A stretch of 64,000 nucleotides of DNA from Usitatibacter sp. (GTDB lineage Bacteria > Pseudomonadota > Gammaproteobacteria > Burkholderiales > Usitatibacteraceae), in NCBI GenBank assembly GCA_035656735.1, contig DASRRY010000047.1:9500-73499 (forward strand), given 5' to 3'. The position numbers were made by a program, and so were the translations under genes. Below the pieces are notes generated by a model that saw only the letters and a program-made list of their open reading frames with translations, had not been told where the DNA came from and ran no database searches. Below are positions 1-64,000 of this stretch, one piece after another (within the stretch, counting starts at the first letter, position 1; each line of letters begins with the position of its first letter).

Positions 1-1
1 G

Positions 2-810
2 GAGCAGGCCTCGCTCAAGGACCGGCTCGAGGGGCGTGTGCGCGCGGCCATTGGCCCCATAGCGGCCACGGACCGGCTGGTGCTCGACGCGGACGACGGC
101 GTGGCCCTGGTGCTCTTCGGAGACGCGCCGCGCGCATTGCGAATCGCACAGTCGCTGCGCGGCGAAGAGGCATTCCTGCAGGTCGGCCTCAATCACGGCC
201 CGGTCGCGCGCAACCCGGCGGCCGGCACGGTGTTCGGCGATGGCCTCGCGGCGGCCGCTGCCGCCGCGCGCTTCGCCACGCCCGAGCGCATCCTCGTGAC
301 GCAGGAATTCCGGCGCAAGCTCGAGGAGACTGCGCCCGAGCTCGCCCAGGACCTGGTGAGCGCCGGCGAGTTCACCGACTCCCGCCTGCGCCAGCACCTG
401 CTCTTCACGCCCGATCCGCTGCGGGGTGCGACGCGGCGGCGGCGCTACCTCGTGCGGCTCGGCGGCGGCGTCGCGGCGATCCTGCTCCTGGGTGTCGTCG
501 CGCACGAAGCCCGCGTCGGATTCTTCGCGCCGAAACCGGCGGTGATCATGTTCGCGGTGAAGCCGCGAGGCGATGTCTACGTGGATGGCGTGGCCAAGGG
601 GCGCACGCCGCCGCTCGACCGCATCGAGCTCAATGCCGGGCGCCACAACGTCACCATCCGCAATCCGGGATTTCCGCCGCTGCAGCTCACGCTGAACCTC
701 GAGGCCGGACAGCAAACCACCATCACGCACACGTTCGCCGCGCGCCGCCCGCCGGAGAACCGGGAGTCGCCCGGCTTCTGGCGCGACCTGAAGCGCCGCT
801 TCGGGGGCTC

Positions 811-814
<4 letters not shown>
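2..814 (+). CDS. Membrane protein: degenerate class III cyclase-homology-like N-domain, one TM helix, C-terminal PEGA-like domain (5' end probably outside window)
   Basis: The frame of track ORF 38..814 stays open back to the window start. The N-part looks like the C-terminal half of a cyclase-homology domain (LQVGLNHGPV ... FGDGLAAAAAAARFATPERILV) but the GDxVNxAAR Asn is missing. Hydrophobic helix GGGVAAILLLGVVA. PEGA-like segment VYVDGVAKGRTP...HNVTIRNPGF. The stop overlaps the kinase start (ATGA at 811-814). Confidence 0.6.
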
Positions 815-1953
<1,139 letters not shown>

Positions 1954-2043
1954 AGCGGCCGGCTCCTACAGGCGGAAAGGCGGCGTCCTACAAGCCCGTC
2001 GAATCGCGCGGCGTATCGTGGCGCCATGGAAAGGGGAGGCCCC

Positions 2044-2229
2044 ATGGACGATCTCGAGACGTATGAATGCTTCGGCGTTCCGGCGCATGCATGGGCGCCC
2101 GCTCCGGAGCTGGCGGCCCTCGTCTTGCCGGCGCGCGCATTCCGCCACGTGATCGCGCCCGAGGTGGACTTCCTCGGCATCGAGGCCACGCCCTCGCCGC
2201 TGCTCGCGGAGTTCGCGCAGCACGGCTGA
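2044..2229 (+). CDS. Small hypothetical protein (61 aa)
   Basis: Part of track ORF 2026..2229. The second ATG (2044) follows a strong SD, GGGGAGG. Composition is balanced rather than Arg/Gly shadow-like, and third positions are G/C-rich. No recognisable family. Confidence 0.35.
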   Translation: MDDLETYECFGVPAHAWAPAPELAALVLPARAFRHVIAPEVDFLGIEATPSPLLAEFAQHG

Positions 2230-2329
2230 GGCGGCCCGCGACGGGCGCGCACCTCCCGGTTGACTTGGCCCGCGGCGGGGCAGAGCATGGCCGCCGCAGC
2301 CCACGTCACTTCCAGAGGAGGAAAGCGCC

Positions 2330-3379
2330 ATGAAACGTTTCTGGTTCGCCTGCCTCGCGGCCGGCACCCTGTTGGGCGCGGCATCCCTTGCGCGCGCCGA
2401 TTCGAGCGGCCCGGTCCGGGTCGAGACCGAGCCCTTCGTCACCCTGCCCGACGGCGTGCGGCACCCGGAAGGCCTGGCGTCGGATCCCGCGACGGGCGCC
2501 GTCTATGTCGCGACGTTCGACTTCGGCCCGAACACCAACAAGCTCCTGCGCTACTCGCGCAACGGCCAGCTCGAGGCGAGCAAGGACTTCGGCGCCACGC
2601 CGCTCCTGGGCCTCGATTTCGCGGGCGGCAAGCTCTATATCCTCAACATGGGTGCGTCGAGGGTCCAGCGCATCGCCGCAGCGTTCACCGCATCGACGCC
2701 GGTCGAGGATGTGGCGCAGATTCCGGTCCTCGCCACCGGCGCGGGCACGCGCACGGGCGGCGTGAGCGCGACGATCACGTACGGGCCCGCGAGTCCCGCG
2801 CCCAACGCCATGGTGTTCGATCGCTCGGGCAACCTGTATGTGTCCGATTCGTGGCAAGGCGCGATCTTCCGCATCGCCAACGCCACGGCGTGTGCCATGC
2901 CCTGCGCGGCAACGACGTTCAAGCAGGATGCGCTGCTTGCGACGGCGGGATTCCCGCCTTTCGGCGCGAACGGCCTCGCCTTCAACGCGGACGAGACGGT
3001 CATGTACGTCGCGAACACGGGCGACGACCGCGTGCTCGCGATGAACATGGCCGACCGCGGCCTGTCCGTGTTCGCCGAGAGCATCAACGGCGCCGACGGC
3101 CTGCTCTTCACCGGCGGGCTCCTGTGGGTCTGCGCGAACCAGTCGGACACCGTGCTCGCGCTGAACGCGAACGGGCGGCCGGTCGTGCATGCCGGCGAAT
3201 TCCTCGGCATCGCGCCCAACGGCGCACCCCGGGGCCTGCTCTTTCCCGCGAGCCTCGCTCAGGTCGGCGACTGGATGTACGTGACGAACCTCGCGCTCGC
3301 GCTCACCGGCGTGCCCGGCGCGGAGCCCGAGGGCGACGTGACGCGCTGGACGGTCTCGCGCTTCCACATTCCGCACTAA
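2330..3379 (+). CDS. Secreted SMP-30/gluconolactonase/LRE-like (six-bladed beta-propeller) protein
   Basis: Signal peptide MKRFWFACLAAGTLLGAASLARA. Repeated blade-like segments (GAVYVATF, GNLYVSDSWQGAIFRI, ANGLAFNADETVMYVANTGDDRVLAM, GLLWVCANQSDTVLAL, DWMYVTNL). Confidence 0.75.
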   Translation: MKRFWFACLAAGTLLGAASLARADSSGPVRVETEPFVTLPDGVRHPEGLASDPATGAVYVATFDFGPNTNKLLRYSRNGQLEASKDFGATPLLGLDFAGGKLYILNMGASRVQRIAAAFTASTPVEDVAQIPVLATGAGTRTGGVSATITYGPASPAPNAMVFDRSGNLYVSDSWQGAIFRIANATACAMPCAATTFKQDALLATAGFPPFGANGLAFNADETVMYVANTGDDRVLAMNMADRGLSVFAESINGADGLLFTGGLLWVCANQSDTVLALNANGRPVVHAGEFLGIAPNGAPRGLLFPASLAQVGDWMYVTNLALALTGVPGAEPEGDVTRWTVSRFHIPH

Positions 3380-3557
3380 GCCTCGTGCGTGGCGGCCTGC
3401 TCCTTGCATGCGATTTCGCGGCAGGCGCAGGCCCCCCAGGTTCCGACGCGCGAAGCCGGAGATGTCCTACCCCCGCTTCGGATTGCGGCGCGTGTACGGC
3501 CTTCCCTCGCAGGGCTAGATTCACTCTCGTCGGAATCGTTGAAAGAAGAGGGCCGTC

Positions 3558-3734
3558 ATGAAACAGCGAATTGAAGGCCGGTTGCGCCGCGCGAAGCTTC
3601 CTCCCATCCTCGAGATCGACGAGGACGGCATTCCCGTGAACGAGATGGAGTCGTGGCAGCGCCCGCGCTGGACCTCGGACGACGACACCCCGAGCCTGCA
3701 GGTCGACGACTGGCCGACCGAGTTCGACGACTGA
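3558..3734 (+). CDS. Small acidic hypothetical protein (58 aa, below the track cutoff)
   Basis: The ATG follows AAGAAGAGGG. Translation is MKQRIEGRLRRAKLPPILEIDEDGIPVNEMESWQRPRWTSDDDTPSLQVDDWPTEFDD with G/C-rich third positions. It sits in an otherwise empty 410-bp gap. Confidence 0.4.
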   Translation: MKQRIEGRLRRAKLPPILEIDEDGIPVNEMESWQRPRWTSDDDTPSLQVDDWPTEFDD

Positions 3735-3791
3735 TCGCCCGCGGCCCGACGGGCCGCGCAACCCGCCGGGGGCGCCGCGCCTGGGGAGGCG

Positions 3792-5411
3792 CTACCCGGC
3801 GAGTAGCTTCCTGAACGCGGCGTCGAGCCGCAAATCCGCATCCGCAAGCCTTGCGCGCGTCGCGCGCATCCATTCCTGGTCCTGCTGCAAGCGACCGTTT
3901 GCCTCGCCGAGCATGCGCCGCACTTCCGCGGGCTGCGGCCCGCCGATGCCCACGCGCGCCTGCACGACCCACGCCGGCGAGAGCACCTGGCGAAACCGCG
4001 CCTCGGCCATCGGCAGGGCACGGTCGGGCAGCTTGAAGCGCTCGATCGTCTCCGCGTAGAGGTCGCGCGCCTTCGCGTACGGAAAGTCCTTCGGGCGCAG
4101 GCCGTTCGCGCGCGCATAGCCCACGATCGACGAGGCGAAGGCATGGCCCACGCGGAACGGGATCTGGTGTTCCTTCTGCAGGACTTCCGCGATCTCCATC
4201 GACGGCGTCCAGTCGTTCTCCAGCTCCTCGAGGGAGCGCTCGGGATGGATGCGCAGCCCGTCGAAGACCGCGTCCATCTTCTCGACCATGCGCACGGCGT
4301 GCACGAAGAACCCGAGCTCGTCCCACGGACGCTTGTAGTCGCGCATGCCGGTGGTGACGTTGTGGTCGCGCATCGCGACGGCGGGCACGAGTCCCGTCAC
4401 GAGCGAGGCCTCCTCGCGCGCGCGGTTGAGCAATCCGGGGTTGCGCTTCTGCGGCATCGCGCTGCTGGCATAGGTCACCGACTCGTCGAGCAGCAGCCAG
4501 GGGCGCGTCTGGTGATACTGCGTGTGGATGTCCTGGATCATCACGCCCACGCGAATCGCCGTCGATCCGGCGATGCCGGTCGCCTCGAGTCCCATGTCGA
4601 AGGGGCTCACCTCGGTTGCGTCGAGTGAATTCTCGATGATCCCGTCGAAGCCGAGCAGGTCGGCCATCCGCGCTCGATTGAGCGGCCAGATGGAGTTGCC
4701 GAGCACGCCCGCTCCCATCGCGCTGCGATTCATGCGCGCGTACAGCTCGTGGATGCGCTGCGCGTCGCGTGCGAAGGATGCCTCGTACGCGAGCAGGTAG
4801 TGCGCATAGCTCGTGGGCTGCGCCTGCACGCCGTTGGTGTACGCGGGGACGAGCGTGTCCACGTTCTTCGCGGCCATGGCGAGCATGCGCGCGCGCATGG
4901 CGTCGAGCGCTTCGGAGAAATCGAGCACCTGGTTGCGCAGCTTCGCCATGCGCAGCGTCGCGTACATGTCCTGGCGGCTGCGCCCCGTGTGCACGAGGGA
5001 CGCGTCGGGACCGATCGCGCCGGTGATGATCTTCTCGATCTGCAGGACGTCGCTCGGCCGCTTGCCGTCCGGCTTCGCCGCCTGCTCGAGGGAGAATTCG
5101 ACGCCGCGCGCGAGCTTGCGTCCCATTTCGGGCGTGACGATGCGCTCCTCGGTGAGCATCACCGCCGAGGCGCGGTTGATCTTGCCGATCCAGTAGAATC
5201 CGTCCTCCAGGGCGTCGCGGCGGCTGGTCACCATGTCCTCGCCCGCGGTGGCACCGGTGGCGCCGAGGCGGGACGATTGCTCCTCGCATTCCGCCGTGGT
5301 CTTGCAGGGCAACTGCCCCGTATCCGCCGCCAGCGCGGGCTGCACGAGCGACACCAGCGACAGCCCGAGGGCCACGCTTCCTGCCTTCATGGGAATTTTC
5401 CTTCGGTTCAT
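3792..5411 (-). CDS. Fumarate-lyase superfamily protein (argininosuccinate-lyase-like) with N-terminal signal peptide
   Basis: Superfamily signature SSAMPQKRNP, plus TGRSRQD and YTNGVQAQP motifs. N-terminus is MNRRKIPMKAGSVALGLSLVSLVQPALA/AD, followed by a Cys-containing linker (PCKTTAECEE). Confidence 0.85.
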   Translation of the reverse strand: MNRRKIPMKAGSVALGLSLVSLVQPALAADTGQLPCKTTAECEEQSSRLGATGATAGEDMVTSRRDALEDGFYWIGKINRASAVMLTEERIVTPEMGRKLARGVEFSLEQAAKPDGKRPSDVLQIEKIITGAIGPDASLVHTGRSRQDMYATLRMAKLRNQVLDFSEALDAMRARMLAMAAKNVDTLVPAYTNGVQAQPTSYAHYLLAYEASFARDAQRIHELYARMNRSAMGAGVLGNSIWPLNRARMADLLGFDGIIENSLDATEVSPFDMGLEATGIAGSTAIRVGVMIQDIHTQYHQTRPWLLLDESVTYASSAMPQKRNPGLLNRAREEASLVTGLVPAVAMRDHNVTTGMRDYKRPWDELGFFVHAVRMVEKMDAVFDGLRIHPERSLEELENDWTPSMEIAEVLQKEHQIPFRVGHAFASSIVGYARANGLRPKDFPYAKARDLYAETIERFKLPDRALPMAEARFRQVLSPAWVVQARVGIGGPQPAEVRRMLGEANGRLQQDQEWMRATRARLADADLRLDAAFRKLLAG

Positions 5412-5432
5412 GGGAGTGCGCCGCGCAGGCGT

Positions 5433-6596
5433 CTATTCCGCCAGCTCGCGCATCACCTTGTAGAGATCGCTCTTGCCCTCGAAACCGATGCCCGGGAGCT
5501 CCGGCATCGTGATGTAGCCGTCTTCCACCTTCACGCCATCGGGGAATCCGCCGAAGGGCTGGAAGAGGTCGGGATAGGACTCGTTGCCGCCCAGGCCGAG
5601 GCCCGCGGCGATGTTGAGCGACATCTGGTGCCCGCCGTGCGGGATGCAGCGCGCGGGCGACCAGCCGTGCTGGCGCAGCATGTCGAGCGTGCGCAGGTAC
5701 TCGACGAGGCCGTAGCTCAAGGCGCAGTCGAACTGCAGCCAGTCGCGGTCCGCGCGCATGCCGCCATGGCGGATGAGGTTGCGTGCGTCCTGCATGGAGA
5801 AGAGGTTCTCGCCCGTCGCCATGGGATTCGGGTAGTAGTCGCGCAGCACCGCCTGCAATTCGTAATCGAGCGGATCGCCCGCCTCCTCGTACCAGAAGAG
5901 GTCGTAATCGCGCAGCGCCTTGGCGTAGGCGATCGCGGTATCCATGTCGAAGCGGCCGTTCGCATCGACCGCGAGGCTGCGGCCCGGGGGCAAAATGCCG
6001 AGCACCGCCTCTATGCGCCCGAGGTCCTCCTGCAGCCCGGCGCCGCCGATCTTCATCTTCACGACGGAGTAGCCGCGCTCGAGGTAGCCCTGCATCTCGC
6101 GCTTGAGCGCCTCGTGGTCCTTGCCGGGATAGTAGTATCCCCCGGCGGCGTAGACGAAGACCTTGCGGTTCTCCTTCACGCCGTAGCGCTGCGCGAGGTA
6201 GCGGTAGAGCGGCAGTCCGGCGATCTTCGCCGTCGCGTCCCACACCGCCATGTCGATGGTGCCGATCGCGACCGAGCGCTCGCCGTGCCCGCCCGGCTTC
6301 TCGTTCGTGAACATCGTGGCCCAGATGCGATGGGGATCGAGGTTCGTGCCGTCATCCGCGAGCAGCGCCTTGGCTTCCGCCTCCATCACGCGCGGGATGA
6401 AGCGGCTCCTCATGAGCTCGCCCTGGCCGTAGCGGCCGTTGGAGTTGAAGCCGTATCCCACGACGCGCCTGCCGTCACGCACCACGTCGGTCACGACCGC
6501 CACCAGGCTCAGCGTCATCTTGCTGAAGTCGATGTAGGCGTTGCGGATGGGGGAGGCGATGGGAAGGGTTTTTTCCCGGATGTCGACGATACGCAT
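5433..6596 (-). CDS. Enolase-superfamily enzyme (mandelate racemase/muconate lactonizing family, acid-sugar/tartrate-dehydratase-like)
   Basis: VVKMKIGG, AVDANGRF, WYEEAGDP, GENLF and HGGH motifs typical of the MR subgroup. It lies 21 bp upstream of the lyase gene on the same strand. Confidence 0.85.
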   Translation of the reverse strand: MRIVDIREKTLPIASPIRNAYIDFSKMTLSLVAVVTDVVRDGRRVVGYGFNSNGRYGQGELMRSRFIPRVMEAEAKALLADDGTNLDPHRIWATMFTNEKPGGHGERSVAIGTIDMAVWDATAKIAGLPLYRYLAQRYGVKENRKVFVYAAGGYYYPGKDHEALKREMQGYLERGYSVVKMKIGGAGLQEDLGRIEAVLGILPPGRSLAVDANGRFDMDTAIAYAKALRDYDLFWYEEAGDPLDYELQAVLRDYYPNPMATGENLFSMQDARNLIRHGGMRADRDWLQFDCALSYGLVEYLRTLDMLRQHGWSPARCIPHGGHQMSLNIAAGLGLGGNESYPDLFQPFGGFPDGVKVEDGYITMPELPGIGFEGKSDLYKVMRELAE

Positions 6597-6661
6597 CGTG
6601 ACATTCTAGACGGGCGCGCAATGCTATTGTCCCGCTCGTTCACGCTAACCAGGGAGCCGGC

Positions 6662-7561
6662 ATGGAGCTCGTCATCCGCGACCTCAGCAAGCGCTATGGC
6701 AACGGCGTGCAGGCCCTCGACCGCATCTCGCTCGCGATCGGGCCCGGCATGTTCGGGCTGCTCGGACCCAATGGCGCGGGCAAGTCGACGCTCATGCGCA
6801 CGCTCGCGACGCTGCAGGAGGCGGATTCGGGCAGCGCCACGCTGGGCGACATCGACGTGCTGCGCGACAAGGACCGCGTGAGGCGCGTGCTCGGCTACCT
6901 GCCGCAGGAGTTCGGCGTCTACCCGAAAGTCACCGCGGTGGAAATGCTCGACCACTTCGCGCGGCTCAAGGGCCTCACCGACGCGCGCACGCGCAAGGCG
7001 ACGGTCGAGGCGCTGCTCGAGCGCGTGAACCTCGCCAATGTCCGCAACCAGAAGCTGGGAGGGTTTTCCGGCGGCATGCGCCAGCGCTTCGGCATCGCCC
7101 AGGCGCTGCTCGGCTCGCCCAAGCTCATCATCGTGGATGAGCCCACGGCGGGCCTCGATCCGGAGGAGCGCGTGCGCTTCCACAACCTCCTCGCGGACAT
7201 CGGCGAGGACGTGATCGTCATCCTGTCGACGCACATCGTGGATGACGTGGCGGATCTCTGCCCGCGCTTCGCCGTGATCAGCAAGGGGCGCGTGCTGCTC
7301 TCGGGCGAGCCGCGCGAGGCCGTCGCGCGGCTCGGCGGACGCGTGTGGGAGCGCACCGTCGCCCGCGACGAGGTGGGCGCGATGCAGGCCTCGCTGCCGG
7401 TGATCTCGACGCGGCTCCATGCGGGGCGCACCGTCGTGCGGGCGTACGGCGAGGGAAGTCCCGCGCCCGGATTCGAGCCGGCGCGCCCGGAGCTCGAGGA
7501 CGTGTACTTCAGCGCGGTGAGCGGGCATCTCGAGCCGGCGCGCGAAGGCGTCGCGGCGTGA
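6662..7561 (+). CDS. ABC transporter ATP-binding protein (ABC-2 type)
   Basis: Walker A GPNGAGKST, signature FSGGMRQR, Walker B IIVDEPTAGLD, H-loop STH. Confidence 0.92.
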   Translation: MELVIRDLSKRYGNGVQALDRISLAIGPGMFGLLGPNGAGKSTLMRTLATLQEADSGSATLGDIDVLRDKDRVRRVLGYLPQEFGVYPKVTAVEMLDHFARLKGLTDARTRKATVEALLERVNLANVRNQKLGGFSGGMRQRFGIAQALLGSPKLIIVDEPTAGLDPEERVRFHNLLADIGEDVIVILSTHIVDDVADLCPRFAVISKGRVLLSGEPREAVARLGGRVWERTVARDEVGAMQASLPVISTRLHAGRTVVRAYGEGSPAPGFEPARPELEDVYFSAVSGHLEPAREGVAA

Positions 7562-10500
7562 GCACCGGCGCCCTCGGTGCGATCGCGCGCTTCGAATTCG
7601 CGACGAAGCTCACGCGCATCTCGACGTGGGTCTATTTTTCAGTGTTCGCCGCGGTGGCGCTCTTGTGGATGGCGGCCGCGGGCGGCGCCTTCGCTTCGGC
7701 CAACGTGATCTTCAGCGCGGACAAGGTGTTCATCAACTCGCCGTATGCCATTGCCCAGACCGTCACGTTCCTGGGCATGCTCGGGACCGTGGTGATCGCG
7801 GCCTTCATGGGCCGGGCGGTGCAGCAGGACTTCGAGACGCTCGCCTTCGCCTTCTTCTTCACGAGCCCGATCACGAAGGCGCAATACCTCTTCGGCCGCT
7901 TCATCGGCGCTGCGCTCGTGTTGATGCTCATCTTCGTCGGGATCGCGCTCGGCGTGCTCCTCGGCACGCACCTGCCCGGCGTGGACGCGACGCGCGTCGG
8001 ACCGTGGTCGATCGCCGCGCTGGTCGAGCCGTATTTCGTGATGCTGTTGCCCAACGTGCTCGTGCTGGGAGCGATGTTCTTCGCGCTCGGTGCGCTGGGC
8101 CGGCGCATGCTGCCCGTGTACATCGCGGGCGTCGTGGTGCTCGTGGGCTACCTCATCGCGGGACGGCTGCTGGCCGACATCGACAATCGCACCGTCGCCG
8201 CGCTCATCGATCCGATGGGGTCGATCGCGCTGGGCGTGCTGACGCGCTACTGGAGCCCGGACGAGAAGAACCAGCGGCTGGTGCCGGTCGCGAACGAGTT
8301 GCTCTGGAATCGCGCCCTCTGGCTGGGTGTCGGCGTCGCGGCCTTCGCGGTGTGCTTCGGGCGTTTCCGCGTCGTGCAGCCCGGTGAAGAGGCGTGGCGG
8401 CGCGGCCGCAAGGCACGCGCGCTCGAGGCCGCTGCGGCGCAGGCCGCCACGCCGGCCACGCCGCGGGCGGTGCCGCAGGCGGTCGTGCGCCGCGCGACGG
8501 GCGACTACGCGCGCCAGTTGCCGGGCGTCATCGCCCTCTACCTGCGCGAGACCGTGAAGAGCCCGTATTTCGTGGCCATCGTCCTCACGGGCGCGCTCTT
8601 CATTCTCGGCAACGCGCGCGTGGTCGGGAGCATCTACGGCACGAACACCTATCCGGTGACCTACCAGGTGCTCGAGTTCGCGTCGGGGACCTTCGGCCTC
8701 TTTGTGCTCATCGTGACCGCGTTCTACGCGGGCGAGCTGGTGTGGCGCGAGCGTGACGCGCGCGTGGCCCAGATCGCCGACAGCCTGCCGACGCCGACGT
8801 GGCTCGGGTTCACGGCGAAGCTCGTGACGCTCTTCGCGATGCAGGCGCTGCTCCAGCTCGTCGTCATGGCGTGCGGCATCGCGATCCAGCTCGCGAGCGG
8901 TTATACGCACCTGGAGCTCGGCCAGTACCTCTACCGCCTGTTCGCCCTGCAGCTCCCCGGCTTCTGGATGATCGCCGTGCTGGCGCTCACCGTGCACGCG
9001 CTGGTGAACCACAAGTACCTGGGCCATTTCATCGTGGTGCTGTACTACCTCTTCATCGTGGCCGCGGTGTCCTTCGGCTGGCAGGACCGGCTGTACCTCT
9101 TCGGCGGGCAACCGGCCATCCAGTACTCGGACATGAACGGCTATGGGCACTTCATCCCCGCGGTGCGCTGGTTCCAGCTTTACTGGGGTGCGGCGTGCAT
9201 CGTGCTGCTGGTCGTGGCGCGGCTCGCCTGGGTGCGCGGCACCGACGTCGAATGGCGTGCGCGCCTGCAGCGGGCGCGCTCCCGTCTCGGCATTCCGCTG
9301 GTGGCGACGGCCGTGGCCGCGGGCGTGGTCTTCCTCGCGACCGGCGCGTGGATCTTCTACAACACCCATGTCCTGAATCCGTATCGCGACGAGAACAAGC
9401 AGGAGGCCTTGCGCGCCGACTACGAGAAGCGCTACAAGGCCTACGCCACGCATCCGCAGCCGAAAGTGGTCGGTGTGAAGGTGGACGCCGACATCCGTCC
9501 CGAGGCCCATGACATCCGCTTCCGCGGCGAGTACCAGCTGCGCAATCGCAATCCCGGGCCGGTGACGGAGCTGCTGGTGAACCTTCCCGAGGAGGCCACG
9601 GTGCATGCGCTCGCGGCGAGCATCCCGCTCAAGCTCGAGGAGGAACGCCGCGATCTCTCATGGCGGCGCTTTGGCCTCGCGCAGCCGCTGCCGCCCGGCG
9701 GCACGATGACGCTGTCGTTCGATCTCGAGTACGCGGCCCGCGGCTTCACCAACTCCGGTGCCAGCAAGGAGGTGGTCGACAACGGCACCTTCGTGAACAG
9801 CGGCTTGCTGCCCGTGCTCGGCTACCAGGGCCGCATGGAGCTCTCCCTCGACCGCGAGCGCAAGAAGCACGGCCTCGAGCCCAAGGAGCGCATGCCCAGC
9901 CTGGACGCTCCCGGCGTGCGTGATCGCAACTACATCTCGAGCGACGGCGACTGGATCACCTTCGAGACCACCGTCAGCACCGACCCCGACCAGGTGGCGA
10001 TCGCGCCGGGCTACCTGCAGAAGGAGTGGACCGGGAACGGGCGGCGTCATTTCCACTACGCGATGGATGTGCCGATCCTCGACTTCTACGCCTTCCTCTC
10101 GGCGCGCTACGCGGTGAAGCGCGACGCCTGGCACGGCCCCCGGGGCGACGTGCCGATCGAGATCTACTACCAGCCCGGGCACGAATACGACCTGGATGCC
10201 ATGATCGCCGGCGTCAAGGACGGGCTCGCGTACGACTCGGCCAACTTCGGTCCGTACCAGCACCACCAGGTGCGCATCCTGGAGTTCCCGCGCTACGCGA
10301 GCTTCGCGCAGTCGTTCCCGAACACCATCCCGTTCTCCGAGGCGATCGGCTTCATCGCGAAGGTGAAGCCGAAGGACCCGAAGGACATCGACTACCCGTA
10401 CTACGTGACGGCGCACGAGATCGCGCACCAGTGGTGGGCGCACCAGGTCATCGGCGCATACGCCCAGGGTGCCACGATGATGTCCGAGACGCTCGCGCAG

Positions 10501-11175
10501 TACTCGGCGCTCATGGTGATGAAGCACAAGTACGGGGATGCGAAGATGGCGCGCTTCCTCAAGTACGAGCTCGACTCGTACCTCGTGGGCCGCGCGACCG
10601 AGCGCAAGAGCGAGCAGCCGCTCTACCGCAACGAGAACCAGCCTTACATCCACTACCGCAAGGGCAGCCTCGCGATGTACGCGCTGCAGGACGCGATCGG
10701 CGAGGATGCGGTGAACCGGGCTCTCGCCTCGTTCGTGAGGAAGTGGGCGTTCAAGGGCCCTCCGTATCCGCTCTCGACCGACTTGCTGGCCGAGCTGCGC
10801 GCGGTGACGCCGCCGGAATACCAGGGCCTGCTCGCCGACCTCTTCGAGAAGATCACGCTGTACGAGAATCGCGCCATCTCGGCCACGTCACGGCCGCTCG
10901 CGAGCGGCCACTACGAGGTCACGCTCAAGGTCTCCGCGCGCAAGCTCTACGCCGACGGCAATGGTGCGCAGAAGGAGGCGCCCATGGACGAGTGGGTGGA
11001 CATCGGCGTGATCGGTGCCGGCGAGGAGCCGCTGTACCTCGAGAAACACCGCGTGAGGAGCGGCGAATCGACCTTCACGATCGACGTCGCGGGCAAGCCG
11101 GTGAAGGCCGGGATCGATCCGGTCGTGAAGCTCGTCGACCGCCGCCCCGAGGACAACACCGTCCCCGTGAACTAA
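7558..11175 (+). CDS. ABC-2 permease fused to an M1-family (gluzincin) metallopeptidase domain
   Basis: GTG start at 7558 overlaps the ATPase stop (GTGA). The N-terminal ~600 aa contain many hydrophobic helices. The C-terminal ~590 aa carry HEIAHQWW at 10414-10437 plus a downstream Glu (MMSETLAQY). The track ORF 7345.. is an upstream extension. Confidence 0.85.
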   Translation: MSTGALGAIARFEFATKLTRISTWVYFSVFAAVALLWMAAAGGAFASANVIFSADKVFINSPYAIAQTVTFLGMLGTVVIAAFMGRAVQQDFETLAFAFFFTSPITKAQYLFGRFIGAALVLMLIFVGIALGVLLGTHLPGVDATRVGPWSIAALVEPYFVMLLPNVLVLGAMFFALGALGRRMLPVYIAGVVVLVGYLIAGRLLADIDNRTVAALIDPMGSIALGVLTRYWSPDEKNQRLVPVANELLWNRALWLGVGVAAFAVCFGRFRVVQPGEEAWRRGRKARALEAAAAQAATPATPRAVPQAVVRRATGDYARQLPGVIALYLRETVKSPYFVAIVLTGALFILGNARVVGSIYGTNTYPVTYQVLEFASGTFGLFVLIVTAFYAGELVWRERDARVAQIADSLPTPTWLGFTAKLVTLFAMQALLQLVVMACGIAIQLASGYTHLELGQYLYRLFALQLPGFWMIAVLALTVHALVNHKYLGHFIVVLYYLFIVAAVSFGWQDRLYLFGGQPAIQYSDMNGYGHFIPAVRWFQLYWGAACIVLLVVARLAWVRGTDVEWRARLQRARSRLGIPLVATAVAAGVVFLATGAWIFYNTHVLNPYRDENKQEALRADYEKRYKAYATHPQPKVVGVKVDADIRPEAHDIRFRGEYQLRNRNPGPVTELLVNLPEEATVHALAASIPLKLEEERRDLSWRRFGLAQPLPPGGTMTLSFDLEYAARGFTNSGASKEVVDNGTFVNSGLLPVLGYQGRMELSLDRERKKHGLEPKERMPSLDAPGVRDRNYISSDGDWITFETTVSTDPDQVAIAPGYLQKEWTGNGRRHFHYAMDVPILDFYAFLSARYAVKRDAWHGPRGDVPIEIYYQPGHEYDLDAMIAGVKDGLAYDSANFGPYQHHQVRILEFPRYASFAQSFPNTIPFSEAIGFIAKVKPKDPKDIDYPYYVTAHEIAHQWWAHQVIGAYAQGATMMSETLAQYSALMVMKHKYGDAKMARFLKYELDSYLVGRATERKSEQPLYRNENQPYIHYRKGSLAMYALQDAIGEDAVNRALASFVRKWAFKGPPYPLSTDLLAELRAVTPPEYQGLLADLFEKITLYENRAISATSRPLASGHYEVTLKVSARKLYADGNGAQKEAPMDEWVDIGVIGAGEEPLYLEKHRVRSGESTFTIDVAGKPVKAGIDPVVKLVDRRPEDNTVPVN

Positions 11176-11223
11176 GCGACAGGAAGCGACAGTGGTCTGT
11201 CCCCTGTCGTTCCCCTGTCGTTT
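11174..11223. terminator. Compound inverted/tandem repeat between convergent genes (likely bidirectional terminator)
   Basis: AAGCGACAG occurs twice in tandem (11174-11193), then tggt, then CTGTC and a perfect tandem CCCCTGTCGTT x2 (11201-11222) ending in TTTT. CGACAG and CTGTCG are reverse complements. Confidence 0.45.
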
Positions 11224-11808
11224 TCAGAGGCCGGCGATGCGCCGGTCGACGAGCGCGAGGAAGCGCTTGCGCTCGTCGTCGCCGATGGAGTCCATCGCGT
11301 ACTGCGCGAGGAAGATCTTCTTCGCGCGCGGGTGCGCGAGGTTCGCGATGCCGCGCATGAGCGCGCGCCGGTTCGGGTCGCCGACCAGTGTCTCGTTGAT
11401 CGTGCGCGGAGCGCCATAGGTCGTCACGGCCGCGAAGCGCACGATGTGGTGCAGCCGCGAGCGGGGCTTGCCGTCGACCATCGTGAACGCGATGCCGGGA
11501 AGCCAGACGCGGTCGAGGTAGCCCTTGAGGATCGCCGGCATCCCGTAGAACCACGTGGGAAACACGAACGCGAGCCCCTGCGCCTCGCGCAGGCGGCGGA
11601 TATGCGACTCGACCTCCGGATGGGGCGCACCCTCGTCGTTGTACTTGCGGCGCTCCTCGTAGCCCAGCACCGGGTTGAAGCGCTCGGCGTAGAGGTCGCA
11701 ATCGTCGATGTCGTGACCGTTCGCCCGCAGGACCGCGACCACGCGCTCGTGCAGCGCCGCGTCGAAGCTGGCGGGATCGGGATGGGCGAAGAGGACGAGG
11801 TAACGCAT
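11224..11808 (-). CDS. Flavodoxin-like-fold NAD(P)H (quinone) oxidoreductase
   Basis: MRYLVLFAHPDPASF... and FVFPTWFYGMPAILKGYLDRV are typical of the Flavodoxin_2/NQO family. Start trimmed to ATG 11808 inside track ORF 11224..11949. Confidence 0.8.
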   Translation of the reverse strand: MRYLVLFAHPDPASFDAALHERVVAVLRANGHDIDDCDLYAERFNPVLGYEERRKYNDEGAPHPEVESHIRRLREAQGLAFVFPTWFYGMPAILKGYLDRVWLPGIAFTMVDGKPRSRLHHIVRFAAVTTYGAPRTINETLVGDPNRRALMRGIANLAHPRAKKIFLAQYAMDSIGDDERKRFLALVDRRIAGL

Positions 11809-11929
11809 GGGGGGCTTGGCCACGGAATGACCGCCACCAGGCTCCCGCGTTCGGGATGGGCCGTTGGAATCATCAACTTTCCGGTGGGGCGGCTGTCCCC
11901 CGGGTACCACCGTTTCCGGGGGAATCGCC

Positions 11930-12418
11930 ATGAAGCTCGCCACCGCCATCGCGGCCCTCGCCGCGGCCGCACCGATCGCCGCCCTCGCGCAAGCCGTCTA
12001 CCCGGCGCCGCGCGTGGTGCCCTATGACATGCCGCGCGACCTGTACGACACCTGCGCGGCGCGCCAGGACGCGCTGGCGCAGCGCCGGGCCGACCTCGAG
12101 CAGCGGCGTGCCGCGCTCGACCGCGAGAACGAGCGCCTTGCGCGCGAGGGCCAGCGGCTCGCGGAAGAGCTGCGCCGCCTCGACTCCCGCGACGCCAACG
12201 CCGTCGATCGCTACAACGAACGGCAGCAGCGGTACAACGAGCGCGTGGCCGAGCACAACCGCCGCGCCGCCGACATGAACGACGAGGCGTCGATGACGAA
12301 CGCCGACATCCAGTACATGCTCAACGATTGCGTCCCGCGCGGCTTCGTGTGGCGCGACCGCGACTGGTGGGAACGCGACCGGCCGTACTGGAACGGCGAC
12401 CGCTACCGGCTTCGCTGA
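11930..12418 (+). CDS. Secreted coiled-coil hypothetical protein
   Basis: Signal peptide MKLATAIAALAAAAPIAALAQA, a charged heptad-like region (RRADLEQRRAALDRENERLAREGQRLAEELRRL), and a W/R/D-rich tail. Confidence 0.6.
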   Translation: MKLATAIAALAAAAPIAALAQAVYPAPRVVPYDMPRDLYDTCAARQDALAQRRADLEQRRAALDRENERLAREGQRLAEELRRLDSRDANAVDRYNERQQRYNERVAEHNRRAADMNDEASMTNADIQYMLNDCVPRGFVWRDRDWWERDRPYWNGDRYRLR

Positions 12419-12423
12419 AACGC

Positions 12424-12446
12424 TCCCTCTTCCCCGGGAGAGAGGG
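12424..12446. terminator. GC-rich hairpin between convergent genes
   Basis: CCCTCTTCCCC/GGGAGAGAGGG imperfect palindrome in the 41-bp spacer between the coiled-coil gene and tex. Confidence 0.3.
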
Positions 12447-12459
12447 CCGCGTCAAGGGT

Positions 12460-14856
<2,397 letters not shown>

Positions 14857-14881
14857 CGAGCGATTTCCGTGGAGCGAATGA

Positions 14882-16405
14882 TCAGTAGCTGAGGCGCAGC
14901 GAGAGCCAGTCGGTCACGAGGCCGGCCTCGGCGTCGCGGTAGGCCTCGACATGGAACTGGAATGCGGCGACCTGGTATTGCGCGATGTTCGCCGAGAGCT
15001 GCGGGTCGGCGCCGCGCGCGAGGTTCACGATCTTCTGGAAATCATCGCCGTCGATGCGGAAGCTGAAGTCGATGTCCCCCGGGCAACTGCCGCCCTGCGT
15101 GTCGGCCGTGCACGCGAGGTAGTCGCCCGCGAGCCGCGTGCCGAAGAGCGGGCTCGCGCGGAAGACGGTGGACACGATGGTCGTTCCCGTCTGCACGTCG
15201 CGTCCCACGAAGTCGGCGGGAGCGTTCGTGCCGAAGGCCTGCAGCGTCACCCACAGGTGATGGCCCGTGGTCACGTCGCGAAAGTCCAGGAGCGGATGGC
15301 CGTAGACCTGGCTTTGCGCATCGGCACGGCGCACCGTCCGCACCGCCAGCTGCGTGCTGATCCAGAGGTCGCGATCGGCGTGCGGCGGCGCCCACGGAAA
15401 GATGACCGTGTTCGGCTGCAGCGTCGTGGGCTGCGCGATCAGCGGATACGTCGGGCTGATCGAGGCGTAGTCGCCGCCGGTGCGGTCGGTGCCGTTCACG
15501 TGCATCCCGATCGGCCCGTTGCCCACGTCCTCCACGAACGAGTGCTGCGCATCGAGCGCATGGTCCGGGGTGATGGCGGGCGCGTAGATCGTGTCCTGGG
15601 AGTTCGCGGCGAGCCAGCCGGTGACGTCGGCGAAGTCGCGCGTGTAATCGGGATTGGCCGGGTAATAACGCGGCGGCAGGTATTCGTCGAGGCGCGCGGT
15701 CATCGCGGGCAGGTTGCGCGCGGCGACGCAGGGCCTGCCATCGGAGGACGCCACGCCGCAATCGGCCGAAGGCGGATTGCCGCTGCCCATCATGTAGAAG
15801 CCCTGCTGCGTGTCACGCCCGGCGCCCTCGGCGCAGAACGCGAGGCCCTCGTCGACCCATCCGGCCTGCAGCATCTTCGCGCGCACGCGCGCATCGCTGC
15901 CATAGCGGTGGTTCGAGTCGAGCTCGGCGGCGCGGTGGTTGTACGCGCGCCAGATCGGCGCCTGCGTGGCGCTGCACGCGCCACCCGAAGGCACGTTCAC
16001 CTTGAAGTCGGTCTTCTCGAAGACCCAGCCGGTGTCGTGCGTCTTCAGGAAATCGCATTCCGCCGCATCCGCAGTGTAGAAATGCGAGTTCGTGGGCGCC
16101 GGCGCGTAGAAGCGGCACACGGGGAGCGCCGTCGCCGCGTCGTCGCGCGTCTCGGAGAGCTGGTAGGCCGTGAAGTTGTAGCCGGTGTAGCGCCATCCGG
16201 GCCCCGCGGCGCCGTTCTCGACGGCGTTGATCTCGGCGCCGTCCGTGAGCAGGACGTAGTGGCCGGTGAAGTCGTTCACGTATTCGCGCACCGGCGCATA
16301 GGCCATGGGCGGCGGGCCGATCCAGAAAGCGGCGGCGGGAAACGCGGCGACGAGGAGCGCGAGCGCGCCCCAAAGGCGGCGCGCGAGACACGGGACCGGC
16401 GACAT
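14882..16405 (-). CDS. Secreted hypothetical protein with three HFYT-type (DUF5648-like) repeats and an uncharacterised C-terminal domain
   Basis: Start trimmed to ATG 16405 (signal peptide [26 protein letters not shown]). Repeats include [26 protein letters not shown]...GWVFE and IWRAYN...HRYG...[13 protein letters not shown]. Confidence 0.7.
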
Positions 16406-16574
16406 TGCAAAGACCTCTGCATCTTCGCGGACGCAACGACGCTGGAACACCGCACGCCAGTACGACCGCGAACGGATGGAACGGTTGCGCGATACGACGC
16501 CCCGATTATAAGGGGGCCGCCCGTTGTACGATAGCGTGCGAGGTCCCGCATGAGGACCCTTTCGGAGGAAATCC

Positions 16575-17537
16575 GTGTCGTTCAAACGCTGGATGGTCGC
16601 CGCGGCGGCCCTTCTGTTCGCATTCGCGGCGCAGGCCGACGATTATCCCGACAAGCCGATCCGGCTCATCGTGCCTTTCCCGCCCGGGGGCGGCACCGAC
16701 ATCATGTCGCGCGTCGTGGCCCAGAAGCTTTCGGAGGCGAAGCACTGGACGGTGGTGATCGAGAATCGCCCCGGTGCCGGCGGCAACATCGGCATCGAGG
16801 CGGCGGCCAAGTCCCGGCCCGACGGCTACACGCTCGTCATGGGGCAGACCAGCAACCTCGCGATCAACCCGACGCTCTACAAGGCCTTGCCGTACGACCC
16901 GCTGGGGGACCTGGCGCCCGTCGTGCTCGTGGGCCAGGGACCGGCGGCGATCGCGGTGCGCGCCGAGTCCCCGATGAAGTCGCTGGCGGACCTCATCCGG
17001 ACGGCGCAGGCGAAACCCGGGCAGGTGACGATGGCCACGCCGGGCAATGGAACGGTGGCGCACCTCTCGGGCGTGCGCCTGATGCAGGCCGCGGGGGTGC
17101 AGTTCGAGCACATCCCCTACAAGGGCGCGTCCGCCGCGCTTCCCGACCTCATGGGGGGCAACGTCGATTTCTACATGTCGTCAGTGCCGAGCGTGCAGGG
17201 CCACGTCGCGAGCGGCAAGCTGCGCGCGCTCGCCGTCACCTCGCTCAAGCGCTCGCCGGTCTTCCCCGATACGCCCACCGTCGCCGAGACCTTTCCCGGC
17301 TTCAACGCGGTGACCTGGTTCGGCATCCTGGCGCCGGCGGGCACGCCGAAGGCGATCGTGGACAAGCTGAATGGCGAGATCAACGCGGTCCTCAAGGACC
17401 CGTCGGTGCGCAAGGCCATCGAGAAGGAAGGCGGCAGCGTCGAGGGCGGCACGGCGCAACAGTTCCACGATTTCATCCGCGACGAGATGGCGAGCTGGGC
17501 CGTGGTGGTGAAGCAGTCGGGCGCGAAGATCGACTGA
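16575..17537 (+). CDS. Bug-family (TctC-like) tripartite tricarboxylate transporter substrate-binding protein
   Basis: Signal peptide, then DYPDKPIRLIVPFPPGGGTDIMSRVVA, HIPYKGASAAL and FGILAPAGTPKAIVDKLN, all typical Bug motifs. GTG start follows GGAGGAAA. Confidence 0.9.
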   Translation: MSFKRWMVAAAALLFAFAAQADDYPDKPIRLIVPFPPGGGTDIMSRVVAQKLSEAKHWTVVIENRPGAGGNIGIEAAAKSRPDGYTLVMGQTSNLAINPTLYKALPYDPLGDLAPVVLVGQGPAAIAVRAESPMKSLADLIRTAQAKPGQVTMATPGNGTVAHLSGVRLMQAAGVQFEHIPYKGASAALPDLMGGNVDFYMSSVPSVQGHVASGKLRALAVTSLKRSPVFPDTPTVAETFPGFNAVTWFGILAPAGTPKAIVDKLNGEINAVLKDPSVRKAIEKEGGSVEGGTAQQFHDFIRDEMASWAVVVKQSGAKID

Positions 17538-17550
17538 TGCGGATGGCGTC

Positions 17551-18267
17551 ATGAGCGGGATGCTCAAGGTCCGCGTCTGGCGCGGACGCGAGGATGGGCG
17601 GTTCGCGGCGTACGAAGTGCCGCGCCACGAGAGCCAGACGGTGCTCGACGTGGTGACGTACATCCAGCGCGCGCTCGAGCCCTCGCTCGCCTATCGCTAC
17701 GCCTGCCGCGTCGGCATGTGCGGCTCCTGCGCGATGACGGTGAACGGTGTCGCGCGCTGGACCTGCCGCACGCACGTCTCGCGCGTCGCGAAGGAGGGCG
17801 AGCTCGAGGTGGCGCCGCTGTCGAACCTGCCCATCATCAAGGACCTCGCGACCGACATGACGGATTTCTTCGACAAGTGGGCGCGCGCGCGCGGCCGCTT
17901 CAAGGGCGCGCAGACGCGCCGCGAGGATTTCGCGCGCGTGGAGCCCGCGTCGAGCGCGCGGCGCGAGGCCGACGCCGGCATCGAGTGCATCGGCTGCGGC
18001 GTCTGCTACGCGTCGTGCGACGTCGTGGCATGGCGGCCCGACTTCCTCGGGCCCGCCGCGTTGAACCGCGCCTGGACCCTGGTGAACGATGCCCGCGACG
18101 TCGAGCGGCGCGAGCGCCTCGCGGCCGTCGCGGGCGACGCGGGATGCCACGCCTGCCATACGCAGGGCTCGTGCACCGAGCGCTGCCCGAAGCATCTCGA
18201 GCCCACGCGGGCCATCGCGGGACTGAAGCGCCTCGTCGCCAAGGCCGCCGGACGGGGCGAGCTGTGA
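17551..18267 (+). CDS. Succinate dehydrogenase/fumarate reductase-type iron-sulfur subunit
   Basis: 2Fe-2S CRVGMCGSC..C, 4Fe-4S CIGCGVCYASC, 3Fe-4S CHTQGSCTERCP. Confidence 0.9.
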   Translation: MSGMLKVRVWRGREDGRFAAYEVPRHESQTVLDVVTYIQRALEPSLAYRYACRVGMCGSCAMTVNGVARWTCRTHVSRVAKEGELEVAPLSNLPIIKDLATDMTDFFDKWARARGRFKGAQTRREDFARVEPASSARREADAGIECIGCGVCYASCDVVAWRPDFLGPAALNRAWTLVNDARDVERRERLAAVAGDAGCHACHTQGSCTERCPKHLEPTRAIAGLKRLVAKAAGRGEL

Positions 18268-18608
18268 CGCCGGCCGCGCGCGAGGCGCGCCTCTGGTACT
18301 GGCAGCGCATGAGCGCGATGGTGCTGGCCGCCTGCGTGCTGGTGCACCTGGCCACGATCGTCTACGCCGTCCACCACGGCCTCACGGCGACCGAGATCCT
18401 GTCGCGCACGCGCGGCAGCCTCGTCTTCGGCGCCTTCTATGTCGTGTTCCTCGCGGCATGCGCGGTGCACGTGCCGATCGGGCTCGCGGCGATCCTCGAG
18501 GAGTGGTTCCGCATTCCCCGCGGCGGCGCGCGCATCGTCGCGGCGGTCTTCGCCGCCGCCATCGTGGGCTTCGGCGTGGCGGCGCTGGAAGGCGTGGTGT
18601 TCGCATGA
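18264..18608 (+). CDS. Sdh/Frd-type hydrophobic membrane anchor subunit (SdhD-like)
   Basis: GTG at 18264 overlaps the preceding stop (GTGA). Three hydrophobic helices. WYWQRMSAMVL and HVPIGLAAILEEW resemble SdhD anchor motifs. Confidence 0.7.
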   Translation: MTPAAREARLWYWQRMSAMVLAACVLVHLATIVYAVHHGLTATEILSRTRGSLVFGAFYVVFLAACAVHVPIGLAAILEEWFRIPRGGARIVAAVFAAAIVGFGVAALEGVVFA

Positions 18609-18961
18609 GGCGCTTCAACGACGCGCGGGCGCGCTCCCATGCGTCTTACTGGGCGTTCGTGGTCCACCGCGTCTCGGGGCTCGCCCTGGCGCTCTTCCTG
18701 CCGGTGCATCTCTGGGCGCTCGCCCGGGCGATCCACGGCGAGGCCGCGCTCGACGGCTTCCTGCGCGCGGTGGACCGGCCGGCGTTCAAGCTGGCCGAAT
18801 GGGGCCTCGTGGTGCTTCTCGCGCTGCACGCCGCGGGAGGCGTAAGGTTGTTGCTGATCGAGTTCGGAAACTGGTCCGGCCTGCGCAAGGACCTGATCGC
18901 GCTGTCCGCCGGCTTCGGCGTCATCGCGGGCCTCGCCTTCGCGCTCGCCCTTTTCTACTAG
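18605..18961 (+). CDS. Sdh/Frd-type membrane anchor subunit (SdhC/FrdC-like)
   Basis: ATG at 18605 overlaps the preceding stop (ATGA). Three hydrophobic helices. HRVSGLALALFLPVH and LLALHAAGG resemble cytochrome-b/FrdC-type anchors. Confidence 0.7.
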   Translation: MRRFNDARARSHASYWAFVVHRVSGLALALFLPVHLWALARAIHGEAALDGFLRAVDRPAFKLAEWGLVVLLALHAAGGVRLLLIEFGNWSGLRKDLIALSAGFGVIAGLAFALALFY

Positions 18962-18982
18962 AACAAAACCCGGAGGAGCAAG

Positions 18983-19960
18983 ATGCAACGTCGTACGCTT
19001 TTGAAGGCTGCCGCAGTCGTCGTCGCCGCGCTCACGGCCCCATGGGCCGCCGCGCAATCGGGCTGGCCCACGCGCCCCGTGACGCTCATCGTGCCGTTCT
19101 CCGCCGGCGGCACCACCGACATCGTCGCGCGCCTCGTGGGGGCGCGCCTGTCGCAGGTCTGGGGCCAACCGGTGGTGGTCGAGGATCGTCCCGGCGCCGG
19201 CGGCAACATCGGCGCGGGCGTCGTGGCCAAGGCGCCGCCGGACGGCTACACCCTGCTCGTGCCGTCGGGAAGCATCCTCACGGTGAACCCGCACATCTAC
19301 AAGGACATGGGCTTCGACGTGCAGAAGGACCTGGTACCCATCACCGACATCGCCTCGGGCCCGATGGTGGTCGTGGTGAACCCGAACGTGAAGGCGCGCA
19401 ACCTGAAGGAGCTGATCTCGCTCGCGAAGTCCGAGCCGGGCCAGATCAATTTCGGCTCCGCCGGCGTCGGCAGCCAGGTGCACATGGCGGGGGAGAACTT
19501 CGCCGACGCCGCGGGCATCGACATCAGGCACATCCCGTACAAGGGCGAAGCGATGGGGCTGAACGACCTCATGGGCGGCCAGATCCAGCTCATGGTCGGC
19601 AACATCGCGGCCGCGTCGAACTTCGTGAAGAGCGGGCGCCTGCGCGCGCTCGCCGTCACGAGCCGCGAGCGCTCGCCGATGATGCCCGACGTGCCGACCG
19701 CCGACGAGGCCGGACTGGCGGGCTTCGAGAGCGTGGGCTGGTTCGGGCTCATGGCGCCCGCCGGCACGCCGCACGCGATCGTGGCCAAGATCCAGGCCGA
19801 CACGGCGAAGGTGCTGCAAACCGCCGACGTGAAGACGGCGTTGGCCGCCCAGGGCATGGTGCCGGTGGGCAACAAGCCCGAGGAGATGGCGCAAGCCGTC
19901 GCCGAGGAATCGAGGAAGTGGGCGAGAGTCGTCGCCAACCGCCATTTGCAGGCGCATTGA
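18983..19960 (+). CDS. Bug-family (TctC-like) substrate-binding protein
   Basis: Signal peptide, then WPTRPVTLIVPFSAGGTTDIVARLV, HIPYKGEAMGL and FGLMAPAGTPHAIVAKI. Confidence 0.9.
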   Translation: MQRRTLLKAAAVVVAALTAPWAAAQSGWPTRPVTLIVPFSAGGTTDIVARLVGARLSQVWGQPVVVEDRPGAGGNIGAGVVAKAPPDGYTLLVPSGSILTVNPHIYKDMGFDVQKDLVPITDIASGPMVVVVNPNVKARNLKELISLAKSEPGQINFGSAGVGSQVHMAGENFADAAGIDIRHIPYKGEAMGLNDLMGGQIQLMVGNIAAASNFVKSGRLRALAVTSRERSPMMPDVPTADEAGLAGFESVGWFGLMAPAGTPHAIVAKIQADTAKVLQTADVKTALAAQGMVPVGNKPEEMAQAVAEESRKWARVVANRHLQAH

Positions 19961-19970
19961 GGAAGGCCCC

Positions 19971-20846
19971 ATGCAGGTCGATCTGACGCAGGTCGAGGAA
20001 GCGGCGAAGGACCTCTACATCCGCGCGCTGAAGGTGCTTCCCGACGACGTGAAGCAGGGCATCGCTCGCCTCGCCGCGAGCGAGACGAACGAGCGTGCGC
20101 GCACCGTGCTGGGCACCATCGTCACCAACATCCGCGTGGCCGAGGAGACCGACAACCTCACGTGCCAGGACACGGGAGTCCCGATCTACAACGTGACGAT
20201 CGGCCGCGGGGTGAACGTCGATGGCGTGGACCTCGAGGCCGCCATCGTGCGCGGCTGCGCGCGCGCCACGCGCGAGCACCCGTTGAGATCCTCGGTGGTG
20301 CATCCGCTCACGCGCGACAACGACCACACGTCATGCGGCATCCGCATCCCCGTGATCAACGTGCAGTTCTCGGACGCGCGCGACGAGCTCACGCTGGAGA
20401 TGATCCCGAAGGGCAGCGGCAGCGAGAACAACACGTTCCTGCGCATGGCGATTCCCGCCGAGGGCGTCGCGGCGATCAAGACCTTCGTGGTCGATTGCGT
20501 GATCGCGGCCGGGGGCAAGACCTGCCCGCCGACCATCGTCGGCGTGGGCATCGGCGGCTCCGCCGACCTGTGCGTGCACCTGGCGAAGATCGCCGCGACC
20601 AGCCGCCCGCTCGGCAGCCGCTGCGCCGATGCCGAGGGCGCGAAGCTCGAGGAGCAGCTCACCGCCGCCGTGAACCGGCTCGGCGTGGGCCCCCAGGGAT
20701 TGGGCGGCGACTCGACCGCCTTCGCCGTGCACGTCGAGCTCGCGGCGACCCATATCACGATGAATCCGGTCGCGGTCAACATGCAGTGCCACGCGGTGCG
20801 CCGCGCGTCGGCCACCTTCACGCCCGGCGGCGTCCGGTACCACTGA
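19971..20846 (+). CDS. Fe-S-dependent hydro-lyase alpha subunit (L-tartrate dehydratase TtdA / class I fumarase alpha type)
   Basis: CQDTGVPIY cluster-ligand motif plus downstream Cys in GGKTCPP and MQCHA. Size is ~290 aa. Confidence 0.88.
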   Translation: MQVDLTQVEEAAKDLYIRALKVLPDDVKQGIARLAASETNERARTVLGTIVTNIRVAEETDNLTCQDTGVPIYNVTIGRGVNVDGVDLEAAIVRGCARATREHPLRSSVVHPLTRDNDHTSCGIRIPVINVQFSDARDELTLEMIPKGSGSENNTFLRMAIPAEGVAAIKTFVVDCVIAAGGKTCPPTIVGVGIGGSADLCVHLAKIAATSRPLGSRCADAEGAKLEEQLTAAVNRLGVGPQGLGGDSTAFAVHVELAATHITMNPVAVNMQCHAVRRASATFTPGGVRYH

Positions 20847-20847
20847 C

Positions 20848-21462
20848 ATGGCGCATCACGACGTCGACATGCCGGTGGACGAGGCGACCGTGCGCGCGTG
20901 GAACGTGGGCGATACCGTCACGCTCAACGGAACGCTGTACGGCATCCGCGACCGCACCCAGATCGAGATGTTCGACCGCCAGCGCAAGACGCGCTTCGAC
21001 CTGCGGGGCCACGCCGTGATCCACACGGCGCCCAACGTGCGCAAGGTCGAGAAGAGCGCGAGATTCCCCGCGGGCTACGAGCCGATCTGCGTGGGGACCA
21101 CGACCTCGGCGCGCATGGAACGCTTCACCCGGCCGCTCATGCGGCAATACGGCGTGCGCATCGTGATCGGCAAGGGCGGCCTGCAGGAGGATTCGGGCGC
21201 GTCCTTCCGCGAGATGGGCGGAGTCTACCTCGCGATCATCGGCGGCGCGGCGGCCCTGGAGACCACGTGGATCGAGGCGATCGAGGATGTGGACCTCGAC
21301 GACGTCAATCCCGAGTCGCTCTGGAAGTTCCGCGTGAAGGGATTCGGGCCGCTCCTCGTGGGCATGGATTCGCACGGCGGCAACCTCTACACCGAGGTGG
21401 CGAACGAGTCGCAATCGCGCCGCGCGGCGGTCCTCGCCTCGCTCGGCGTGACAGCGAAATGA
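20848..21462 (+). CDS. Fe-S-dependent hydro-lyase beta subunit (TtdB / class I fumarase beta type)
   Basis: LNGTLYGIRDRTQ, VIHTAPNV, IGKGG and GPLLVGMDSHGGNLY motifs of the beta-subunit swivel domain. One-bp spacer after the alpha subunit. Confidence 0.88.
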   Translation: MAHHDVDMPVDEATVRAWNVGDTVTLNGTLYGIRDRTQIEMFDRQRKTRFDLRGHAVIHTAPNVRKVEKSARFPAGYEPICVGTTTSARMERFTRPLMRQYGVRIVIGKGGLQEDSGASFREMGGVYLAIIGGAAALETTWIEAIEDVDLDDVNPESLWKFRVKGFGPLLVGMDSHGGNLYTEVANESQSRRAAVLASLGVTAK

Positions 21463-23186
21463 TGCGCACGATCCACACCGACATCCTGATCCTCGGGTCC
21501 GGCGGCGCGGGACTCTTCGCCGCGCTGCACGCGCACCAGGCGAATCCCGGCCTCTCGATCACGGTCGCGGTGAAGGGCCTGCTCGGCAAGTGCGGCTGCA
21601 CGCGGATGGTGCAGGGCGGCTACAACGTGGCGCTCGCGGCCGGCGACTCGGTCGAGCGCCATTTCATGGACACGATCGAGGGCGGCAAGTGGCTCCCCGA
21701 CCAGGAGCTCGCGTGGACGCTCGTCACCAAGGCGATCGAGCGCATCCATGAGCTCGAGAACGAGCTCGGCTGCTTCTTCGACCGCAATCCCGACGGCACC
21801 GTGCACCAGAAGGCCTTCGCGGGCCAGACCTTCGATCGCACCGTGCACAAGGGCGACCTGACCGGCATCGAGATCATCAACCGCCTCTCGGAGCAGGTGT
21901 GGTCGCGCGGCATCGCCCGTCTCGAGGAGCATCGCGCCATCGAGCTGGTGAAGACGGCGGACGGATCGGCGCTCGCCGGCGTGCTCATGATCGACATGCC
22001 CACCGGCGCTTTCACCTTCGTGCAGGCGAAGGCGGTGCTGCTCGCCACCGGCGGCGGCCCCACGATGTACCGCTTCCATACCCCCTCGGGCGACAAGAGC
22101 TGCGACGGCCTCGCCATGGCGCTGCGCGCGGGCCTCGAGCTGCGCGACATGGAGATGGTGCAGTTCCATCCGACGGGGCTGCTCGCCGGCGCGCATACGC
22201 GCATGACGGGCACCGTGCTGGAGGAAGGGCTGCGCGGCGCGGGCGGATACCTGCTCGGCGGCGACCGCCAGCGCTTCATGCAGAAATACGACCCGAGGAA
22301 CGAGCGCGCCACCCGCGACATCGTCTCGCGCTCCATCTTCCGCGAGATGCGCGACGGCAACGTGACGCCCAACGGCGGCGTCTACCTGCAGATGCACCAC
22401 CTCGGTCCCGCGGAGGTGCGCCGCCAGTTCAAGGGCATGGTCGAGCGCTGCGCCGATTGCGGCTTCGATCTCGCGGGCGGCCTGGTCGAGGTCGTGCCGA
22501 CCGCGCACTACATGATGGGCGGCGTGGTCTTTCGCGTCGATGGGGCGACGAGGCTCGCCGGCCTCTTCGCGGCGGGCGAGGACACGGGCGGTGTGCACGG
22601 AGCCAACCGCCTGGGCGGCAACGGCGTCGCCAACTCCACGGTCTTCGGCGGCATCGCGGGCGAGGCCATGGCGGCATGGGTCGCGCGCGAGGGCAGGCTG
22701 CGCGAGCCGGACCGCGAGGCGATCGCATCCAGCATCGCCGCGCACGAGCAGCCCTTCACGCTGCCGCCCGGCGACCTGGGCGCCATCCGGGAAGAGCTCT
22801 ACGCCTGCATGTGGGACGACGTCGGCATCCTGCGCACGGCGGGCGGGCTCAAGCGCGCGCTCTCGCGCCTGCAGGCGCTGGACGAGGCGCTCGCGCGAAC
22901 CGGCGTCGCCGACGGCGATCGCGTGTTCAACCTCACGTGGCACGACTGGATGAACTTGAGGAGCCTGGTGGCGGTGAGCCGCGTGATCGCGACCGCGGCG
23001 CTGGCCCGCGAGGACTCGCGCGGCGCCCATTTCCGCGAGGACTTTCCCGACGCCGGCCCCATCGCGACCTCGGACTACACCGTGGTGCGCGCGACCGCGT
23101 CGGGGCTCGAGCTCGCGCGCGAGCCGGTGCGCTTCACGCGCGTGAAGCCCGGCGAGACGCTGGTGCGCGAGGCCGCGACGGCGTGA
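21459..23186 (+). CDS. Sdh/Frd/L-aspartate-oxidase-family FAD flavoprotein subunit
   Basis: ATG at 21459 overlaps the beta-subunit stop (ATGA). Dinucleotide fold ILILGSGGAG. Also FHPTG, ERATRDIVSR, PTAHYMMGG, GEDTGGVHGANRLGGN, and the C-terminal EDSRGAHFRED. Confidence 0.9.
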   Translation: MMRTIHTDILILGSGGAGLFAALHAHQANPGLSITVAVKGLLGKCGCTRMVQGGYNVALAAGDSVERHFMDTIEGGKWLPDQELAWTLVTKAIERIHELENELGCFFDRNPDGTVHQKAFAGQTFDRTVHKGDLTGIEIINRLSEQVWSRGIARLEEHRAIELVKTADGSALAGVLMIDMPTGAFTFVQAKAVLLATGGGPTMYRFHTPSGDKSCDGLAMALRAGLELRDMEMVQFHPTGLLAGAHTRMTGTVLEEGLRGAGGYLLGGDRQRFMQKYDPRNERATRDIVSRSIFREMRDGNVTPNGGVYLQMHHLGPAEVRRQFKGMVERCADCGFDLAGGLVEVVPTAHYMMGGVVFRVDGATRLAGLFAAGEDTGGVHGANRLGGNGVANSTVFGGIAGEAMAAWVAREGRLREPDREAIASSIAAHEQPFTLPPGDLGAIREELYACMWDDVGILRTAGGLKRALSRLQALDEALARTGVADGDRVFNLTWHDWMNLRSLVAVSRVIATAALAREDSRGAHFREDFPDAGPIATSDYTVVRATASGLELAREPVRFTRVKPGETLVREAATA

Positions 23187-23190
23187 GCCG

Positions 23191-24804
23191 ATGAGCGCGC
23201 CGAAGCGCCGCGGCGCCGACGCCCTCGCCCGCACGCTGCGGCGTTCGGGCGTGCGCCGCATCTTCACGCTTTCGGGCAACCACGTCATGCCGGTCTTCGA
23301 CGCGGCGCTCGACGCGGGGCTGGATCTCGTGCACGTGCGCCACGAGGCCGCGGCGGTGCACATGGCCGACGCGTGGGCGCGCCTCACGGGCGAGGTGGGC
23401 GTGGCGCTGGTGACGGGCGGTCCCGGCCACGCGAACGCGGTCGGCGCGCTCTACACCGCCGCGATGGCGGAAGCGCCCGTGCTGCTGCTCTCCGGCCACG
23501 CGCCGCTGGCGCAGCTCGGCCGCGGCGCCTTCCAGGAGATGCGCCAGGCCGAGATCGCGGTGCCGCTCACCAAGGCCGCGGGGACCGCGCAGCGCGCCGA
23601 CACGCTGGCGCGCGAAGTCGTCCAGGCCATGGCGCTCGCCGCGAGCGGGCGCGCGGGCCCCGTCCACGTGAGCCTGCCGCAAGACGTGCTGGAAGCGGGC
23701 GCACCGGATGACGATGCGGCGTACGCGGCGCGGCCCGCGCCGGCCGCGACCTTCGATGCGGCCGCCTTCCTCGCCCCGATGCAGCGCGCGCGGCGCCCGC
23801 TCATCCTCTGCGGGCCGTCGTGCATGTCGCATGAAGGCCGGGCGCGCATGCGTGCCCTGGAGGAAGCGAGCGGCATTCCCGTGGTCGGCATGGAAAGCCC
23901 GCGCGGCATCGCGGACCCGGCTCTCGGCGCCTTCGCGCAGCTGCTCGCGACGGCCGATCGCGTGCTTCTCCTCGGCAAGCGCCTGGACTTCACGCTGCGC
24001 TTCGGCGCGCCGCCCGCCTTCGACGCGGCCTGCGAGTTCCTGCAGCTCGATCCCGAGACGGCGGAGATCGAGCGCACGGCCCGCGCCGTGGGCAACCGCA
24101 TCGTGGCGAGCGCGGTCGCCGACATTCGCGCGTCGCTGGAGGCCCTCACGCGCGCGGCGCGCGTCGCCGAGTCGGGCTGGCTCGGCGAGGTGCGCGACGC
24201 CATCGCTTTCCGCCCGGCGGCGTGGGATGGCGCACGGGCGTCGCAGCCGGGCCGCCTGCATCCCGTGCAGGCATTGCGTCCGCTGCAGGCGCTCCTCGAC
24301 GCCCATCCGCGCAGCGTCTTCATCGCCGACGGCGGCGAGTTCGGCCAATGGGCGCAAGCCTGCCTGGACGCGCCGCATCGCGTGATCAACGGGATGGCCG
24401 GCTCGATCGGGGCCGGGCTGCCCTTCGCGCTCGCCGCGCGCCTGGCGCAACCGGAGGCGCCCGTGATCGCGGCGCTCGGCGACGGGACGTTCGGTTTCCA
24501 CTGCGCGGAGATCGATACCGCCGTGCGCTACGGGCTGCCCTTCGTGGCCGTGGTCGGCAACGACGCGCGCTGGAACGCCGAATACCAGATCCAGCTGCGG
24601 GACTATGGAGCCGGGCGCCTCGTGGGATGCGAGCTGCTGCCCGCGCGCTATGAGCGGGTGGCGCAGGGCTTCGGCGCGCACGGCGAGAGCGTGACCGACG
24701 GCGCGTCGCTGCTGCCCGCCGCGCAGCGCGCGATGGCGTCCTCACGGCCCGCGGTGCTGAACGTGATGATCGAGGGCCTCGCCGCGCCCGACGTGCGGCG
24801 CTAG
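23191..24804 (+). CDS. Thiamine-diphosphate-dependent enzyme (acetolactate synthase / oxalyl-CoA decarboxylase-like family)
   Basis: N-terminal Pyr domain (IFTLSGNHVMPVFDA, VTGGPGHANA) and a C-terminal ThDP motif GDGTFGF...VVGNDARWN. Confidence 0.9.
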   Translation: MSAPKRRGADALARTLRRSGVRRIFTLSGNHVMPVFDAALDAGLDLVHVRHEAAAVHMADAWARLTGEVGVALVTGGPGHANAVGALYTAAMAEAPVLLLSGHAPLAQLGRGAFQEMRQAEIAVPLTKAAGTAQRADTLAREVVQAMALAASGRAGPVHVSLPQDVLEAGAPDDDAAYAARPAPAATFDAAAFLAPMQRARRPLILCGPSCMSHEGRARMRALEEASGIPVVGMESPRGIADPALGAFAQLLATADRVLLLGKRLDFTLRFGAPPAFDAACEFLQLDPETAEIERTARAVGNRIVASAVADIRASLEALTRAARVAESGWLGEVRDAIAFRPAAWDGARASQPGRLHPVQALRPLQALLDAHPRSVFIADGGEFGQWAQACLDAPHRVINGMAGSIGAGLPFALAARLAQPEAPVIAALGDGTFGFHCAEIDTAVRYGLPFVAVVGNDARWNAEYQIQLRDYGAGRLVGCELLPARYERVAQGFGAHGESVTDGASLLPAAQRAMASSRPAVLNVMIEGLAAPDVRR

Positions 24805-24921
24805 GGCCGCCGCGAGCCCCATCGGGCGTTTGTGGAATACTGGGATCGAACGCGTTGTTCTCCGTGCGCCGGACTGGGGTCCGGCCGCACCCACCCGGTC
24901 CACCACACAAGGAGAAAGGCA

Positions 24922-25374
24922 ATGCGAATCGTCACCTGTACGGGAATCGGCCTCGCCATGGCGCTCGCTGGAGGATGCTCGACGATGCACTCGATGATGG
25001 GAGGAGAGGAGGGCGAGAAGGTCGCGCTCTCCGGGTCGAACGAGGTGCCGGCGGTGAACACGTCGGCCAAGGGCAGCGGCACGGTGACCGTCGGCGCCGA
25101 TTGCAGCGTGAAGGCGGACATCAAGGTGAGCGGCATGACGGCCACCGCCGCGCACATCCACCAGGGCGCTCCCGGTGCCAACGGCAAGGTCCTGGTGCCG
25201 TTCGTGAAGGAGGGCGATGACCGCTTCGTCGCCCCCGAGGGCGCCAAGCTCGATACACAGGGCTGCGCCGATTACCGCGCGGGCAGGACGTACGTGAACG
25301 TCCACAGCGACGCCCACAAGGGCGGCGAGATCCGCGCCCCGCTCAAGGGCACGGGCGGGCACGGTGGCGCGTAG
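24922..25374 (+). CDS. CHRD-domain lipoprotein
   Basis: SD AAGGAGAAAGG. Lipobox LAGGC. CHRD-like segments LSGSNEVPAVNTSAKGSGTV, AAHIHQGAPGANG and YVNVHSDAHKGGEIR. Confidence 0.75.
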   Translation: MRIVTCTGIGLAMALAGGCSTMHSMMGGEEGEKVALSGSNEVPAVNTSAKGSGTVTVGADCSVKADIKVSGMTATAAHIHQGAPGANGKVLVPFVKEGDDRFVAPEGAKLDTQGCADYRAGRTYVNVHSDAHKGGEIRAPLKGTGGHGGA

Positions 25375-25873
25375 GATCGCGCCCGCGGTGCTGCTCGCGG
25401 CGGCGCTTCCCGCCGCCGCGGGCCCCGCGCTGGTGAACGAGCCCGCGCTTTCCACGGATGCCGCGATGCAGGCCGCCCAGGCCGCGCTCGCGGCGTGCCG
25501 CAAGGAAGGCCGGCACGTGAGCGTGACGGTCGTCGACGCCGCGGGCCGCACGAAGGTCTCGGTGCGCGACGACGGCGCGGCACCGCACACCGCCGAGCAC
25601 AGCTATCGCAAGGCGTACACCGCGTTGAGCTACCGCATGCCCTCGGCCGATTACGGCAAGCGCGCCGCGCAGGCGAAGGGCATCGCGATCGGCCCGCAGC
25701 TGCTGCCCGGCATCACGAGTGCCGCGGGCGGCGTGCCGATCAGGGCCGGCGGCACCACCATCGCGGCGATCGGCGTCTCGGGCACGCCCGCGAGCGCCGG
25801 CGGCGGCGAGGGCGACGCGGGCTGCGCCGCCGCGGGCGTGGAGCGCATCGCCGCCGATCTCGCGGCGCAGTGA
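25364..25873 (+). CDS. GlcG/HbpS-family (DUF336) protein with signal peptide
   Basis: [29 protein letters not shown] and GGVPI...[11 protein letters not shown] motifs. N-terminal hydrophobic leader. The GTG start overlaps the CHRD gene by 11 nt. Confidence 0.75.
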
Positions 25874-25874
25874 A

Positions 25875-26342
25875 TCAGCGCGGGATGGGGGAGAGGTCCT
25901 CGTCGGCCGCCTCGACCGCATCCTTGGACACGGCCGGATCGCGGTTCACCGCCGCCGCGACGAGCCCCAGGATGACGGCGGCGATCGTGTCGAACACGAT
26001 CTGCTTCGCGACCAGCGCCGGTGGCAGCGGCTGCACGGCATAGTAGATCAGGTACGTGGGCACCACGGCATAGAGCGAGATGGCGAGCCCGAAACGCAGG
26101 CCCTGGCCCGGCCACGGACGGTCGCTGCGGCCCACGCGGTAGAGCCACGTGATGCCCACCGCCATGAAGACGTGGGCGAGCAGCATGAACGGGAAGTAGG
26201 CCTGCGCGTCGGTCTCGGCGCGGAAGAGGCGCGGGGTGAGCGACGCGTAGTCGCGGCCCAGCAACAGGCCATGGACCCCGAAATCGAGCGCCATGGCGAC
26301 GACGAACATCACGACCACCGAGATCCAGAAACGCTTGCTCAT
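25875..26342 (-). CDS. Hypothetical inner-membrane protein (about four TM helices)
   Basis: [28 protein letters not shown]... with a hydrophobic helical pattern and good codon bias. No family recognised with confidence. Confidence 0.65.
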
Positions 26343-26471
26343 CGCGGCCTCCTCGTGAGTGGCGAAACGGGCGGGTGCTTCCGGAATGCGGCCACATCAT
26401 GCGCCCGGCGACACGGCACGCGCAACTCGCACGCCCCGGCGCGGTCGGAACCTGATTCGACGGAGGGCATC

Positions 26472-27455
26472 ATGGAAAAGCGCACGTTGGGTGGCAGGCT
26501 CGAGGTTTCCGCGATCGGCCTCGGATGCATGGGCATGTCGGACTTCTATGGCGGCCGCGACGACGCCGAGTCGATCGCGACGATCCACCGCGCGCTCGAC
26601 CTGGGTGTCAACTTCCTCGACACCGCCGACATGTACGGCATGGGGCGCAACGAGGAGCTCGTGGGCCGCGCGATCCGGGGACGGCGCGACGGCGTGGTGC
26701 TCGCGACCAAGTTCGGCAACGTGCGCGGCGAGGACGGCAGCTTCCGCGGCGTGAACGGCAAGCCCGAATACGTGAAGAGCGCCTGCGAGGCGAGCCTGAA
26801 GCGCCTGGGCGTCGAAGTGATCGACCTCTACTACCAGCATCGCGTCGATCCGCAAACCCCGATCGAGGAGACGGTCGGCGCGATGGCGGAGCTCGTGACG
26901 CAGGGCAAGGTGCACCACCTCGGCCTGTCGGAGGCGGCCGCGGAGACGGTGCGCCGCGCGCACAAGGTGCATCCGATCACGGCGCTCCAGACCGAGTACT
27001 CGCTCTGGAGCCGGGACGTGGAGGACGGCATTCTCGAGACCGTGCGCGAGCTGGGCATCGGCTTCGTGGCCTACTCGCCGCTCGGGCGCGGTTTCCTCAC
27101 CGGCCGCTACAAGTCGCCGGACGATTTCGACCGCGACGATTTCCGCCACAACCATCCGCGCTTCACCGGCGAGAACTTCGCGCGCAACCTCCGGCTGGTG
27201 GACGAGGTGACGCGCATCGCCGCGGAGAAAGGGTGCACGCCATCGCAGCTGGCGCTCGCCTGGGTCCTCGCGCAGGGCGATGACATCGTGCCGATTCCCG
27301 GAACCAAGCATCGCGAGTACCTCGAGGAGAACGTCGAGGCCGTGAACGTGCGGCTCACGCGGGCGGACCTCGATCGCCTCGAGCGCGTCTTCCCCCGGGG
27401 TGCCGCGGCCGGCACGCGCTATCCCGCGCAGGGCATGCAGGCGCTGAACCGCTGA
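26472..27455 (+). CDS. Aldo/keto reductase
   Basis: [52 protein letters not shown] and [13 protein letters not shown]. Start trimmed to ATG 26472 inside track ORF 25719..27455. Confidence 0.9.
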
Positions 27456-27509
27456 GCGACGAACCTGCCGTCGGCGGATAATGGCCCGGCGTCAGTCGTG
27501 GAGGATGCG

Positions 27510-27701
27510 ATGGACCGAACCGCGAACCCGCCCTGCAACGCGCGCGAGGCATTGATCGCGCGCCTGGATGCCATCGCCGCGGAGCTGCGCGAGTATCCGC
27601 AGCCCATCGCGCGCTGCGACGCCCAGCTGGGCGCCCTCATCGAGGAGCAGGACCGGCTGCGCTCGGAGCTGGCGCGGCTCGCTCAGGCGAGCAGCCGGTA
27701 A
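27510..27701 (+). CDS. Small hypothetical coiled-coil protein with two Cys (63 aa)
   Basis: Within track ORF 27498..27701. ATG 27510 follows GGAGGA. Sequence MDRTANPPCNAREALIARLDAIAAELREYPQPIARCDAQLGALIEEQDRLRSELARL. The 3' end overlaps the kdpE 3' end by 19 nt. Confidence 0.4.
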   Translation: MDRTANPPCNAREALIARLDAIAAELREYPQPIARCDAQLGALIEEQDRLRSELARLAQASSR

Positions 27702-28369
27702 CCCACCGCCGTCTCCGTGAGGAGATGCCGCGGCTGCGCGGGATCGTCCTCGAGCTTCTGGCGCAGGTGCGCCATGTACACGCGCGCGTAGTGCGGCTGG
27801 TCCGCGCCCGCCGGTCCCCAGACCTCGCGCAGGATCTGGCGATGGGTGAGCACCTTCCCCGCGTTCGCGATCAATAGCGAGAGCAGGCGGAATTCGACGG
27901 GCGTGAGGTGCACCTCCTGCGCACCGCGCTTCACGGTTCGCGCCTCGAGGTCCACCTCCACGGAGCCGAAGCGGAAGGTGCGCGCGAGCTCCCCGGGCGG
28001 CTGGCGGCGGCGGCGCACCGTCGCACGCACGCGCGCGAGCAGCTCGCCCACCCCGAAGGGCTTCGTGAGGTAGTCGTCCGCTCCCGCGTCGAGCGCGGCG
28101 ATCTTGTCGCTCTCGCCCGCGCGCGCCGAGAGCACGATGACCGGCACCGCGGACCAGCCGCGCAGCTCGCGGATGAGCGCGACACCATCGCCGTCGGGCA
28201 GGCCGAGATCGACGATCACGAGGTCGGGCTTGCGCGTGCCGGCATCGATGAGGCCCTGCCTGTAGGTGCCGGTCTCGTGCACGTGCCAACCCTCGGCTTC
28301 GAGCGCCGTGCGCACGAAGCGCCGGATCTGGGGCTCGTCCTCGATGAGGAGCGCGGCCGGCGTGGTCAT
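27683..28369 (-). CDS. kdpE: KdpE, OmpR-family response regulator of the Kdp system
   Basis: Receiver LLIEDEP, VIVDLGLPDGDG, VLSAR, YLTKPF. Winged-helix C-terminal domain (LTPVEFRLLSLLIANAGKVLTHRQIL, VGYRL). Start overlaps the kdpD stop (ATGA). Confidence 0.9.
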   Translation of the reverse strand: MTTPAALLIEDEPQIRRFVRTALEAEGWHVHETGTYRQGLIDAGTRKPDLVIVDLGLPDGDGVALIRELRGWSAVPVIVLSARAGESDKIAALDAGADDYLTKPFGVGELLARVRATVRRRRQPPGELARTFRFGSVEVDLEARTVKRGAQEVHLTPVEFRLLSLLIANAGKVLTHRQILREVWGPAGADQPHYARVYMAHLRQKLEDDPAQPRHLLTETAVGYRLLA

Positions 28370-31056
28370 GCCGCCTTCACCTCGGGCGGCTCGCCGCGCG
28401 GCAGGCGGATCACGAAGCGCGCGCCGCGCGCACGCCCGATCTCGGCGACGACGCTGCCGCGATGCGCCTCGACGATCGCGCGGCAGATCGCCAGGCCGAG
28501 CCCCACGCCGGGCGTGGCGCTTTCGGACGCGCCCCGGGCGAACTTCTCGAAGACCGCCTCTTCCTGGCCGGCCGGGATGCCCGGCCCGTCGTCCTCGACC
28601 GCGATCTCGATCTCGCCCTCGAGCGCGTGAGCCGAGATGGCGACGCGGGCGTCGGGCTGCGTGTACTTGCCCGCGTTCTCGAGCAGGTTGGCCAGCACGC
28701 GCTCCATGAGCACGGCGTCCATCTGCACGAGCGGCAGGTCGCGCGGGATGTCCACGGCGACCTGGCGCGGGCCCAGTGCCGCGCGGCTCGCCGCGAGCGC
28801 GCTGCCCACGACTTCCTCGAGCGGGTGCCACTGCAGGTCGAGCCTCACCTCGCCGCTCTGGATCCGCGCCATGTCCAGGAGGTTGTTCACGAGCGCGATG
28901 AGGCGCTTCGTCTCGTCGCCGATGGTGCGGGCAATGTCGACCTGTTCCGGCGACATCGGCGGTCGCGTGAGCGCCATGGTCTCGGACAGGCCGAGCAGGG
29001 CGGCGAGCGGCGTGCGCAGGTCGTGCGAGAGGGCGGCCAAGAGCGAGTTGCGCAGCCGTTCGCTCTCGATCTTGATGAGCGCGTCGCGTGCGACGTCGAC
29101 GTAGTGCACGCGCTCGAGCGCGATGGCGGCGAGCGCGGCGAAGGTCTCGTACTGCCGCATCTGCTCCGGGATCATCAGCTCGCGCGAGCGCTCGGGACGG
29201 ATGGCAAGGATGCCGCGGGTGCGCATGGGCGCCTTGAGCGGCAGGAAGAGCCAGTCGTTGCCCGGCAGGGTGTCGGTCCCGGCGCCCGCGGGCTGCGTGT
29301 GGTCGAACGCCCACTGGGCCGCGGCCCAGTCCATGGGGTTGCGCATGACGTCATGCGTCATGCCGGAGAGCCTGCCGTGTTCGTCCGGCAGCAGAATCGC
29401 GACCTTCGCCCGGAACGCCCGTCCCATGAAGGCTTCGCCCGTCTCCACCACCTGGTCCGGCGTGAGCAAGCCCGACAGGTCGCGTGCGAATTCGTAGAGG
29501 GTGCGCGCGCGCGACTCCCGATGGCCCGCCACCAGCGCCTGGTAGCGCATGCCCGCGGTGAGCTGGCCCACGATGAGCCCCACCGCCAGCATCACGCCGA
29601 AGGTAAGCAGGTACTGCACGTCGCTCACCGCAAGCGTGTAGCGTGGCGGCACGAAGAAGAAGTCGAATGCGAGCACGTTGATCACGGCCGCCGCGACGGC
29701 GGGCCCGCGCCCCCAGCGCATGCCGACGAGTACCACCGAGAGCATGAACACCATCACGATGTTGGCGAGCTCGAAGTAGGGCGCGAGGAGCGCGGCGACG
29801 AATGTCGCGACGGCGCACGCCGCCAGCGTGCCGACGTAGCGCAGGCGCCGCTCGCGCGCCTTGGGATCGGCCTGGAGGGTCTCGACGATCGGCCGCGCCG
29901 GCACCGGCGCGCCAGCCTCGCGCGTCCCGCGGCCGATCTCCACGACGTCGAGATCCTCGCCGCCCGCGGCGATCGCATCGCTCAGCGTGCGCCGCCAGGG
30001 GAGGCGACGGCGCGGATCGCGGCCCACGACGACGGTGCCGATGTTCTCGTCGCGCGCATGCGCCACCAGCGCCGGGGCCACGTCGTTGCCCGTCAGGACC
30101 TGCGTCTGCGCGCCGAGGTCCTGCGCGAGCTTGAGCACGCGCAGGATCCGATCACGCTCCGCCGCGGCAACACGCTGCAGGCGCGGCGTCTCCACGTATA
30201 CCGCACGCCACTCGGCATCGAGCCGCTGGGCGAGGCGCGCGGCGGCGCGCACTACCTGTTCGGCGCCGGGGCGCGGCCCCACGCAGCAGAGCAGCCGCGA
30301 CTGCGTCTTCCACACGCCCTCGATCGATTTGTCCGCGCGGTACCGGCGGACGTCACCCTCGACCACGTCGGCGGTGCGGCGAAGCGCGAGCTCGCGCAGC
30401 GCGATGAGGTTGCCCTTGCGGAAGAAGTTGGCCGCGGCGCGCTCGGCCTGCTGCGGCAGGTAGACCTTGCCTTCCTTGAGCCGCTTCAGCAGCTCCTCCG
30501 GCGGCACGTCGACCAGGATCACCTCGTCGGCCTGGTCGAAGAAACTGTCCGGCACCGTTTCCCAGACCCGAATGCCGGTGATGCCTCCCACGACGTCGTT
30601 CAGGCTATCCAGGTGCTGCACGTTGAGTGTCGTGAACACGTCGATGCCGGCGCCGAGGAGCTCGGCCACGTCCTGCCATCGCTTGGGATGGCGCGAGCCA
30701 GGCGCGTTGGTGTGCGCCAGCTCGTCCACCAGGACGAGCTGCGGCTTGCGCGCCAGCGCGCCGTCGATGTCGAAGTCCCGCAGCTCGCGTCCCTTATGGT
30801 CGAGAGCCTGCCGCGGCAACAGCTCGAGCCCTTCGAGCAGGGCCTGGGTTTCGGCGCGCCCGTGCGTCTCGACGAGCCCCACGATGACGTCGCGGCCCTC
30901 CTCGCGGGCCCGGCGCGCGGCGAGGAGCATCGCGTACGTCTTGCCCGCACCGGCGGACGGGCCGAAGAAGATGCGCAGCTTGCCGCGCGCGGCCGCCTTC
31001 GCCTCGCGCTGCACGCGCGCGAGGAGGGCCTCGGGATCGGGGCGGGGCGTGCTCAT
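28366..31056 (-). CDS. kdpD: KdpD sensor histidine kinase
   Basis: N-terminal KdpD domain with GKLRIFFGPSAGAGKTYAML, a Usp-like region, four TM helices, a GAF-like region, H-box LLAALSHDLRTPL, and ATPase motifs NLLENAGKY, DDGPGIP, GVGLGLAIC. Start placed at ATG 31056 (track ATG 31077 is possible). Confidence 0.9.
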   Translation of the reverse strand: MSTPRPDPEALLARVQREAKAAARGKLRIFFGPSAGAGKTYAMLLAARRAREEGRDVIVGLVETHGRAETQALLEGLELLPRQALDHKGRELRDFDIDGALARKPQLVLVDELAHTNAPGSRHPKRWQDVAELLGAGIDVFTTLNVQHLDSLNDVVGGITGIRVWETVPDSFFDQADEVILVDVPPEELLKRLKEGKVYLPQQAERAAANFFRKGNLIALRELALRRTADVVEGDVRRYRADKSIEGVWKTQSRLLCCVGPRPGAEQVVRAAARLAQRLDAEWRAVYVETPRLQRVAAAERDRILRVLKLAQDLGAQTQVLTGNDVAPALVAHARDENIGTVVVGRDPRRRLPWRRTLSDAIAAGGEDLDVVEIGRGTREAGAPVPARPIVETLQADPKARERRLRYVGTLAACAVATFVAALLAPYFELANIVMVFMLSVVLVGMRWGRGPAVAAAVINVLAFDFFFVPPRYTLAVSDVQYLLTFGVMLAVGLIVGQLTAGMRYQALVAGHRESRARTLYEFARDLSGLLTPDQVVETGEAFMGRAFRAKVAILLPDEHGRLSGMTHDVMRNPMDWAAAQWAFDHTQPAGAGTDTLPGNDWLFLPLKAPMRTRGILAIRPERSRELMIPEQMRQYETFAALAAIALERVHYVDVARDALIKIESERLRNSLLAALSHDLRTPLAALLGLSETMALTRPPMSPEQVDIARTIGDETKRLIALVNNLLDMARIQSGEVRLDLQWHPLEEVVGSALAASRAALGPRQVAVDIPRDLPLVQMDAVLMERVLANLLENAGKYTQPDARVAISAHALEGEIEIAVEDDGPGIPAGQEEAVFEKFARGASESATPGVGLGLAICRAIVEAHRGSVVAEIGRARGARFVIRLPRGEPPEVKAA

Positions 31057-31074
31057 GGCGGGAAAGTCTAGGCC

Positions 31075-31127
31075 CATTTACGACCCTTCTATGGGCGCCG
31101 GGCAAACATTTACGACCCGTTTATGCG
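31075..31127. promoter_or_regulatory. Two copies of a 21-bp direct repeat in the kdpD / kdpFABC divergent region (candidate KdpE operator)
   Basis: CATTTACGACCCTTCTATGGG (31075-31095) and CATTTACGACCCGTTTATGCG (31107-31127); the first 12 nt are identical. Each copy holds TTTAC-N5/6-T(T/C)TAT half-sites about one helical turn apart, as expected for OmpR-family binding. Confidence 0.4.
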
Positions 31128-31344
31128 TTCGTCCCCACACTCGAATCTTCCGAAACGGGAATCGTCGCGTGCTCCACATCCTTCTTGTCGTGTATCTCTT
31201 CAGCGCGGCCAACGGACTGCTCATCCTGGCGCTCGACCGGGTGCTCGGGTTCGAGGGTGCGAATCGCCGAAGGCTTGGGTCACGTCCATCGGGGATATCC
31301 GCCACGGTGCTCTCCTGACACAACTATCGCGGGAGTCGAACGCC

Positions 31345-31440
31345 ATGCTCATGGACTTGCTGTACCTGGCCGCCTCGGTCGCCTTTTTCGCCGTCTCCGT
31401 GGGCCTGGTGGTCGCGTGCGAGCGGCTGCGGAGGGTGTGA
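31345..31440 (+). CDS. 31-aa hydrophobic micro-ORF translationally coupled to kdpF
   Basis: GGGAG lies 8 nt upstream of the ATG. Sequence [31 protein letters not shown]. Its TGA overlaps the kdpF ATG (gtGTGATGgg). Confidence 0.4.
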
Positions 31441-31529
31441 TGGGAATCCTCTATATCGTCGGCGGCATCTTCACCGTGCTGCTCTTCGCGTACCTGCTGG
31501 CGGCGCTGCTCATCCCGGAGAAATTCTGA
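31440..31529 (+). CDS. kdpF: KdpF, small subunit of the K+-transporting P-type ATPase
   Basis: 29 aa, [29 protein letters not shown] (the typical ...PEKF ending). The stop overlaps the kdpA ATG. Confidence 0.8.
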
Positions 31530-33337
31530 TGGGGGCCAACGGCTACCTGCAGCTCGTGGTCTACGTCGCCGTGCTGCTGGCGCTCGCGAAGCCGCTGGGC
31601 GCCTACATCGCGCGCGTCTACGAAGGCCGGCCGGCGGGCCTCAACACGTTCGGCGCGCCGCTGGAGCAGCGCTTCTACCGCCTGTGCGGCGTCGATCCCG
31701 CGCACGACATGCGCTGGACGGAGTACGCCATCGCCATGCTCGTCTTCAATCTCCTCGGCGTGCTCGCGGTATACGCGCTGCAACGGCTGCAGGCCGCGCT
31801 GCCTTTCAATCCGCAGCAGCTTGCGGCGGTGATGCCCGACTCGTCCTTCAACACCGCGGCGAGCTTCGCCACCAACACGAACTGGCAGGGCTATGGCGGC
31901 GAGTCGACGATGAGCTACCTCACGCAGGCGCTGGCGCTCACCGTGCAGAACTTTCTTTCCGCGGCGACCGGCATGGCCGTGCTCGTCGCCTTCATCCGCG
32001 GCTTCACCCGGCGCAACGCACAGGCCATCGGCAACTTCTGGGTCGATCTCACCCGCGGCACCGTCTACATCCTGCTGCCGCTGTCGTTCGTCGTGGCGCT
32101 CGTGCTCGTGAGCCAGGGTACGCCGCAGACGTTCGCGCCCTACCCGACGGCCACGCTCACCGAGAGCGTCGACTACGACAACCCCAGGCTCGACGCTTCC
32201 GGCCAGCCGGTGAAGGACGATAAGGGCAATCCGGTGACCGGGAAGGCGACGCTCAAGGCGCAGCAGATCGCGGTGGGACCGGTGGCGTCCCAGGTGGCGA
32301 TCAAGCAGCTCGGCACCAACGGCGGCGGCTTCTTCAACGTGAATTCCGCGCACCCGCTGGAGAATCCGACCCCGCTCTCCAACTTCGTGGAGGTGCTCTC
32401 GATCCTGCTGATACCCGCGGCGCTCTGCTATACGTTCGGCAGGATGGTCGGCGACACCCGGCAGGGATGGGCGGTGCTGGCCGCGATGACCCTGCTCTTC
32501 GTCGCGATGCTCGCCCTCTGCGAGTGGGCGGAATTGCGCGGCAATCCGCTGCTCACGCAGGCGGGTGCGGACCCGACCGTCTCCGACATGCAGCCGGGCG
32601 GCAACATGGAGGGCAAGGAAGTCCGCTTCGGCATCGTGAACTCGGCGCTGTGGGCCACGGCGACCGCCGCGGCCTCGAATGGCTCGGTGAACTCGATGCA
32701 CGACTCCTACACGCCGCTCGGCGGGCTCGTGCCGATGTGGCTGATCCAGTTCGAGGAGGTCATCTTCGGTGGCGTGGGATCGGGCCTCTACGGGATGCTC
32801 GTGTTCGCGATCGTCGCCGTCTTCGTGGCGGGGCTCATGATCGGGCGCACGCCGGAGTACCTCGGCAAGAAGATCGGCGCGTTCGAGATGAAGATGGCCG
32901 TCGTCACGCTCCTCGTGCCGCCGCTCGTGGCGCTGGTGGGCACTGCCATTGCCGTGATGGTCGATCCCGGCAAGGCCGGCGTCGCCAATCCCGGTGCGCA
33001 CGGCTTCTCGGAAATCCTCTACGCGTTCTCGTCGGCCGGCAACAACAACGGCAGCGCCTTCGCCGGGCTTTCGGCCAACACGCCCTTCTACAACACGGTG
33101 CTTGGCTTCGTCATGTTGCTCGCGCGCTACTGGGTCGCGATCCCGACGCTCGCGATCGCGGGATCGCTCGCGGCGAAGAAGACCGTGCCGGCCGGCCTCG
33201 GCACGCTGCCCACGCACACGCCGCTCTTCGTCGTGCTGCTCGCGAGCGTCGTGGTCGTCGTGGGCGCGCTCACCTTCGTCCCGGCGCTGGCCCTCGGACC
33301 CGTGGTCGAGGACTTGATGCTGTACGCCTCCCATTGA
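31529..33337 (+). CDS. kdpA: KdpA, K+-translocating subunit
   Basis: 602 aa. [36 protein letters not shown] and NNGSAFAG selectivity-filter-like motifs. Confidence 0.95.
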
Positions 33338-33353
33338 GGCCGGAGATCGAGAC

Positions 33354-35453
33354 ATGAGCATTCCCGTTCCGCATCCCGTGACGCAACCGCGCAGCGCGCT
33401 TCGCACGCTCGTCACGCCGTCGATCTTCCGGCAGGCGCTGGTCGGCGCGTTCGTGAAGCTGCTGCCGCAGCATCAGTGGCGCAATCCGGTGATGTTCGTG
33501 GTGTACATCGGCAGCATCTTCACGACGATCCTGTGGGCGCAGGCCCTGGGCGGGCACGGCGAAGCGCCGCCGGGCTTCATCCTCGCCGTCGCCGTTTGGC
33601 TCTGGCTCACGGTGCTCTTCGCCAACTTCGCCGAGGCGATCGCCGAGGGGCGAAGCCGCGCGCAGGCCGACGCCCTGCGTTGCGCCAAGCGTGACGTGAT
33701 GGCGAGGCGCCTGGGCTCCGCGCAGCGCTCGGCGCCGTTCACGCTCGTTCCCTCGCCACAGCTGCGCAAGGGCGACATCTTCCTGGTCGAGGCCGGCGAG
33801 TTCATTCCGGCCGACGGCGAGGTGGTCGAGGGCGCGGCGTCCGTGGACGAGTCGGCGATCACGGGTGAGTCCGCGCCGGTGATCCGCGAGTCGGGCGGCG
33901 ACTTTTCGTCCGTCACCGGCGGTACCCGCGTGTTATCCGACTGGCTCGTGGTGCGCGTGAGCGTGAACGCGGGCGAGGCCTTCCTCGATCGCATGATCTC
34001 CATGGTGGAAAGCGCGCGGCGGCAGAAAACGCCGAACGAGATCGCGCTGGAAATCCTCCTCGTGGGCTTGACGCTCGTCTTCCTGCTCGCCACCGCCACG
34101 CTGCTGCCCTATTCGATCTACTCCGTCGAGGTCGCGAAGGGCGGCAGCGCGGTCACGATGACCGTGCTCGTGGCACTCCTCGTCTGCCTCATCCCGACCA
34201 CCATCGGCGGGCTGCTCTCCGCGATCGGCCTCGCGGGCATCGGGCGGACGCTCCGCGCGAACGTGATCGCGACGTCGGGCCGGGCCGTCGAGGCCGCCGG
34301 CGACGTCGACGTGCTCCTGCTCGACAAGACGGGCACCATCACGCTGGGCAATCGCCAAGCCGCCGATTTCCTGCCGGCGGGAGGCGTGGGCGTGCAGCAG
34401 ATCGCGGAGGCGGCGCAGCTCGCATCCCTCGCGGATGAGACGCCCGAGGGCCGCAGCATCGTCGTGCTCGCGAAGCAGAAGTTCAACATCCGCGCCCATG
34501 ACGTCGCCCGGTTGCACGCGCAGTTCGTGCCGTTCACGGCTCAGACGCGCATGAGCGGCGTCGATGTCGGCGAGCGGCGCATCCGCAAGGGCGCGGCGGA
34601 TGCGATCCGCGCATGGGTCGTGAAGCAGGGCGGATCGTTCCCGCAGGAGCTGCAGGCCATCGTCGACACGGTCGCGCGCCGCGGCAGCACGCCCCTCGTC
34701 GTGGCCGAGGGCGGTCGGGTGCTCGGTGTCGTCGAGCTCAAGGACGTCGTGAAGGGCGGCATCAAGGAGCGCTTCGCGCAGCTGCGCCGCATGGGCATCA
34801 AGACGATCATGATCACCGGCGACAACAACCTCACCGCCGCGGCGATCGCCGCCGAGGCCGGCGTCGACGACTTCCTCGCGGAGGCGACCCCGGAGGCCAA
34901 GCTCAAGTTGATCCGTGACCACCAGGCCGAAGGCCGGCTGGTCGCGATGACGGGCGACGGGACGAACGACGCGCCGGCGCTGGCGCAAGCCGACGTCGCG
35001 GTCGCGATGAACACCGGCACGCAGGCGGCGAAAGAGGCCGGCAACATGGTCGACCTCGACTCCAATCCCACGAAGCTGATCGAGATCGTCGAGATCGGCA
35101 AGCAGCTCCTCATGACGCGCGGGGCGCTCACCACCTTCTCGATCGCGAACGACATCGCCAAGTATTTCGCGATCATCCCGGCCGCCTTCGCCGTGACGTA
35201 CCCGCAGCTCGCCGCGCTCAACGTCATGCGCCTCGCGACACCCGCGAGCGCGATCCTTTCGGCCGTCATCTTCAACGCGCTCATCATCGTGGCGCTGGTG
35301 CCGCTGGCACTCAAGGGCGTGCGCTATCGCCCGCTGGGTGCCGCCGCCGTGCTTCGCCGCAACCTGTGGATCTACGGCGCTGGCGGAGTGGTCGTGCCCT
35401 TCATCGGCATCAAGGCGATCGACCTCATCCTCGTCGCCCTGGGCCTCGCCTGA
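33354..35453 (+). CDS. kdpB: KdpB, P-type ATPase catalytic subunit
   Basis: DKTGTIT phosphorylation motif, TGES, MITGDN and [17 protein letters not shown]. Confidence 0.95.
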
Positions 35454-35465
35454 ACGGAGATTTCC

Positions 35466-36038
35466 ATGCTCGCGCAACTGCGTCCCGCCATCGTGTCTCT
35501 CGCCGTGCTGACCGCCGTCACGGGGATGGTCTATCCGATCGTCGTCACGATCGTATCCAAGGCGGTCTTTCCCGGCCGGTCGCAGGGTAGCCTGATCGAG
35601 TCGAACGGCAAGGTGGTCGGCTCCCGGCTGGTCGGCCAGTCGTTCTCCGACCCGAGGCGTTTCTGGGGCCGGCCGTCGGCCACCTCACCCTATCCGTACA
35701 ACGCCGCGTCCTCGAGCGGCTCGAATCTCGGGCCGATGAATCCCGCGCTCGTCGATGCCGTGAAGGCGCGCGTCAATGCCCTGAAGGGCGCGGATCCCGG
35801 CAACACGAAACCGGTTCCGGTGGATCTCGTCACGGCCTCGGGCAGCGGCCTCGATCCGCACATCAGCGTGGCCGCCGCCGACTACCAGGTGAGTCGCGTC
35901 GCCAGGGCGCGCGGGCTCGATCCGGCGAAGGTGGCAAGCCTCGTCGCGAAACACACCGAGGGCCGGCAGTGGGGCTTCCTCGGCGAGCCGCGCGTCAACG
36001 TGCTGGAGCTCAACCTGGAGCTCGAGTCGCTGAAGTGA
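35466..36038 (+). CDS. kdpC: KdpC subunit
   Basis: 190 aa. An N-terminal TM helix, then [24 protein letters not shown] and [12 protein letters not shown]. Confidence 0.95.
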
Positions 36039-36134
36039 CGGAGAAGGGGGGCATTCCTGGCGTATAAAAAAAGCGTAAAAATCGCGGCGCGCGGCATGGG
36101 AAGCCGCGGCGGGGAAGCAGTATGCTGGCGTCCC

Positions 36135-38054
36135 ATGGCCGCCGATCCCCAAGCCTTGTCGCCGGACCTGCCGGCGAATCCCCATCCCGCCTCGTACTCG
36201 ACAGCGACCCTCACTCTGCTGGCGTTGGGCATCGTATACGGCGACATCGGCACGAGCCCGCTCTACGCCGCGAAGGAAACGTTCAACCCGTCGCACGGAA
36301 TCCCGCTCGTGCGCGACAACATCCTGGGCGGCATCTCGACCATCTTCTGGTCGTTGATGATCGTGGTGTCGCTCAAGTACGTGACGCTGATCCTCAGGGC
36401 GAGCAACCGCGGCGAGGGCGGCATCATGGCGCTGCTCGCGCTCGCGACCTCGGCCGTGCGCGACAAGCCGAGGGTCGCCGCGGCGCTGATGATCGTCGGG
36501 GTGTTCGGGGCGTCGCTCTTCTACGGCGACGCGGTTCTCACGCCGGCGATTTCCGTGCTCTCGGCCGTCGAAGGCCTGGAGGTCGGCACGCCCTCGCTCA
36601 AGCCCTACGTGATGCCGATCGCGCTGGGCATCCTCGTGGCGCTCTTCCTGCTGCAGCGCCACGGCACCGGCGTCGTGGGCCTTCTCTTCGGACCCATCAC
36701 CGTGGTGTGGTTCGCGGCGATCGGCGCGGCCGGCGTGTGGAACATCGCCAAGGCGCCGGAAATCGTCGAGGCGCTGAATCCGGCCTACGGCCTGCACTTC
36801 ATCACCGCCCACGGCTTCGCGTCGTTCCTGGTGCTGGGCTCCGTGCTGCTCGCATTCACGGGCGCGGAAGCGCTCTACGCGGACATGGGCCACTTCGGCA
36901 AGCGCGCGATCCGCATCGCATGGTTCGGTCTCGTGGCGCCCTGCCTCGTGCTGAATTATTTCGGCCAGGGCGCCCTGCTCCTGGTGGATCCGAAGGCGCT
37001 CTCGAATCCGTTCTATCTCTCGTTTCCCGGCTGGGCGCTGTATCCGATGATCGTGCTGGCCACGGCCGCGACCATCATCGCCTCGCAGGCGACGATCTCG
37101 GGCGCGTACTCGATGACCCAGCAGGCCGTGCAGCTCGGGTACCTCCCGCGCCTGACGATCCGCCACACGTCGGAGCGCGCCATGGGGCAGATCTATGTGC
37201 CCTTCGTGAACTGGATCCTGCTCGTGATCGTGGCGGCTGCCGTCGTGGGCTTCGGCTCCTCCGAGCGCCTCGCCTCGGCATACGGCGTCTCGGTCATGGG
37301 CACCATGCTCGTGACGTCGCTCCTCACGTTCTTCGTGATCCGCTACCACTGGCGCTACGCCCTGTGGCTGAGCCTCGTGACCACGGGGTTCTTCCTGGTG
37401 GTGGACCTCACGTTCTTCGCCGCCGCGATGCACAAGGTCCTCGACGGCGGCTGGTTCCCGCTCGTACTGGGCTCGGCCGTCTTCACGATGATGCTCACGT
37501 GGCGGCGCGGGCGGCGCGAGCTTTCGCACCGGCTGGAGGAAGGAGCGCTTCCGCTGCCGAGCTTCCTCGAGTCGCTCATGGCGGCGCCGTTGCGGCGGGT
37601 GCCCGGCACGGCGGTGTTCCTCACCTCGGGGCGCGACACGACGCCCAATGCGCTGCTGCACAGCCTCAAGCACTACAAGGTCATGCACGAGCAGAACGTG
37701 TTCCTGCACGTGGAGTTTCGCGACGAGCCGTGGATGACGGGCGCCGGATGCGTGACGTGCGAGCCCATCGCGCCGAGTTGCTGGCGCGCGGTCGTGCGCT
37801 ATGGGTTCATGGACCGGCCCGACATCCCGCACGCGCTCGCCGCCTGCGCCGCGTACGGAGTCGACACGGATCCCATGGATGTGTCGTACTTCCTGTCGCG
37901 CGACAAGATCGTTCCGGTGGGCGGCGGCGGCGGAATGGCCCTGTGGCGCGACCGCCTGTTCGCGGCGATGGCGCGCAATGCCGGCAGCGTGACCGACTAC
38001 TTCGCGATCCCGACCAATCGCGTGGTCGAGCTGGGCTCGCGCGTGGAGATCTGA
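36135..38054 (+). CDS. kup: Kup (KUP/HAK/KT family) potassium uptake protein
   Basis: LLALGIVYGDIGTSPLY, GEGGIMAL, GAEALYADMGHFG and the C-terminal cytoplasmic domain. The start is ambiguous: ATG 36135 chosen, track ATG 36096 possible. Confidence 0.9.
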   Translation: MAADPQALSPDLPANPHPASYSTATLTLLALGIVYGDIGTSPLYAAKETFNPSHGIPLVRDNILGGISTIFWSLMIVVSLKYVTLILRASNRGEGGIMALLALATSAVRDKPRVAAALMIVGVFGASLFYGDAVLTPAISVLSAVEGLEVGTPSLKPYVMPIALGILVALFLLQRHGTGVVGLLFGPITVVWFAAIGAAGVWNIAKAPEIVEALNPAYGLHFITAHGFASFLVLGSVLLAFTGAEALYADMGHFGKRAIRIAWFGLVAPCLVLNYFGQGALLLVDPKALSNPFYLSFPGWALYPMIVLATAATIIASQATISGAYSMTQQAVQLGYLPRLTIRHTSERAMGQIYVPFVNWILLVIVAAAVVGFGSSERLASAYGVSVMGTMLVTSLLTFFVIRYHWRYALWLSLVTTGFFLVVDLTFFAAAMHKVLDGGWFPLVLGSAVFTMMLTWRRGRRELSHRLEEGALPLPSFLESLMAAPLRRVPGTAVFLTSGRDTTPNALLHSLKHYKVMHEQNVFLHVEFRDEPWMTGAGCVTCEPIAPSCWRAVVRYGFMDRPDIPHALAACAAYGVDTDPMDVSYFLSRDKIVPVGGGGGMALWRDRLFAAMARNAGSVTDYFAIPTNRVVELGSRVEI

Positions 38055-38779
38055 GTGACCGAGGCCACGATGACCGCCGCCGCGGCGGCCGCCGCGAGGT
38101 GCTTGAGCGTGTGCCCGCTCGCGAGGCCCGTCGCCGCGTAGATGGCGCGGTCGTCGAGCTCGAGCACCTTGGCCAGCACGTAGAGCGCGATGGCGACGGC
38201 GAAGCCCACGCGCTCCCGGCGCGGCGCGCCCGACTGCCACTGCCACAGCGGGATCAACACGAGCGGTGCGCCCTGCAGCAGGAGATAGGGCCTGAGGTCG
38301 CCCACGCCGCGCGCCTGCGTCCACGACCACCACGCGACGCTCCCCACCGCGACCAGGCAAAGCGCCGGAAGCAAGCCCGTGGTGCCGCGCGGCCGGTACG
38401 CCTGCACCCACGTCGCCTCGAGCAACGCCGCGCAGGCGAGGGCGATGGGCAGGCGGTCCCACACGAGCCGTGCGTTGGTGGGCGCCCAATGGTAATAGGC
38501 GGAGCCCAACGCGGTGAGCGCGAGCGCGCCCACGAAGAGCACATAACCCGGCAGCGCGGCGCCGAGCCGCTCGCGTACCCCGCGCCGTCGCAGGCGCCAT
38601 GCGCCCCAGGCCGCGACCAGCGCGAAGGCCGCGTTCGAGAGCACGTCCGCCGCGTGCGGAATGCCGAGCCACGGGCGCGCATCGGCGAAGTCATGGTAGT
38701 GCGGCGGCTGCGCGATCGGGCCGTGCCAGGCCAGGGCGATGACGGCGACGGCCAGGACGGCGGCGGGAAGCAGGCGCAT
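37997..38779 (-). CDS. Alkaline-ceramidase-like multi-pass membrane protein
   Basis: HYHDFADARPWLGIPHAADVLSN, YYHWAPTNARLVWDRLP and GHTLKHL are His/Asp-containing TM motifs resembling the ceramidase/CREST family. The start is uncertain (ATGs at 38779, 38788, 38797, 38821). The 3' end overlaps the kup 3' end by 58 nt. Confidence 0.6.
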   Translation of the reverse strand: MRLLPAAVLAVAVIALAWHGPIAQPPHYHDFADARPWLGIPHAADVLSNAAFALVAAWGAWRLRRRGVRERLGAALPGYVLFVGALALTALGSAYYHWAPTNARLVWDRLPIALACAALLEATWVQAYRPRGTTGLLPALCLVAVGSVAWWSWTQARGVGDLRPYLLLQGAPLVLIPLWQWQSGAPRRERVGFAVAIALYVLAKVLELDDRAIYAATGLASGHTLKHLAAAAAAAVIVASVTQISTREPSSTTRLVGIAK

Positions 38780-38916
38780 GGGGCTCATCCGGGACATTCC
38801 TGGTTTCGTCGAGGGGCACATTGTCGCCTTTGCGCGGTATTGCGGCGTCGTTGATGAACCGCGCGCCGCGTTTGGGGTCGGTCAGAGGCCGCCCCCCGCA
38901 TCGGAGCCGCCCTTCC

Positions 38917-39627
38917 ATGCTGCTGAATTCGCCCGCGGCCGCGCCGGCACAGAACAAGCTCCTGGCCCTGCTGCCACCGGCGGACCGCAAGCGCGTACTC
39001 GAGCGGTGCGAGCCCGTGAGCCATGACGTCGAGGAAATCCTCGCGGAGGAAGGCGAGCCCATCCGCAATGCCTGGTTCCCGACCACCGGAGTGATCTCCC
39101 AGATCCAGCCGAGCGAGTCGGGTTGGATCGAGGTGGCGCTCGTCGGGTACGAAGGCATGGTCGGAGTGGGGCTCGTCATGGGCGTGCCGAAGTCCATCGT
39201 GATCGCGACCACCCAGGCGCCCGGCGAGCTGCTGCGCATGCCGGCGCGGGCGTTCAACGCCGAGGTCGAGCGCAGCAGCACGCTGCGCAGGCTGGCGGGC
39301 GCGTACGCGTACGTGCAGATGAAGCAGATGGCGCTCGCGGCGGCCTGCAACCGCTACCACCTGGTCGAGCAGCGCCTCGCGCGCTGGCTGCTCATGGCCT
39401 CCGATCGCGTGCGCTCGCGCCGCTTCCGCATGACCCACGACGTGATGGCCCAGATGCTGGGCGTGCGCCGCACCGGCGTCACCAGCGCCGCCTCGGCGCT
39501 CCAGGGACGCAACCTGCTGCGCTACCACCGCGGAACCATCGAGATCCTCGACCGTCCCGGCCTCGAGAACGTGAGCTGCGAGTGCTACCGCCTGCAGCTC
39601 GAGGCGTACGACCTGATCATGAAGTAA
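38917..39627 (+). CDS. Crp/Fnr-family transcriptional regulator
   Basis: An N-terminal cNMP-binding-like beta-roll (FPTTGVISQI...VGYEGMVG) and a C-terminal HTH (MTHDVMAQMLGVRRTGVTSAASALQGRNLL). Start trimmed to ATG 38917. Confidence 0.8.
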   Translation: MLLNSPAAAPAQNKLLALLPPADRKRVLERCEPVSHDVEEILAEEGEPIRNAWFPTTGVISQIQPSESGWIEVALVGYEGMVGVGLVMGVPKSIVIATTQAPGELLRMPARAFNAEVERSSTLRRLAGAYAYVQMKQMALAAACNRYHLVEQRLARWLLMASDRVRSRRFRMTHDVMAQMLGVRRTGVTSAASALQGRNLLRYHRGTIEILDRPGLENVSCECYRLQLEAYDLIMK

Positions 39628-39745
39628 GGATCGGTCGCGTACAGGGCGGGCGGCGGGAGGCCTGCCGCGATGCGATCCTGCGGTGATTGTCCGGTAGCGG
39701 ACCGTGCTGGCGGCGGTGCGTGCCATCCCGCAAGATGCCGGCGTG

Positions 39746-40615
39746 ATGCATGAGCTCAAGAGGGGGTCCGCGATCGATCCCGAATCGCTCGCGGGCGACC
39801 CGCAATCCGCCGCGCCGCGCTCGCGCCTGCGCCTGGGAGCGCTCACCGCCCGCATCCTGGGCGCCCCAGGCGAGCCGCCGGCCGAGCTGCACCTCGACGA
39901 AGTGCGCGTCCTCGCCCCCGCCACCTTCGCCCGCATGGCGTTCGACGGCGCGGCGGAACCCGAGATCGTGCGCGCGCCCCACGTCTGCATCGTGCCGCCG
40001 GGACAGCGCCTGCACGTGCGCATGGATGCGGGCTCCGAGGGGATCCTGGTCTCGTTCGACACGCTGCTCTGCGAGGAGCGCGCGATCCGCGTCCAGGGCC
40101 GGCCCGCGCGCGTCACCACGGCGCGGGCGGCGATCGACCCGGTGCTGCGCGACGGGCTCGAGTCCATCGCGGGCGAGATGCGCACGGGCCGTGCGCGCGA
40201 TGCGGACGGCACGGATTCACGCTGCGACGAGCTCGCGCTGCACCTCGCGTCGGCGTACGGCAGCAGCGAGCCGCCCTCGAATTGCGCGGGGCTCGCCCGG
40301 CCGCGGCTGGAACGGGTGCTGGCGCTGATCGAGCAGAACCTCGCCGAAGCCCTGCCCGTCTCGGAGCTCGCGCAGGCGGTGCACCTGAGCCCCTTCCACT
40401 TCTCGCGCATGTTCCGCGTGTCGACCGGCCGCTCGCCCCACGAATGGATCATGCTCAAGCGCATGGCGCGCGCGAAGGCGCTGCTCGCCGCCTCGCACCT
40501 GTCGCTGCCCGAAGTCGCGAGGGCCTCGGGCTACCGGACCCACTCGCACTTCAGCGGCATGTTCCACGCCGTGGTCGGGATGACGCCGGGCCAGTACCGC
40601 GCCCGGCACGGCTAG
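39746..40615 (+). CDS. AraC-family transcriptional regulator
   Basis: C-terminal double HTH: VSELAQAVHLSPFHFSRMFR...ARASGYRTHSHFSGMFHAVVGMTPGQYR. The start is uncertain (ATG 39746 or 39704). Confidence 0.8.
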   Translation: MHELKRGSAIDPESLAGDPQSAAPRSRLRLGALTARILGAPGEPPAELHLDEVRVLAPATFARMAFDGAAEPEIVRAPHVCIVPPGQRLHVRMDAGSEGILVSFDTLLCEERAIRVQGRPARVTTARAAIDPVLRDGLESIAGEMRTGRARDADGTDSRCDELALHLASAYGSSEPPSNCAGLARPRLERVLALIEQNLAEALPVSELAQAVHLSPFHFSRMFRVSTGRSPHEWIMLKRMARAKALLAASHLSLPEVARASGYRTHSHFSGMFHAVVGMTPGQYRARHG

Positions 40616-40956
40616 AGGGACTTGGTCGGGCGCTTGCGCAGCGCCGCCGGCATCGTGAGGGTGGCGCGGTCCCAGCCCTCCAGCTCGAGCACCTCGTCGA
40701 GGCAACGCTCGAGGCGCGCGTGCGCTTCCGCCGTCGCCGCGGCGATCAGCGCATGGACGTGCCGGTTCGTGTCGTCGGTGTCTTCGCACTTCTGCTGGTA
40801 GTCGTACAGGTCGCGCAGCTCGAGCAGCGTCGTGGCGACCTGCGCGGGACATGCGCACTGGTAGACCAGCGCCTGGTCGATGATGCGCCCGATGTCTTCC
40901 GGGCTGTACGTCGTCTCGAGCTCCACGCAGCCGGCTCCCTTCAGAAGGACACGCAT
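40612..40956 (-). CDS. Hypothetical 114-aa Cys-containing protein coupled to the REC-cyclase gene
   Basis: MRVLLKGAGCVELETT...YQCACPAQV...QQKCEDTDD...ERCLDEV. Good codon bias. The start lies 16 nt inside the 3' end of the upstream cyclase gene. No family recognised. Confidence 0.6.
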   Translation of the reverse strand: MRVLLKGAGCVELETTYSPEDIGRIIDQALVYQCACPAQVATTLLELRDLYDYQQKCEDTDDTNRHVHALIAAATAEAHARLERCLDEVLELEGWDRATLTMPAALRKRPTKSL

Positions 40957-41954
40957 TCGATCGGCGCGGGAAAGCCGCGCAGGTTCACCGCCCGCGTCGG
41001 CTGCGCGTGGGCGCGCGTGACCGCCGCGGCGCGCACGAGCTTCGGCGTCGCCACGATCTCGCCCTCGTTGGCGATGCTGCAGAGGCGCGCGGCGAGGTGC
41101 ACCGTGGCGCCGATCACGTCGTACTGCTGGCGGCCCGGCTCGCCGATGAGGCCGCTCATCACCAGCCCCTCGGCGACGCCCATTCCCACGCGCAGCGTGT
41201 CGCGATAGGGCGCGGTTCGATCCAGGCGCTGCAGGGCGAGCGCGCAGCGCAGCGCGAGGTGCGAGCGGCCGCGCCCGCTGAACGCGGCGAGCAGCCCGTC
41301 ACCGGTGAACTTGACGATGGAGCCGCCGGACTCGCGCACGATGGCGCCCTGGTCGCTTAAGCCCCGGTTGATCGCCTCGAACCATTCGGGCAGCGGCACC
41401 GACGACACCAGCTCCGTCGAGCGCCGGATGTCGGTGAAGAGGACCGCCTGCTCGGAGAGCTGCGCGCGCGTGCCGCCGGAGTCGATCCACGAGCGGCCGC
41501 CCTCGGAGACGAGGCTCGCATAGAGGCCGGCGCGATGGTCCGAGGCGCGCCGCGAGACGAGGTGGCCCAGCAGGCGGAAGATCGCGTCGCCGGCGACGGG
41601 CTTGCGCACGATCTCGTCGATCGCGCCGCTGCGCGAGCGGAAATCCTCGACCTGCTGCATCGGCACGCCGGAAGCCGCGAGCACGATGATCGGCGCTCCG
41701 CCCGCGTCGCTGCGCGCGAGGCGGCAGGCCTCGAGCTCGTGCGGACGCTCGCTGTGGAAATCGAAGATCACGACGTCGAACCGGTCGAAGCGCAGGCGCT
41801 CGCGCAGCGCCTCCGCGGTGGGCGGCACCACGGCCGCGCGGTGCCCGCGCGCCGCGATGCGCTCGACCAGCAACGCGCTCGCGCGCGGCTCCGAATCGAC
41901 CAGCAGCACGGCGTGGCTGCGCGTCGCCGCTTCGGCGGCGATCTTCGAAGACAT
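40941..41954 (-). CDS. Response-regulator receiver fused to a class III adenylate/guanylate cyclase domain
   Basis: REC: LLVDSE, VVIFDF, VLAASG, VRKPV. Cyclase: VLFTDIRRST, VKFTGDGLLAAF, LRVGMGVAEG, YDVIGATVHLAARL. ATG 41954 follows AAGGGA. Confidence 0.85.
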   Translation of the reverse strand: MSSKIAAEAATRSHAVLLVDSEPRASALLVERIAARGHRAAVVPPTAEALRERLRFDRFDVVIFDFHSERPHELEACRLARSDAGGAPIIVLAASGVPMQQVEDFRSRSGAIDEIVRKPVAGDAIFRLLGHLVSRRASDHRAGLYASLVSEGGRSWIDSGGTRAQLSEQAVLFTDIRRSTELVSSVPLPEWFEAINRGLSDQGAIVRESGGSIVKFTGDGLLAAFSGRGRSHLALRCALALQRLDRTAPYRDTLRVGMGVAEGLVMSGLIGEPGRQQYDVIGATVHLAARLCSIANEGEIVATPKLVRAAAVTRAHAQPTRAVNLRGFPAPIECVSF

Positions 41955-42103
41955 GGTTTGCATCCCTTGGGCGACGAGCGCCCCGCCCATTGTAGGCGAT
42001 GCACGTTCGTTCCGATACAATTGTTGACACTCTGCGCGTGCCTCGTGGGCGAAGATCCCCGAGGCGGCCGACGTCCGTCCGGATCCCCGCGCACATCGAA
42101 CCC

Positions 42104-45100
42104 ATGCGCCAGCGACTTCGCCTTGGCCCGCCCGTCGCGATCTGGGCCGGTGCCGCCCTCCTCATCGCCGGCCTCTGGGCCGCCGCCCTGCACTTCATCG
42201 CGGCGGACCGCGAGCAGGCCATCGCCTCGGCGCAGCGCGAGCACGCGAACCTCGCGTTCACGCTCGGCGAGCACAACTCACGCGCCCTGCGCAACGTCGA
42301 GACGGCGCTGCGCAACGCGGCCAAGCAATGGGAGCAGGGACGCGAGCCCCCCGAGCGCGATCCCGATCGCGGCCACCTCGTGGGCCGCATCCTGCTCGCG
42401 GATGCCGCCGGACGCATCGTCGCAGGCGACGGCCGGCAGCTCGATGCCAGCGGGCAGGAGTACTTCCGGGCCGCGCGGGACAGCCGCTCGCGTGCGCTGC
42501 ATGTCTCCGCGCCCATCACCGGTCGCATAAGCGGCACCCGCATCATTCCGTTGAGCCTGCGGCTCGAGGACGCGTCGGGCCGTTTCGGCGGCGTGATCGC
42601 GGCGTCGCTCACTCCGTCGTACTTCAGCCGGCTCTACGGCCAGGCGGACCTGGGCTCCCACGGCTCCGTGGTGCTGATGGGCACCGACGGCATCGTGCGC
42701 GCGGCCCGCGCGCATTCGAACCGGGCGCCCGGCGAGGACGCGAGCCGGTCGCAGCTCCTGCGCCGGCAGAAGGAGCAGCCCGACGGCCACTTTCGCGCGC
42801 CGGGCCTGCGCGACGGCATCCCGCGCTACTTTTCGTACCACACGCTGGGCGAATATCCGTCGCTCGTGATCGCCGTGGGCCGCAGCGAGGCCGACGTCCT
42901 CGCCGCCCACCAGCGCATGGCGACGATGGGGTTCGCGCTGGCCGCGTTCGCCAGCGCCGTCATCGCGGCGCTCGCGGGCTTCGCGGCCTTCGCGGTCAGG
43001 CGGCAGCGCCGGCACATGGATGCCCTCGCCGCGAGCGAGGCGCGCTTCCGCGACATCTACGAGCACGCGGTCGAGGGGATCTACCGCACGACGCGCGACG
43101 GGCGGGTCGTCGCCGCGAATCCCGCGATGGCGCGGATGGCGGGCTACGACTCGCCGGAGCAGTTCATGGCAGCCGTGAATGTGTGCGACACCTATCGCCG
43201 CCCGGAGCTGCGCGCGAAGCTGCAGGAGATCATCGACACGCACGGCCGCGTGAGCGACTTCGAGTACGAGCTGCTGCGGCGCGACGGCACGTTCATCTGG
43301 GCGTCCCTCAACGCCCGCGGGGTGCCGGACGAGTCGGGGCGCGTCACGCATTACGAAGGGTTCATCACCGACATCACCGGGCGCAAGCGCGAGGAGGAGA
43401 TGCGCGAGCAGGCGTCGCAGCTGGCGCTGCGCCGCTACCGCGAGCTCCTCGCGCGGCTGGGCATCCTCGCGGTGAATCTCGGCGAGGCGGCCGACGTGCA
43501 CGGCATCTATCGCGCCGTGCTGGCGTTCGCACGCGAGTCCGCCCCCGTGGACGGGCTCTTCGTGTCGCTGCTGGACGGCGAGCGGCGCGAGCGGCACCGC
43601 GTCTTCGCCTGGAGGGACGGCCGGCAGCAGGACGTGGCGGCGCTGCCGCCGCTGCCGATGACGTCGAGCCCCCACAGCCGCGCCATCGCGACGGGATGCG
43701 TCGTGGTGACCGACGACCTGCGCGCCGCGCCCGCGGAACCGCAGCACCACGGCGCGGGCAGCGCGATCGACGCGCGCCCCGCCCACTCCTCGCTCGTGGT
43801 CCCGATGCAGGTGATGGGACGCGTCATCGGCGGCCTGGAGGTGCAGTCGGTGCAGCCGGCGGCATATCGCGAGGAGCACGTGGTGGCGCTGCAGGTCGCG
43901 GCACCCTTCATCGCGATGGCGCTGGACAACGTGCGCCTGCTCGCCGAGGAGCGCGCGCATCGCAGCCGTGCCGAGCAGGCGGAGCGGCGCAGCGCCGCCA
44001 TCGTCGATTCCGCCATGGATGCCATCATCACGATCGACGTGGACGGCCGCGTCGTCGATTTCAACCCGGCCGCCGAGAAGCTCTTCGGCATCCCGCGCCG
44101 GCAGGCGCTCGGCCGCTCGATGACCGATCTCGTCGTGCCGGCCTGGCTGCGCGACGAATACCGCGAGGCGCTCGACGAATGCCTGCACGAGGGCCGCACG
44201 AGCGTCGTGGGCACGCGCGTGGAGACCACCGCCCTGCGCGGCGACGGCCATGTCTTCCCGGTCGAGGTGTCGGTCACCCGCGTGCCGGCGAGCGACCCGC
44301 CGCTCGTCACCGCATTCCTGCGCGACATCACCGAGCGGCAGCGCGCGGTGCTGGCACTGCGCCAGAGCGAGGCGCGCTACCGCGAGGCGGCCGACGAGCT
44401 GGCGCACGTGATCGACGGCTCGCTCGACGCGATCTGCGTCTTCGACGAGGAGGGCCGCTTCCTGCGCGTGAGCGCGGCCTGCCAGCTCATCTGGGGCCAC
44501 GCGCCCGCGGAGCTCGTCGGTCACCGCCTGCTCGACATGGTGCATCCCGACGACGCCGCGAAGACGCTCGAATCGGGCCGGCGCGTGAAGGCGGGACAAG
44601 CCACGCGCGAGTTCGAGAACCGCTGCGTGCGGGCCGACGGGCACGTGGCCCACGTGATGTGGTCGGCGCGCTGGCGCGCGGAGGACCGCACCATCCTCTG
44701 CGTCGCGCGCGACGTGACCCAGGGCAAGCTCATGGCCGAGGCCAACCGCCACCTCGCGAGCCGCCTGCACGAGGCGCTGGAGAACCTCACGTCCGGTTTC
44801 GCGACGCTGGACCGGAACTGGCGCGTGACGTACGTGAACCGCCATGCCGAAACCGTGCTGGGCCTGGCGCGCGAGACCCTGGTGGGCGGCATCGTGTGGG
44901 ACGTCGTGCCGGGGCTCACGGGTTCCCCGTTCGAGACCCAGTACCGACGCGCCATGGACGAGCGCGTGACCGTCGAGTTCCAGGACCTGCTGCCGCTCTT
45001 CGGGCGCTGGTTCGAGGTGCGCGCGTACCCGACGGTGGACGGAGGCCTCGCCCTCTACTTCCACGACGTGACCGAGCGCCAGCGTGCGCTGCGCATGCTC

Positions 45101-46618
45101 GAGGAGTCGGAGCGGCGTTTCGAGCACGTGGCGCTGGCGACGAGCGACGCGGTGTGGGACTGGTGCCGCGAGACGGGGGCGCTCTGGTGGAGCGAGGGAC
45201 TCAAGGCGCTCTTCGGCTACGAAGCCGACGGCGAGATGGCGCGCCTGCAGGGCTGGATCGACGCGATCCACCCGGAGGATCGCGATCGCATCGTGGCGAG
45301 CTACCACGACACCATCGACTCGGGCGCCGCGCGCTGGTCCAGCGAGTACCGCTTCCGCCGCCAGGACGGCACCTATGCGTTCGTGATGGACCATGCCTCG
45401 ATCCTGAGGGACGAGGCCGGGCGCGCCGTGCGCCTGGTCGGCGGCATGACCGACATCACCGAGCGGCGCGAGCTCGAGCGCCAGCTCATGCGCACGCAGC
45501 GCATCGAGAGCCTGGGCACGCTCGCGGGCGGCATCGCGCATGACCTGAACAACGTCTTCACGCCGATCATGATGGGCCTGGACCTCCTCGATGGCGACGC
45601 CGCCGGCGAGGGCGCCGAGATCGTCGCGATGCTGCGCACCAGCGCCATGCGCGGCGCCGAGATGGTGAAGCAGGTGCTGCATTTCGCGCGCGGCATGGAG
45701 GGCGAGCGCCTCGAGGTGAAGCCGCGGCTCCTGTACGACGAGATCGAGCGCATGATCCGCGAGACCTTCCCGCGCAACATCGAGATGCACGTGCGCTGCG
45801 ATGCGCGCCTCGCGACCGTGACGGGAGATCCCACCCAGCTGCACCAGGTGCTGCTGAACCTGTGCGTGAACGCGCGCGATGCGATGCCGCGCGGAGGCAA
45901 GCTCATGCTGCGGGCGCGCGAGGCGCGCATCCAGGGGGCGGCACGCGCGGTGAATGGGGAGATCCCGCCGGGACACTACGTCGTGCTCGAGGTGCAGGAC
46001 GACGGCTGCGGCATCGGCGAGGCGGTGCTCGAGCGCATCTTCGACCCGTTCTTCACGACCAAGGCCCATGGCGAGGGCACGGGGCTCGGGCTTTCCACGT
46101 CGCTTGCGATCGTGCGCAAGCACCAGGGCTTCATGCAGGTGACGAGCGAGCCGGGCGCCGGCAGCCGCTTCTGCGTGTACCTGCCCGCGAACGAGACGGC
46201 GCGGCCGGCCGAGCGCGCGCCGGATTTCCCGCCCGCGGCGCACGCGGCGGGCGAGACCATCCTGCTCGTCGAGGACGAGGCCGGCATCCGCGAGCTCGCG
46301 CGGCGCGCCCTGGAGGCGGCGGGTTACCGCGTCGTCACGGCGGAGCACGGCGCGGCGGCGCTCGCGGCCTTCCGCGACAACGCGTGCATCGACCTCGTCG
46401 TGACCGACATGATGATGCCGGTGATGGATGGGGCGCGCCTCGCGCGGGCGCTGGGCGAGCTGGCACCCGCGGTGCCGGTGATCTGCACGAGCGGCATCGC
46501 GCCGGCCGGACCACCCGCGGCCGCGTTGACCGGTGCCGCGTTCCTCGCGAAGCCCTACACCAGCGAGCGGCTGCTGGCCGCGGTGCGCAAGGCGCTGCCG
46601 GACCGGGCCGCGGCCTGA
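42104..46618 (+). CDS. Hybrid sensor histidine kinase (periplasmic sensor domain, multiple PAS, GAF, HisKA/HATPase, C-terminal receiver)
   Basis: Two TM segments flank a ~270-aa extracytoplasmic domain. Repeated PAS cores (RFRDIYEHAVEGIYRTT, DAIITIDVDGRVVDFNPAAEKLFG, etc.) and a GAF-like block. H-box AGGIAHDLNNVFT; N/G boxes LNLCVNARDAM, DDGCGIG, GTGLGLS. REC: ILLVEDE, LVVTDMMMPVMDG, AKPY. Confidence 0.9.
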   Translation: MRQRLRLGPPVAIWAGAALLIAGLWAAALHFIAADREQAIASAQREHANLAFTLGEHNSRALRNVETALRNAAKQWEQGREPPERDPDRGHLVGRILLADAAGRIVAGDGRQLDASGQEYFRAARDSRSRALHVSAPITGRISGTRIIPLSLRLEDASGRFGGVIAASLTPSYFSRLYGQADLGSHGSVVLMGTDGIVRAARAHSNRAPGEDASRSQLLRRQKEQPDGHFRAPGLRDGIPRYFSYHTLGEYPSLVIAVGRSEADVLAAHQRMATMGFALAAFASAVIAALAGFAAFAVRRQRRHMDALAASEARFRDIYEHAVEGIYRTTRDGRVVAANPAMARMAGYDSPEQFMAAVNVCDTYRRPELRAKLQEIIDTHGRVSDFEYELLRRDGTFIWASLNARGVPDESGRVTHYEGFITDITGRKREEEMREQASQLALRRYRELLARLGILAVNLGEAADVHGIYRAVLAFARESAPVDGLFVSLLDGERRERHRVFAWRDGRQQDVAALPPLPMTSSPHSRAIATGCVVVTDDLRAAPAEPQHHGAGSAIDARPAHSSLVVPMQVMGRVIGGLEVQSVQPAAYREEHVVALQVAAPFIAMALDNVRLLAEERAHRSRAEQAERRSAAIVDSAMDAIITIDVDGRVVDFNPAAEKLFGIPRRQALGRSMTDLVVPAWLRDEYREALDECLHEGRTSVVGTRVETTALRGDGHVFPVEVSVTRVPASDPPLVTAFLRDITERQRAVLALRQSEARYREAADELAHVIDGSLDAICVFDEEGRFLRVSAACQLIWGHAPAELVGHRLLDMVHPDDAAKTLESGRRVKAGQATREFENRCVRADGHVAHVMWSARWRAEDRTILCVARDVTQGKLMAEANRHLASRLHEALENLTSGFATLDRNWRVTYVNRHAETVLGLARETLVGGIVWDVVPGLTGSPFETQYRRAMDERVTVEFQDLLPLFGRWFEVRAYPTVDGGLALYFHDVTERQRALRMLEESERRFEHVALATSDAVWDWCRETGALWWSEGLKALFGYEADGEMARLQGWIDAIHPEDRDRIVASYHDTIDSGAARWSSEYRFRRQDGTYAFVMDHASILRDEAGRAVRLVGGMTDITERRELERQLMRTQRIESLGTLAGGIAHDLNNVFTPIMMGLDLLDGDAAGEGAEIVAMLRTSAMRGAEMVKQVLHFARGMEGERLEVKPRLLYDEIERMIRETFPRNIEMHVRCDARLATVTGDPTQLHQVLLNLCVNARDAMPRGGKLMLRAREARIQGAARAVNGEIPPGHYVVLEVQDDGCGIGEAVLERIFDPFFTTKAHGEGTGLGLSTSLAIVRKHQGFMQVTSEPGAGSRFCVYLPANETARPAERAPDFPPAAHAAGETILLVEDEAGIRELARRALEAAGYRVVTAEHGAAALAAFRDNACIDLVVTDMMMPVMDGARLARALGELAPAVPVICTSGIAPAGPPAAALTGAAFLAKPYTSERLLAAVRKALPDRAAA

Positions 46619-46622
46619 GGCC

Positions 46623-48407
<1,785 letters not shown>

Positions 48408-48497
48408 GGGATGGGTCGGTCCGGGGCGATGCTGCACTGCAAAAGCAATATTGTGAGGCAATCCGCCCGGACCGTGGGATGCCGCAGAATAACGGCC

Positions 48498-49871
48498 ATG
48501 ACCCTGCGCTTCCTTGCCGCGCTCGCCGCCACGCTCCCGGCGCTCGTCGCGGCGCCCGCCGCCCAAGCCGCCGCCATCGCACAGCCGCTCACGGCGCAGC
48601 AGCAGAGCGTCGCCGGCAACGAGTCGCAGCTCTTCTCCGTGCGCTTCCTCACCGCCGCGGGGACGGCGGCCGTCGGCGAGACGGTGACGTTCTCCAACGA
48701 CGCCTGCGGCTTCTTCCCCAACGGCCAGTTCAACTACACCACGCCCACCGACGCGAACGGCGTCGCCTCCGCGCTCTTCACGGCCATGCCCGAGGGCATC
48801 GTGTGCCACGTCGTCGCCGCGGCGGGTGCCACGGCGAGCTTCACGGTGCTCACCTACCTGCCGCGCAACGTGTCCTTCGCGGTGACGATGGACCCGACAG
48901 CCCCGAAGCCGGGGCAGTCGGTGCACCTCGCCGTGACGCCTGCCGTGGGCGTGTATCCCATCTACAACGCGGACGTGACCGCGGCCATCGTGCCGGAAAC
49001 GGGACAGGCGAGCCTCGCACCGGCTTCCGGCAACACCGGCCAGCAGGGCAGCGTGGGGTTCGACGCGACGCCCTCGGGCGCGCCCGGCGACTACCAGGTG
49101 GAGCTGCGCTTCCACGACGCCGTGCAGCGCGTGCCGGTGAAGCTTTCCGCCGTGCCATGGCAGGACATGTGGTGGGCCGGTCCCGCGGAGAACGGCTGGG
49201 GCGTGAGCGTCGTGCAGCACCGCGACACGCTCTTCAGCGTGATCTACGCCTACGATGCGGCGGGCAAGCCCACGTGGTACGTCATGCCGGGCGGCGCATG
49301 GAATGCGTCGCACACCGCGTACTCCGGTCCGCTCTATCGAACGCACGGGGCGCCGTGGTCGGCTTACGACGCCACCCGCTTCGTGGTCGGCGATCCCGCC
49401 GGAGATGCCACGCTCGACGTGACTGATGCCGCCGCCGTGCGGCTCTCCTACCGCGTGGGCGGCGTCGCCGGGACGAAGGCGCTGAGCCGCCAGGCGTTCG
49501 GCCCGGTCGATCGCGGCGCGTCCCCGGACACCGCGGACATGTGGTGGGGCGGCGCCGCGCAGGACGGCTGGGGCATCGCCGTGCTGCAGCAATATCGCTC
49601 GCTCTTCGCCGTGTGGTTCACCTACGACGCGTCCGGCGCGCCCACCTGGCTCGTGATGCCCTCCGGCACCTGGACCGATGCGCAGACCTGGGAAGGCCGC
49701 ATCTACCGCACGCACGGCAGCCCCTGGCTCGGCGCGCCCTACGATGCCGCGGCGCTCTCGCTCTCCGACGCGGGGGCTTTCCGCCTGCGCGTGGCGGGCG
49801 ATAATGCGGCCTTCGATTACGTGATCGACGGCCAGTCCGGGAGCGTCGCGCTCTCGCGGCAGCCGTTCTGA
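48498..49871 (+). CDS. Secreted protein: Ig-like N-terminal domains plus two tandem copies of an unnamed ~115-aa domain
   Basis: Signal peptide MTLRFLAALAATLPALVAAPAAQA. Big-like segments (VGETVTFSNDACGFF..TDANGVASALFTA). Tandem repeats start at DMWWAGPAENGWGVSVV (49164) and DMWWGGAAQDGWGIAVL (49536). Confidence 0.75.
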   Translation: MTLRFLAALAATLPALVAAPAAQAAAIAQPLTAQQQSVAGNESQLFSVRFLTAAGTAAVGETVTFSNDACGFFPNGQFNYTTPTDANGVASALFTAMPEGIVCHVVAAAGATASFTVLTYLPRNVSFAVTMDPTAPKPGQSVHLAVTPAVGVYPIYNADVTAAIVPETGQASLAPASGNTGQQGSVGFDATPSGAPGDYQVELRFHDAVQRVPVKLSAVPWQDMWWAGPAENGWGVSVVQHRDTLFSVIYAYDAAGKPTWYVMPGGAWNASHTAYSGPLYRTHGAPWSAYDATRFVVGDPAGDATLDVTDAAAVRLSYRVGGVAGTKALSRQAFGPVDRGASPDTADMWWGGAAQDGWGIAVLQQYRSLFAVWFTYDASGAPTWLVMPSGTWTDAQTWEGRIYRTHGSPWLGAPYDAAALSLSDAGAFRLRVAGDNAAFDYVIDGQSGSVALSRQPF

Positions 49872-49876
49872 ACGCC

Positions 49877-50341
49877 ATGACCGCGCTCGCCTTGCGGCGT
49901 TTCCTCGCGCTCCTCGTGCTCGCCCTCGCCCCGCTCGCCGCCGCGGCGCAGGGGTCGGCGATCGATTTCGGCGACCTCGAGGCGCGCCTGCGCCTGGACC
50001 CGGCGCAGAAGCTGCAGTTCGACGCGGCGGCGGGCGCCACGCACCGCGCGATGCTCGCGACCGGGATCCTCGCCCTCGAGATGAAATCCCGCCTCGCCCA
50101 GGAGCTCGCGAAGGACCGGCCGGATTTCGACCGCCTGCTCGGCGATCCGGACCGGATGCTGGCGCAGGTCCGCCCGCAGTGGCGCGAGGCGCAGGAGGAA
50201 TGGACGCGCCTCTACGCGATGCTCGACGCCCGCCAGGCGGTCATCGCGCGGGATTACGTCGAACGCCGGCTCGGTTCGTTGCAGGACCTCGGGGCCGACC
50301 TGCTCAAGGGCTGGCGCCAGAAGCCGCGCACACAAGACTAG
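49877..50341 (+). CDS. Periplasmic Spy/CpxP-like protein (two LxxxQ motifs)
   Basis: Signal peptide ...LAPLAAAAQG. An all-helical charged sequence with LDPAQK and LDARQA motifs. It lies 5 bp after the preceding gene and 24 bp before amt. Confidence 0.55.
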   Translation: MTALALRRFLALLVLALAPLAAAAQGSAIDFGDLEARLRLDPAQKLQFDAAAGATHRAMLATGILALEMKSRLAQELAKDRPDFDRLLGDPDRMLAQVRPQWREAQEEWTRLYAMLDARQAVIARDYVERRLGSLQDLGADLLKGWRQKPRTQD

Positions 50342-50365
50342 CCCCCAACCCCGAAGGAGGAATCG

Positions 50366-51568
50366 ATGGAGGCGACCCGGGCGCCGGGAGACGTGTTGTT
50401 CATCCTGGTGGGAGCGGTGATGGTCTTCGCGATGCACGCGGGCTTCGCGTTCCTCGAGCTGGGGACGGTGCGGCGCAAGAACCAGGTCAACGCGCTCATG
50501 AAGATCCTGGTCGACTTCGCCGTGTCGACCATCGCCTATTTCTTCATCGGCTACGCGGTCGCGTACGGCGTGCACTTCTTCACGGGGGCCGAGCAGCTCG
50601 CGCAGAAGAGCGGCTACGCGCTCGTGCGCTTCTTCTTCCTGCTCACGTTCGCCGCGGCGATTCCCGCCATCGTCTCCGGCGGCATCGCGGAGCGCGCGCG
50701 CTTCCATCCGCAGATCGCGGCCACGTTCCTGCTGGTGGGCTTCGTCTATCCGTTCTTCGAGGGCATCGCGTGGAACGGGGCCTTCGGCGTGCAGGCCTGG
50801 CTGCGCTCGACCTTCGGCGCGGAATTCCACGATTTCGCCGGGTCCGTGGTGGTGCACGCGGTCGGCGGCTGGATCGGCCTCGCCGCGGTGCTGCTGCTCG
50901 GCGCGCGCCTGGGCCGCTACACGCGCGACGGCCGCGTGGTCGCCTTTCCGCCGTCGAACATCCCGTTCCTCGCGCTGGGCGCGTGGATCCTCTCCGTGGG
51001 CTGGTTCGGCTTCAACGTGATGAGCGCGCAGACGCTCGCCAAGGTGAGCGGGCTCGTCGCCATCAACTCGCTCATGGCGATGGCGGGCGGCACGCTCGCG
51101 GGGCTGGTGGCGGGACGCAACGACCCCGGATTCGTGCACAACGGGCCGCTCGCGGGGCTGGTGGCGATCTGCGCCGGATCCGACGTGATGCATCCGCTCG
51201 GCGCGCTCGCGACCGGCGCGGCCGCGGGCGCGCTCTTCGTCGGCATGTTCACCCTCACGCAGAATCGCTGGAAGATCGACGACGTGCTGGGCGTATGGCC
51301 GCTGCACGGCCTCTGCGGCACGTGGGGCGGGCTCGCCTGCGGCATCTTCGGCTCGAAGGCGCTGGGCGGCACGGGTGGCGTTTCCCTGGGAAGCCAGCTC
51401 GCCGGCACCGCGCTCGGCGTCGCCGTCGCGCTGGCGGGCGGCTTCGCGGTCTACGGCCTGCTGCGCGCCGCGATCGGCATCCGCCTCGAGCCCGAACAGG
51501 AATTCGACGGGGCCGACCTCTCGATCCACCGCATCACGGCCACGCCCGAGCGCGAGGAGATGGGCTAG
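50366..51568 (+). CDS. amt: Ammonium transporter (Amt family)
   Basis: FAMHAGFAFLELG, DFAGSVVVHAVGGW, FGFNVMSA and LGVWPLHGLCGTWGG motifs. About 11 TM helices. Confidence 0.92.
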   Translation: MEATRAPGDVLFILVGAVMVFAMHAGFAFLELGTVRRKNQVNALMKILVDFAVSTIAYFFIGYAVAYGVHFFTGAEQLAQKSGYALVRFFFLLTFAAAIPAIVSGGIAERARFHPQIAATFLLVGFVYPFFEGIAWNGAFGVQAWLRSTFGAEFHDFAGSVVVHAVGGWIGLAAVLLLGARLGRYTRDGRVVAFPPSNIPFLALGAWILSVGWFGFNVMSAQTLAKVSGLVAINSLMAMAGGTLAGLVAGRNDPGFVHNGPLAGLVAICAGSDVMHPLGALATGAAAGALFVGMFTLTQNRWKIDDVLGVWPLHGLCGTWGGLACGIFGSKALGGTGGVSLGSQLAGTALGVAVALAGGFAVYGLLRAAIGIRLEPEQEFDGADLSIHRITATPEREEMG

Positions 51569-51885
51569 TCGCTGGTGAGGGCCTGGCGCTCGGACGCGCG
51601 CTTGTGCTTGCGCACCGGACGCGGCGGTCCGTCGTAGGGATCGCCGTCGAAGCGCACGTGCTCGGCGATGCGCCCGGTCGCATCCGCGCCGATCACGCGG
51701 GCGAGGTCATCGAGGGAGGTATACGGCCCGTGCTCGTTGCGATACTCGATGATGCGCTTGGCCGCCAGCTTGTCGAGGCCGCGCGTGGACTGCAGCTCGC
51801 TTTGCTGCGCGGTGTTCACGTTCACGCTCGGCGTCGCGAGCGCCATGCCGAGGGCGGCCATTGCCGCGAATGCGATCGGTCCCAT
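51565..51885 (-). CDS. ComEA-like helix-hairpin-helix DNA-binding protein (secreted)
   Basis: Leader MGPIAFAAMAALGMALA, then VNVNTAQQSELQSTRGLDKLAAKRIIEYRNEHGPYTSLDDLARV (HhH pair). Start trimmed to ATG 51885. Confidence 0.75.
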   Translation of the reverse strand: MGPIAFAAMAALGMALATPSVNVNTAQQSELQSTRGLDKLAAKRIIEYRNEHGPYTSLDDLARVIGADATGRIAEHVRFDGDPYDGPPRPVRKHKRASERQALTSD

Positions 51886-51962
51886 GGCGGACAGACACCC
51901 GCCGGCGGGCGGAGTTTGGGCCGCGTGTTGCGTGACGCCGCGCCGGGCGTGCGCCAGGAGGC

Positions 51963-52538
51963 CTATGCGGGTGGATCGTCCGGCAGGCTCCGGTCGCGCC
52001 AGCGGTGGACGAGCGCACCGCCCACGCCGAGCGCCAGCACCGTCGCGAAGGCCCACGCCTCCACGTGGTTCAGGTCCTTTAGCACCGATTCCAGGATCGC
52101 GCCGAAGACGTAGCCCAGGCTCGCGATGAGCGGTGCCCAGATCGCGGCGCCGAGCAGGTTGTACGCGACGAACTTCCACGCCCGCACGCGGCCCATGCCG
52201 AGCATGATGGGGCCCAGGATGCGCAATCCGTACATGAAGCGCACCGCCACGATGAGCGGTGCGTGCCAGCGCGCGAGCATCGCGTCGAAGCGCTCCGCGC
52301 GCGCGCGCAAACGGGGGAAGCGGCGCAGCAGCGCCTGCCCGTGGAAGCGCCCGAGGAAGAAGAAGAACTGGTCGCCCGCGAATCCGGCGGCGAGCGCGAT
52401 GGCGACGACGGCCGCGAAATCGAGGTAGCCGCGCCGCGCCGCGAGACCCCCGAGCGCGAGCAGCGTCTCGCCTTCGAGGAAGGCCCCCACGAAGACGGCC
52501 GCGTAGCCGTAGGCGTCGATGAGCGCGGGCAGGTCCAT
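51963..52538 (-). CDS. DedA-family inner-membrane protein
   Basis: YGYAAVFVGAFLEGETLL, GDQFFFFLGR and RFMYGLRILGPIMLG motifs. Confidence 0.85.
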   Translation of the reverse strand: MDLPALIDAYGYAAVFVGAFLEGETLLALGGLAARRGYLDFAAVVAIALAAGFAGDQFFFFLGRFHGQALLRRFPRLRARAERFDAMLARWHAPLIVAVRFMYGLRILGPIMLGMGRVRAWKFVAYNLLGAAIWAPLIASLGYVFGAILESVLKDLNHVEAWAFATVLALGVGGALVHRWRDRSLPDDPPA

Positions 52539-52568
52539 GGTTCGTAGCCTAGGGCAACATCGCCCGCC

Positions 52569-53909
52569 TCATGGCGCTGTCATGGCGACGGTGAAGCGCG
52601 TGCCGCGATGGCCCTCGCCGTCGGCGACCTCGATCGTGCCGCCGTGGCGTTGCACGATCTCGTGCACGATCGCGAGGCCCAGGCCGCTGCCTTCCGTCGA
52701 CTCGTTGTCCAGGCGGTGGAAGCGCTGGAAGATGCGCTGCCTCTCGGAGGCCGGAATGCCGGGGCCGTCGTCCTCCACCTCGAGGATCGCGCGGCGGCCC
52801 TCGGTGCGCGTGCGGATGCGCACGACGCGGGCTCCATAGCGCGTGGCATTGTCCACGAGGTTCTCGGCGAGCTCGCCCGCCAGCAGCGGCACGCCGCGCG
52901 ACCGCGCGGAGGCCAGGTCGAACTCGAGCTCGACGCCGCGGCTGGTCGCGGCGCGCAGCCACGTGGCCGCGCGCCCTTTCACGACCTCGGCCAGGTCGAA
53001 CGGCTCCTCGACGACGGTCGGGTTCGAGACGGGATCCGCGCGCGCGAGCGAAAGCACCTGCTGCGCGAGGCGCGCGAGGCGATAGGCGCCGTCGCGCGCC
53101 TGGGCGATGTGCTCGCCGCTCTCGCCGCCGCCTTGCACCGCGAGCTCGAGCTGGGTGATGACCCCCGCGATCGGCGTGCGCAGCTGGTGGGCGGCGTTGG
53201 CGATGAAGCGGGCCTGGGTCTCCTGCGCCTTGCGCAGGCGCTCGAGCATCTGGTTCAGCTCCTGCACGAGCGGCCGCAGCTCGCCCGGCACGCCCGAGGT
53301 CGCGACCGGCAGCAGCATGGCGTGGGAGCGCGCCTGCATCTCGTCGCGCAGGTGATCGAGAGGCGCGAGGCCGCGGCGCACCCCGAACGCGATGGCGAAG
53401 ACGGGCGCCAGGATCAGCAGCACCGTCGGCGTGATCGCGGATACGAGGGCGTCGCGGTACGCGCGCGTGCGCTTGTTGATCGTCTCGGCGGCGATGACCG
53501 TGACCGGCATGCCGTTGACGCTCGCGGGCAGCGCCACGCCGCGAATCCTGAGCCCGTCGTGGATGCCGTCCCAGAAATACGGGGAGGGACCCTGCGGCAT
53601 CGAGGGCGGGTGCAGCTGCCGGTCGCCGAGCACCACGTCGCCGCCGGGCCCCAACACCGCGTAGAAGATCTGGTCCGTGCTGTCGGCCTTGAGGATGGCC
53701 ACGGCGAGCTCGCTCAAGCCGAGCGACACCTCGCCGTCCTGCGCGTGGAGGTACGGCACGAGGGTGCGCGCGATGTCCCCCAAGTCCAGGTCGTACGCCG
53801 AGGCGAGGCGGCGCTCCATGAACACGTACGCGCCGCCGGCCGCGACGACGCCCACGATCAGCAGGGGCGGAAGCAGCCAGGCGAAGAGCGTCGCCCTAAG
53901 GCTTCTCAT
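52569..53909 (-). CDS. Two-component sensor histidine kinase (QseC/TctE-like architecture)
   Basis: Two TM helices with a periplasmic loop. H-box FIANAAHQLRTPI. LVDNATRYG, DDGPGIP, GSGLGLAIV. Confidence 0.85.
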   Translation of the reverse strand: MRSLRATLFAWLLPPLLIVGVVAAGGAYVFMERRLASAYDLDLGDIARTLVPYLHAQDGEVSLGLSELAVAILKADSTDQIFYAVLGPGGDVVLGDRQLHPPSMPQGPSPYFWDGIHDGLRIRGVALPASVNGMPVTVIAAETINKRTRAYRDALVSAITPTVLLILAPVFAIAFGVRRGLAPLDHLRDEMQARSHAMLLPVATSGVPGELRPLVQELNQMLERLRKAQETQARFIANAAHQLRTPIAGVITQLELAVQGGGESGEHIAQARDGAYRLARLAQQVLSLARADPVSNPTVVEEPFDLAEVVKGRAATWLRAATSRGVELEFDLASARSRGVPLLAGELAENLVDNATRYGARVVRIRTRTEGRRAILEVEDDGPGIPASERQRIFQRFHRLDNESTEGSGLGLAIVHEIVQRHGGTIEVADGEGHRGTRFTVAMTAP

Positions 53910-54576
53910 CCTTCCACGGCTCGACCAGGTAGCCGAGTCCGCGCACGGTGCGGATGCGAATGCCCGAGGGTTCGAGCTTCGCGCGCAGCCGCGAGATCTG
54001 CACCTCGATCGCGTTGGGCGAGAGCTGCTCGTCCCACGAGGCGATCGCGCCGGAGATGCGGTCCTTGGCGACGATCGCGTCGACGTTCGAGAAGAGGAAT
54101 TCGAGCAGCGCGTACTCCCGCTGCGACAGGTCGAGGGCCTTTCCCGTGACGCTCGCGCGCTTGCGGGCGAGGTCGATCGCGAGCGGCCCGTGCTCGATCA
54201 CCTTGGAGCGGATGGCGCGCCCGCGCCGGGTGAGGGCCGACACGCGGGCCAGCAGCTCCTCCGGCGCGAAAGGCTTGGCCAGGTAGTCGTCGGCGCCGAC
54301 CGTGAGGCCGTGCACGCGATCCGTGAGCGCGTCGCGGGCCGTGAGCACGAGGACGGTTTGCTCGCCCCCGCGCCCGCGCAGGCGCTTGAGCCACGTGAAC
54401 CCGTCCACGCCCGGCAGGCCGATATCGAGGATGACGAGGTCGATCTCGGTCACGCGCAAGGCGGCATCGGCCTGCTCCGCCGTGGGCACGGCATCCACCA
54501 CGTAACCGGCGCGGCGCAGGGTCTCGTTGAGCCCGTGCGCGAGCACCTTGTCGTCTTCCACGATGAGGACCCGCAT
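53896..54576 (-). CDS. OmpR-family response regulator
   Basis: MRVLIVEDD, LVILDIGLPGVDG, LTARD, YLAKPF, then a winged helix (LSQREYALLEFLF, RGLGYLV). The stop overlaps the kinase start by 14 nt. Confidence 0.9.
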   Translation of the reverse strand: MRVLIVEDDKVLAHGLNETLRRAGYVVDAVPTAEQADAALRVTEIDLVILDIGLPGVDGFTWLKRLRGRGGEQTVLVLTARDALTDRVHGLTVGADDYLAKPFAPEELLARVSALTRRGRAIRSKVIEHGPLAIDLARKRASVTGKALDLSQREYALLEFLFSNVDAIVAKDRISGAIASWDEQLSPNAIEVQISRLRAKLEPSGIRIRTVRGLGYLVEPWKDEKP

Positions 54577-54777
54577 CGCGCGAGGATAGCACCGGGAGGG
54601 CGCGGCACCGGTCAGATTGCCGACAGTTTGACCCCGCAAGATGACACCGCCTCACTATCGTCCGCGGCCATGAACGAAGTCGTGCAATCGCGAGAGCCCC
54701 GCACCGGCCGCGCGGCCCCCGGGCGCGGCCCCGGCGAAACCGTGCCTGCCCGCGCCACGGCACCCCATCCCGGAACG

Positions 54778-54873
54778 ATGAAGCCGATGAAATCGCAGGA
54801 CTCGCTGGAAGCCCTGTACGCGCTCATCTTCGCGGTCTGCGTGCTGCTCGCGCTGTTCCTGCTCGTCGGCTAG
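54778..54873 (+). CDS. Possible 31-aa single-TM micro-protein
   Basis: MKPMKSQDSLEALYALIFAVCVLLALFLLVG at the end of a 298-bp intergenic region. The SD is weak (GGAA). Speculative. Confidence 0.2.
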   Translation: MKPMKSQDSLEALYALIFAVCVLLALFLLVG

Positions 54874-54874
54874 G

Positions 54875-55852
54875 TCACCGCGTGCGCGATTTCGCCTGCG
54901 CGATCCAGGCCGCCGGAATCGCATGCCCTTCCGTCGCGAGGGCGGCGAGCTTTCCGCGGGCATCGAGCACCGGTGCGCCGTTGGTGCCGGCGCTCGAGAG
55001 CTGCAACGCGTCGCCCGCCGGGGTCTTCACCGTCGCCTGCACTTTCGCTTCGGCGAGCGCGTAGCTTCCGGGAGCGGCCGGGCTCACGACGTAGACCTCG
55101 TCGCCGGGCCGCGCGTCCTTCGGCGCGAGCGCGAGGACCGGTGCGTCGACGCCCGCGAGGGAAAGCTTGCAGAGATCGAGCACCTCGTCGGTGATGACGA
55201 GCGTCGCCGCGGCCTTGTCCGCGCCGAACATCGCGACGATCTGGGCGTTGGCCGGGATCGCGTGGCAGGTCGTGACCGCGATGCCCGGCTCGACCACGAC
55301 GCCGAGCCCGAGCGACTGCACGCTGCCCGAGAGATCCACGGATTGCAGGCGCGCGATCGAGGGCGTCGCCGCGGCGAGGATCTGCGCGGGCGCGAGGGGC
55401 GCCGCGGGAGGTGCGGCCGCCGGCTGCTTCGGCGCTTCGGCCACGGGGCCGGTGGGCACGGGATTCGTCATCATGCGCGCCACGAAGAGGACCACGATGA
55501 GTGCCGCCGCGCCGATGACCGCGAGCAGGCCCCACGGGGTCCGGCGCGGCGGCTCGCCCGCGGGAGCCTCGATCACGGGGACGGCTTGCGGCTTGTCGCC
55601 GTCGCTCGACACCGGGATCTCGCTCGCCGCCGCGGCGGCGATGCGCGCGTCGTACGCCGCGCGGCGCTCGGGATGCGTGAGCACTTCGCGGGCATGCCGC
55701 ACCAGGGCGATGGCGCTCGCATCCGGCGAGCCTTGCGCCTCGAGCTGGGCACGCCGCGCCTCGCACGCGCCCGCGATCTCCTCCGCCGGCGCATCGGGCG
55801 CCACGCCGACGACCTCGTACAGGGTGCGCTTGGGGCTTGCCATGGGCGCCAT
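54875..55852 (-). CDS. Membrane protein: J-like domain (no HPD), TM helix, trypsin-like fold lacking the Ser nucleophile
   Basis: TLYEVVGVAPDAPAEEI...SPD...VLTHPERRAAYD (J-domain-like). TM WGLLAVIGAAALIVVLFVA. Protease-like GLGVVVEPGIAVTTCHAI, DLCKL, GTNGAPVLD. The start is uncertain (55852, 55843 or 55879). Confidence 0.7.
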   Translation of the reverse strand: MAPMASPKRTLYEVVGVAPDAPAEEIAGACEARRAQLEAQGSPDASAIALVRHAREVLTHPERRAAYDARIAAAAASEIPVSSDGDKPQAVPVIEAPAGEPPRRTPWGLLAVIGAAALIVVLFVARMMTNPVPTGPVAEAPKQPAAAPPAAPLAPAQILAAATPSIARLQSVDLSGSVQSLGLGVVVEPGIAVTTCHAIPANAQIVAMFGADKAAATLVITDEVLDLCKLSLAGVDAPVLALAPKDARPGDEVYVVSPAAPGSYALAEAKVQATVKTPAGDALQLSSAGTNGAPVLDARGKLAALATEGHAIPAAWIAQAKSRTR

Positions 55853-55888
55853 GTTGATGCCTCGCGCCGCGGCGCGCAATGCAGCCCG

Positions 55889-57175
55889 TCAGCCGGCCTC
55901 GACCTGCCGTCGGCCGCGCCGCTCGTCGACGCCCGCGAGGATCGCGAGCGACACCGCGAAGAACACGCCGGTGATGAGGATCGCGAGGCGATGGTTGCCG
56001 CCGGTGATCCACGTCACGGCGCCATAGCTCAACGGCCCCAGGATGGCCGCGAGGCGGATCGCGACACCCCAGAGCCCGAAGAACTCGGCGCTGCGCGAGG
56101 CGGGCGAGAGGTATGCGACGAGCGCCCGGCCGGCCGACTGGCTCGATCCCATGCAGAGGCCCGCCAGGTTGGCCGCGATCCAGAACGTGAGCCTGTCGCG
56201 CGAGAAGTACGCGACCACCGTCATGGCGATCCAGCCCACGATGGTCCAGCGCAGGGCGGCGGTCTTGCCCAGGCGGTCCTGCGCGTAGCCGAAGCCGAAG
56301 GCGCCCACCGCGGCCGTCACGTTGACGACGATCACGAGGAGGATCGTGTCCTGGGTCGTGAAACCCATGACCTGCTCGGCGTAGATGGCGGCGAGCGCGA
56401 TCACGGTCGCGACCCCCGCCTGGTAGAACACGCCGCACGCGAAGACGAGGAGCAGGTCGCGATAGCGCCGCGCATGGCGCGCGGTCTCGAGCAGCCGCGC
56501 CGCCGCATCGTGCGCGCCGGGTACGTGGCCCTCGCGCGCCCGCTCGCGCAGCCAGAGGAACGTCGGCAGCGCCGCCAATCCGTACACGAGCGCGGTGATC
56601 ACCATCGTGCCCGGCACCGCCTGGGAGGTCGTGGACCCGCGCGACGCGGCGCTCATGACCCATGCGAGCGAGAGCGCCAGGGCGAGGATGCCGCCGAAAT
56701 AGCCGAGGCTCCAGCCCCACCCCGACACGCGTCCGAGCGCCTCGGGGCGCGAGATCTCGGGCAGGAACGCCGCCACGAGGTTCTCGCCCATCGAGTACGC
56801 GACGTTCGACACGACGATGAAGACCACGGCGAAGGCCACCGCGCCGGGGCCCGTCCAGGCGAGCGCCACGGTGCCCGCGATGCACACCGCGGTCGAGATC
56901 GCGAGCAGGCGCTTCTTGGCGCCGCGCGCGTCGGCCCAGGCCCCGAGCGGGGGCCCGATCACCATCACGACGAGGTAGGACAGCGACAAGGCGGCGGTCC
57001 ATGCGAATGTCGCCCAGGGCGCGTTCGCGGCGACGACCGACACGAAGTACGCGTTGAACACCGCGGTGAGCACGACGGTGGTGTAGCCCGAGTTCGCGAA
57101 GTCGTACATCGCCCAGGCGAAGACCTCGAGGCGGCTCACCCCCGGATTGAGCGACGGGCTCGGCGCCCGCGTCAT
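55889..57175 (-). CDS. MFS transporter (UMF1/Atg22-like family)
   Basis: FAWAMYDFANSGYTTVVLTAVFNAYF and 12 hydrophobic segments. ATG 57175 overlaps the S41 gene stop (TCAT on the + strand). Confidence 0.85.
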   Translation of the reverse strand: MTRAPSPSLNPGVSRLEVFAWAMYDFANSGYTTVVLTAVFNAYFVSVVAANAPWATFAWTAALSLSYLVVMVIGPPLGAWADARGAKKRLLAISTAVCIAGTVALAWTGPGAVAFAVVFIVVSNVAYSMGENLVAAFLPEISRPEALGRVSGWGWSLGYFGGILALALSLAWVMSAASRGSTTSQAVPGTMVITALVYGLAALPTFLWLRERAREGHVPGAHDAAARLLETARHARRYRDLLLVFACGVFYQAGVATVIALAAIYAEQVMGFTTQDTILLVIVVNVTAAVGAFGFGYAQDRLGKTAALRWTIVGWIAMTVVAYFSRDRLTFWIAANLAGLCMGSSQSAGRALVAYLSPASRSAEFFGLWGVAIRLAAILGPLSYGAVTWITGGNHRLAILITGVFFAVSLAILAGVDERRGRRQVEAG

Positions 57176-58560
57176 CGCGGGGGCGACGGCGCGGCCGCCA
57201 TGCGCGCGAGCAGCGCCTGGGCCTCCTCGAGCGCGCGATCGCGCCCCAGGCGCAGGTCGGCGAGGGAGAGCGGCACGGGGTCGTCCGGAATCACGCCCTC
57301 GCCCTCGACCTTGTGGCCGTTCGCGAGCACGAAGCCCACCTCGCTGTACGCGAGATCGGCGCCGCCGGGGATGCGCGCGTAGCCGAGGAAGCCCAGCAGG
57401 CAGCCGCAGCTGGGCTCGCCCACCACCTTCGCGCGGCCGACCGCCTGCATGGAGCCCGCGAAGAGCTCGCTGCCGCTGGCGCTCTGGCCATTGACCAGGA
57501 TCACCACGGGGCCGCGATACGCGTTGGGGTCGCCCTCGACCACGCGCTTCAACTGGATGATCTCGAGCGCGCCGAGGAAGAGCGCCACGGGCGCCCCGGT
57601 GCGCGTGGTCGCATGGCCCAGCTCGGTGCGCTGCGTGAAGAAGCGCGAGAGCAGCAGGTTCACGGCGTGCACGGCGCCGCCGGGGTTGCCGCGCAGGTCG
57701 ATGATGAGCCCCGGCGCATTGTGCAGGTCGTCGAGGGCACCGAGCGCGCGCGCGGCGAGCGTGAGGCTCCAGCGCGAGAAGCGCAGGTAGCCGTAGCCGG
57801 AAGGAAGCACGCGGTGGCTCTCGGTCGCATGGAGCGCGAGCTTGCGCCGCGCGAGCAGCGCTTCGAAGCGCGTGCCGTCGGCGCGCTGGAAGGTGAACGC
57901 GACCTTCGTGCCGATGGCGCCGTAGACCAGCTTGCGCAGCGCCTGCATCTGCGTCGCACGGTCGGTCGAATCGTGGCGCACCTCGGCGCGCAGCCTGTCG
58001 TACACCGTCCAGGCCGGCTGCCCGTCGATGGCGACGATCGTCATGCCCGGCCGCACGCCCGCCCACCACGCGTCCGCCTCGGGATTCACCGCGGTCACGG
58101 CGAGCGCGCCCTCCACCGGCTGGAACGCGAGCCCGAGGCTCACCGATTCGTCGCTCTTGCGCAGGGCCACGCGTTTCGGCGACTCGACCCGCGTGTGCGC
58201 GTCGCGCAGCTCGCCCGTCATGCGGTCGAGCACGTCCCAGAACGCATCGTCGTCGGGCGCGGCGAGCGCGAGGGGCCGATAGCGCTCGCCCACGGCGCGC
58301 CAGTCCACGCCGTTGAAGTTCGGGTCGTGGTAGCGCGTGTCGATGGTGTGCCACACGAAATCGAAGGCGCGCAGGCGCTCTTCCGTGCCGAGGCGGCCCG
58401 ACGCCACGGGCGGCACCGGCGTGGCCGCCATGGCCGGCGGCTCCTCCGACTGGCGCCCGAGCATGTTCATCGGGTCGATGAGCGCGCACGAGCTGGTCAT
58501 CGCCGCGCCGGCCACGGCCATGGCGGCGAGCCAGCGCCGCCCGCGATGTCGACTCTTCAT
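57172..58560 (-). CDS. S41-family (C-terminal processing peptidase-like) lipoprotein
   Basis: Lipobox MTSSC. LIIDLRGNPGG and VILVNGQSASGSELFAG (Ser motif). Confidence 0.85.
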   Translation of the reverse strand: MKSRHRGRRWLAAMAVAGAAMTSSCALIDPMNMLGRQSEEPPAMAATPVPPVASGRLGTEERLRAFDFVWHTIDTRYHDPNFNGVDWRAVGERYRPLALAAPDDDAFWDVLDRMTGELRDAHTRVESPKRVALRKSDESVSLGLAFQPVEGALAVTAVNPEADAWWAGVRPGMTIVAIDGQPAWTVYDRLRAEVRHDSTDRATQMQALRKLVYGAIGTKVAFTFQRADGTRFEALLARRKLALHATESHRVLPSGYGYLRFSRWSLTLAARALGALDDLHNAPGLIIDLRGNPGGAVHAVNLLLSRFFTQRTELGHATTRTGAPVALFLGALEIIQLKRVVEGDPNAYRGPVVILVNGQSASGSELFAGSMQAVGRAKVVGEPSCGCLLGFLGYARIPGGADLAYSEVGFVLANGHKVEGEGVIPDDPVPLSLADLRLGRDRALEEAQALLARMAAAPSPPR

Positions 58561-58573
58561 GGGAAAGTCGATT

Positions 58574-59230
58574 CTAGCCCGTGGGACAGGTCACCGCGCG
58601 CAGGTGCGCGCCGGGAAAATCGCGCTGCAGGATGGTGAGGCGCGCGACCGTCTCGGTGTCGGGATCCCGCACCAGCATCACGATGTCCCGCGTCTCGCGC
58701 GCGAAGGGGCCCGCCTCCGCGCCCTGCACGCCCTTGGCCTGCAGCTGCCGGAGGTAGCGCTGGGCGCCCTCGTCGGTCGAGAAGACGCCGAGCGAGATGG
58801 CATTGTCGGGGCGGATGGAGGCGTCGTTCGCGCCCTGGCGCCGGACCTGGGCGACGGCCTGCTCGGCGCTGCGGCGATCGCGCGCGGCGGGGATGAACAC
58901 CCAGAACCGGGTCACGTCCTCCACCCGGCGCTCGGTGAAGCGGTCGCCCAGGCGCAGGGCCGCGAAGGCCTCGCGCGCGCGCGGCAGGTCCGAGGGCGGG
59001 AACCCGGCAAACTCGACGCAGGCGGCGCCGGCGAGCGACTGCACGGCCCGGCGCGTCTCCTGCGCGCTGCGCGCGGCGGCGTCGGGCGGCGTGACCGCCA
59101 CGATGCGCACATCGGCCGCGTTGCGCTCGCGGCCCGAGAAGTCCGGCGGGCCCGGCGGCATCGTGAGGACGATCTGCACGCCGAAGGCGATGACGCCTAC
59201 CAGCAGCACGAAGAAGAGGAAGCGCGCCAT
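58574..59230 (-). CDS. SPOR-like domain membrane protein
   Basis: An N-terminal TM (MARFLFFVLLVGVIAFGVQIVL) and C-terminal SPOR-like repeats (RFWVFIPAARDRRSAEQAVAQVRRQG...ISLGVFSTDEGAQRYLRQLQAKG). One bp downstream of coaX. Confidence 0.7.
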   Translation of the reverse strand: MARFLFFVLLVGVIAFGVQIVLTMPPGPPDFSGRERNAADVRIVAVTPPDAAARSAQETRRAVQSLAGAACVEFAGFPPSDLPRAREAFAALRLGDRFTERRVEDVTRFWVFIPAARDRRSAEQAVAQVRRQGANDASIRPDNAISLGVFSTDEGAQRYLRQLQAKGVQGAEAGPFARETRDIVMLVRDPDTETVARLTILQRDFPGAHLRAVTCPTG

Positions 59231-59231
59231 G

Positions 59232-59963
59232 TCAGCCGTGCCGGTCGAGCTCGACCAGCCCGTCGAGGACCAGGTTGTCGCGGATCGCATGGGGCAGCGC
59301 CAGGCGCGCGGAGATCTCGCGCGCCGCGCCGCCCGAGAGCAGCACGTGCGGCCGCGCGCCCTCGCGCCGCGCGAGCCGCTCCACCATGCCCGCGATGGCG
59401 CCCACGCACGCCTGGATCGCGCCGCTCGTGATCGCATCGGGCGTGCTCGCCGGATAGTCCGCGTCGCGGCCCTCGGTCTCGCGCAGCCGTGCCGTGGCCG
59501 ATTCGAGCGCGCGGCGCATGAGGGCGGGCCCCGGCACGATGAGGCCGCCGAGGAACTCGCCCGCGGCGGAAAGCGCATCGACCGTGAGCGCCGTGCCGGC
59601 CGTGGCCACGACCTGCGGTCCCGCGCCGCTCGCGCGCGCCGCGACCAGCGCGGCCCAGCGATCGGGCCCGAGCTGCCCCGCGTCCCGGTAGCCGTTCACG
59701 ACGCCCGCCTCGCGCGCCTGCGGCTGGACCCGGCGAAGCCGCGCTCCGAGCGCCTCGGCCACGCGCGCGAGCTCCTGGTCCACGGCCTCGCCCGCGACGT
59801 TGCTCGCGATCGCGCGCGCGACGCCGCCATGGGCGGCGAGGACGCTCGCCAGGCCGTGCGGCTCGCGCGTCGCGACGGAGCCCGTCGCGCACCACGCGGC
59901 GCCGTCGTGAATGCCCCACTTGATGCGGGTATTGCCGGCATCGATCGCGAGGAGCCGGCTCAT
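59232..59963 (-). CDS. coaX: Type III pantothenate kinase
   Basis: LLAIDAGNTRIKWG, NGYRDAGQLGPDRW, TAGTALTVD and PDAITSGA motifs. The start overlaps the birA stop. Confidence 0.9.
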   Translation of the reverse strand: MSRLLAIDAGNTRIKWGIHDGAAWCATGSVATREPHGLASVLAAHGGVARAIASNVAGEAVDQELARVAEALGARLRRVQPQAREAGVVNGYRDAGQLGPDRWAALVAARASGAGPQVVATAGTALTVDALSAAGEFLGGLIVPGPALMRRALESATARLRETEGRDADYPASTPDAITSGAIQACVGAIAGMVERLARREGARPHVLLSGGAAREISARLALPHAIRDNLVLDGLVELDRHG

Positions 59964-60934
59964 CGCGCGCGCAGCGAGATCTCGGCCGAGGCGAGCGCGA
60001 CCGTGCGCCCGCCGGCCGCGACGAGCAGGGCGCCGTCGGGCGCGACGTCGGTCACTTCCGCGTCGAACGGCGCCTCGCCGGCCGCCATCACGCGCACGGA
60101 ACGGCCGTGGTACGCGTGCAGGGCACGCCAGCGGTCGCGAAAGGGGGAGAAGCCGCCGCGCTCGAACTGCGCCAGCGTGGCTTCCAGCTTCCCGAGCAGC
60201 GCCGCGAGGAGCTCGGTGCGGCCCGGAACGGGCGTGGCGCATCCCGCGACGTCCACCACGGGCTGGTCGATGCGATCGAGCACGCGCTCGCCGAGCCGGT
60301 AGTTCACGCCGATGCCGATCACCGCGACGCTGGGTCCCTGCAGGTCGCCGCTGGTCTCGACCAGGATGCCGGCGATCTTGCGCCAGTCCACCACGACATC
60401 GTTGGGCCACTTCACCTGCACGCGCGCGACGCCGCAGGCTTCGAGCGCGTCGGCGACGGCCACGCCCGTCGCGAGCGAGAGGCCGCCGAGATGTCCCGCG
60501 CCGCGCTCGAAGCGCCACAGCAGCGAGAAGGTGAGGCTGCCGCCGAGCGACGACACCCACGAGCGCCCGCGCCGCCCGCGGCCCGCGCTCTGCCATTCCG
60601 CGGCGAGGCAAGCGCCGGAGGGCGCGCCGCCCAGGGCGCGCATCATCAGCTGCGAGCTGGTGGAGTCGATCTCGTCCACGACCTCGAGCGAGATGCGCGA
60701 GCCCGCGCGCGCGAGGCGTTCCCGCAACGCGGGCGCATCGATGAACTCGAGCGGTTGTGCGAGGCGGTAGCCGCGCCCCGGCACGCTGAAGATCTCGACG
60801 CCCAGGCCGGGCGCGCATTTCAACGCCTCGGAAAGCGTCGCGCGCGAGCGGCCGAGGCTGCGCGCGACGGTCTCGCCGGAGTGGAAGCGCCCGTCGGCCA
60901 GCCAGCGCAGCGCCGCGAAGGTGAGGGCGCTCAT
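59960..60934 (-). CDS. birA: Bifunctional biotin--[acetyl-CoA-carboxylase] ligase / biotin operon repressor
   Basis: An N-terminal HTH (HSGETVARSLGRSRATLSEALK...VPGRGYRL), the ligase motif GRGRRGRSW, and KWPNDV. ATG 60934 overlaps the stop of the upstream gene. Confidence 0.9.
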   Translation of the reverse strand: MSALTFAALRWLADGRFHSGETVARSLGRSRATLSEALKCAPGLGVEIFSVPGRGYRLAQPLEFIDAPALRERLARAGSRISLEVVDEIDSTSSQLMMRALGGAPSGACLAAEWQSAGRGRRGRSWVSSLGGSLTFSLLWRFERGAGHLGGLSLATGVAVADALEACGVARVQVKWPNDVVVDWRKIAGILVETSGDLQGPSVAVIGIGVNYRLGERVLDRIDQPVVDVAGCATPVPGRTELLAALLGKLEATLAQFERGGFSPFRDRWRALHAYHGRSVRVMAAGEAPFDAEVTDVAPDGALLVAAGGRTVALASAEISLRAR

Positions 60935-61806
60935 CGGGTCGCGCGCAGCTCCTCGCGGCACTCGTAGGCCTCGCGCCGGTAGGCCACGTCGGCGATGATC
61001 GCGTCGAGCAGCAGCTGCACCCGCTTCGTGAGCTTGCTCGAGGCGCGATAGTCGGCCTCGGAGACGAAGTCCACGCGTTCCGCGTCGAGCAGCTTCAGGC
61101 AGGTCGCGCGCCCGCGCTCCTCGGCGGGGTTGTACACGGCGATCGCGTGGCCGCCGTTCTTCTTGGTGATGGCCATCGACGGCACGTCGGTCATGCCGTC
61201 CCCGATGTAGATCAGGTTCTGGAACGGGATCGGCCGCTTGGCCTCGTCCATGTGCTCGTTGATCGACTCGGTCACCGCCTCGATGCCCTTGTTGATGCGG
61301 AAGAGGAACTGCGTCTTCTGCGTGTCCGTGACCAGGATCTTCGGAAACGTGGCGACCCCGTGGTGGTTGAAGTGGTACTCGGAGGCGTAGATGCGCTTGA
61401 AGTGGCGGCGGATCGAGGCGCCCTCGAGGATCTCCTTCTGGCCGGCGGAGATGAGGTAGTGCTGCAGCTTCACCTGGCCGCGCGAGCGCTTGCGCACATA
61501 GGCATTGACGCGCCCGAACCAGGTCGCCACGCCGGGGAAGTACTCGATCGCGCGCGCCATCGCCGCGAAGTCCCCGCGCTTCACGTCCACCTGCTGGCGC
61601 TCGAGCGCCTCGATGATGTGGCGCATGTACACGAGCATCGGGTCCGACTCGCTCTCGCGCGCCTCGCGGTTCACCTTCTCCCAGAAACGCGCGGGCTCGA
61701 CGCCGATCTTCGGCAGCACGGTGTACTCCTGCATGGGCTGCGGAGACAGCGTGCCGTCGAAGTCATAGACGAGCGCAATCGTGTTCTGGAAGAAACTATT
61801 TCGCAC
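60931..61806 (-). CDS. HAD-superfamily hydrolase-like protein
   Basis: Motif I YDFDGTL and motif IV IGDGMTDVP. There is no in-frame ATG near the N-terminus, so GTG 61806 was chosen (TTG 61812 is an alternative). Confidence 0.7.
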   Translation of the reverse strand: MRNSFFQNTIALVYDFDGTLSPQPMQEYTVLPKIGVEPARFWEKVNREARESESDPMLVYMRHIIEALERQQVDVKRGDFAAMARAIEYFPGVATWFGRVNAYVRKRSRGQVKLQHYLISAGQKEILEGASIRRHFKRIYASEYHFNHHGVATFPKILVTDTQKTQFLFRINKGIEAVTESINEHMDEAKRPIPFQNLIYIGDGMTDVPSMAITKKNGGHAIAVYNPAEERGRATCLKLLDAERVDFVSEADYRASSKLTKRVQLLLDAIIADVAYRREAYECREELRATR

Positions 61807-61848
61807 GTACAATGCCGAAAACGGGTTGCGACATTCTACTTGGAGATC

Positions 61849-63096
61849 ATGCAGTTGGGCTTCCTCCCGAGCTTCCCGTTGACCTTCAGCTATCCGCTGC
61901 TCTTCGGCGCGTTGCTGGTCGCGGGAATGGTCGGCGGGGAAGTGGCGCGCACATTCAGGCTGCCGCGCATCCTGGGCTACGGCATCGTGGGCTTCCTCTG
62001 CGCGCCTTTCGCCCAGGCCCTGGGCCTCGACCTGCTCATCGACGAGGCGCGCATCTTCGTGAACCTCGCGCTCGGCCTCGTGCTCTTCGACCTCGGGCGC
62101 CGCTTCGACCTGCAATGGATGAAGCGCGACTGGACGCTCGCCGCGAGCGCCGTCGCCGAGAGCATCCTGTCGTTCGCCGCGGTGTTCGCGACGCTGCTCG
62201 CGTTCCGCGTGCCGATGGTGAACGCCGGGCTCGCCGCGGCGATCGCGATGACGACCTCGCCCGCGGTGCTGCTCTTCACCGTCCACGAGACGCGCGCCGA
62301 GGGCCAGGTGACCGAGCGCGCGATGAGCATCGTCGCGATGAATGGCCTGCTCGCCTCGATCATCACCACGATGATGGTGGCGTCGTCGCACCTGGCGGAA
62401 AGCAACCACGTGGAGGTCGCGCTGCTGCATCCCCTGTACCTCTTCTTCGGCGCGCTGGCGGTGGGATTCGCGATGGCGTGGCTCACGCGCGTCGTCGCAC
62501 GCAACATCGAGAAGTCGAAGGACGTGCACTTCACGCTCATCGTCGGCATGGTCGTGGGCGCCGTGGGCCTCGCCACGATGCTCAAGCTGCCGGTGATCCT
62601 GACGCTCCTCGCCTTCGGCATCTTCTCGCGCAACGACGACCGCGGGTACGAGCTGCTCAACGTGAACCTGGCCCCGCTCGGACGCCTGCTCTACATCGTG
62701 CTCTTCGTGATCACCGGCGCCAGCGTCCCGTTCGAGTCCCTTGCCGTCGCCGGGGCGCTCGCGCTCCTTTTCCTCGGCGCGCGGGGCTGCGGCAAGCTCG
62801 TGGGCGTGCTCGCGGTCGCACCCCTCGGGGGGCTGCGCATGCGCCAATGCCTCGGGCTCGCGCTGGCGCTGCAGCCGATGTCCGCGCTGACCCTGCTCAT
62901 GGCCCACGACATCGGCAACATCTTTCCGCAGTTCGGGCAGCAGCTGGGCGATGTCTTCATCGCCGCGGTCATCGTGATGGAGCTGGCCGGCCCGCTGCTC
63001 GTGCAGGCGGGACTGCGGCTCGCCGGCGAGACGGTTCCCGACGACGCCGGGTCGACGACGCTCGGCCCGCGGACGGCCCGCATCCGCGGCGCCTGA
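61849..63096 (+). CDS. Cation:proton antiporter (CPA family, no KTN domain)
   Basis: SD TGGAGA. About 12 hydrophobic helices. GEVARTFRLPRILGYGIVG and AMTTSPAVL motifs typical of Kef/NhaP-type exchangers. Confidence 0.85.
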   Translation: MQLGFLPSFPLTFSYPLLFGALLVAGMVGGEVARTFRLPRILGYGIVGFLCAPFAQALGLDLLIDEARIFVNLALGLVLFDLGRRFDLQWMKRDWTLAASAVAESILSFAAVFATLLAFRVPMVNAGLAAAIAMTTSPAVLLFTVHETRAEGQVTERAMSIVAMNGLLASIITTMMVASSHLAESNHVEVALLHPLYLFFGALAVGFAMAWLTRVVARNIEKSKDVHFTLIVGMVVGAVGLATMLKLPVILTLLAFGIFSRNDDRGYELLNVNLAPLGRLLYIVLFVITGASVPFESLAVAGALALLFLGARGCGKLVGVLAVAPLGGLRMRQCLGLALALQPMSALTLLMAHDIGNIFPQFGQQLGDVFIAAVIVMELAGPLLVQAGLRLAGETVPDDAGSTTLGPRTARIRGA

Positions 63097-63098
63097 CC

Positions 63099-64000
63099 AT
63101 GCCGCTCGACTTCCGCGTCTCCGAGCCGCTCACGTTCGGGGTCGAGCTGGAGATCATGGTGCTCAACACGCGCGACTACGACCTCGCGCGCGGCGCGGCG
63201 GACCTGCTGGCGCGCCTCCAGAAGGCGAAGCTTCCCGGGGAGGTGAAGCCCGAGATCACCGAGAGCATGATCGAGATCAACTCGGCGGTGAACCGGGATT
63301 ACGAGACGCTGCTCGCGCAGCTGCGCGAGGTGCGCGACGGCATCGTGCACGCCGCCGACCGGCTCAACCTCGCCGTCTCCGGCGGCGGCGCGCACCCGTA
63401 CCACCGCTGGACCGAGCGGCGCATCTTCCCGACCGAGCGCTTCCTCAAGGTCTCGAACCTGTACGGCTACCTGGCGAAGCAGTTCACCGTCTTCGGCCAG
63501 CACATCCACATCGGCGTGGCATCCCCGGACGACGCGGTGTACCTCACGCACGCGCTGGCCCCCTACATTCCGCACTTCATCGCGCTCTCGGCATCCTCGC
63601 CCTTCGCCCAGGGCCAGGACACCTCGTTCGAGACGTCAAGGCTGCACGCCGTCTCGGCGTTTCCGCTCGCCGGGCAGATGCCGCCCGTCCTCACGTGGAG
63701 CGAGTTCAGCCGCTACTTCGACGAGATGCAGGGCTACGGCATCGTCGACAGCATGAAGGACTTCTACTGGGACATCCGGCCGAAGCCCGAGTACGGCACG
63801 ATCGAGATCCGCATCTGCGACACGCCGCTCACCGTGGAGGTCGCCGCGCAGCTCGCGGCGTACGCGCAGACGCTGGCCGCGGACCTGCTCGAGAACCGCA
63901 GGCACGACCCCGTCGAGCCGCTCTACCGGGTGTACGGCTACAACCGCTTCCAGGCGTGCCGCTTCGGCTACGAGGCCGCGCTCGTGGACCCGTGGGCGCG
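63099..64000 (+). CDS. ybdK: YbdK-type carboxylate-amine ligase (glutamate--cysteine ligase family 2), 3' end outside window
   Basis: Not in the track because there is no stop in the window. MPLDFRVSEPLTFGVELEIMVLN, EITESMIEINS, GGGAHPY, FGQHIHIGV, SSPF and DIRPKPEYGTIEIRICD. Confidence 0.85.
   Translation, partial: MPLDFRVSEPLTFGVELEIMVLNTRDYDLARGAADLLARLQKAKLPGEVKPEITESMIEINSAVNRDYETLLAQLREVRDGIVHAADRLNLAVSGGGAHPYHRWTERRIFPTERFLKVSNLYGYLAKQFTVFGQHIHIGVASPDDAVYLTHALAPYIPHFIALSASSPFAQGQDTSFETSRLHAVSAFPLAGQMPPVLTWSEFSRYFDEMQGYGIVDSMKDFYWDIRPKPEYGTIEIRICDTPLTVEVAAQLAAYAQTLAADLLENRRHDPVEPLYRVYGYNRFQACRFGYEAALVDPWA

Follow-up and report, generated by a model that had tools for sequence, protein, structure and literature searches.

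The window, a 64 kb stretch of Usitatibacter sp. DNA, carries nine genes on the forward strand (16575-24804) that encode four Sdh-like subunits, a two-subunit Fe-S hydro-lyase, two TctC-family binding proteins and a ThDP-dependent enzyme (Table 1). All nine open reading frames, their strand, the spacers (13, 21, 10, 1 and 4 nt) and three 4-nt start/stop overlaps were as described in the first-pass annotation, and Pfam and NCBIfam profile searches agreed with each of its family assignments. Gene calls made independently by JGI for the source contig match all nine frames except Bug1, which is called 18 nt shorter, with its start at 16593; the longer frame begins with GTG, 7 nt 3' of a GGAGGA ribosome-binding site. 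No terminator-like site above chance level was found within the operon.

Table 1. Genes of the operon and its downstream neighbours, in window coordinates.
Feature	Position	Strand	Profile matches and junctions
Bug1, periplasmic TctC-family solute-binding protein, Sec signal peptide	16575..17537	+	Pfam TctC 249.7 bits
SdhB/FrdB-type iron-sulfur (FeS) subunit	17551..18267	+	TIGR00384 195.8 bits (cut-off 88)
SdhD-like membrane anchor (D)	18264..18608	+	Pfam Sdh_cyt 24.2 bits; TIGR02968 29.6 bits; GTGA overlap with FeS stop
SdhC-like cytochrome b anchor (C)	18605..18961	+	TIGR02970 62.6 bits (cut-off 52.3); ATGA overlap with preceding stop
Bug2, TctC-family binding protein, Tat-like signal	18983..19960	+	Pfam TctC 259.4 bits
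Class I (4Fe-4S) two-subunit hydro-lyase, alpha (hydA)	19971..20846	+	Pfam Fumerase 286.9 bits
Class I hydro-lyase, beta (hydB)	20848..21462	+	Pfam Fumerase_C 103.6 bits
SdhA/FrdA-family flavoprotein	21459..23186	+	FAD_binding_2 236 bits; Succ_DH_flav_C 98 bits; ATGA overlap with hydB stop
ThDP-dependent enzyme, HACL/OXC/benzaldehyde-lyase clade	23191..24804	+	All three TPP domains (Pfam)
CHRD-domain protein and HbpS/GlcG-like protein (JGI gene calls)	24922..25873	+	Pfam CHRD 91.5 bits; HbpS-like 100.4 bits

The operon of nine genes is genuine and conserved across many genomes. Flavoproteins 70-81% identical to that of the window occur at no fewer than 596 genome loci; hydA-hydB lies immediately 5' of the flavoprotein gene in 55 of 72 informative loci, and in 52 of 56 the FeS-D-C genes are found 5' of it in the same orientation. 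Placement this regular far exceeds chance. These counts also show that the split gene order, FeS-D-C-[Bug]-hydratase αβ-flavoprotein, is no peculiarity of one strain, and the pairing of the complex with an Fe-S hydro-lyase, proposed at first pass, was upheld.

The Sdh-like proteins share their core features with E. coli SdhCDAB, a type C succinate:quinone oxidoreductase. The Fe-S subunit, 60-82% identical across related loci, carries 2Fe-2S, 4Fe-4S and 3Fe-4S cluster motifs whose cysteines were all kept in an alignment with E. coli SdhB, FrdB and 41 orthologues. Both small anchors match Pfam Sdh_cyt and have conserved histidines aligned with the haem b ligands SdhD His71 and SdhC His84, with an additional conserved HR.SG motif in the SdhC-like protein. 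In the flavoprotein, which has the FAD_binding_2 and Succ_DH_flav_C domains of SdhA, the catalytic residues His232, Arg287, His355 and Arg390 are retained in 62 of 62 orthologues, and a Gln sits at the FrdA Glu49 position, as in SdhA (Gln50). Unlike in the E. coli enzyme, however, all 62 orthologues have Cys in place of the FAD-linking His (the FrdA His44 site), Glu in place of Thr244 in the active-site loop, and an inserted loop with an invariant TRMTG; the gene set is interrupted by those for a binding protein and the hydratase, and some orthologues are plasmid-borne and lie among sulfonate genes. Judged from these alignments, the His-Arg-His-Arg dehydrogenation residues are kept and the second acid-binding site is remodelled, through the Thr244 to Glu change and the TRMTG insertion. 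The NadB-type Glu121 is absent, which argues against an amino acid substrate.

Every NCBIfam equivalog falls below its cut-off for the Fe-S subunit and for the flavoprotein, the top match of the latter being TfrA (496 of 718). Solved FrdA, SdhA and NadB structures give the flavoprotein comparable scores (213-290 bits), its identity to E. coli SdhA is about 35%, and on these comparisons we place it in a distinct SdhA/FrdA subfamily. A role in the TCA cycle is disfavoured by this distance from SdhA and by the presence of orthologues on plasmids, some of them conjugative, in line with the earlier view of a dedicated complex II-type module distinct from the housekeeping SDH. A tblastn search of the 64 kb window found no canonical sdhCDAB.

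The hydro-lyase belongs to the same fold families as M. jannaschii fumarate hydratase (PDB 7XKY) and E. coli TtdAB. Chain A of 7XKY is the nearest solved structure to the alpha subunit (229 bits), the three Cys ligand positions align, and alpha passes the NF004885 'fumarate hydratase' cut-off (292.8 bits against 276). The beta subunit conserves the Arg/Thr/Thr/Arg/Lys substrate residues, equivalent to R421, T467, T468, R471 and K491 of Leishmania FH, and by sequence alignment the enzyme retains its catalytic and acid-binding residues. In contrast to these relatives, beta lies under all equivalog cut-offs (TIGR00723, 142.8 bits against 145.15), the TtdA and TtdB scores are far too low (170.9 bits against 365 and 142.8 against 264), and the enzyme is always encoded beside an Sdh-like flavoprotein. 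In other lineages its place is taken by a hydratase subtype of about 35% identity or by a class II lyase.

Bug1 and Bug2 are 42% identical to each other. For Bug1 the related loci hold only 30-45% identical matches, and in most relatives its position is taken by a divergent LysR regulator; from these comparisons it is specific to the lineage of the window. In 26 of 56 informative loci a gene for a protein 45-64% identical to Bug2 separates hydA from the anchor genes, and we regard this conserved in-cluster binding protein as a candidate receptor for the pathway substrate. Neither TctA nor TctB, the possible membrane partners, was found by tblastn anywhere in the 64 kb, as originally noted. The accompanying claim that the window has no regulator holds for relatives of the LysR and GntR regulators that flank related clusters, none of which was found by tblastn, but not for other types, since KdpE, a Crp-like and an AraC-like protein and a second response regulator are encoded elsewhere in the window.

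The ThDP enzyme has the three-domain fold and GDG...N motif shared by HACL, OXC, benzaldehyde lyase, Xsc and ComDE. Among solved structures, HACL (244 bits) and benzaldehyde lyase are nearest to it. The enzyme has 537 residues, and the alignment to the closest PDB entry, 7PT1, reaches only residue 572 of 612, some 40 residues short of the HACL C-terminus. Unlike HACL, OXC and Xsc, it falls below every equivalog cut-off (2-hydroxyacyl-CoA lyase, the top NCBIfam match, 329.6 of 600; Xsc 192-204, cut-offs 620-676), and the operon encodes no CoA ligase or CoA transferase. Of 80 genome loci, 27 have the enzyme linked to the cluster, with flavo-(Bug)-ThDP-TauE a frequent order, and homologues of 55-70% identity occur in unrelated contexts as well.

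The gene neighbourhoods of the relatives were informative about the substrate. Among the 48 related loci of at least 17 kb, 38 (79%) have a sulfonate or sulfite gene within 9 kb of the cluster, namely a SuyAB-like sulfolactate sulfo-lyase, a TauE exporter, a SorA-like sulfite dehydrogenase, or a sulfatase. SuyB-like genes were counted 29 times, Ldh_2 31 times and TauE 18 times, alongside sulfolactate dehydrogenase-like and SsuA-type genes, and they are often co-operonic with the cluster (SuyA-SuyB-ThDP-FeS-D-C-...-flavo-Ldh2). The three closest genome relatives (flavoprotein 79-81% identical; L002, L003 and L007) have TauE directly 3' of the flavoprotein gene. The SuyB-like neighbours, named (2R)-sulfolactate sulfo-lyase beta by JGI, are 68-79% identical to a Paracoccus versutus UxaA-family protein encoded in a GntR-SuyA-SuyB-exporter arrangement.

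In annotated plasmid records the cluster lies inside DHPS/sulfolactate islands; on P. versutus pTAV3 it is accompanied by HpsNOP-like proteins, Ldh/hydroxyacid dehydrogenases, a TTT transporter, SuyAB and exporters. A compact island on a conjugative plasmid of Pseudorhizobium NT-26 combines it with YeiH, TauE, a TRAP transporter, a YihU-like reductase (324 bits, cut-off 348) and an SSADH. This set fits conversion of 3-hydroxypropanesulfonate via 3-sulfopropanal to 3-sulfopropanoate (3-SP), although the reductase/SSADH pair could instead convert DHPS to sulfolactate. The M. nodulans and Pseudomonas MPC6 clusters add sulfite dehydrogenases, the latter with a CoA-acylating malonate/methylmalonate-semialdehyde dehydrogenase (MMSDH) as well. 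On haloarchaeal plasmids a 48% identical flavoprotein and the FeS subunit are paired with a lyase of the ASL/fumarase class II family, which is non-homologous to the Fe-S hydratase it replaces and is also related to the sulfoacrylate-forming XcbC; these clusters adjoin SuyAB, Ldh and TauE. Alpha-type clusters, abundant among Roseobacter-group bacteria, have a hydratase about 35%/27% identical to that of the window and no SuyAB nearby, and their hydratase may yield a different product, malonate semialdehyde plus sulfite. Clusters with the beta-type hydratase, including that of the window, are associated with SuyAB, Ldh_2 and SlcC in 33 of 80 loci, against none of the six alpha-order genome loci.

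The sulfolactate module of Chromohalobacter and Paracoccus (Denger & Cook; Rein et al.) reportedly comprises SuyAB, ComC, SlcC, the TTT transporter SlcHFG and SuyZ/TauE. In most relatives, members of these gene families lie beside the cluster or within it, and the Bug proteins parallel the module's Bug/TTT receptor. The described pathway includes neither the Sdh-like complex nor the Fe-S hydratase, and none of the module's genes is present in the window, where SuyAB, Ldh_2, TauE, sulfite dehydrogenase and SsuA-type genes were not found over the full 64 kb. With no sulfite-handling gene in the window, the sulfonate assignment is contextual and depends on the orthologues, and the link could not have been visible at first pass.

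The embedding of the relatives among sulfonate-degradation and sulfite-export genes indicates a sulfonated succinate analogue as substrate. We consider it likely that the operon serves organosulfonate catabolism; its enzymes probably oxidise and hydrate a succinate mimic that contains sulfur, most likely 3-SP. The Bug protein or proteins would bind the substrate in the periplasm, with membrane partners encoded elsewhere. The complex II-type enzyme, with the flavoprotein as the proposed catalytic subunit of a 3-SP dehydrogenase, would take two hydrogens off C2-C3 and pass the electrons through the three-cluster Fe-S subunit and two haem b anchors to quinone, giving 3-sulfoacrylate, the sulfo-analogue of fumarate. 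The hydro-lyase, a proposed sulfoacrylate hydratase, would then add water to form 3-sulfolactate, presumably the (R) form by analogy with (S)-malate. In most relatives SuyAB would cleave sulfolactate to pyruvate and sulfite, or ComC/SlcC-like dehydrogenases would oxidise it to sulfopyruvate, with sulfite leaving via TauE or YeiH. In the window organism no genes for this step lie close to the operon; there the ThDP enzyme, transcribed with the rest, would probably decarboxylate sulfopyruvate, the 2-oxo acid formed from the hydratase product, and sulfite might be lost at the same time. For this specific assignment, of dehydrogenase, hydratase and downstream ThDP enzyme together, we see about an even chance. 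If it is correct, the Sdh-like complex and hydratase feed the described sulfolactate pathway from upstream.

Homotaurine and DHPS metabolism are known to yield 3-SP (PMC11489063; PMC12890257), and P. pantotrophus NKNCYSA is reported to degrade both homotaurine and sulfolactate (PMC12421959). Degradation of 3-SP is described as unreported save for the thesis of J. Mayer, cited in PMC11489063, which proposes 3-SP to sulfoacrylate to sulfolactate for Roseovarius nubinhibens ISM (PMC11489063; PMC12890257). The intermediates are those proposed here, and the alpha-type clusters of the Roseobacter group provide a further parallel; the accessible literature assigns no genes or enzymes to that route. 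More generally, we found no literature assigning genes to 3-SP degradation, and neither the literature nor NCBIfam yielded a characterised pathway of this composition, as had been surmised.

Several observations sit less easily with 3-SP. Sdh requires the covalent-FAD His for succinate oxidation, and its loss in classical complex II favours the reductive direction; non-covalent FAD is typical of fumarate-reductase-only enzymes (FrdA His44 variants). The missing His would thus count against the proposed oxidation. A simple route from 3-SP through sulfolactate to pyruvate does not account for the ThDP enzyme, and the operon in the window has no dehydrogenase for sulfolactate to sulfopyruvate.

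Other sulfur compounds each fit parts of the evidence. One such reading, which we judge unlikely, is that a different substrate of the same shape is used, such as 3-sulfinopropanoate (from 3-mercaptopropionate/DTDP), or that the beta-type hydratase, like the alpha type, itself frees sulfite, water adding at the sulfur-bearing carbon to leave malonate semialdehyde. The Sulfitobacter cluster has a 3-sulfinopropanoyl-CoA desulfinase gene in its vicinity, the MPC6 operon includes an MMSDH gene, the P. versutus, NT-26 and M. nodulans operons have exporters without a lyase, and a carbanion should form more easily beside a carboxylate than beside a sulfonate. The partition of SuyAB, Ldh_2 and SlcC between beta-type and alpha-order clusters speaks against it, as does SuyAB beside the haloarchaeal clusters. 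Next, and also improbable, is sulfosuccinate, with oxidation of 2-sulfosuccinate to sulfofumarate and hydration either to a gem-hydroxysulfonate collapsing to oxaloacetate and sulfite or to 3-sulfomalate, processed by a SuyAB-like lyase or by Ldh_2 and decarboxylation. It shares the sulfonate gene context, and as a true dicarboxylate suits both the hydratase, whose acid-binding residues are fully conserved, and the DctA-type importer of M. nodulans; if oxaloacetate were the product, minimal clusters with only an exporter and a sulfite dehydrogenase would be self-sufficient. Sulfosuccinate is mainly xenobiotic, however, and the family abounds in marine Roseobacters, freshwater Polynucleobacter, soil Burkholderiales and haloarchaea. 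It also leaves the MPC6 MMSDH gene and the NT-26 YihU-like/SSADH pair unexplained, the SuyB-like neighbours resemble true sulfolactate lyase orthologues, and we found no literature on sulfofumarate or sulfomalate.

The substrates suggested at first pass were free of sulfur: tartrate, or methylsuccinate oxidised through mesaconate to citramalate by a quinone-linked module. We think this quite improbable. The enzyme families are those of succinate, fumarate and tartrate chemistry, the window has no sulfur-related neighbour, and TauE- and SsuA-family proteins are not solely sulfonate or sulfite transporters. Against this stand the low TtdA/TtdB scores, the sulfur genes around most long related loci and the DHPS/sulfolactate islands; citramalate lyase, CoA-transferase and tartrate-specific genes do not recur across 160 related loci, and no related locus points to either substrate. 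A reversed reaction, with sulfoacrylate or fumarate as acceptor for a quinol-dependent reductase, or a second SDH and fumarase for the TCA cycle, would suit the missing His and the 'fumarate hydratase' score of alpha but is very improbable, given the SQR-like architecture (two haem-ligating anchors and Gln at the Glu49 position) and the mostly aerobic carriers, and it leaves the sulfite exporters, sulfite dehydrogenases, plasmid location and invariant substrate-loop remodelling unexplained.

Whether the CHRD and HbpS/GlcG-like genes downstream of the ThDP gene belong to the operon is uncertain; the order flavo-ThDP-CHRD-HbpS is shared only with L098 and L099, the closest of the metagenome relatives.

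All nine open reading frames that the first-pass annotation had placed on the plus strand were confirmed at their positions, and its family assignments for each of them were borne out by family searches. The source is a 205-kb JGI metagenome contig of ~70% G+C; its gene calls, made independently, agree with these nine frames, the sole difference being an 18-nt shift in the start of Bug1. The genes are separated by spacers of 13, 21, 10, 1 and 4 nt or joined by 4-nt start/stop overlaps, of which there are three. Terminator-like sites within the operon occurred at chance level in a terminator scan, and a promoter scan likewise gave chance-level results. Using tblastn we found no canonical sdhCDAB within the 64 kb, and no TctA or TctB to accompany the two TctC proteins; orphan Bug proteins are frequent in Burkholderiales. 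Relatives of the LysR and GntR regulators that flank related clusters were also absent from the 64 kb.

Features of the window, with families as assigned by family searches (positions in nt; the nine operon genes are listed under the operon)
Feature	Position	Strand	Description
Operon	16575-24804	+	Bug1, FeS, D, C, Bug2, hydA, hydB, flavoprotein, ThDP enzyme
Bug1, Bug2		+	two TctC/Bug binding proteins
FeS		+	SdhB-type Fe-S protein, three clusters
D, C		+	two small Sdh_cyt anchors
hydA, hydB		+	class I Fe-S hydro-lyase, alpha and beta subunits
Flavoprotein		+	SdhA/FrdA family
Cys47 codon	21597-21599	+	in the flavoprotein gene
ThDP enzyme		+	three-domain ThDP protein
5' side of operon			divergent DUF5648 protein and Tex; unrelated
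3' side of operon			CHRD protein, HbpS/GlcG-like protein, DUF1761, aldo-keto reductase, Kdp system; unrelated
CHRD-domain and HbpS/GlcG-like genes	24922-25873	+	directly 3' of the ThDP gene; may belong to the operon
Lyase-like pair	3792-6605	-	divergent argininosuccinate-lyase-like protein adjoining a mandelate-racemase/enolase-superfamily protein
ABC genes	6602-11175	+	ABC ATPase, then a >1,200-aa protein with ABC-2 membrane and peptidase M1 domains
Potassium-uptake block	27683-38054		complete: kdpE, kdpD, kdpF/A/B/C, Kup-type K+ transporter
Signalling pair	40941-46618		adenylate/guanylate cyclase-domain protein divergent from a 1,540-aa hybrid histidine kinase (dCache, GAF, multiple PAS and receiver domains)
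1,030-aa ORF	46623-49715	-	in a stretch without a gene call by the GC3 filter

The split gene order recurs across genomes and is no oddity of one strain. In a scan using one genome per species, at least 596 loci encode a flavoprotein 70-81% identical to that of the window, mostly in Burkholderiales, with some in Methylobacterium and other Alphaproteobacteria. Gene order was counted in the best 80 of these loci, with the informative loci as denominators. The Fe-S gene is found upstream and on the same strand in 52 of 56, hydA-hydB immediately precedes the gene for the flavoprotein in 55 of 72, and a Bug2-like gene separates the anchors from hydA in 26 of 56. The ThDP gene was present in 27 of the 80 loci, 13 times just 3' of the flavoprotein gene, as in the window, and 10 times just 5' of the Fe-S gene. 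An alternative order, FeS-D-C-flavoprotein-hydA'-hydB', was observed in six loci and in most plasmid-borne copies; its hydratase is only ~35%/27% identical to that of the window, whereas the flavoproteins are still 64-74% identical. Carriers of the cluster range from Burkholderiales of soil and freshwater to marine Roseobacters, Methylobacterium and haloarchaea, and it also lies on conjugative plasmids. Among cultured carriers are Curvibacter delicatus NBRC 14919, Massilia niastensis DSM 21313, Imbroritus primus LMG 32992, Paraburkholderia diazotrophica, Polynucleobacter campilacus, Thiomonas sp. FB-6, Methylobacterium sp. Leaf104, Paracoccus versutus UW1 and Pseudorhizobium banfieldiae NT-26. 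Plasmid-borne orthologues, some on conjugative elements, occur in Methylobacterium, Paracoccus, Sulfitobacter, Cupriavidus, Pseudomonas and Pseudorhizobium, and also in haloarchaea. Roseovarius nubinhibens ISM, which is reported to degrade homotaurine via 3-sulfopropanoate, was absent among the best 120 homologues of the Sulfitobacter flavoprotein.

The first-pass annotation had read the operon as a dedicated quinone-linked module distinct from the TCA-cycle enzyme, and our comparisons support this. The flavoprotein is ~35% identical to E. coli SdhA, has orthologues on plasmids, and falls under every NCBIfam equivalog cut-off (score/cut-off: TfrA 496/718, sdhA_forward 332/727, fum_red_Fp 331/933, nadB 348/453). 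It matches FAD_binding_2 (236 bits) and Succ_DH_flav_C (98 bits) in Pfam and scores alike, at 213-290 bits, against solved FrdA, SdhA and NadB. The FeS subunit scores 195.8 bits against TIGR00384 (cut-off 88). In alignments with E. coli SdhB/C/D, the Cys motifs for the 2Fe-2S, 4Fe-4S and 3Fe-4S clusters are retained, as are the two haem-b-ligating His residues of the anchors; this indicates an SQR-like architecture.

We aligned 62 orthologues of the flavoprotein with E. coli FrdA, SdhA and NadB. The catalytic His-Arg-His-Arg set of complex II is kept, with H237, R286, H350 and R384 aligning with FrdA H232, R287, H355 and R390 and invariant in all 62. The 8-alpha-N3-histidyl FAD site (FrdA His44, SdhA His45) is occupied by Cys47 in the window and by Cys in 62/62 orthologues. 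Loss of the FAD-linking His is unexpected in an oxidiser of a succinate-like substrate, and it is possible that the invariant Cys carries 8-alpha-S-cysteinyl FAD, which would be unprecedented in the complex II family. Two residues upstream of the invariant Cys, at least half of the orthologues have a further Cys. As in SdhA, a Gln stands at the position of FrdA Glu49. The position of FrdA Thr244, in the active-site loop, is always Glu and that of Glu250 mostly Ala, and a six-residue insertion with an invariant TRMTG follows the HPTG motif. Together with the gene context, the Thr244-to-Glu change and the TRMTG insertion, which would remodel the active-site loop, argue for a substrate other than succinate or fumarate. 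We also considered a NadB-like oxidase of an amino acid, such as cysteate or aspartate. The position of NadB Glu121, which binds the amino group, is an invariant Phe, as in Sdh/Frd, and we therefore rejected this assignment.

The hydro-lyase matches Fumerase (287 bits) and Fumerase_C (104 bits) in Pfam; its alpha subunit scores 292.8 bits against NF004885 (cut-off 276) and its beta subunit 142.8 bits against TIGR00723, just below the cut-off of 145.15. The enzyme retains the three cluster-binding Cys and the substrate residues Arg/Thr/Thr/Arg/Lys known from solved class I fumarases (7XKY, 5L2R). Membership of the class I fumarate hydratase family does not establish fumarate as the substrate. 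Two hydratase subtypes can be told apart, the beta type of window-like clusters and an alpha type encoded after the flavoprotein gene, whose subunits show the ~35%/27% identity and which has Ala at the position of Leishmania FH Thr468. The alpha type was found in L047, L064-L066 and L079 and on plasmids in L087, L088, L090, L092, L094 and L097 (L-numbers denote loci with relatives of the window cluster), and L041 carries both subtypes in tandem (locus positions 10745-13960).

To place the operon in its wider context we called ~1,060 ORFs across the 80 genome loci and clustered them. Recurrent neighbours that are missing from the window include a split UxaA/GD_AH enzyme with small and large subunits and two dehydrogenases, an Ldh_2 protein that matches the L-sulfolactate dehydrogenase model best and a D-2-hydroxyacid dehydrogenase. 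TauE/SafE sulfite exporters, a SorA-like sulfite dehydrogenase, a sulfatase, TauD and an SsuA-family ABC transporter also belong to this set, as do regulators of the GntR and LysR families. The UxaA large subunit, named (2R)-sulfolactate sulfo-lyase beta by JGI, shares 68-79% identity with a protein of Paracoccus versutus whose gene lies in a GntR-SuyA-SuyB-exporter arrangement. Among the 48 loci of at least 17 kb, 38 have, within 9 kb, a gene for a SuyB-like protein, TauE, a SorA-like protein or a sulfatase (SuyB-like in 29, TauE in 18; Ldh_2 in 31). These genes often share one operon, as in GntR, SuyA-SuyB-ThDP-FeS-D-C-(sulfatase/TauE)-Bug-hydA-hydB-flavoprotein-(Bug)-Ldh_2, and in the closest genome relatives TauE lies directly 3' of the flavoprotein gene, where the window has the ThDP gene. 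The window itself held no homologue of SuyAB, Ldh_2, SlcC, TauE, SorA, SsuA, sulfatase or MMSDH, a generic ABC ATPase being the sole match, and none of YeiH, NIPSNAP, SSADH or the YihU-like protein; Pfam scans of 30 of its other genes returned no sulfur-related family.

The annotated plasmids carry the same association. In 7 of 9 readable records the cluster lies with a desulfonating enzyme together with a sulfite exporter or dehydrogenase, the exceptions being P. seriniphilus and an unannotated Cupriavidus record. Plasmid pTAV3 of P. versutus carries the cluster inside an island; genes for a YeiH-family 'sulfate exporter' and NIPSNAP come next, and the island further encodes TauE, SuyAB, another exporter, a TTT transporter, HpsNOP-like proteins, and Ldh and hydroxyacid dehydrogenases. 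Methylobacterium nodulans pMNOD01 has the cluster with two sulfite-dehydrogenase/cytochrome c pairs, a DctA-type symporter, YeiH and TauE. On the conjugative plasmid of Pseudomonas sp. MPC6 a TTT transporter, TauE and a porin lie 5' of the cluster, while a CoA-acylating malonate/methylmalonate-semialdehyde dehydrogenase (695 bits, cut-off 448), NIPSNAP and YeiH lie 3', with a sulfite oxidase nearby. The conjugative plasmid of Pseudorhizobium banfieldiae NT-26 holds a compact island between transfer genes and an IS element, comprising the cluster, YeiH, NIPSNAP, LysR, TauE, a TRAP transporter, a succinate-semialdehyde-type dehydrogenase and a YihU-like reductase (324 bits, against a sulfolactaldehyde reductase cut-off of 348). 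Two haloarchaeal plasmids pair a 48% identical flavoprotein and an Fe-S subunit with an argininosuccinate-lyase/class II fumarase-type lyase and no Fe-S hydratase, alongside SuyAB, Ldh, TauE and a TAXI-TRAP transporter. This lyase also resembles XcbC, the sulfoacrylate-forming enzyme of bacterial coenzyme M synthesis. The Sulfitobacter sp. THAF37 plasmid locus, L088, encodes an annotated 3-sulfinopropanoyl-CoA desulfinase (locus positions 24415-25587), ~9 kb 3' of the hydratase genes and ~11 kb from the flavoprotein gene, and a PLP aminotransferase with a LysR regulator upstream of its ThDP gene.

One orthologous dehydrogenase occurs with three unrelated or distant types of lyase or hydratase, always among sulfite-handling and sulfolactate genes, which argues that it makes an unsaturated sulfonated acid that is then hydrated. 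We read the operon as a functionally new form of complex II coupled to a class I hydratase, and consider a role in organosulfonate catabolism likely. The assignment of a substrate is contextual, drawing on the gene neighbourhoods of orthologues. By analogy the simplest candidate would be 3-sulfopropanoate (3-SP), that is, succinate with one carboxylate swapped for a sulfonate. Its dehydrogenation would give 3-sulfoacrylate, a fumarate analogue, and hydration at C2 would give 3-sulfolactate, a malate analogue. By CIP priorities, the molecule that corresponds sterically to (S)-malate is (R)-sulfolactate, the substrate of SuyAB. The NT-26 island would extend the route upstream, from 3-hydroxypropanesulfonate through 3-sulfopropanal to 3-SP and onward. 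We regard this specific sequence of 3-SP, sulfoacrylate and sulfolactate as evenly poised between right and wrong. A reading in which the operon would encode the first respiratory complex II homologue dedicated to an organosulfonate, a 3-SP:quinone oxidoreductase that works with an Fe-S sulfoacrylate hydratase to mirror the succinate-fumarate-malate branch of the TCA cycle in sulfo form, is more tentative still.

Several alternatives bear on this assignment. In the alpha-type clusters water may add at the sulfonated carbon, giving a product that would break down into malonate semialdehyde and sulfite; these clusters have no SuyAB nearby and one carries a malonate-semialdehyde dehydrogenase. 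Sulfosuccinate and 3-sulfinopropanoate each fit parts of the evidence. The tartrate or methylsuccinate substrates suggested by the first-pass annotation found no support, as scores against the TtdAB L(+)-tartrate dehydratase models lie below cut-off (NF006084 170.9 bits against 365, NF006082 142.8 bits against 264) and the relatives lie among sulfonate genes. The Bug proteins are uninformative on ligand, since the TTT binding proteins of alpha-type clusters form a separate group only ~30% identical to Bug1 and Bug2.

The ThDP enzyme falls in the HACL/OXC/benzaldehyde-lyase clade and fails all equivalogs in NCBIfam, including HACL (329.6/600), OXC (200-220 against cut-offs of 557-739) and Xsc (TIGR03457 191.6/676, NF005713 203.5/620), and its alignment with the closest solved structure, that of HACL (7PT1), stops at residue 572 of 612, ~40 residues short of the C-terminus. 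In a metagenome scan, homologues at 55-70% identity lay in many unrelated neighbourhoods with no recurrent partner, one low-GC group excepted. In this Polynucleobacter-like group (L127, L132, L135, L139, L174, L176) a TauD/TfdA-family dioxygenase flanks the ThDP homologue; a GlcD-like FAD-linked oxidase also flanks it in L127, L129 and L132, and in L132, L139 and L176 the ThDP/TauD-like genes lie close to an Sdh-like cluster. The ThDP gene also recurs in the order flavoprotein-(Bug)-ThDP-TauE. Both recurrences suggest that a 2-oxo acid derived from the hydratase product may be its substrate. By analogy with Xsc, the enzyme may decarboxylate sulfopyruvate, such a 2-oxo acid, and expel sulfite in one active site, which would be another first; the window operon contains no sulfolactate dehydrogenase.

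Fermentation of DHPS and sulfoquinovose and deamination of homotaurine end in 3-SP, 3-hydroxypropanesulfonate and homotaurine. Cupriavidus necator H16 excretes 3-SP. Published work on 3-SP is in line with the proposed route. Formation of 3-SP from homotaurine and in DHPS fermentation has been described and its degradation called unreported (PMC11489063); the same article cites a thesis as proposing, in a Roseobacter, a route from 3-SP through sulfoacrylate to sulfolactate. A 2026 review describes the fate of 3-SP as still unclear (PMC12890257), and P. pantotrophus NKNCYSA has been reported to degrade homotaurine and sulfolactate (PMC12421959). Our literature searches returned nothing on sulfomalate, sulfofumarate, sulfosuccinate desulfonation, or a gene assignment or cluster for 3-SP, and no model in the June 2026 NCBIfam, where several sulfonate enzymes are represented, captures the operon proteins. 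A cluster that plausibly degrades 3-SP would close a gap in the organosulfur cycle and, if the proposal is true, supply a missing aerobic route for 3-SP, 3-hydroxypropanesulfonate and homotaurine. It would also make interpretable thousands of genes labelled 'fumarate reductase', 'L-aspartate oxidase' or 'fumarate hydratase', and would reveal a complex II scaffold adapted to a sulfonate and bearing an unusual Cys where the flavin attaches.

Among the other window genes, the order of the ThDP gene, the CHRD-domain gene and the HbpS/GlcG-like gene is shared with the two closest metagenome relatives, L098 and L099, and absent from more distant loci. The argininosuccinate-lyase-like protein scores 200 bits against argH, below the cut-off of 279.5, and its next-best model, at 169 bits, is XcbC, which forms sulfoacrylate. 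A link between this pair of genes and the operon is possible; parallels are the haloarchaeal argininosuccinate-lyase-like protein found with the same flavoprotein family and a Sulfitobacter MR/MLE gene beside the hydratase.
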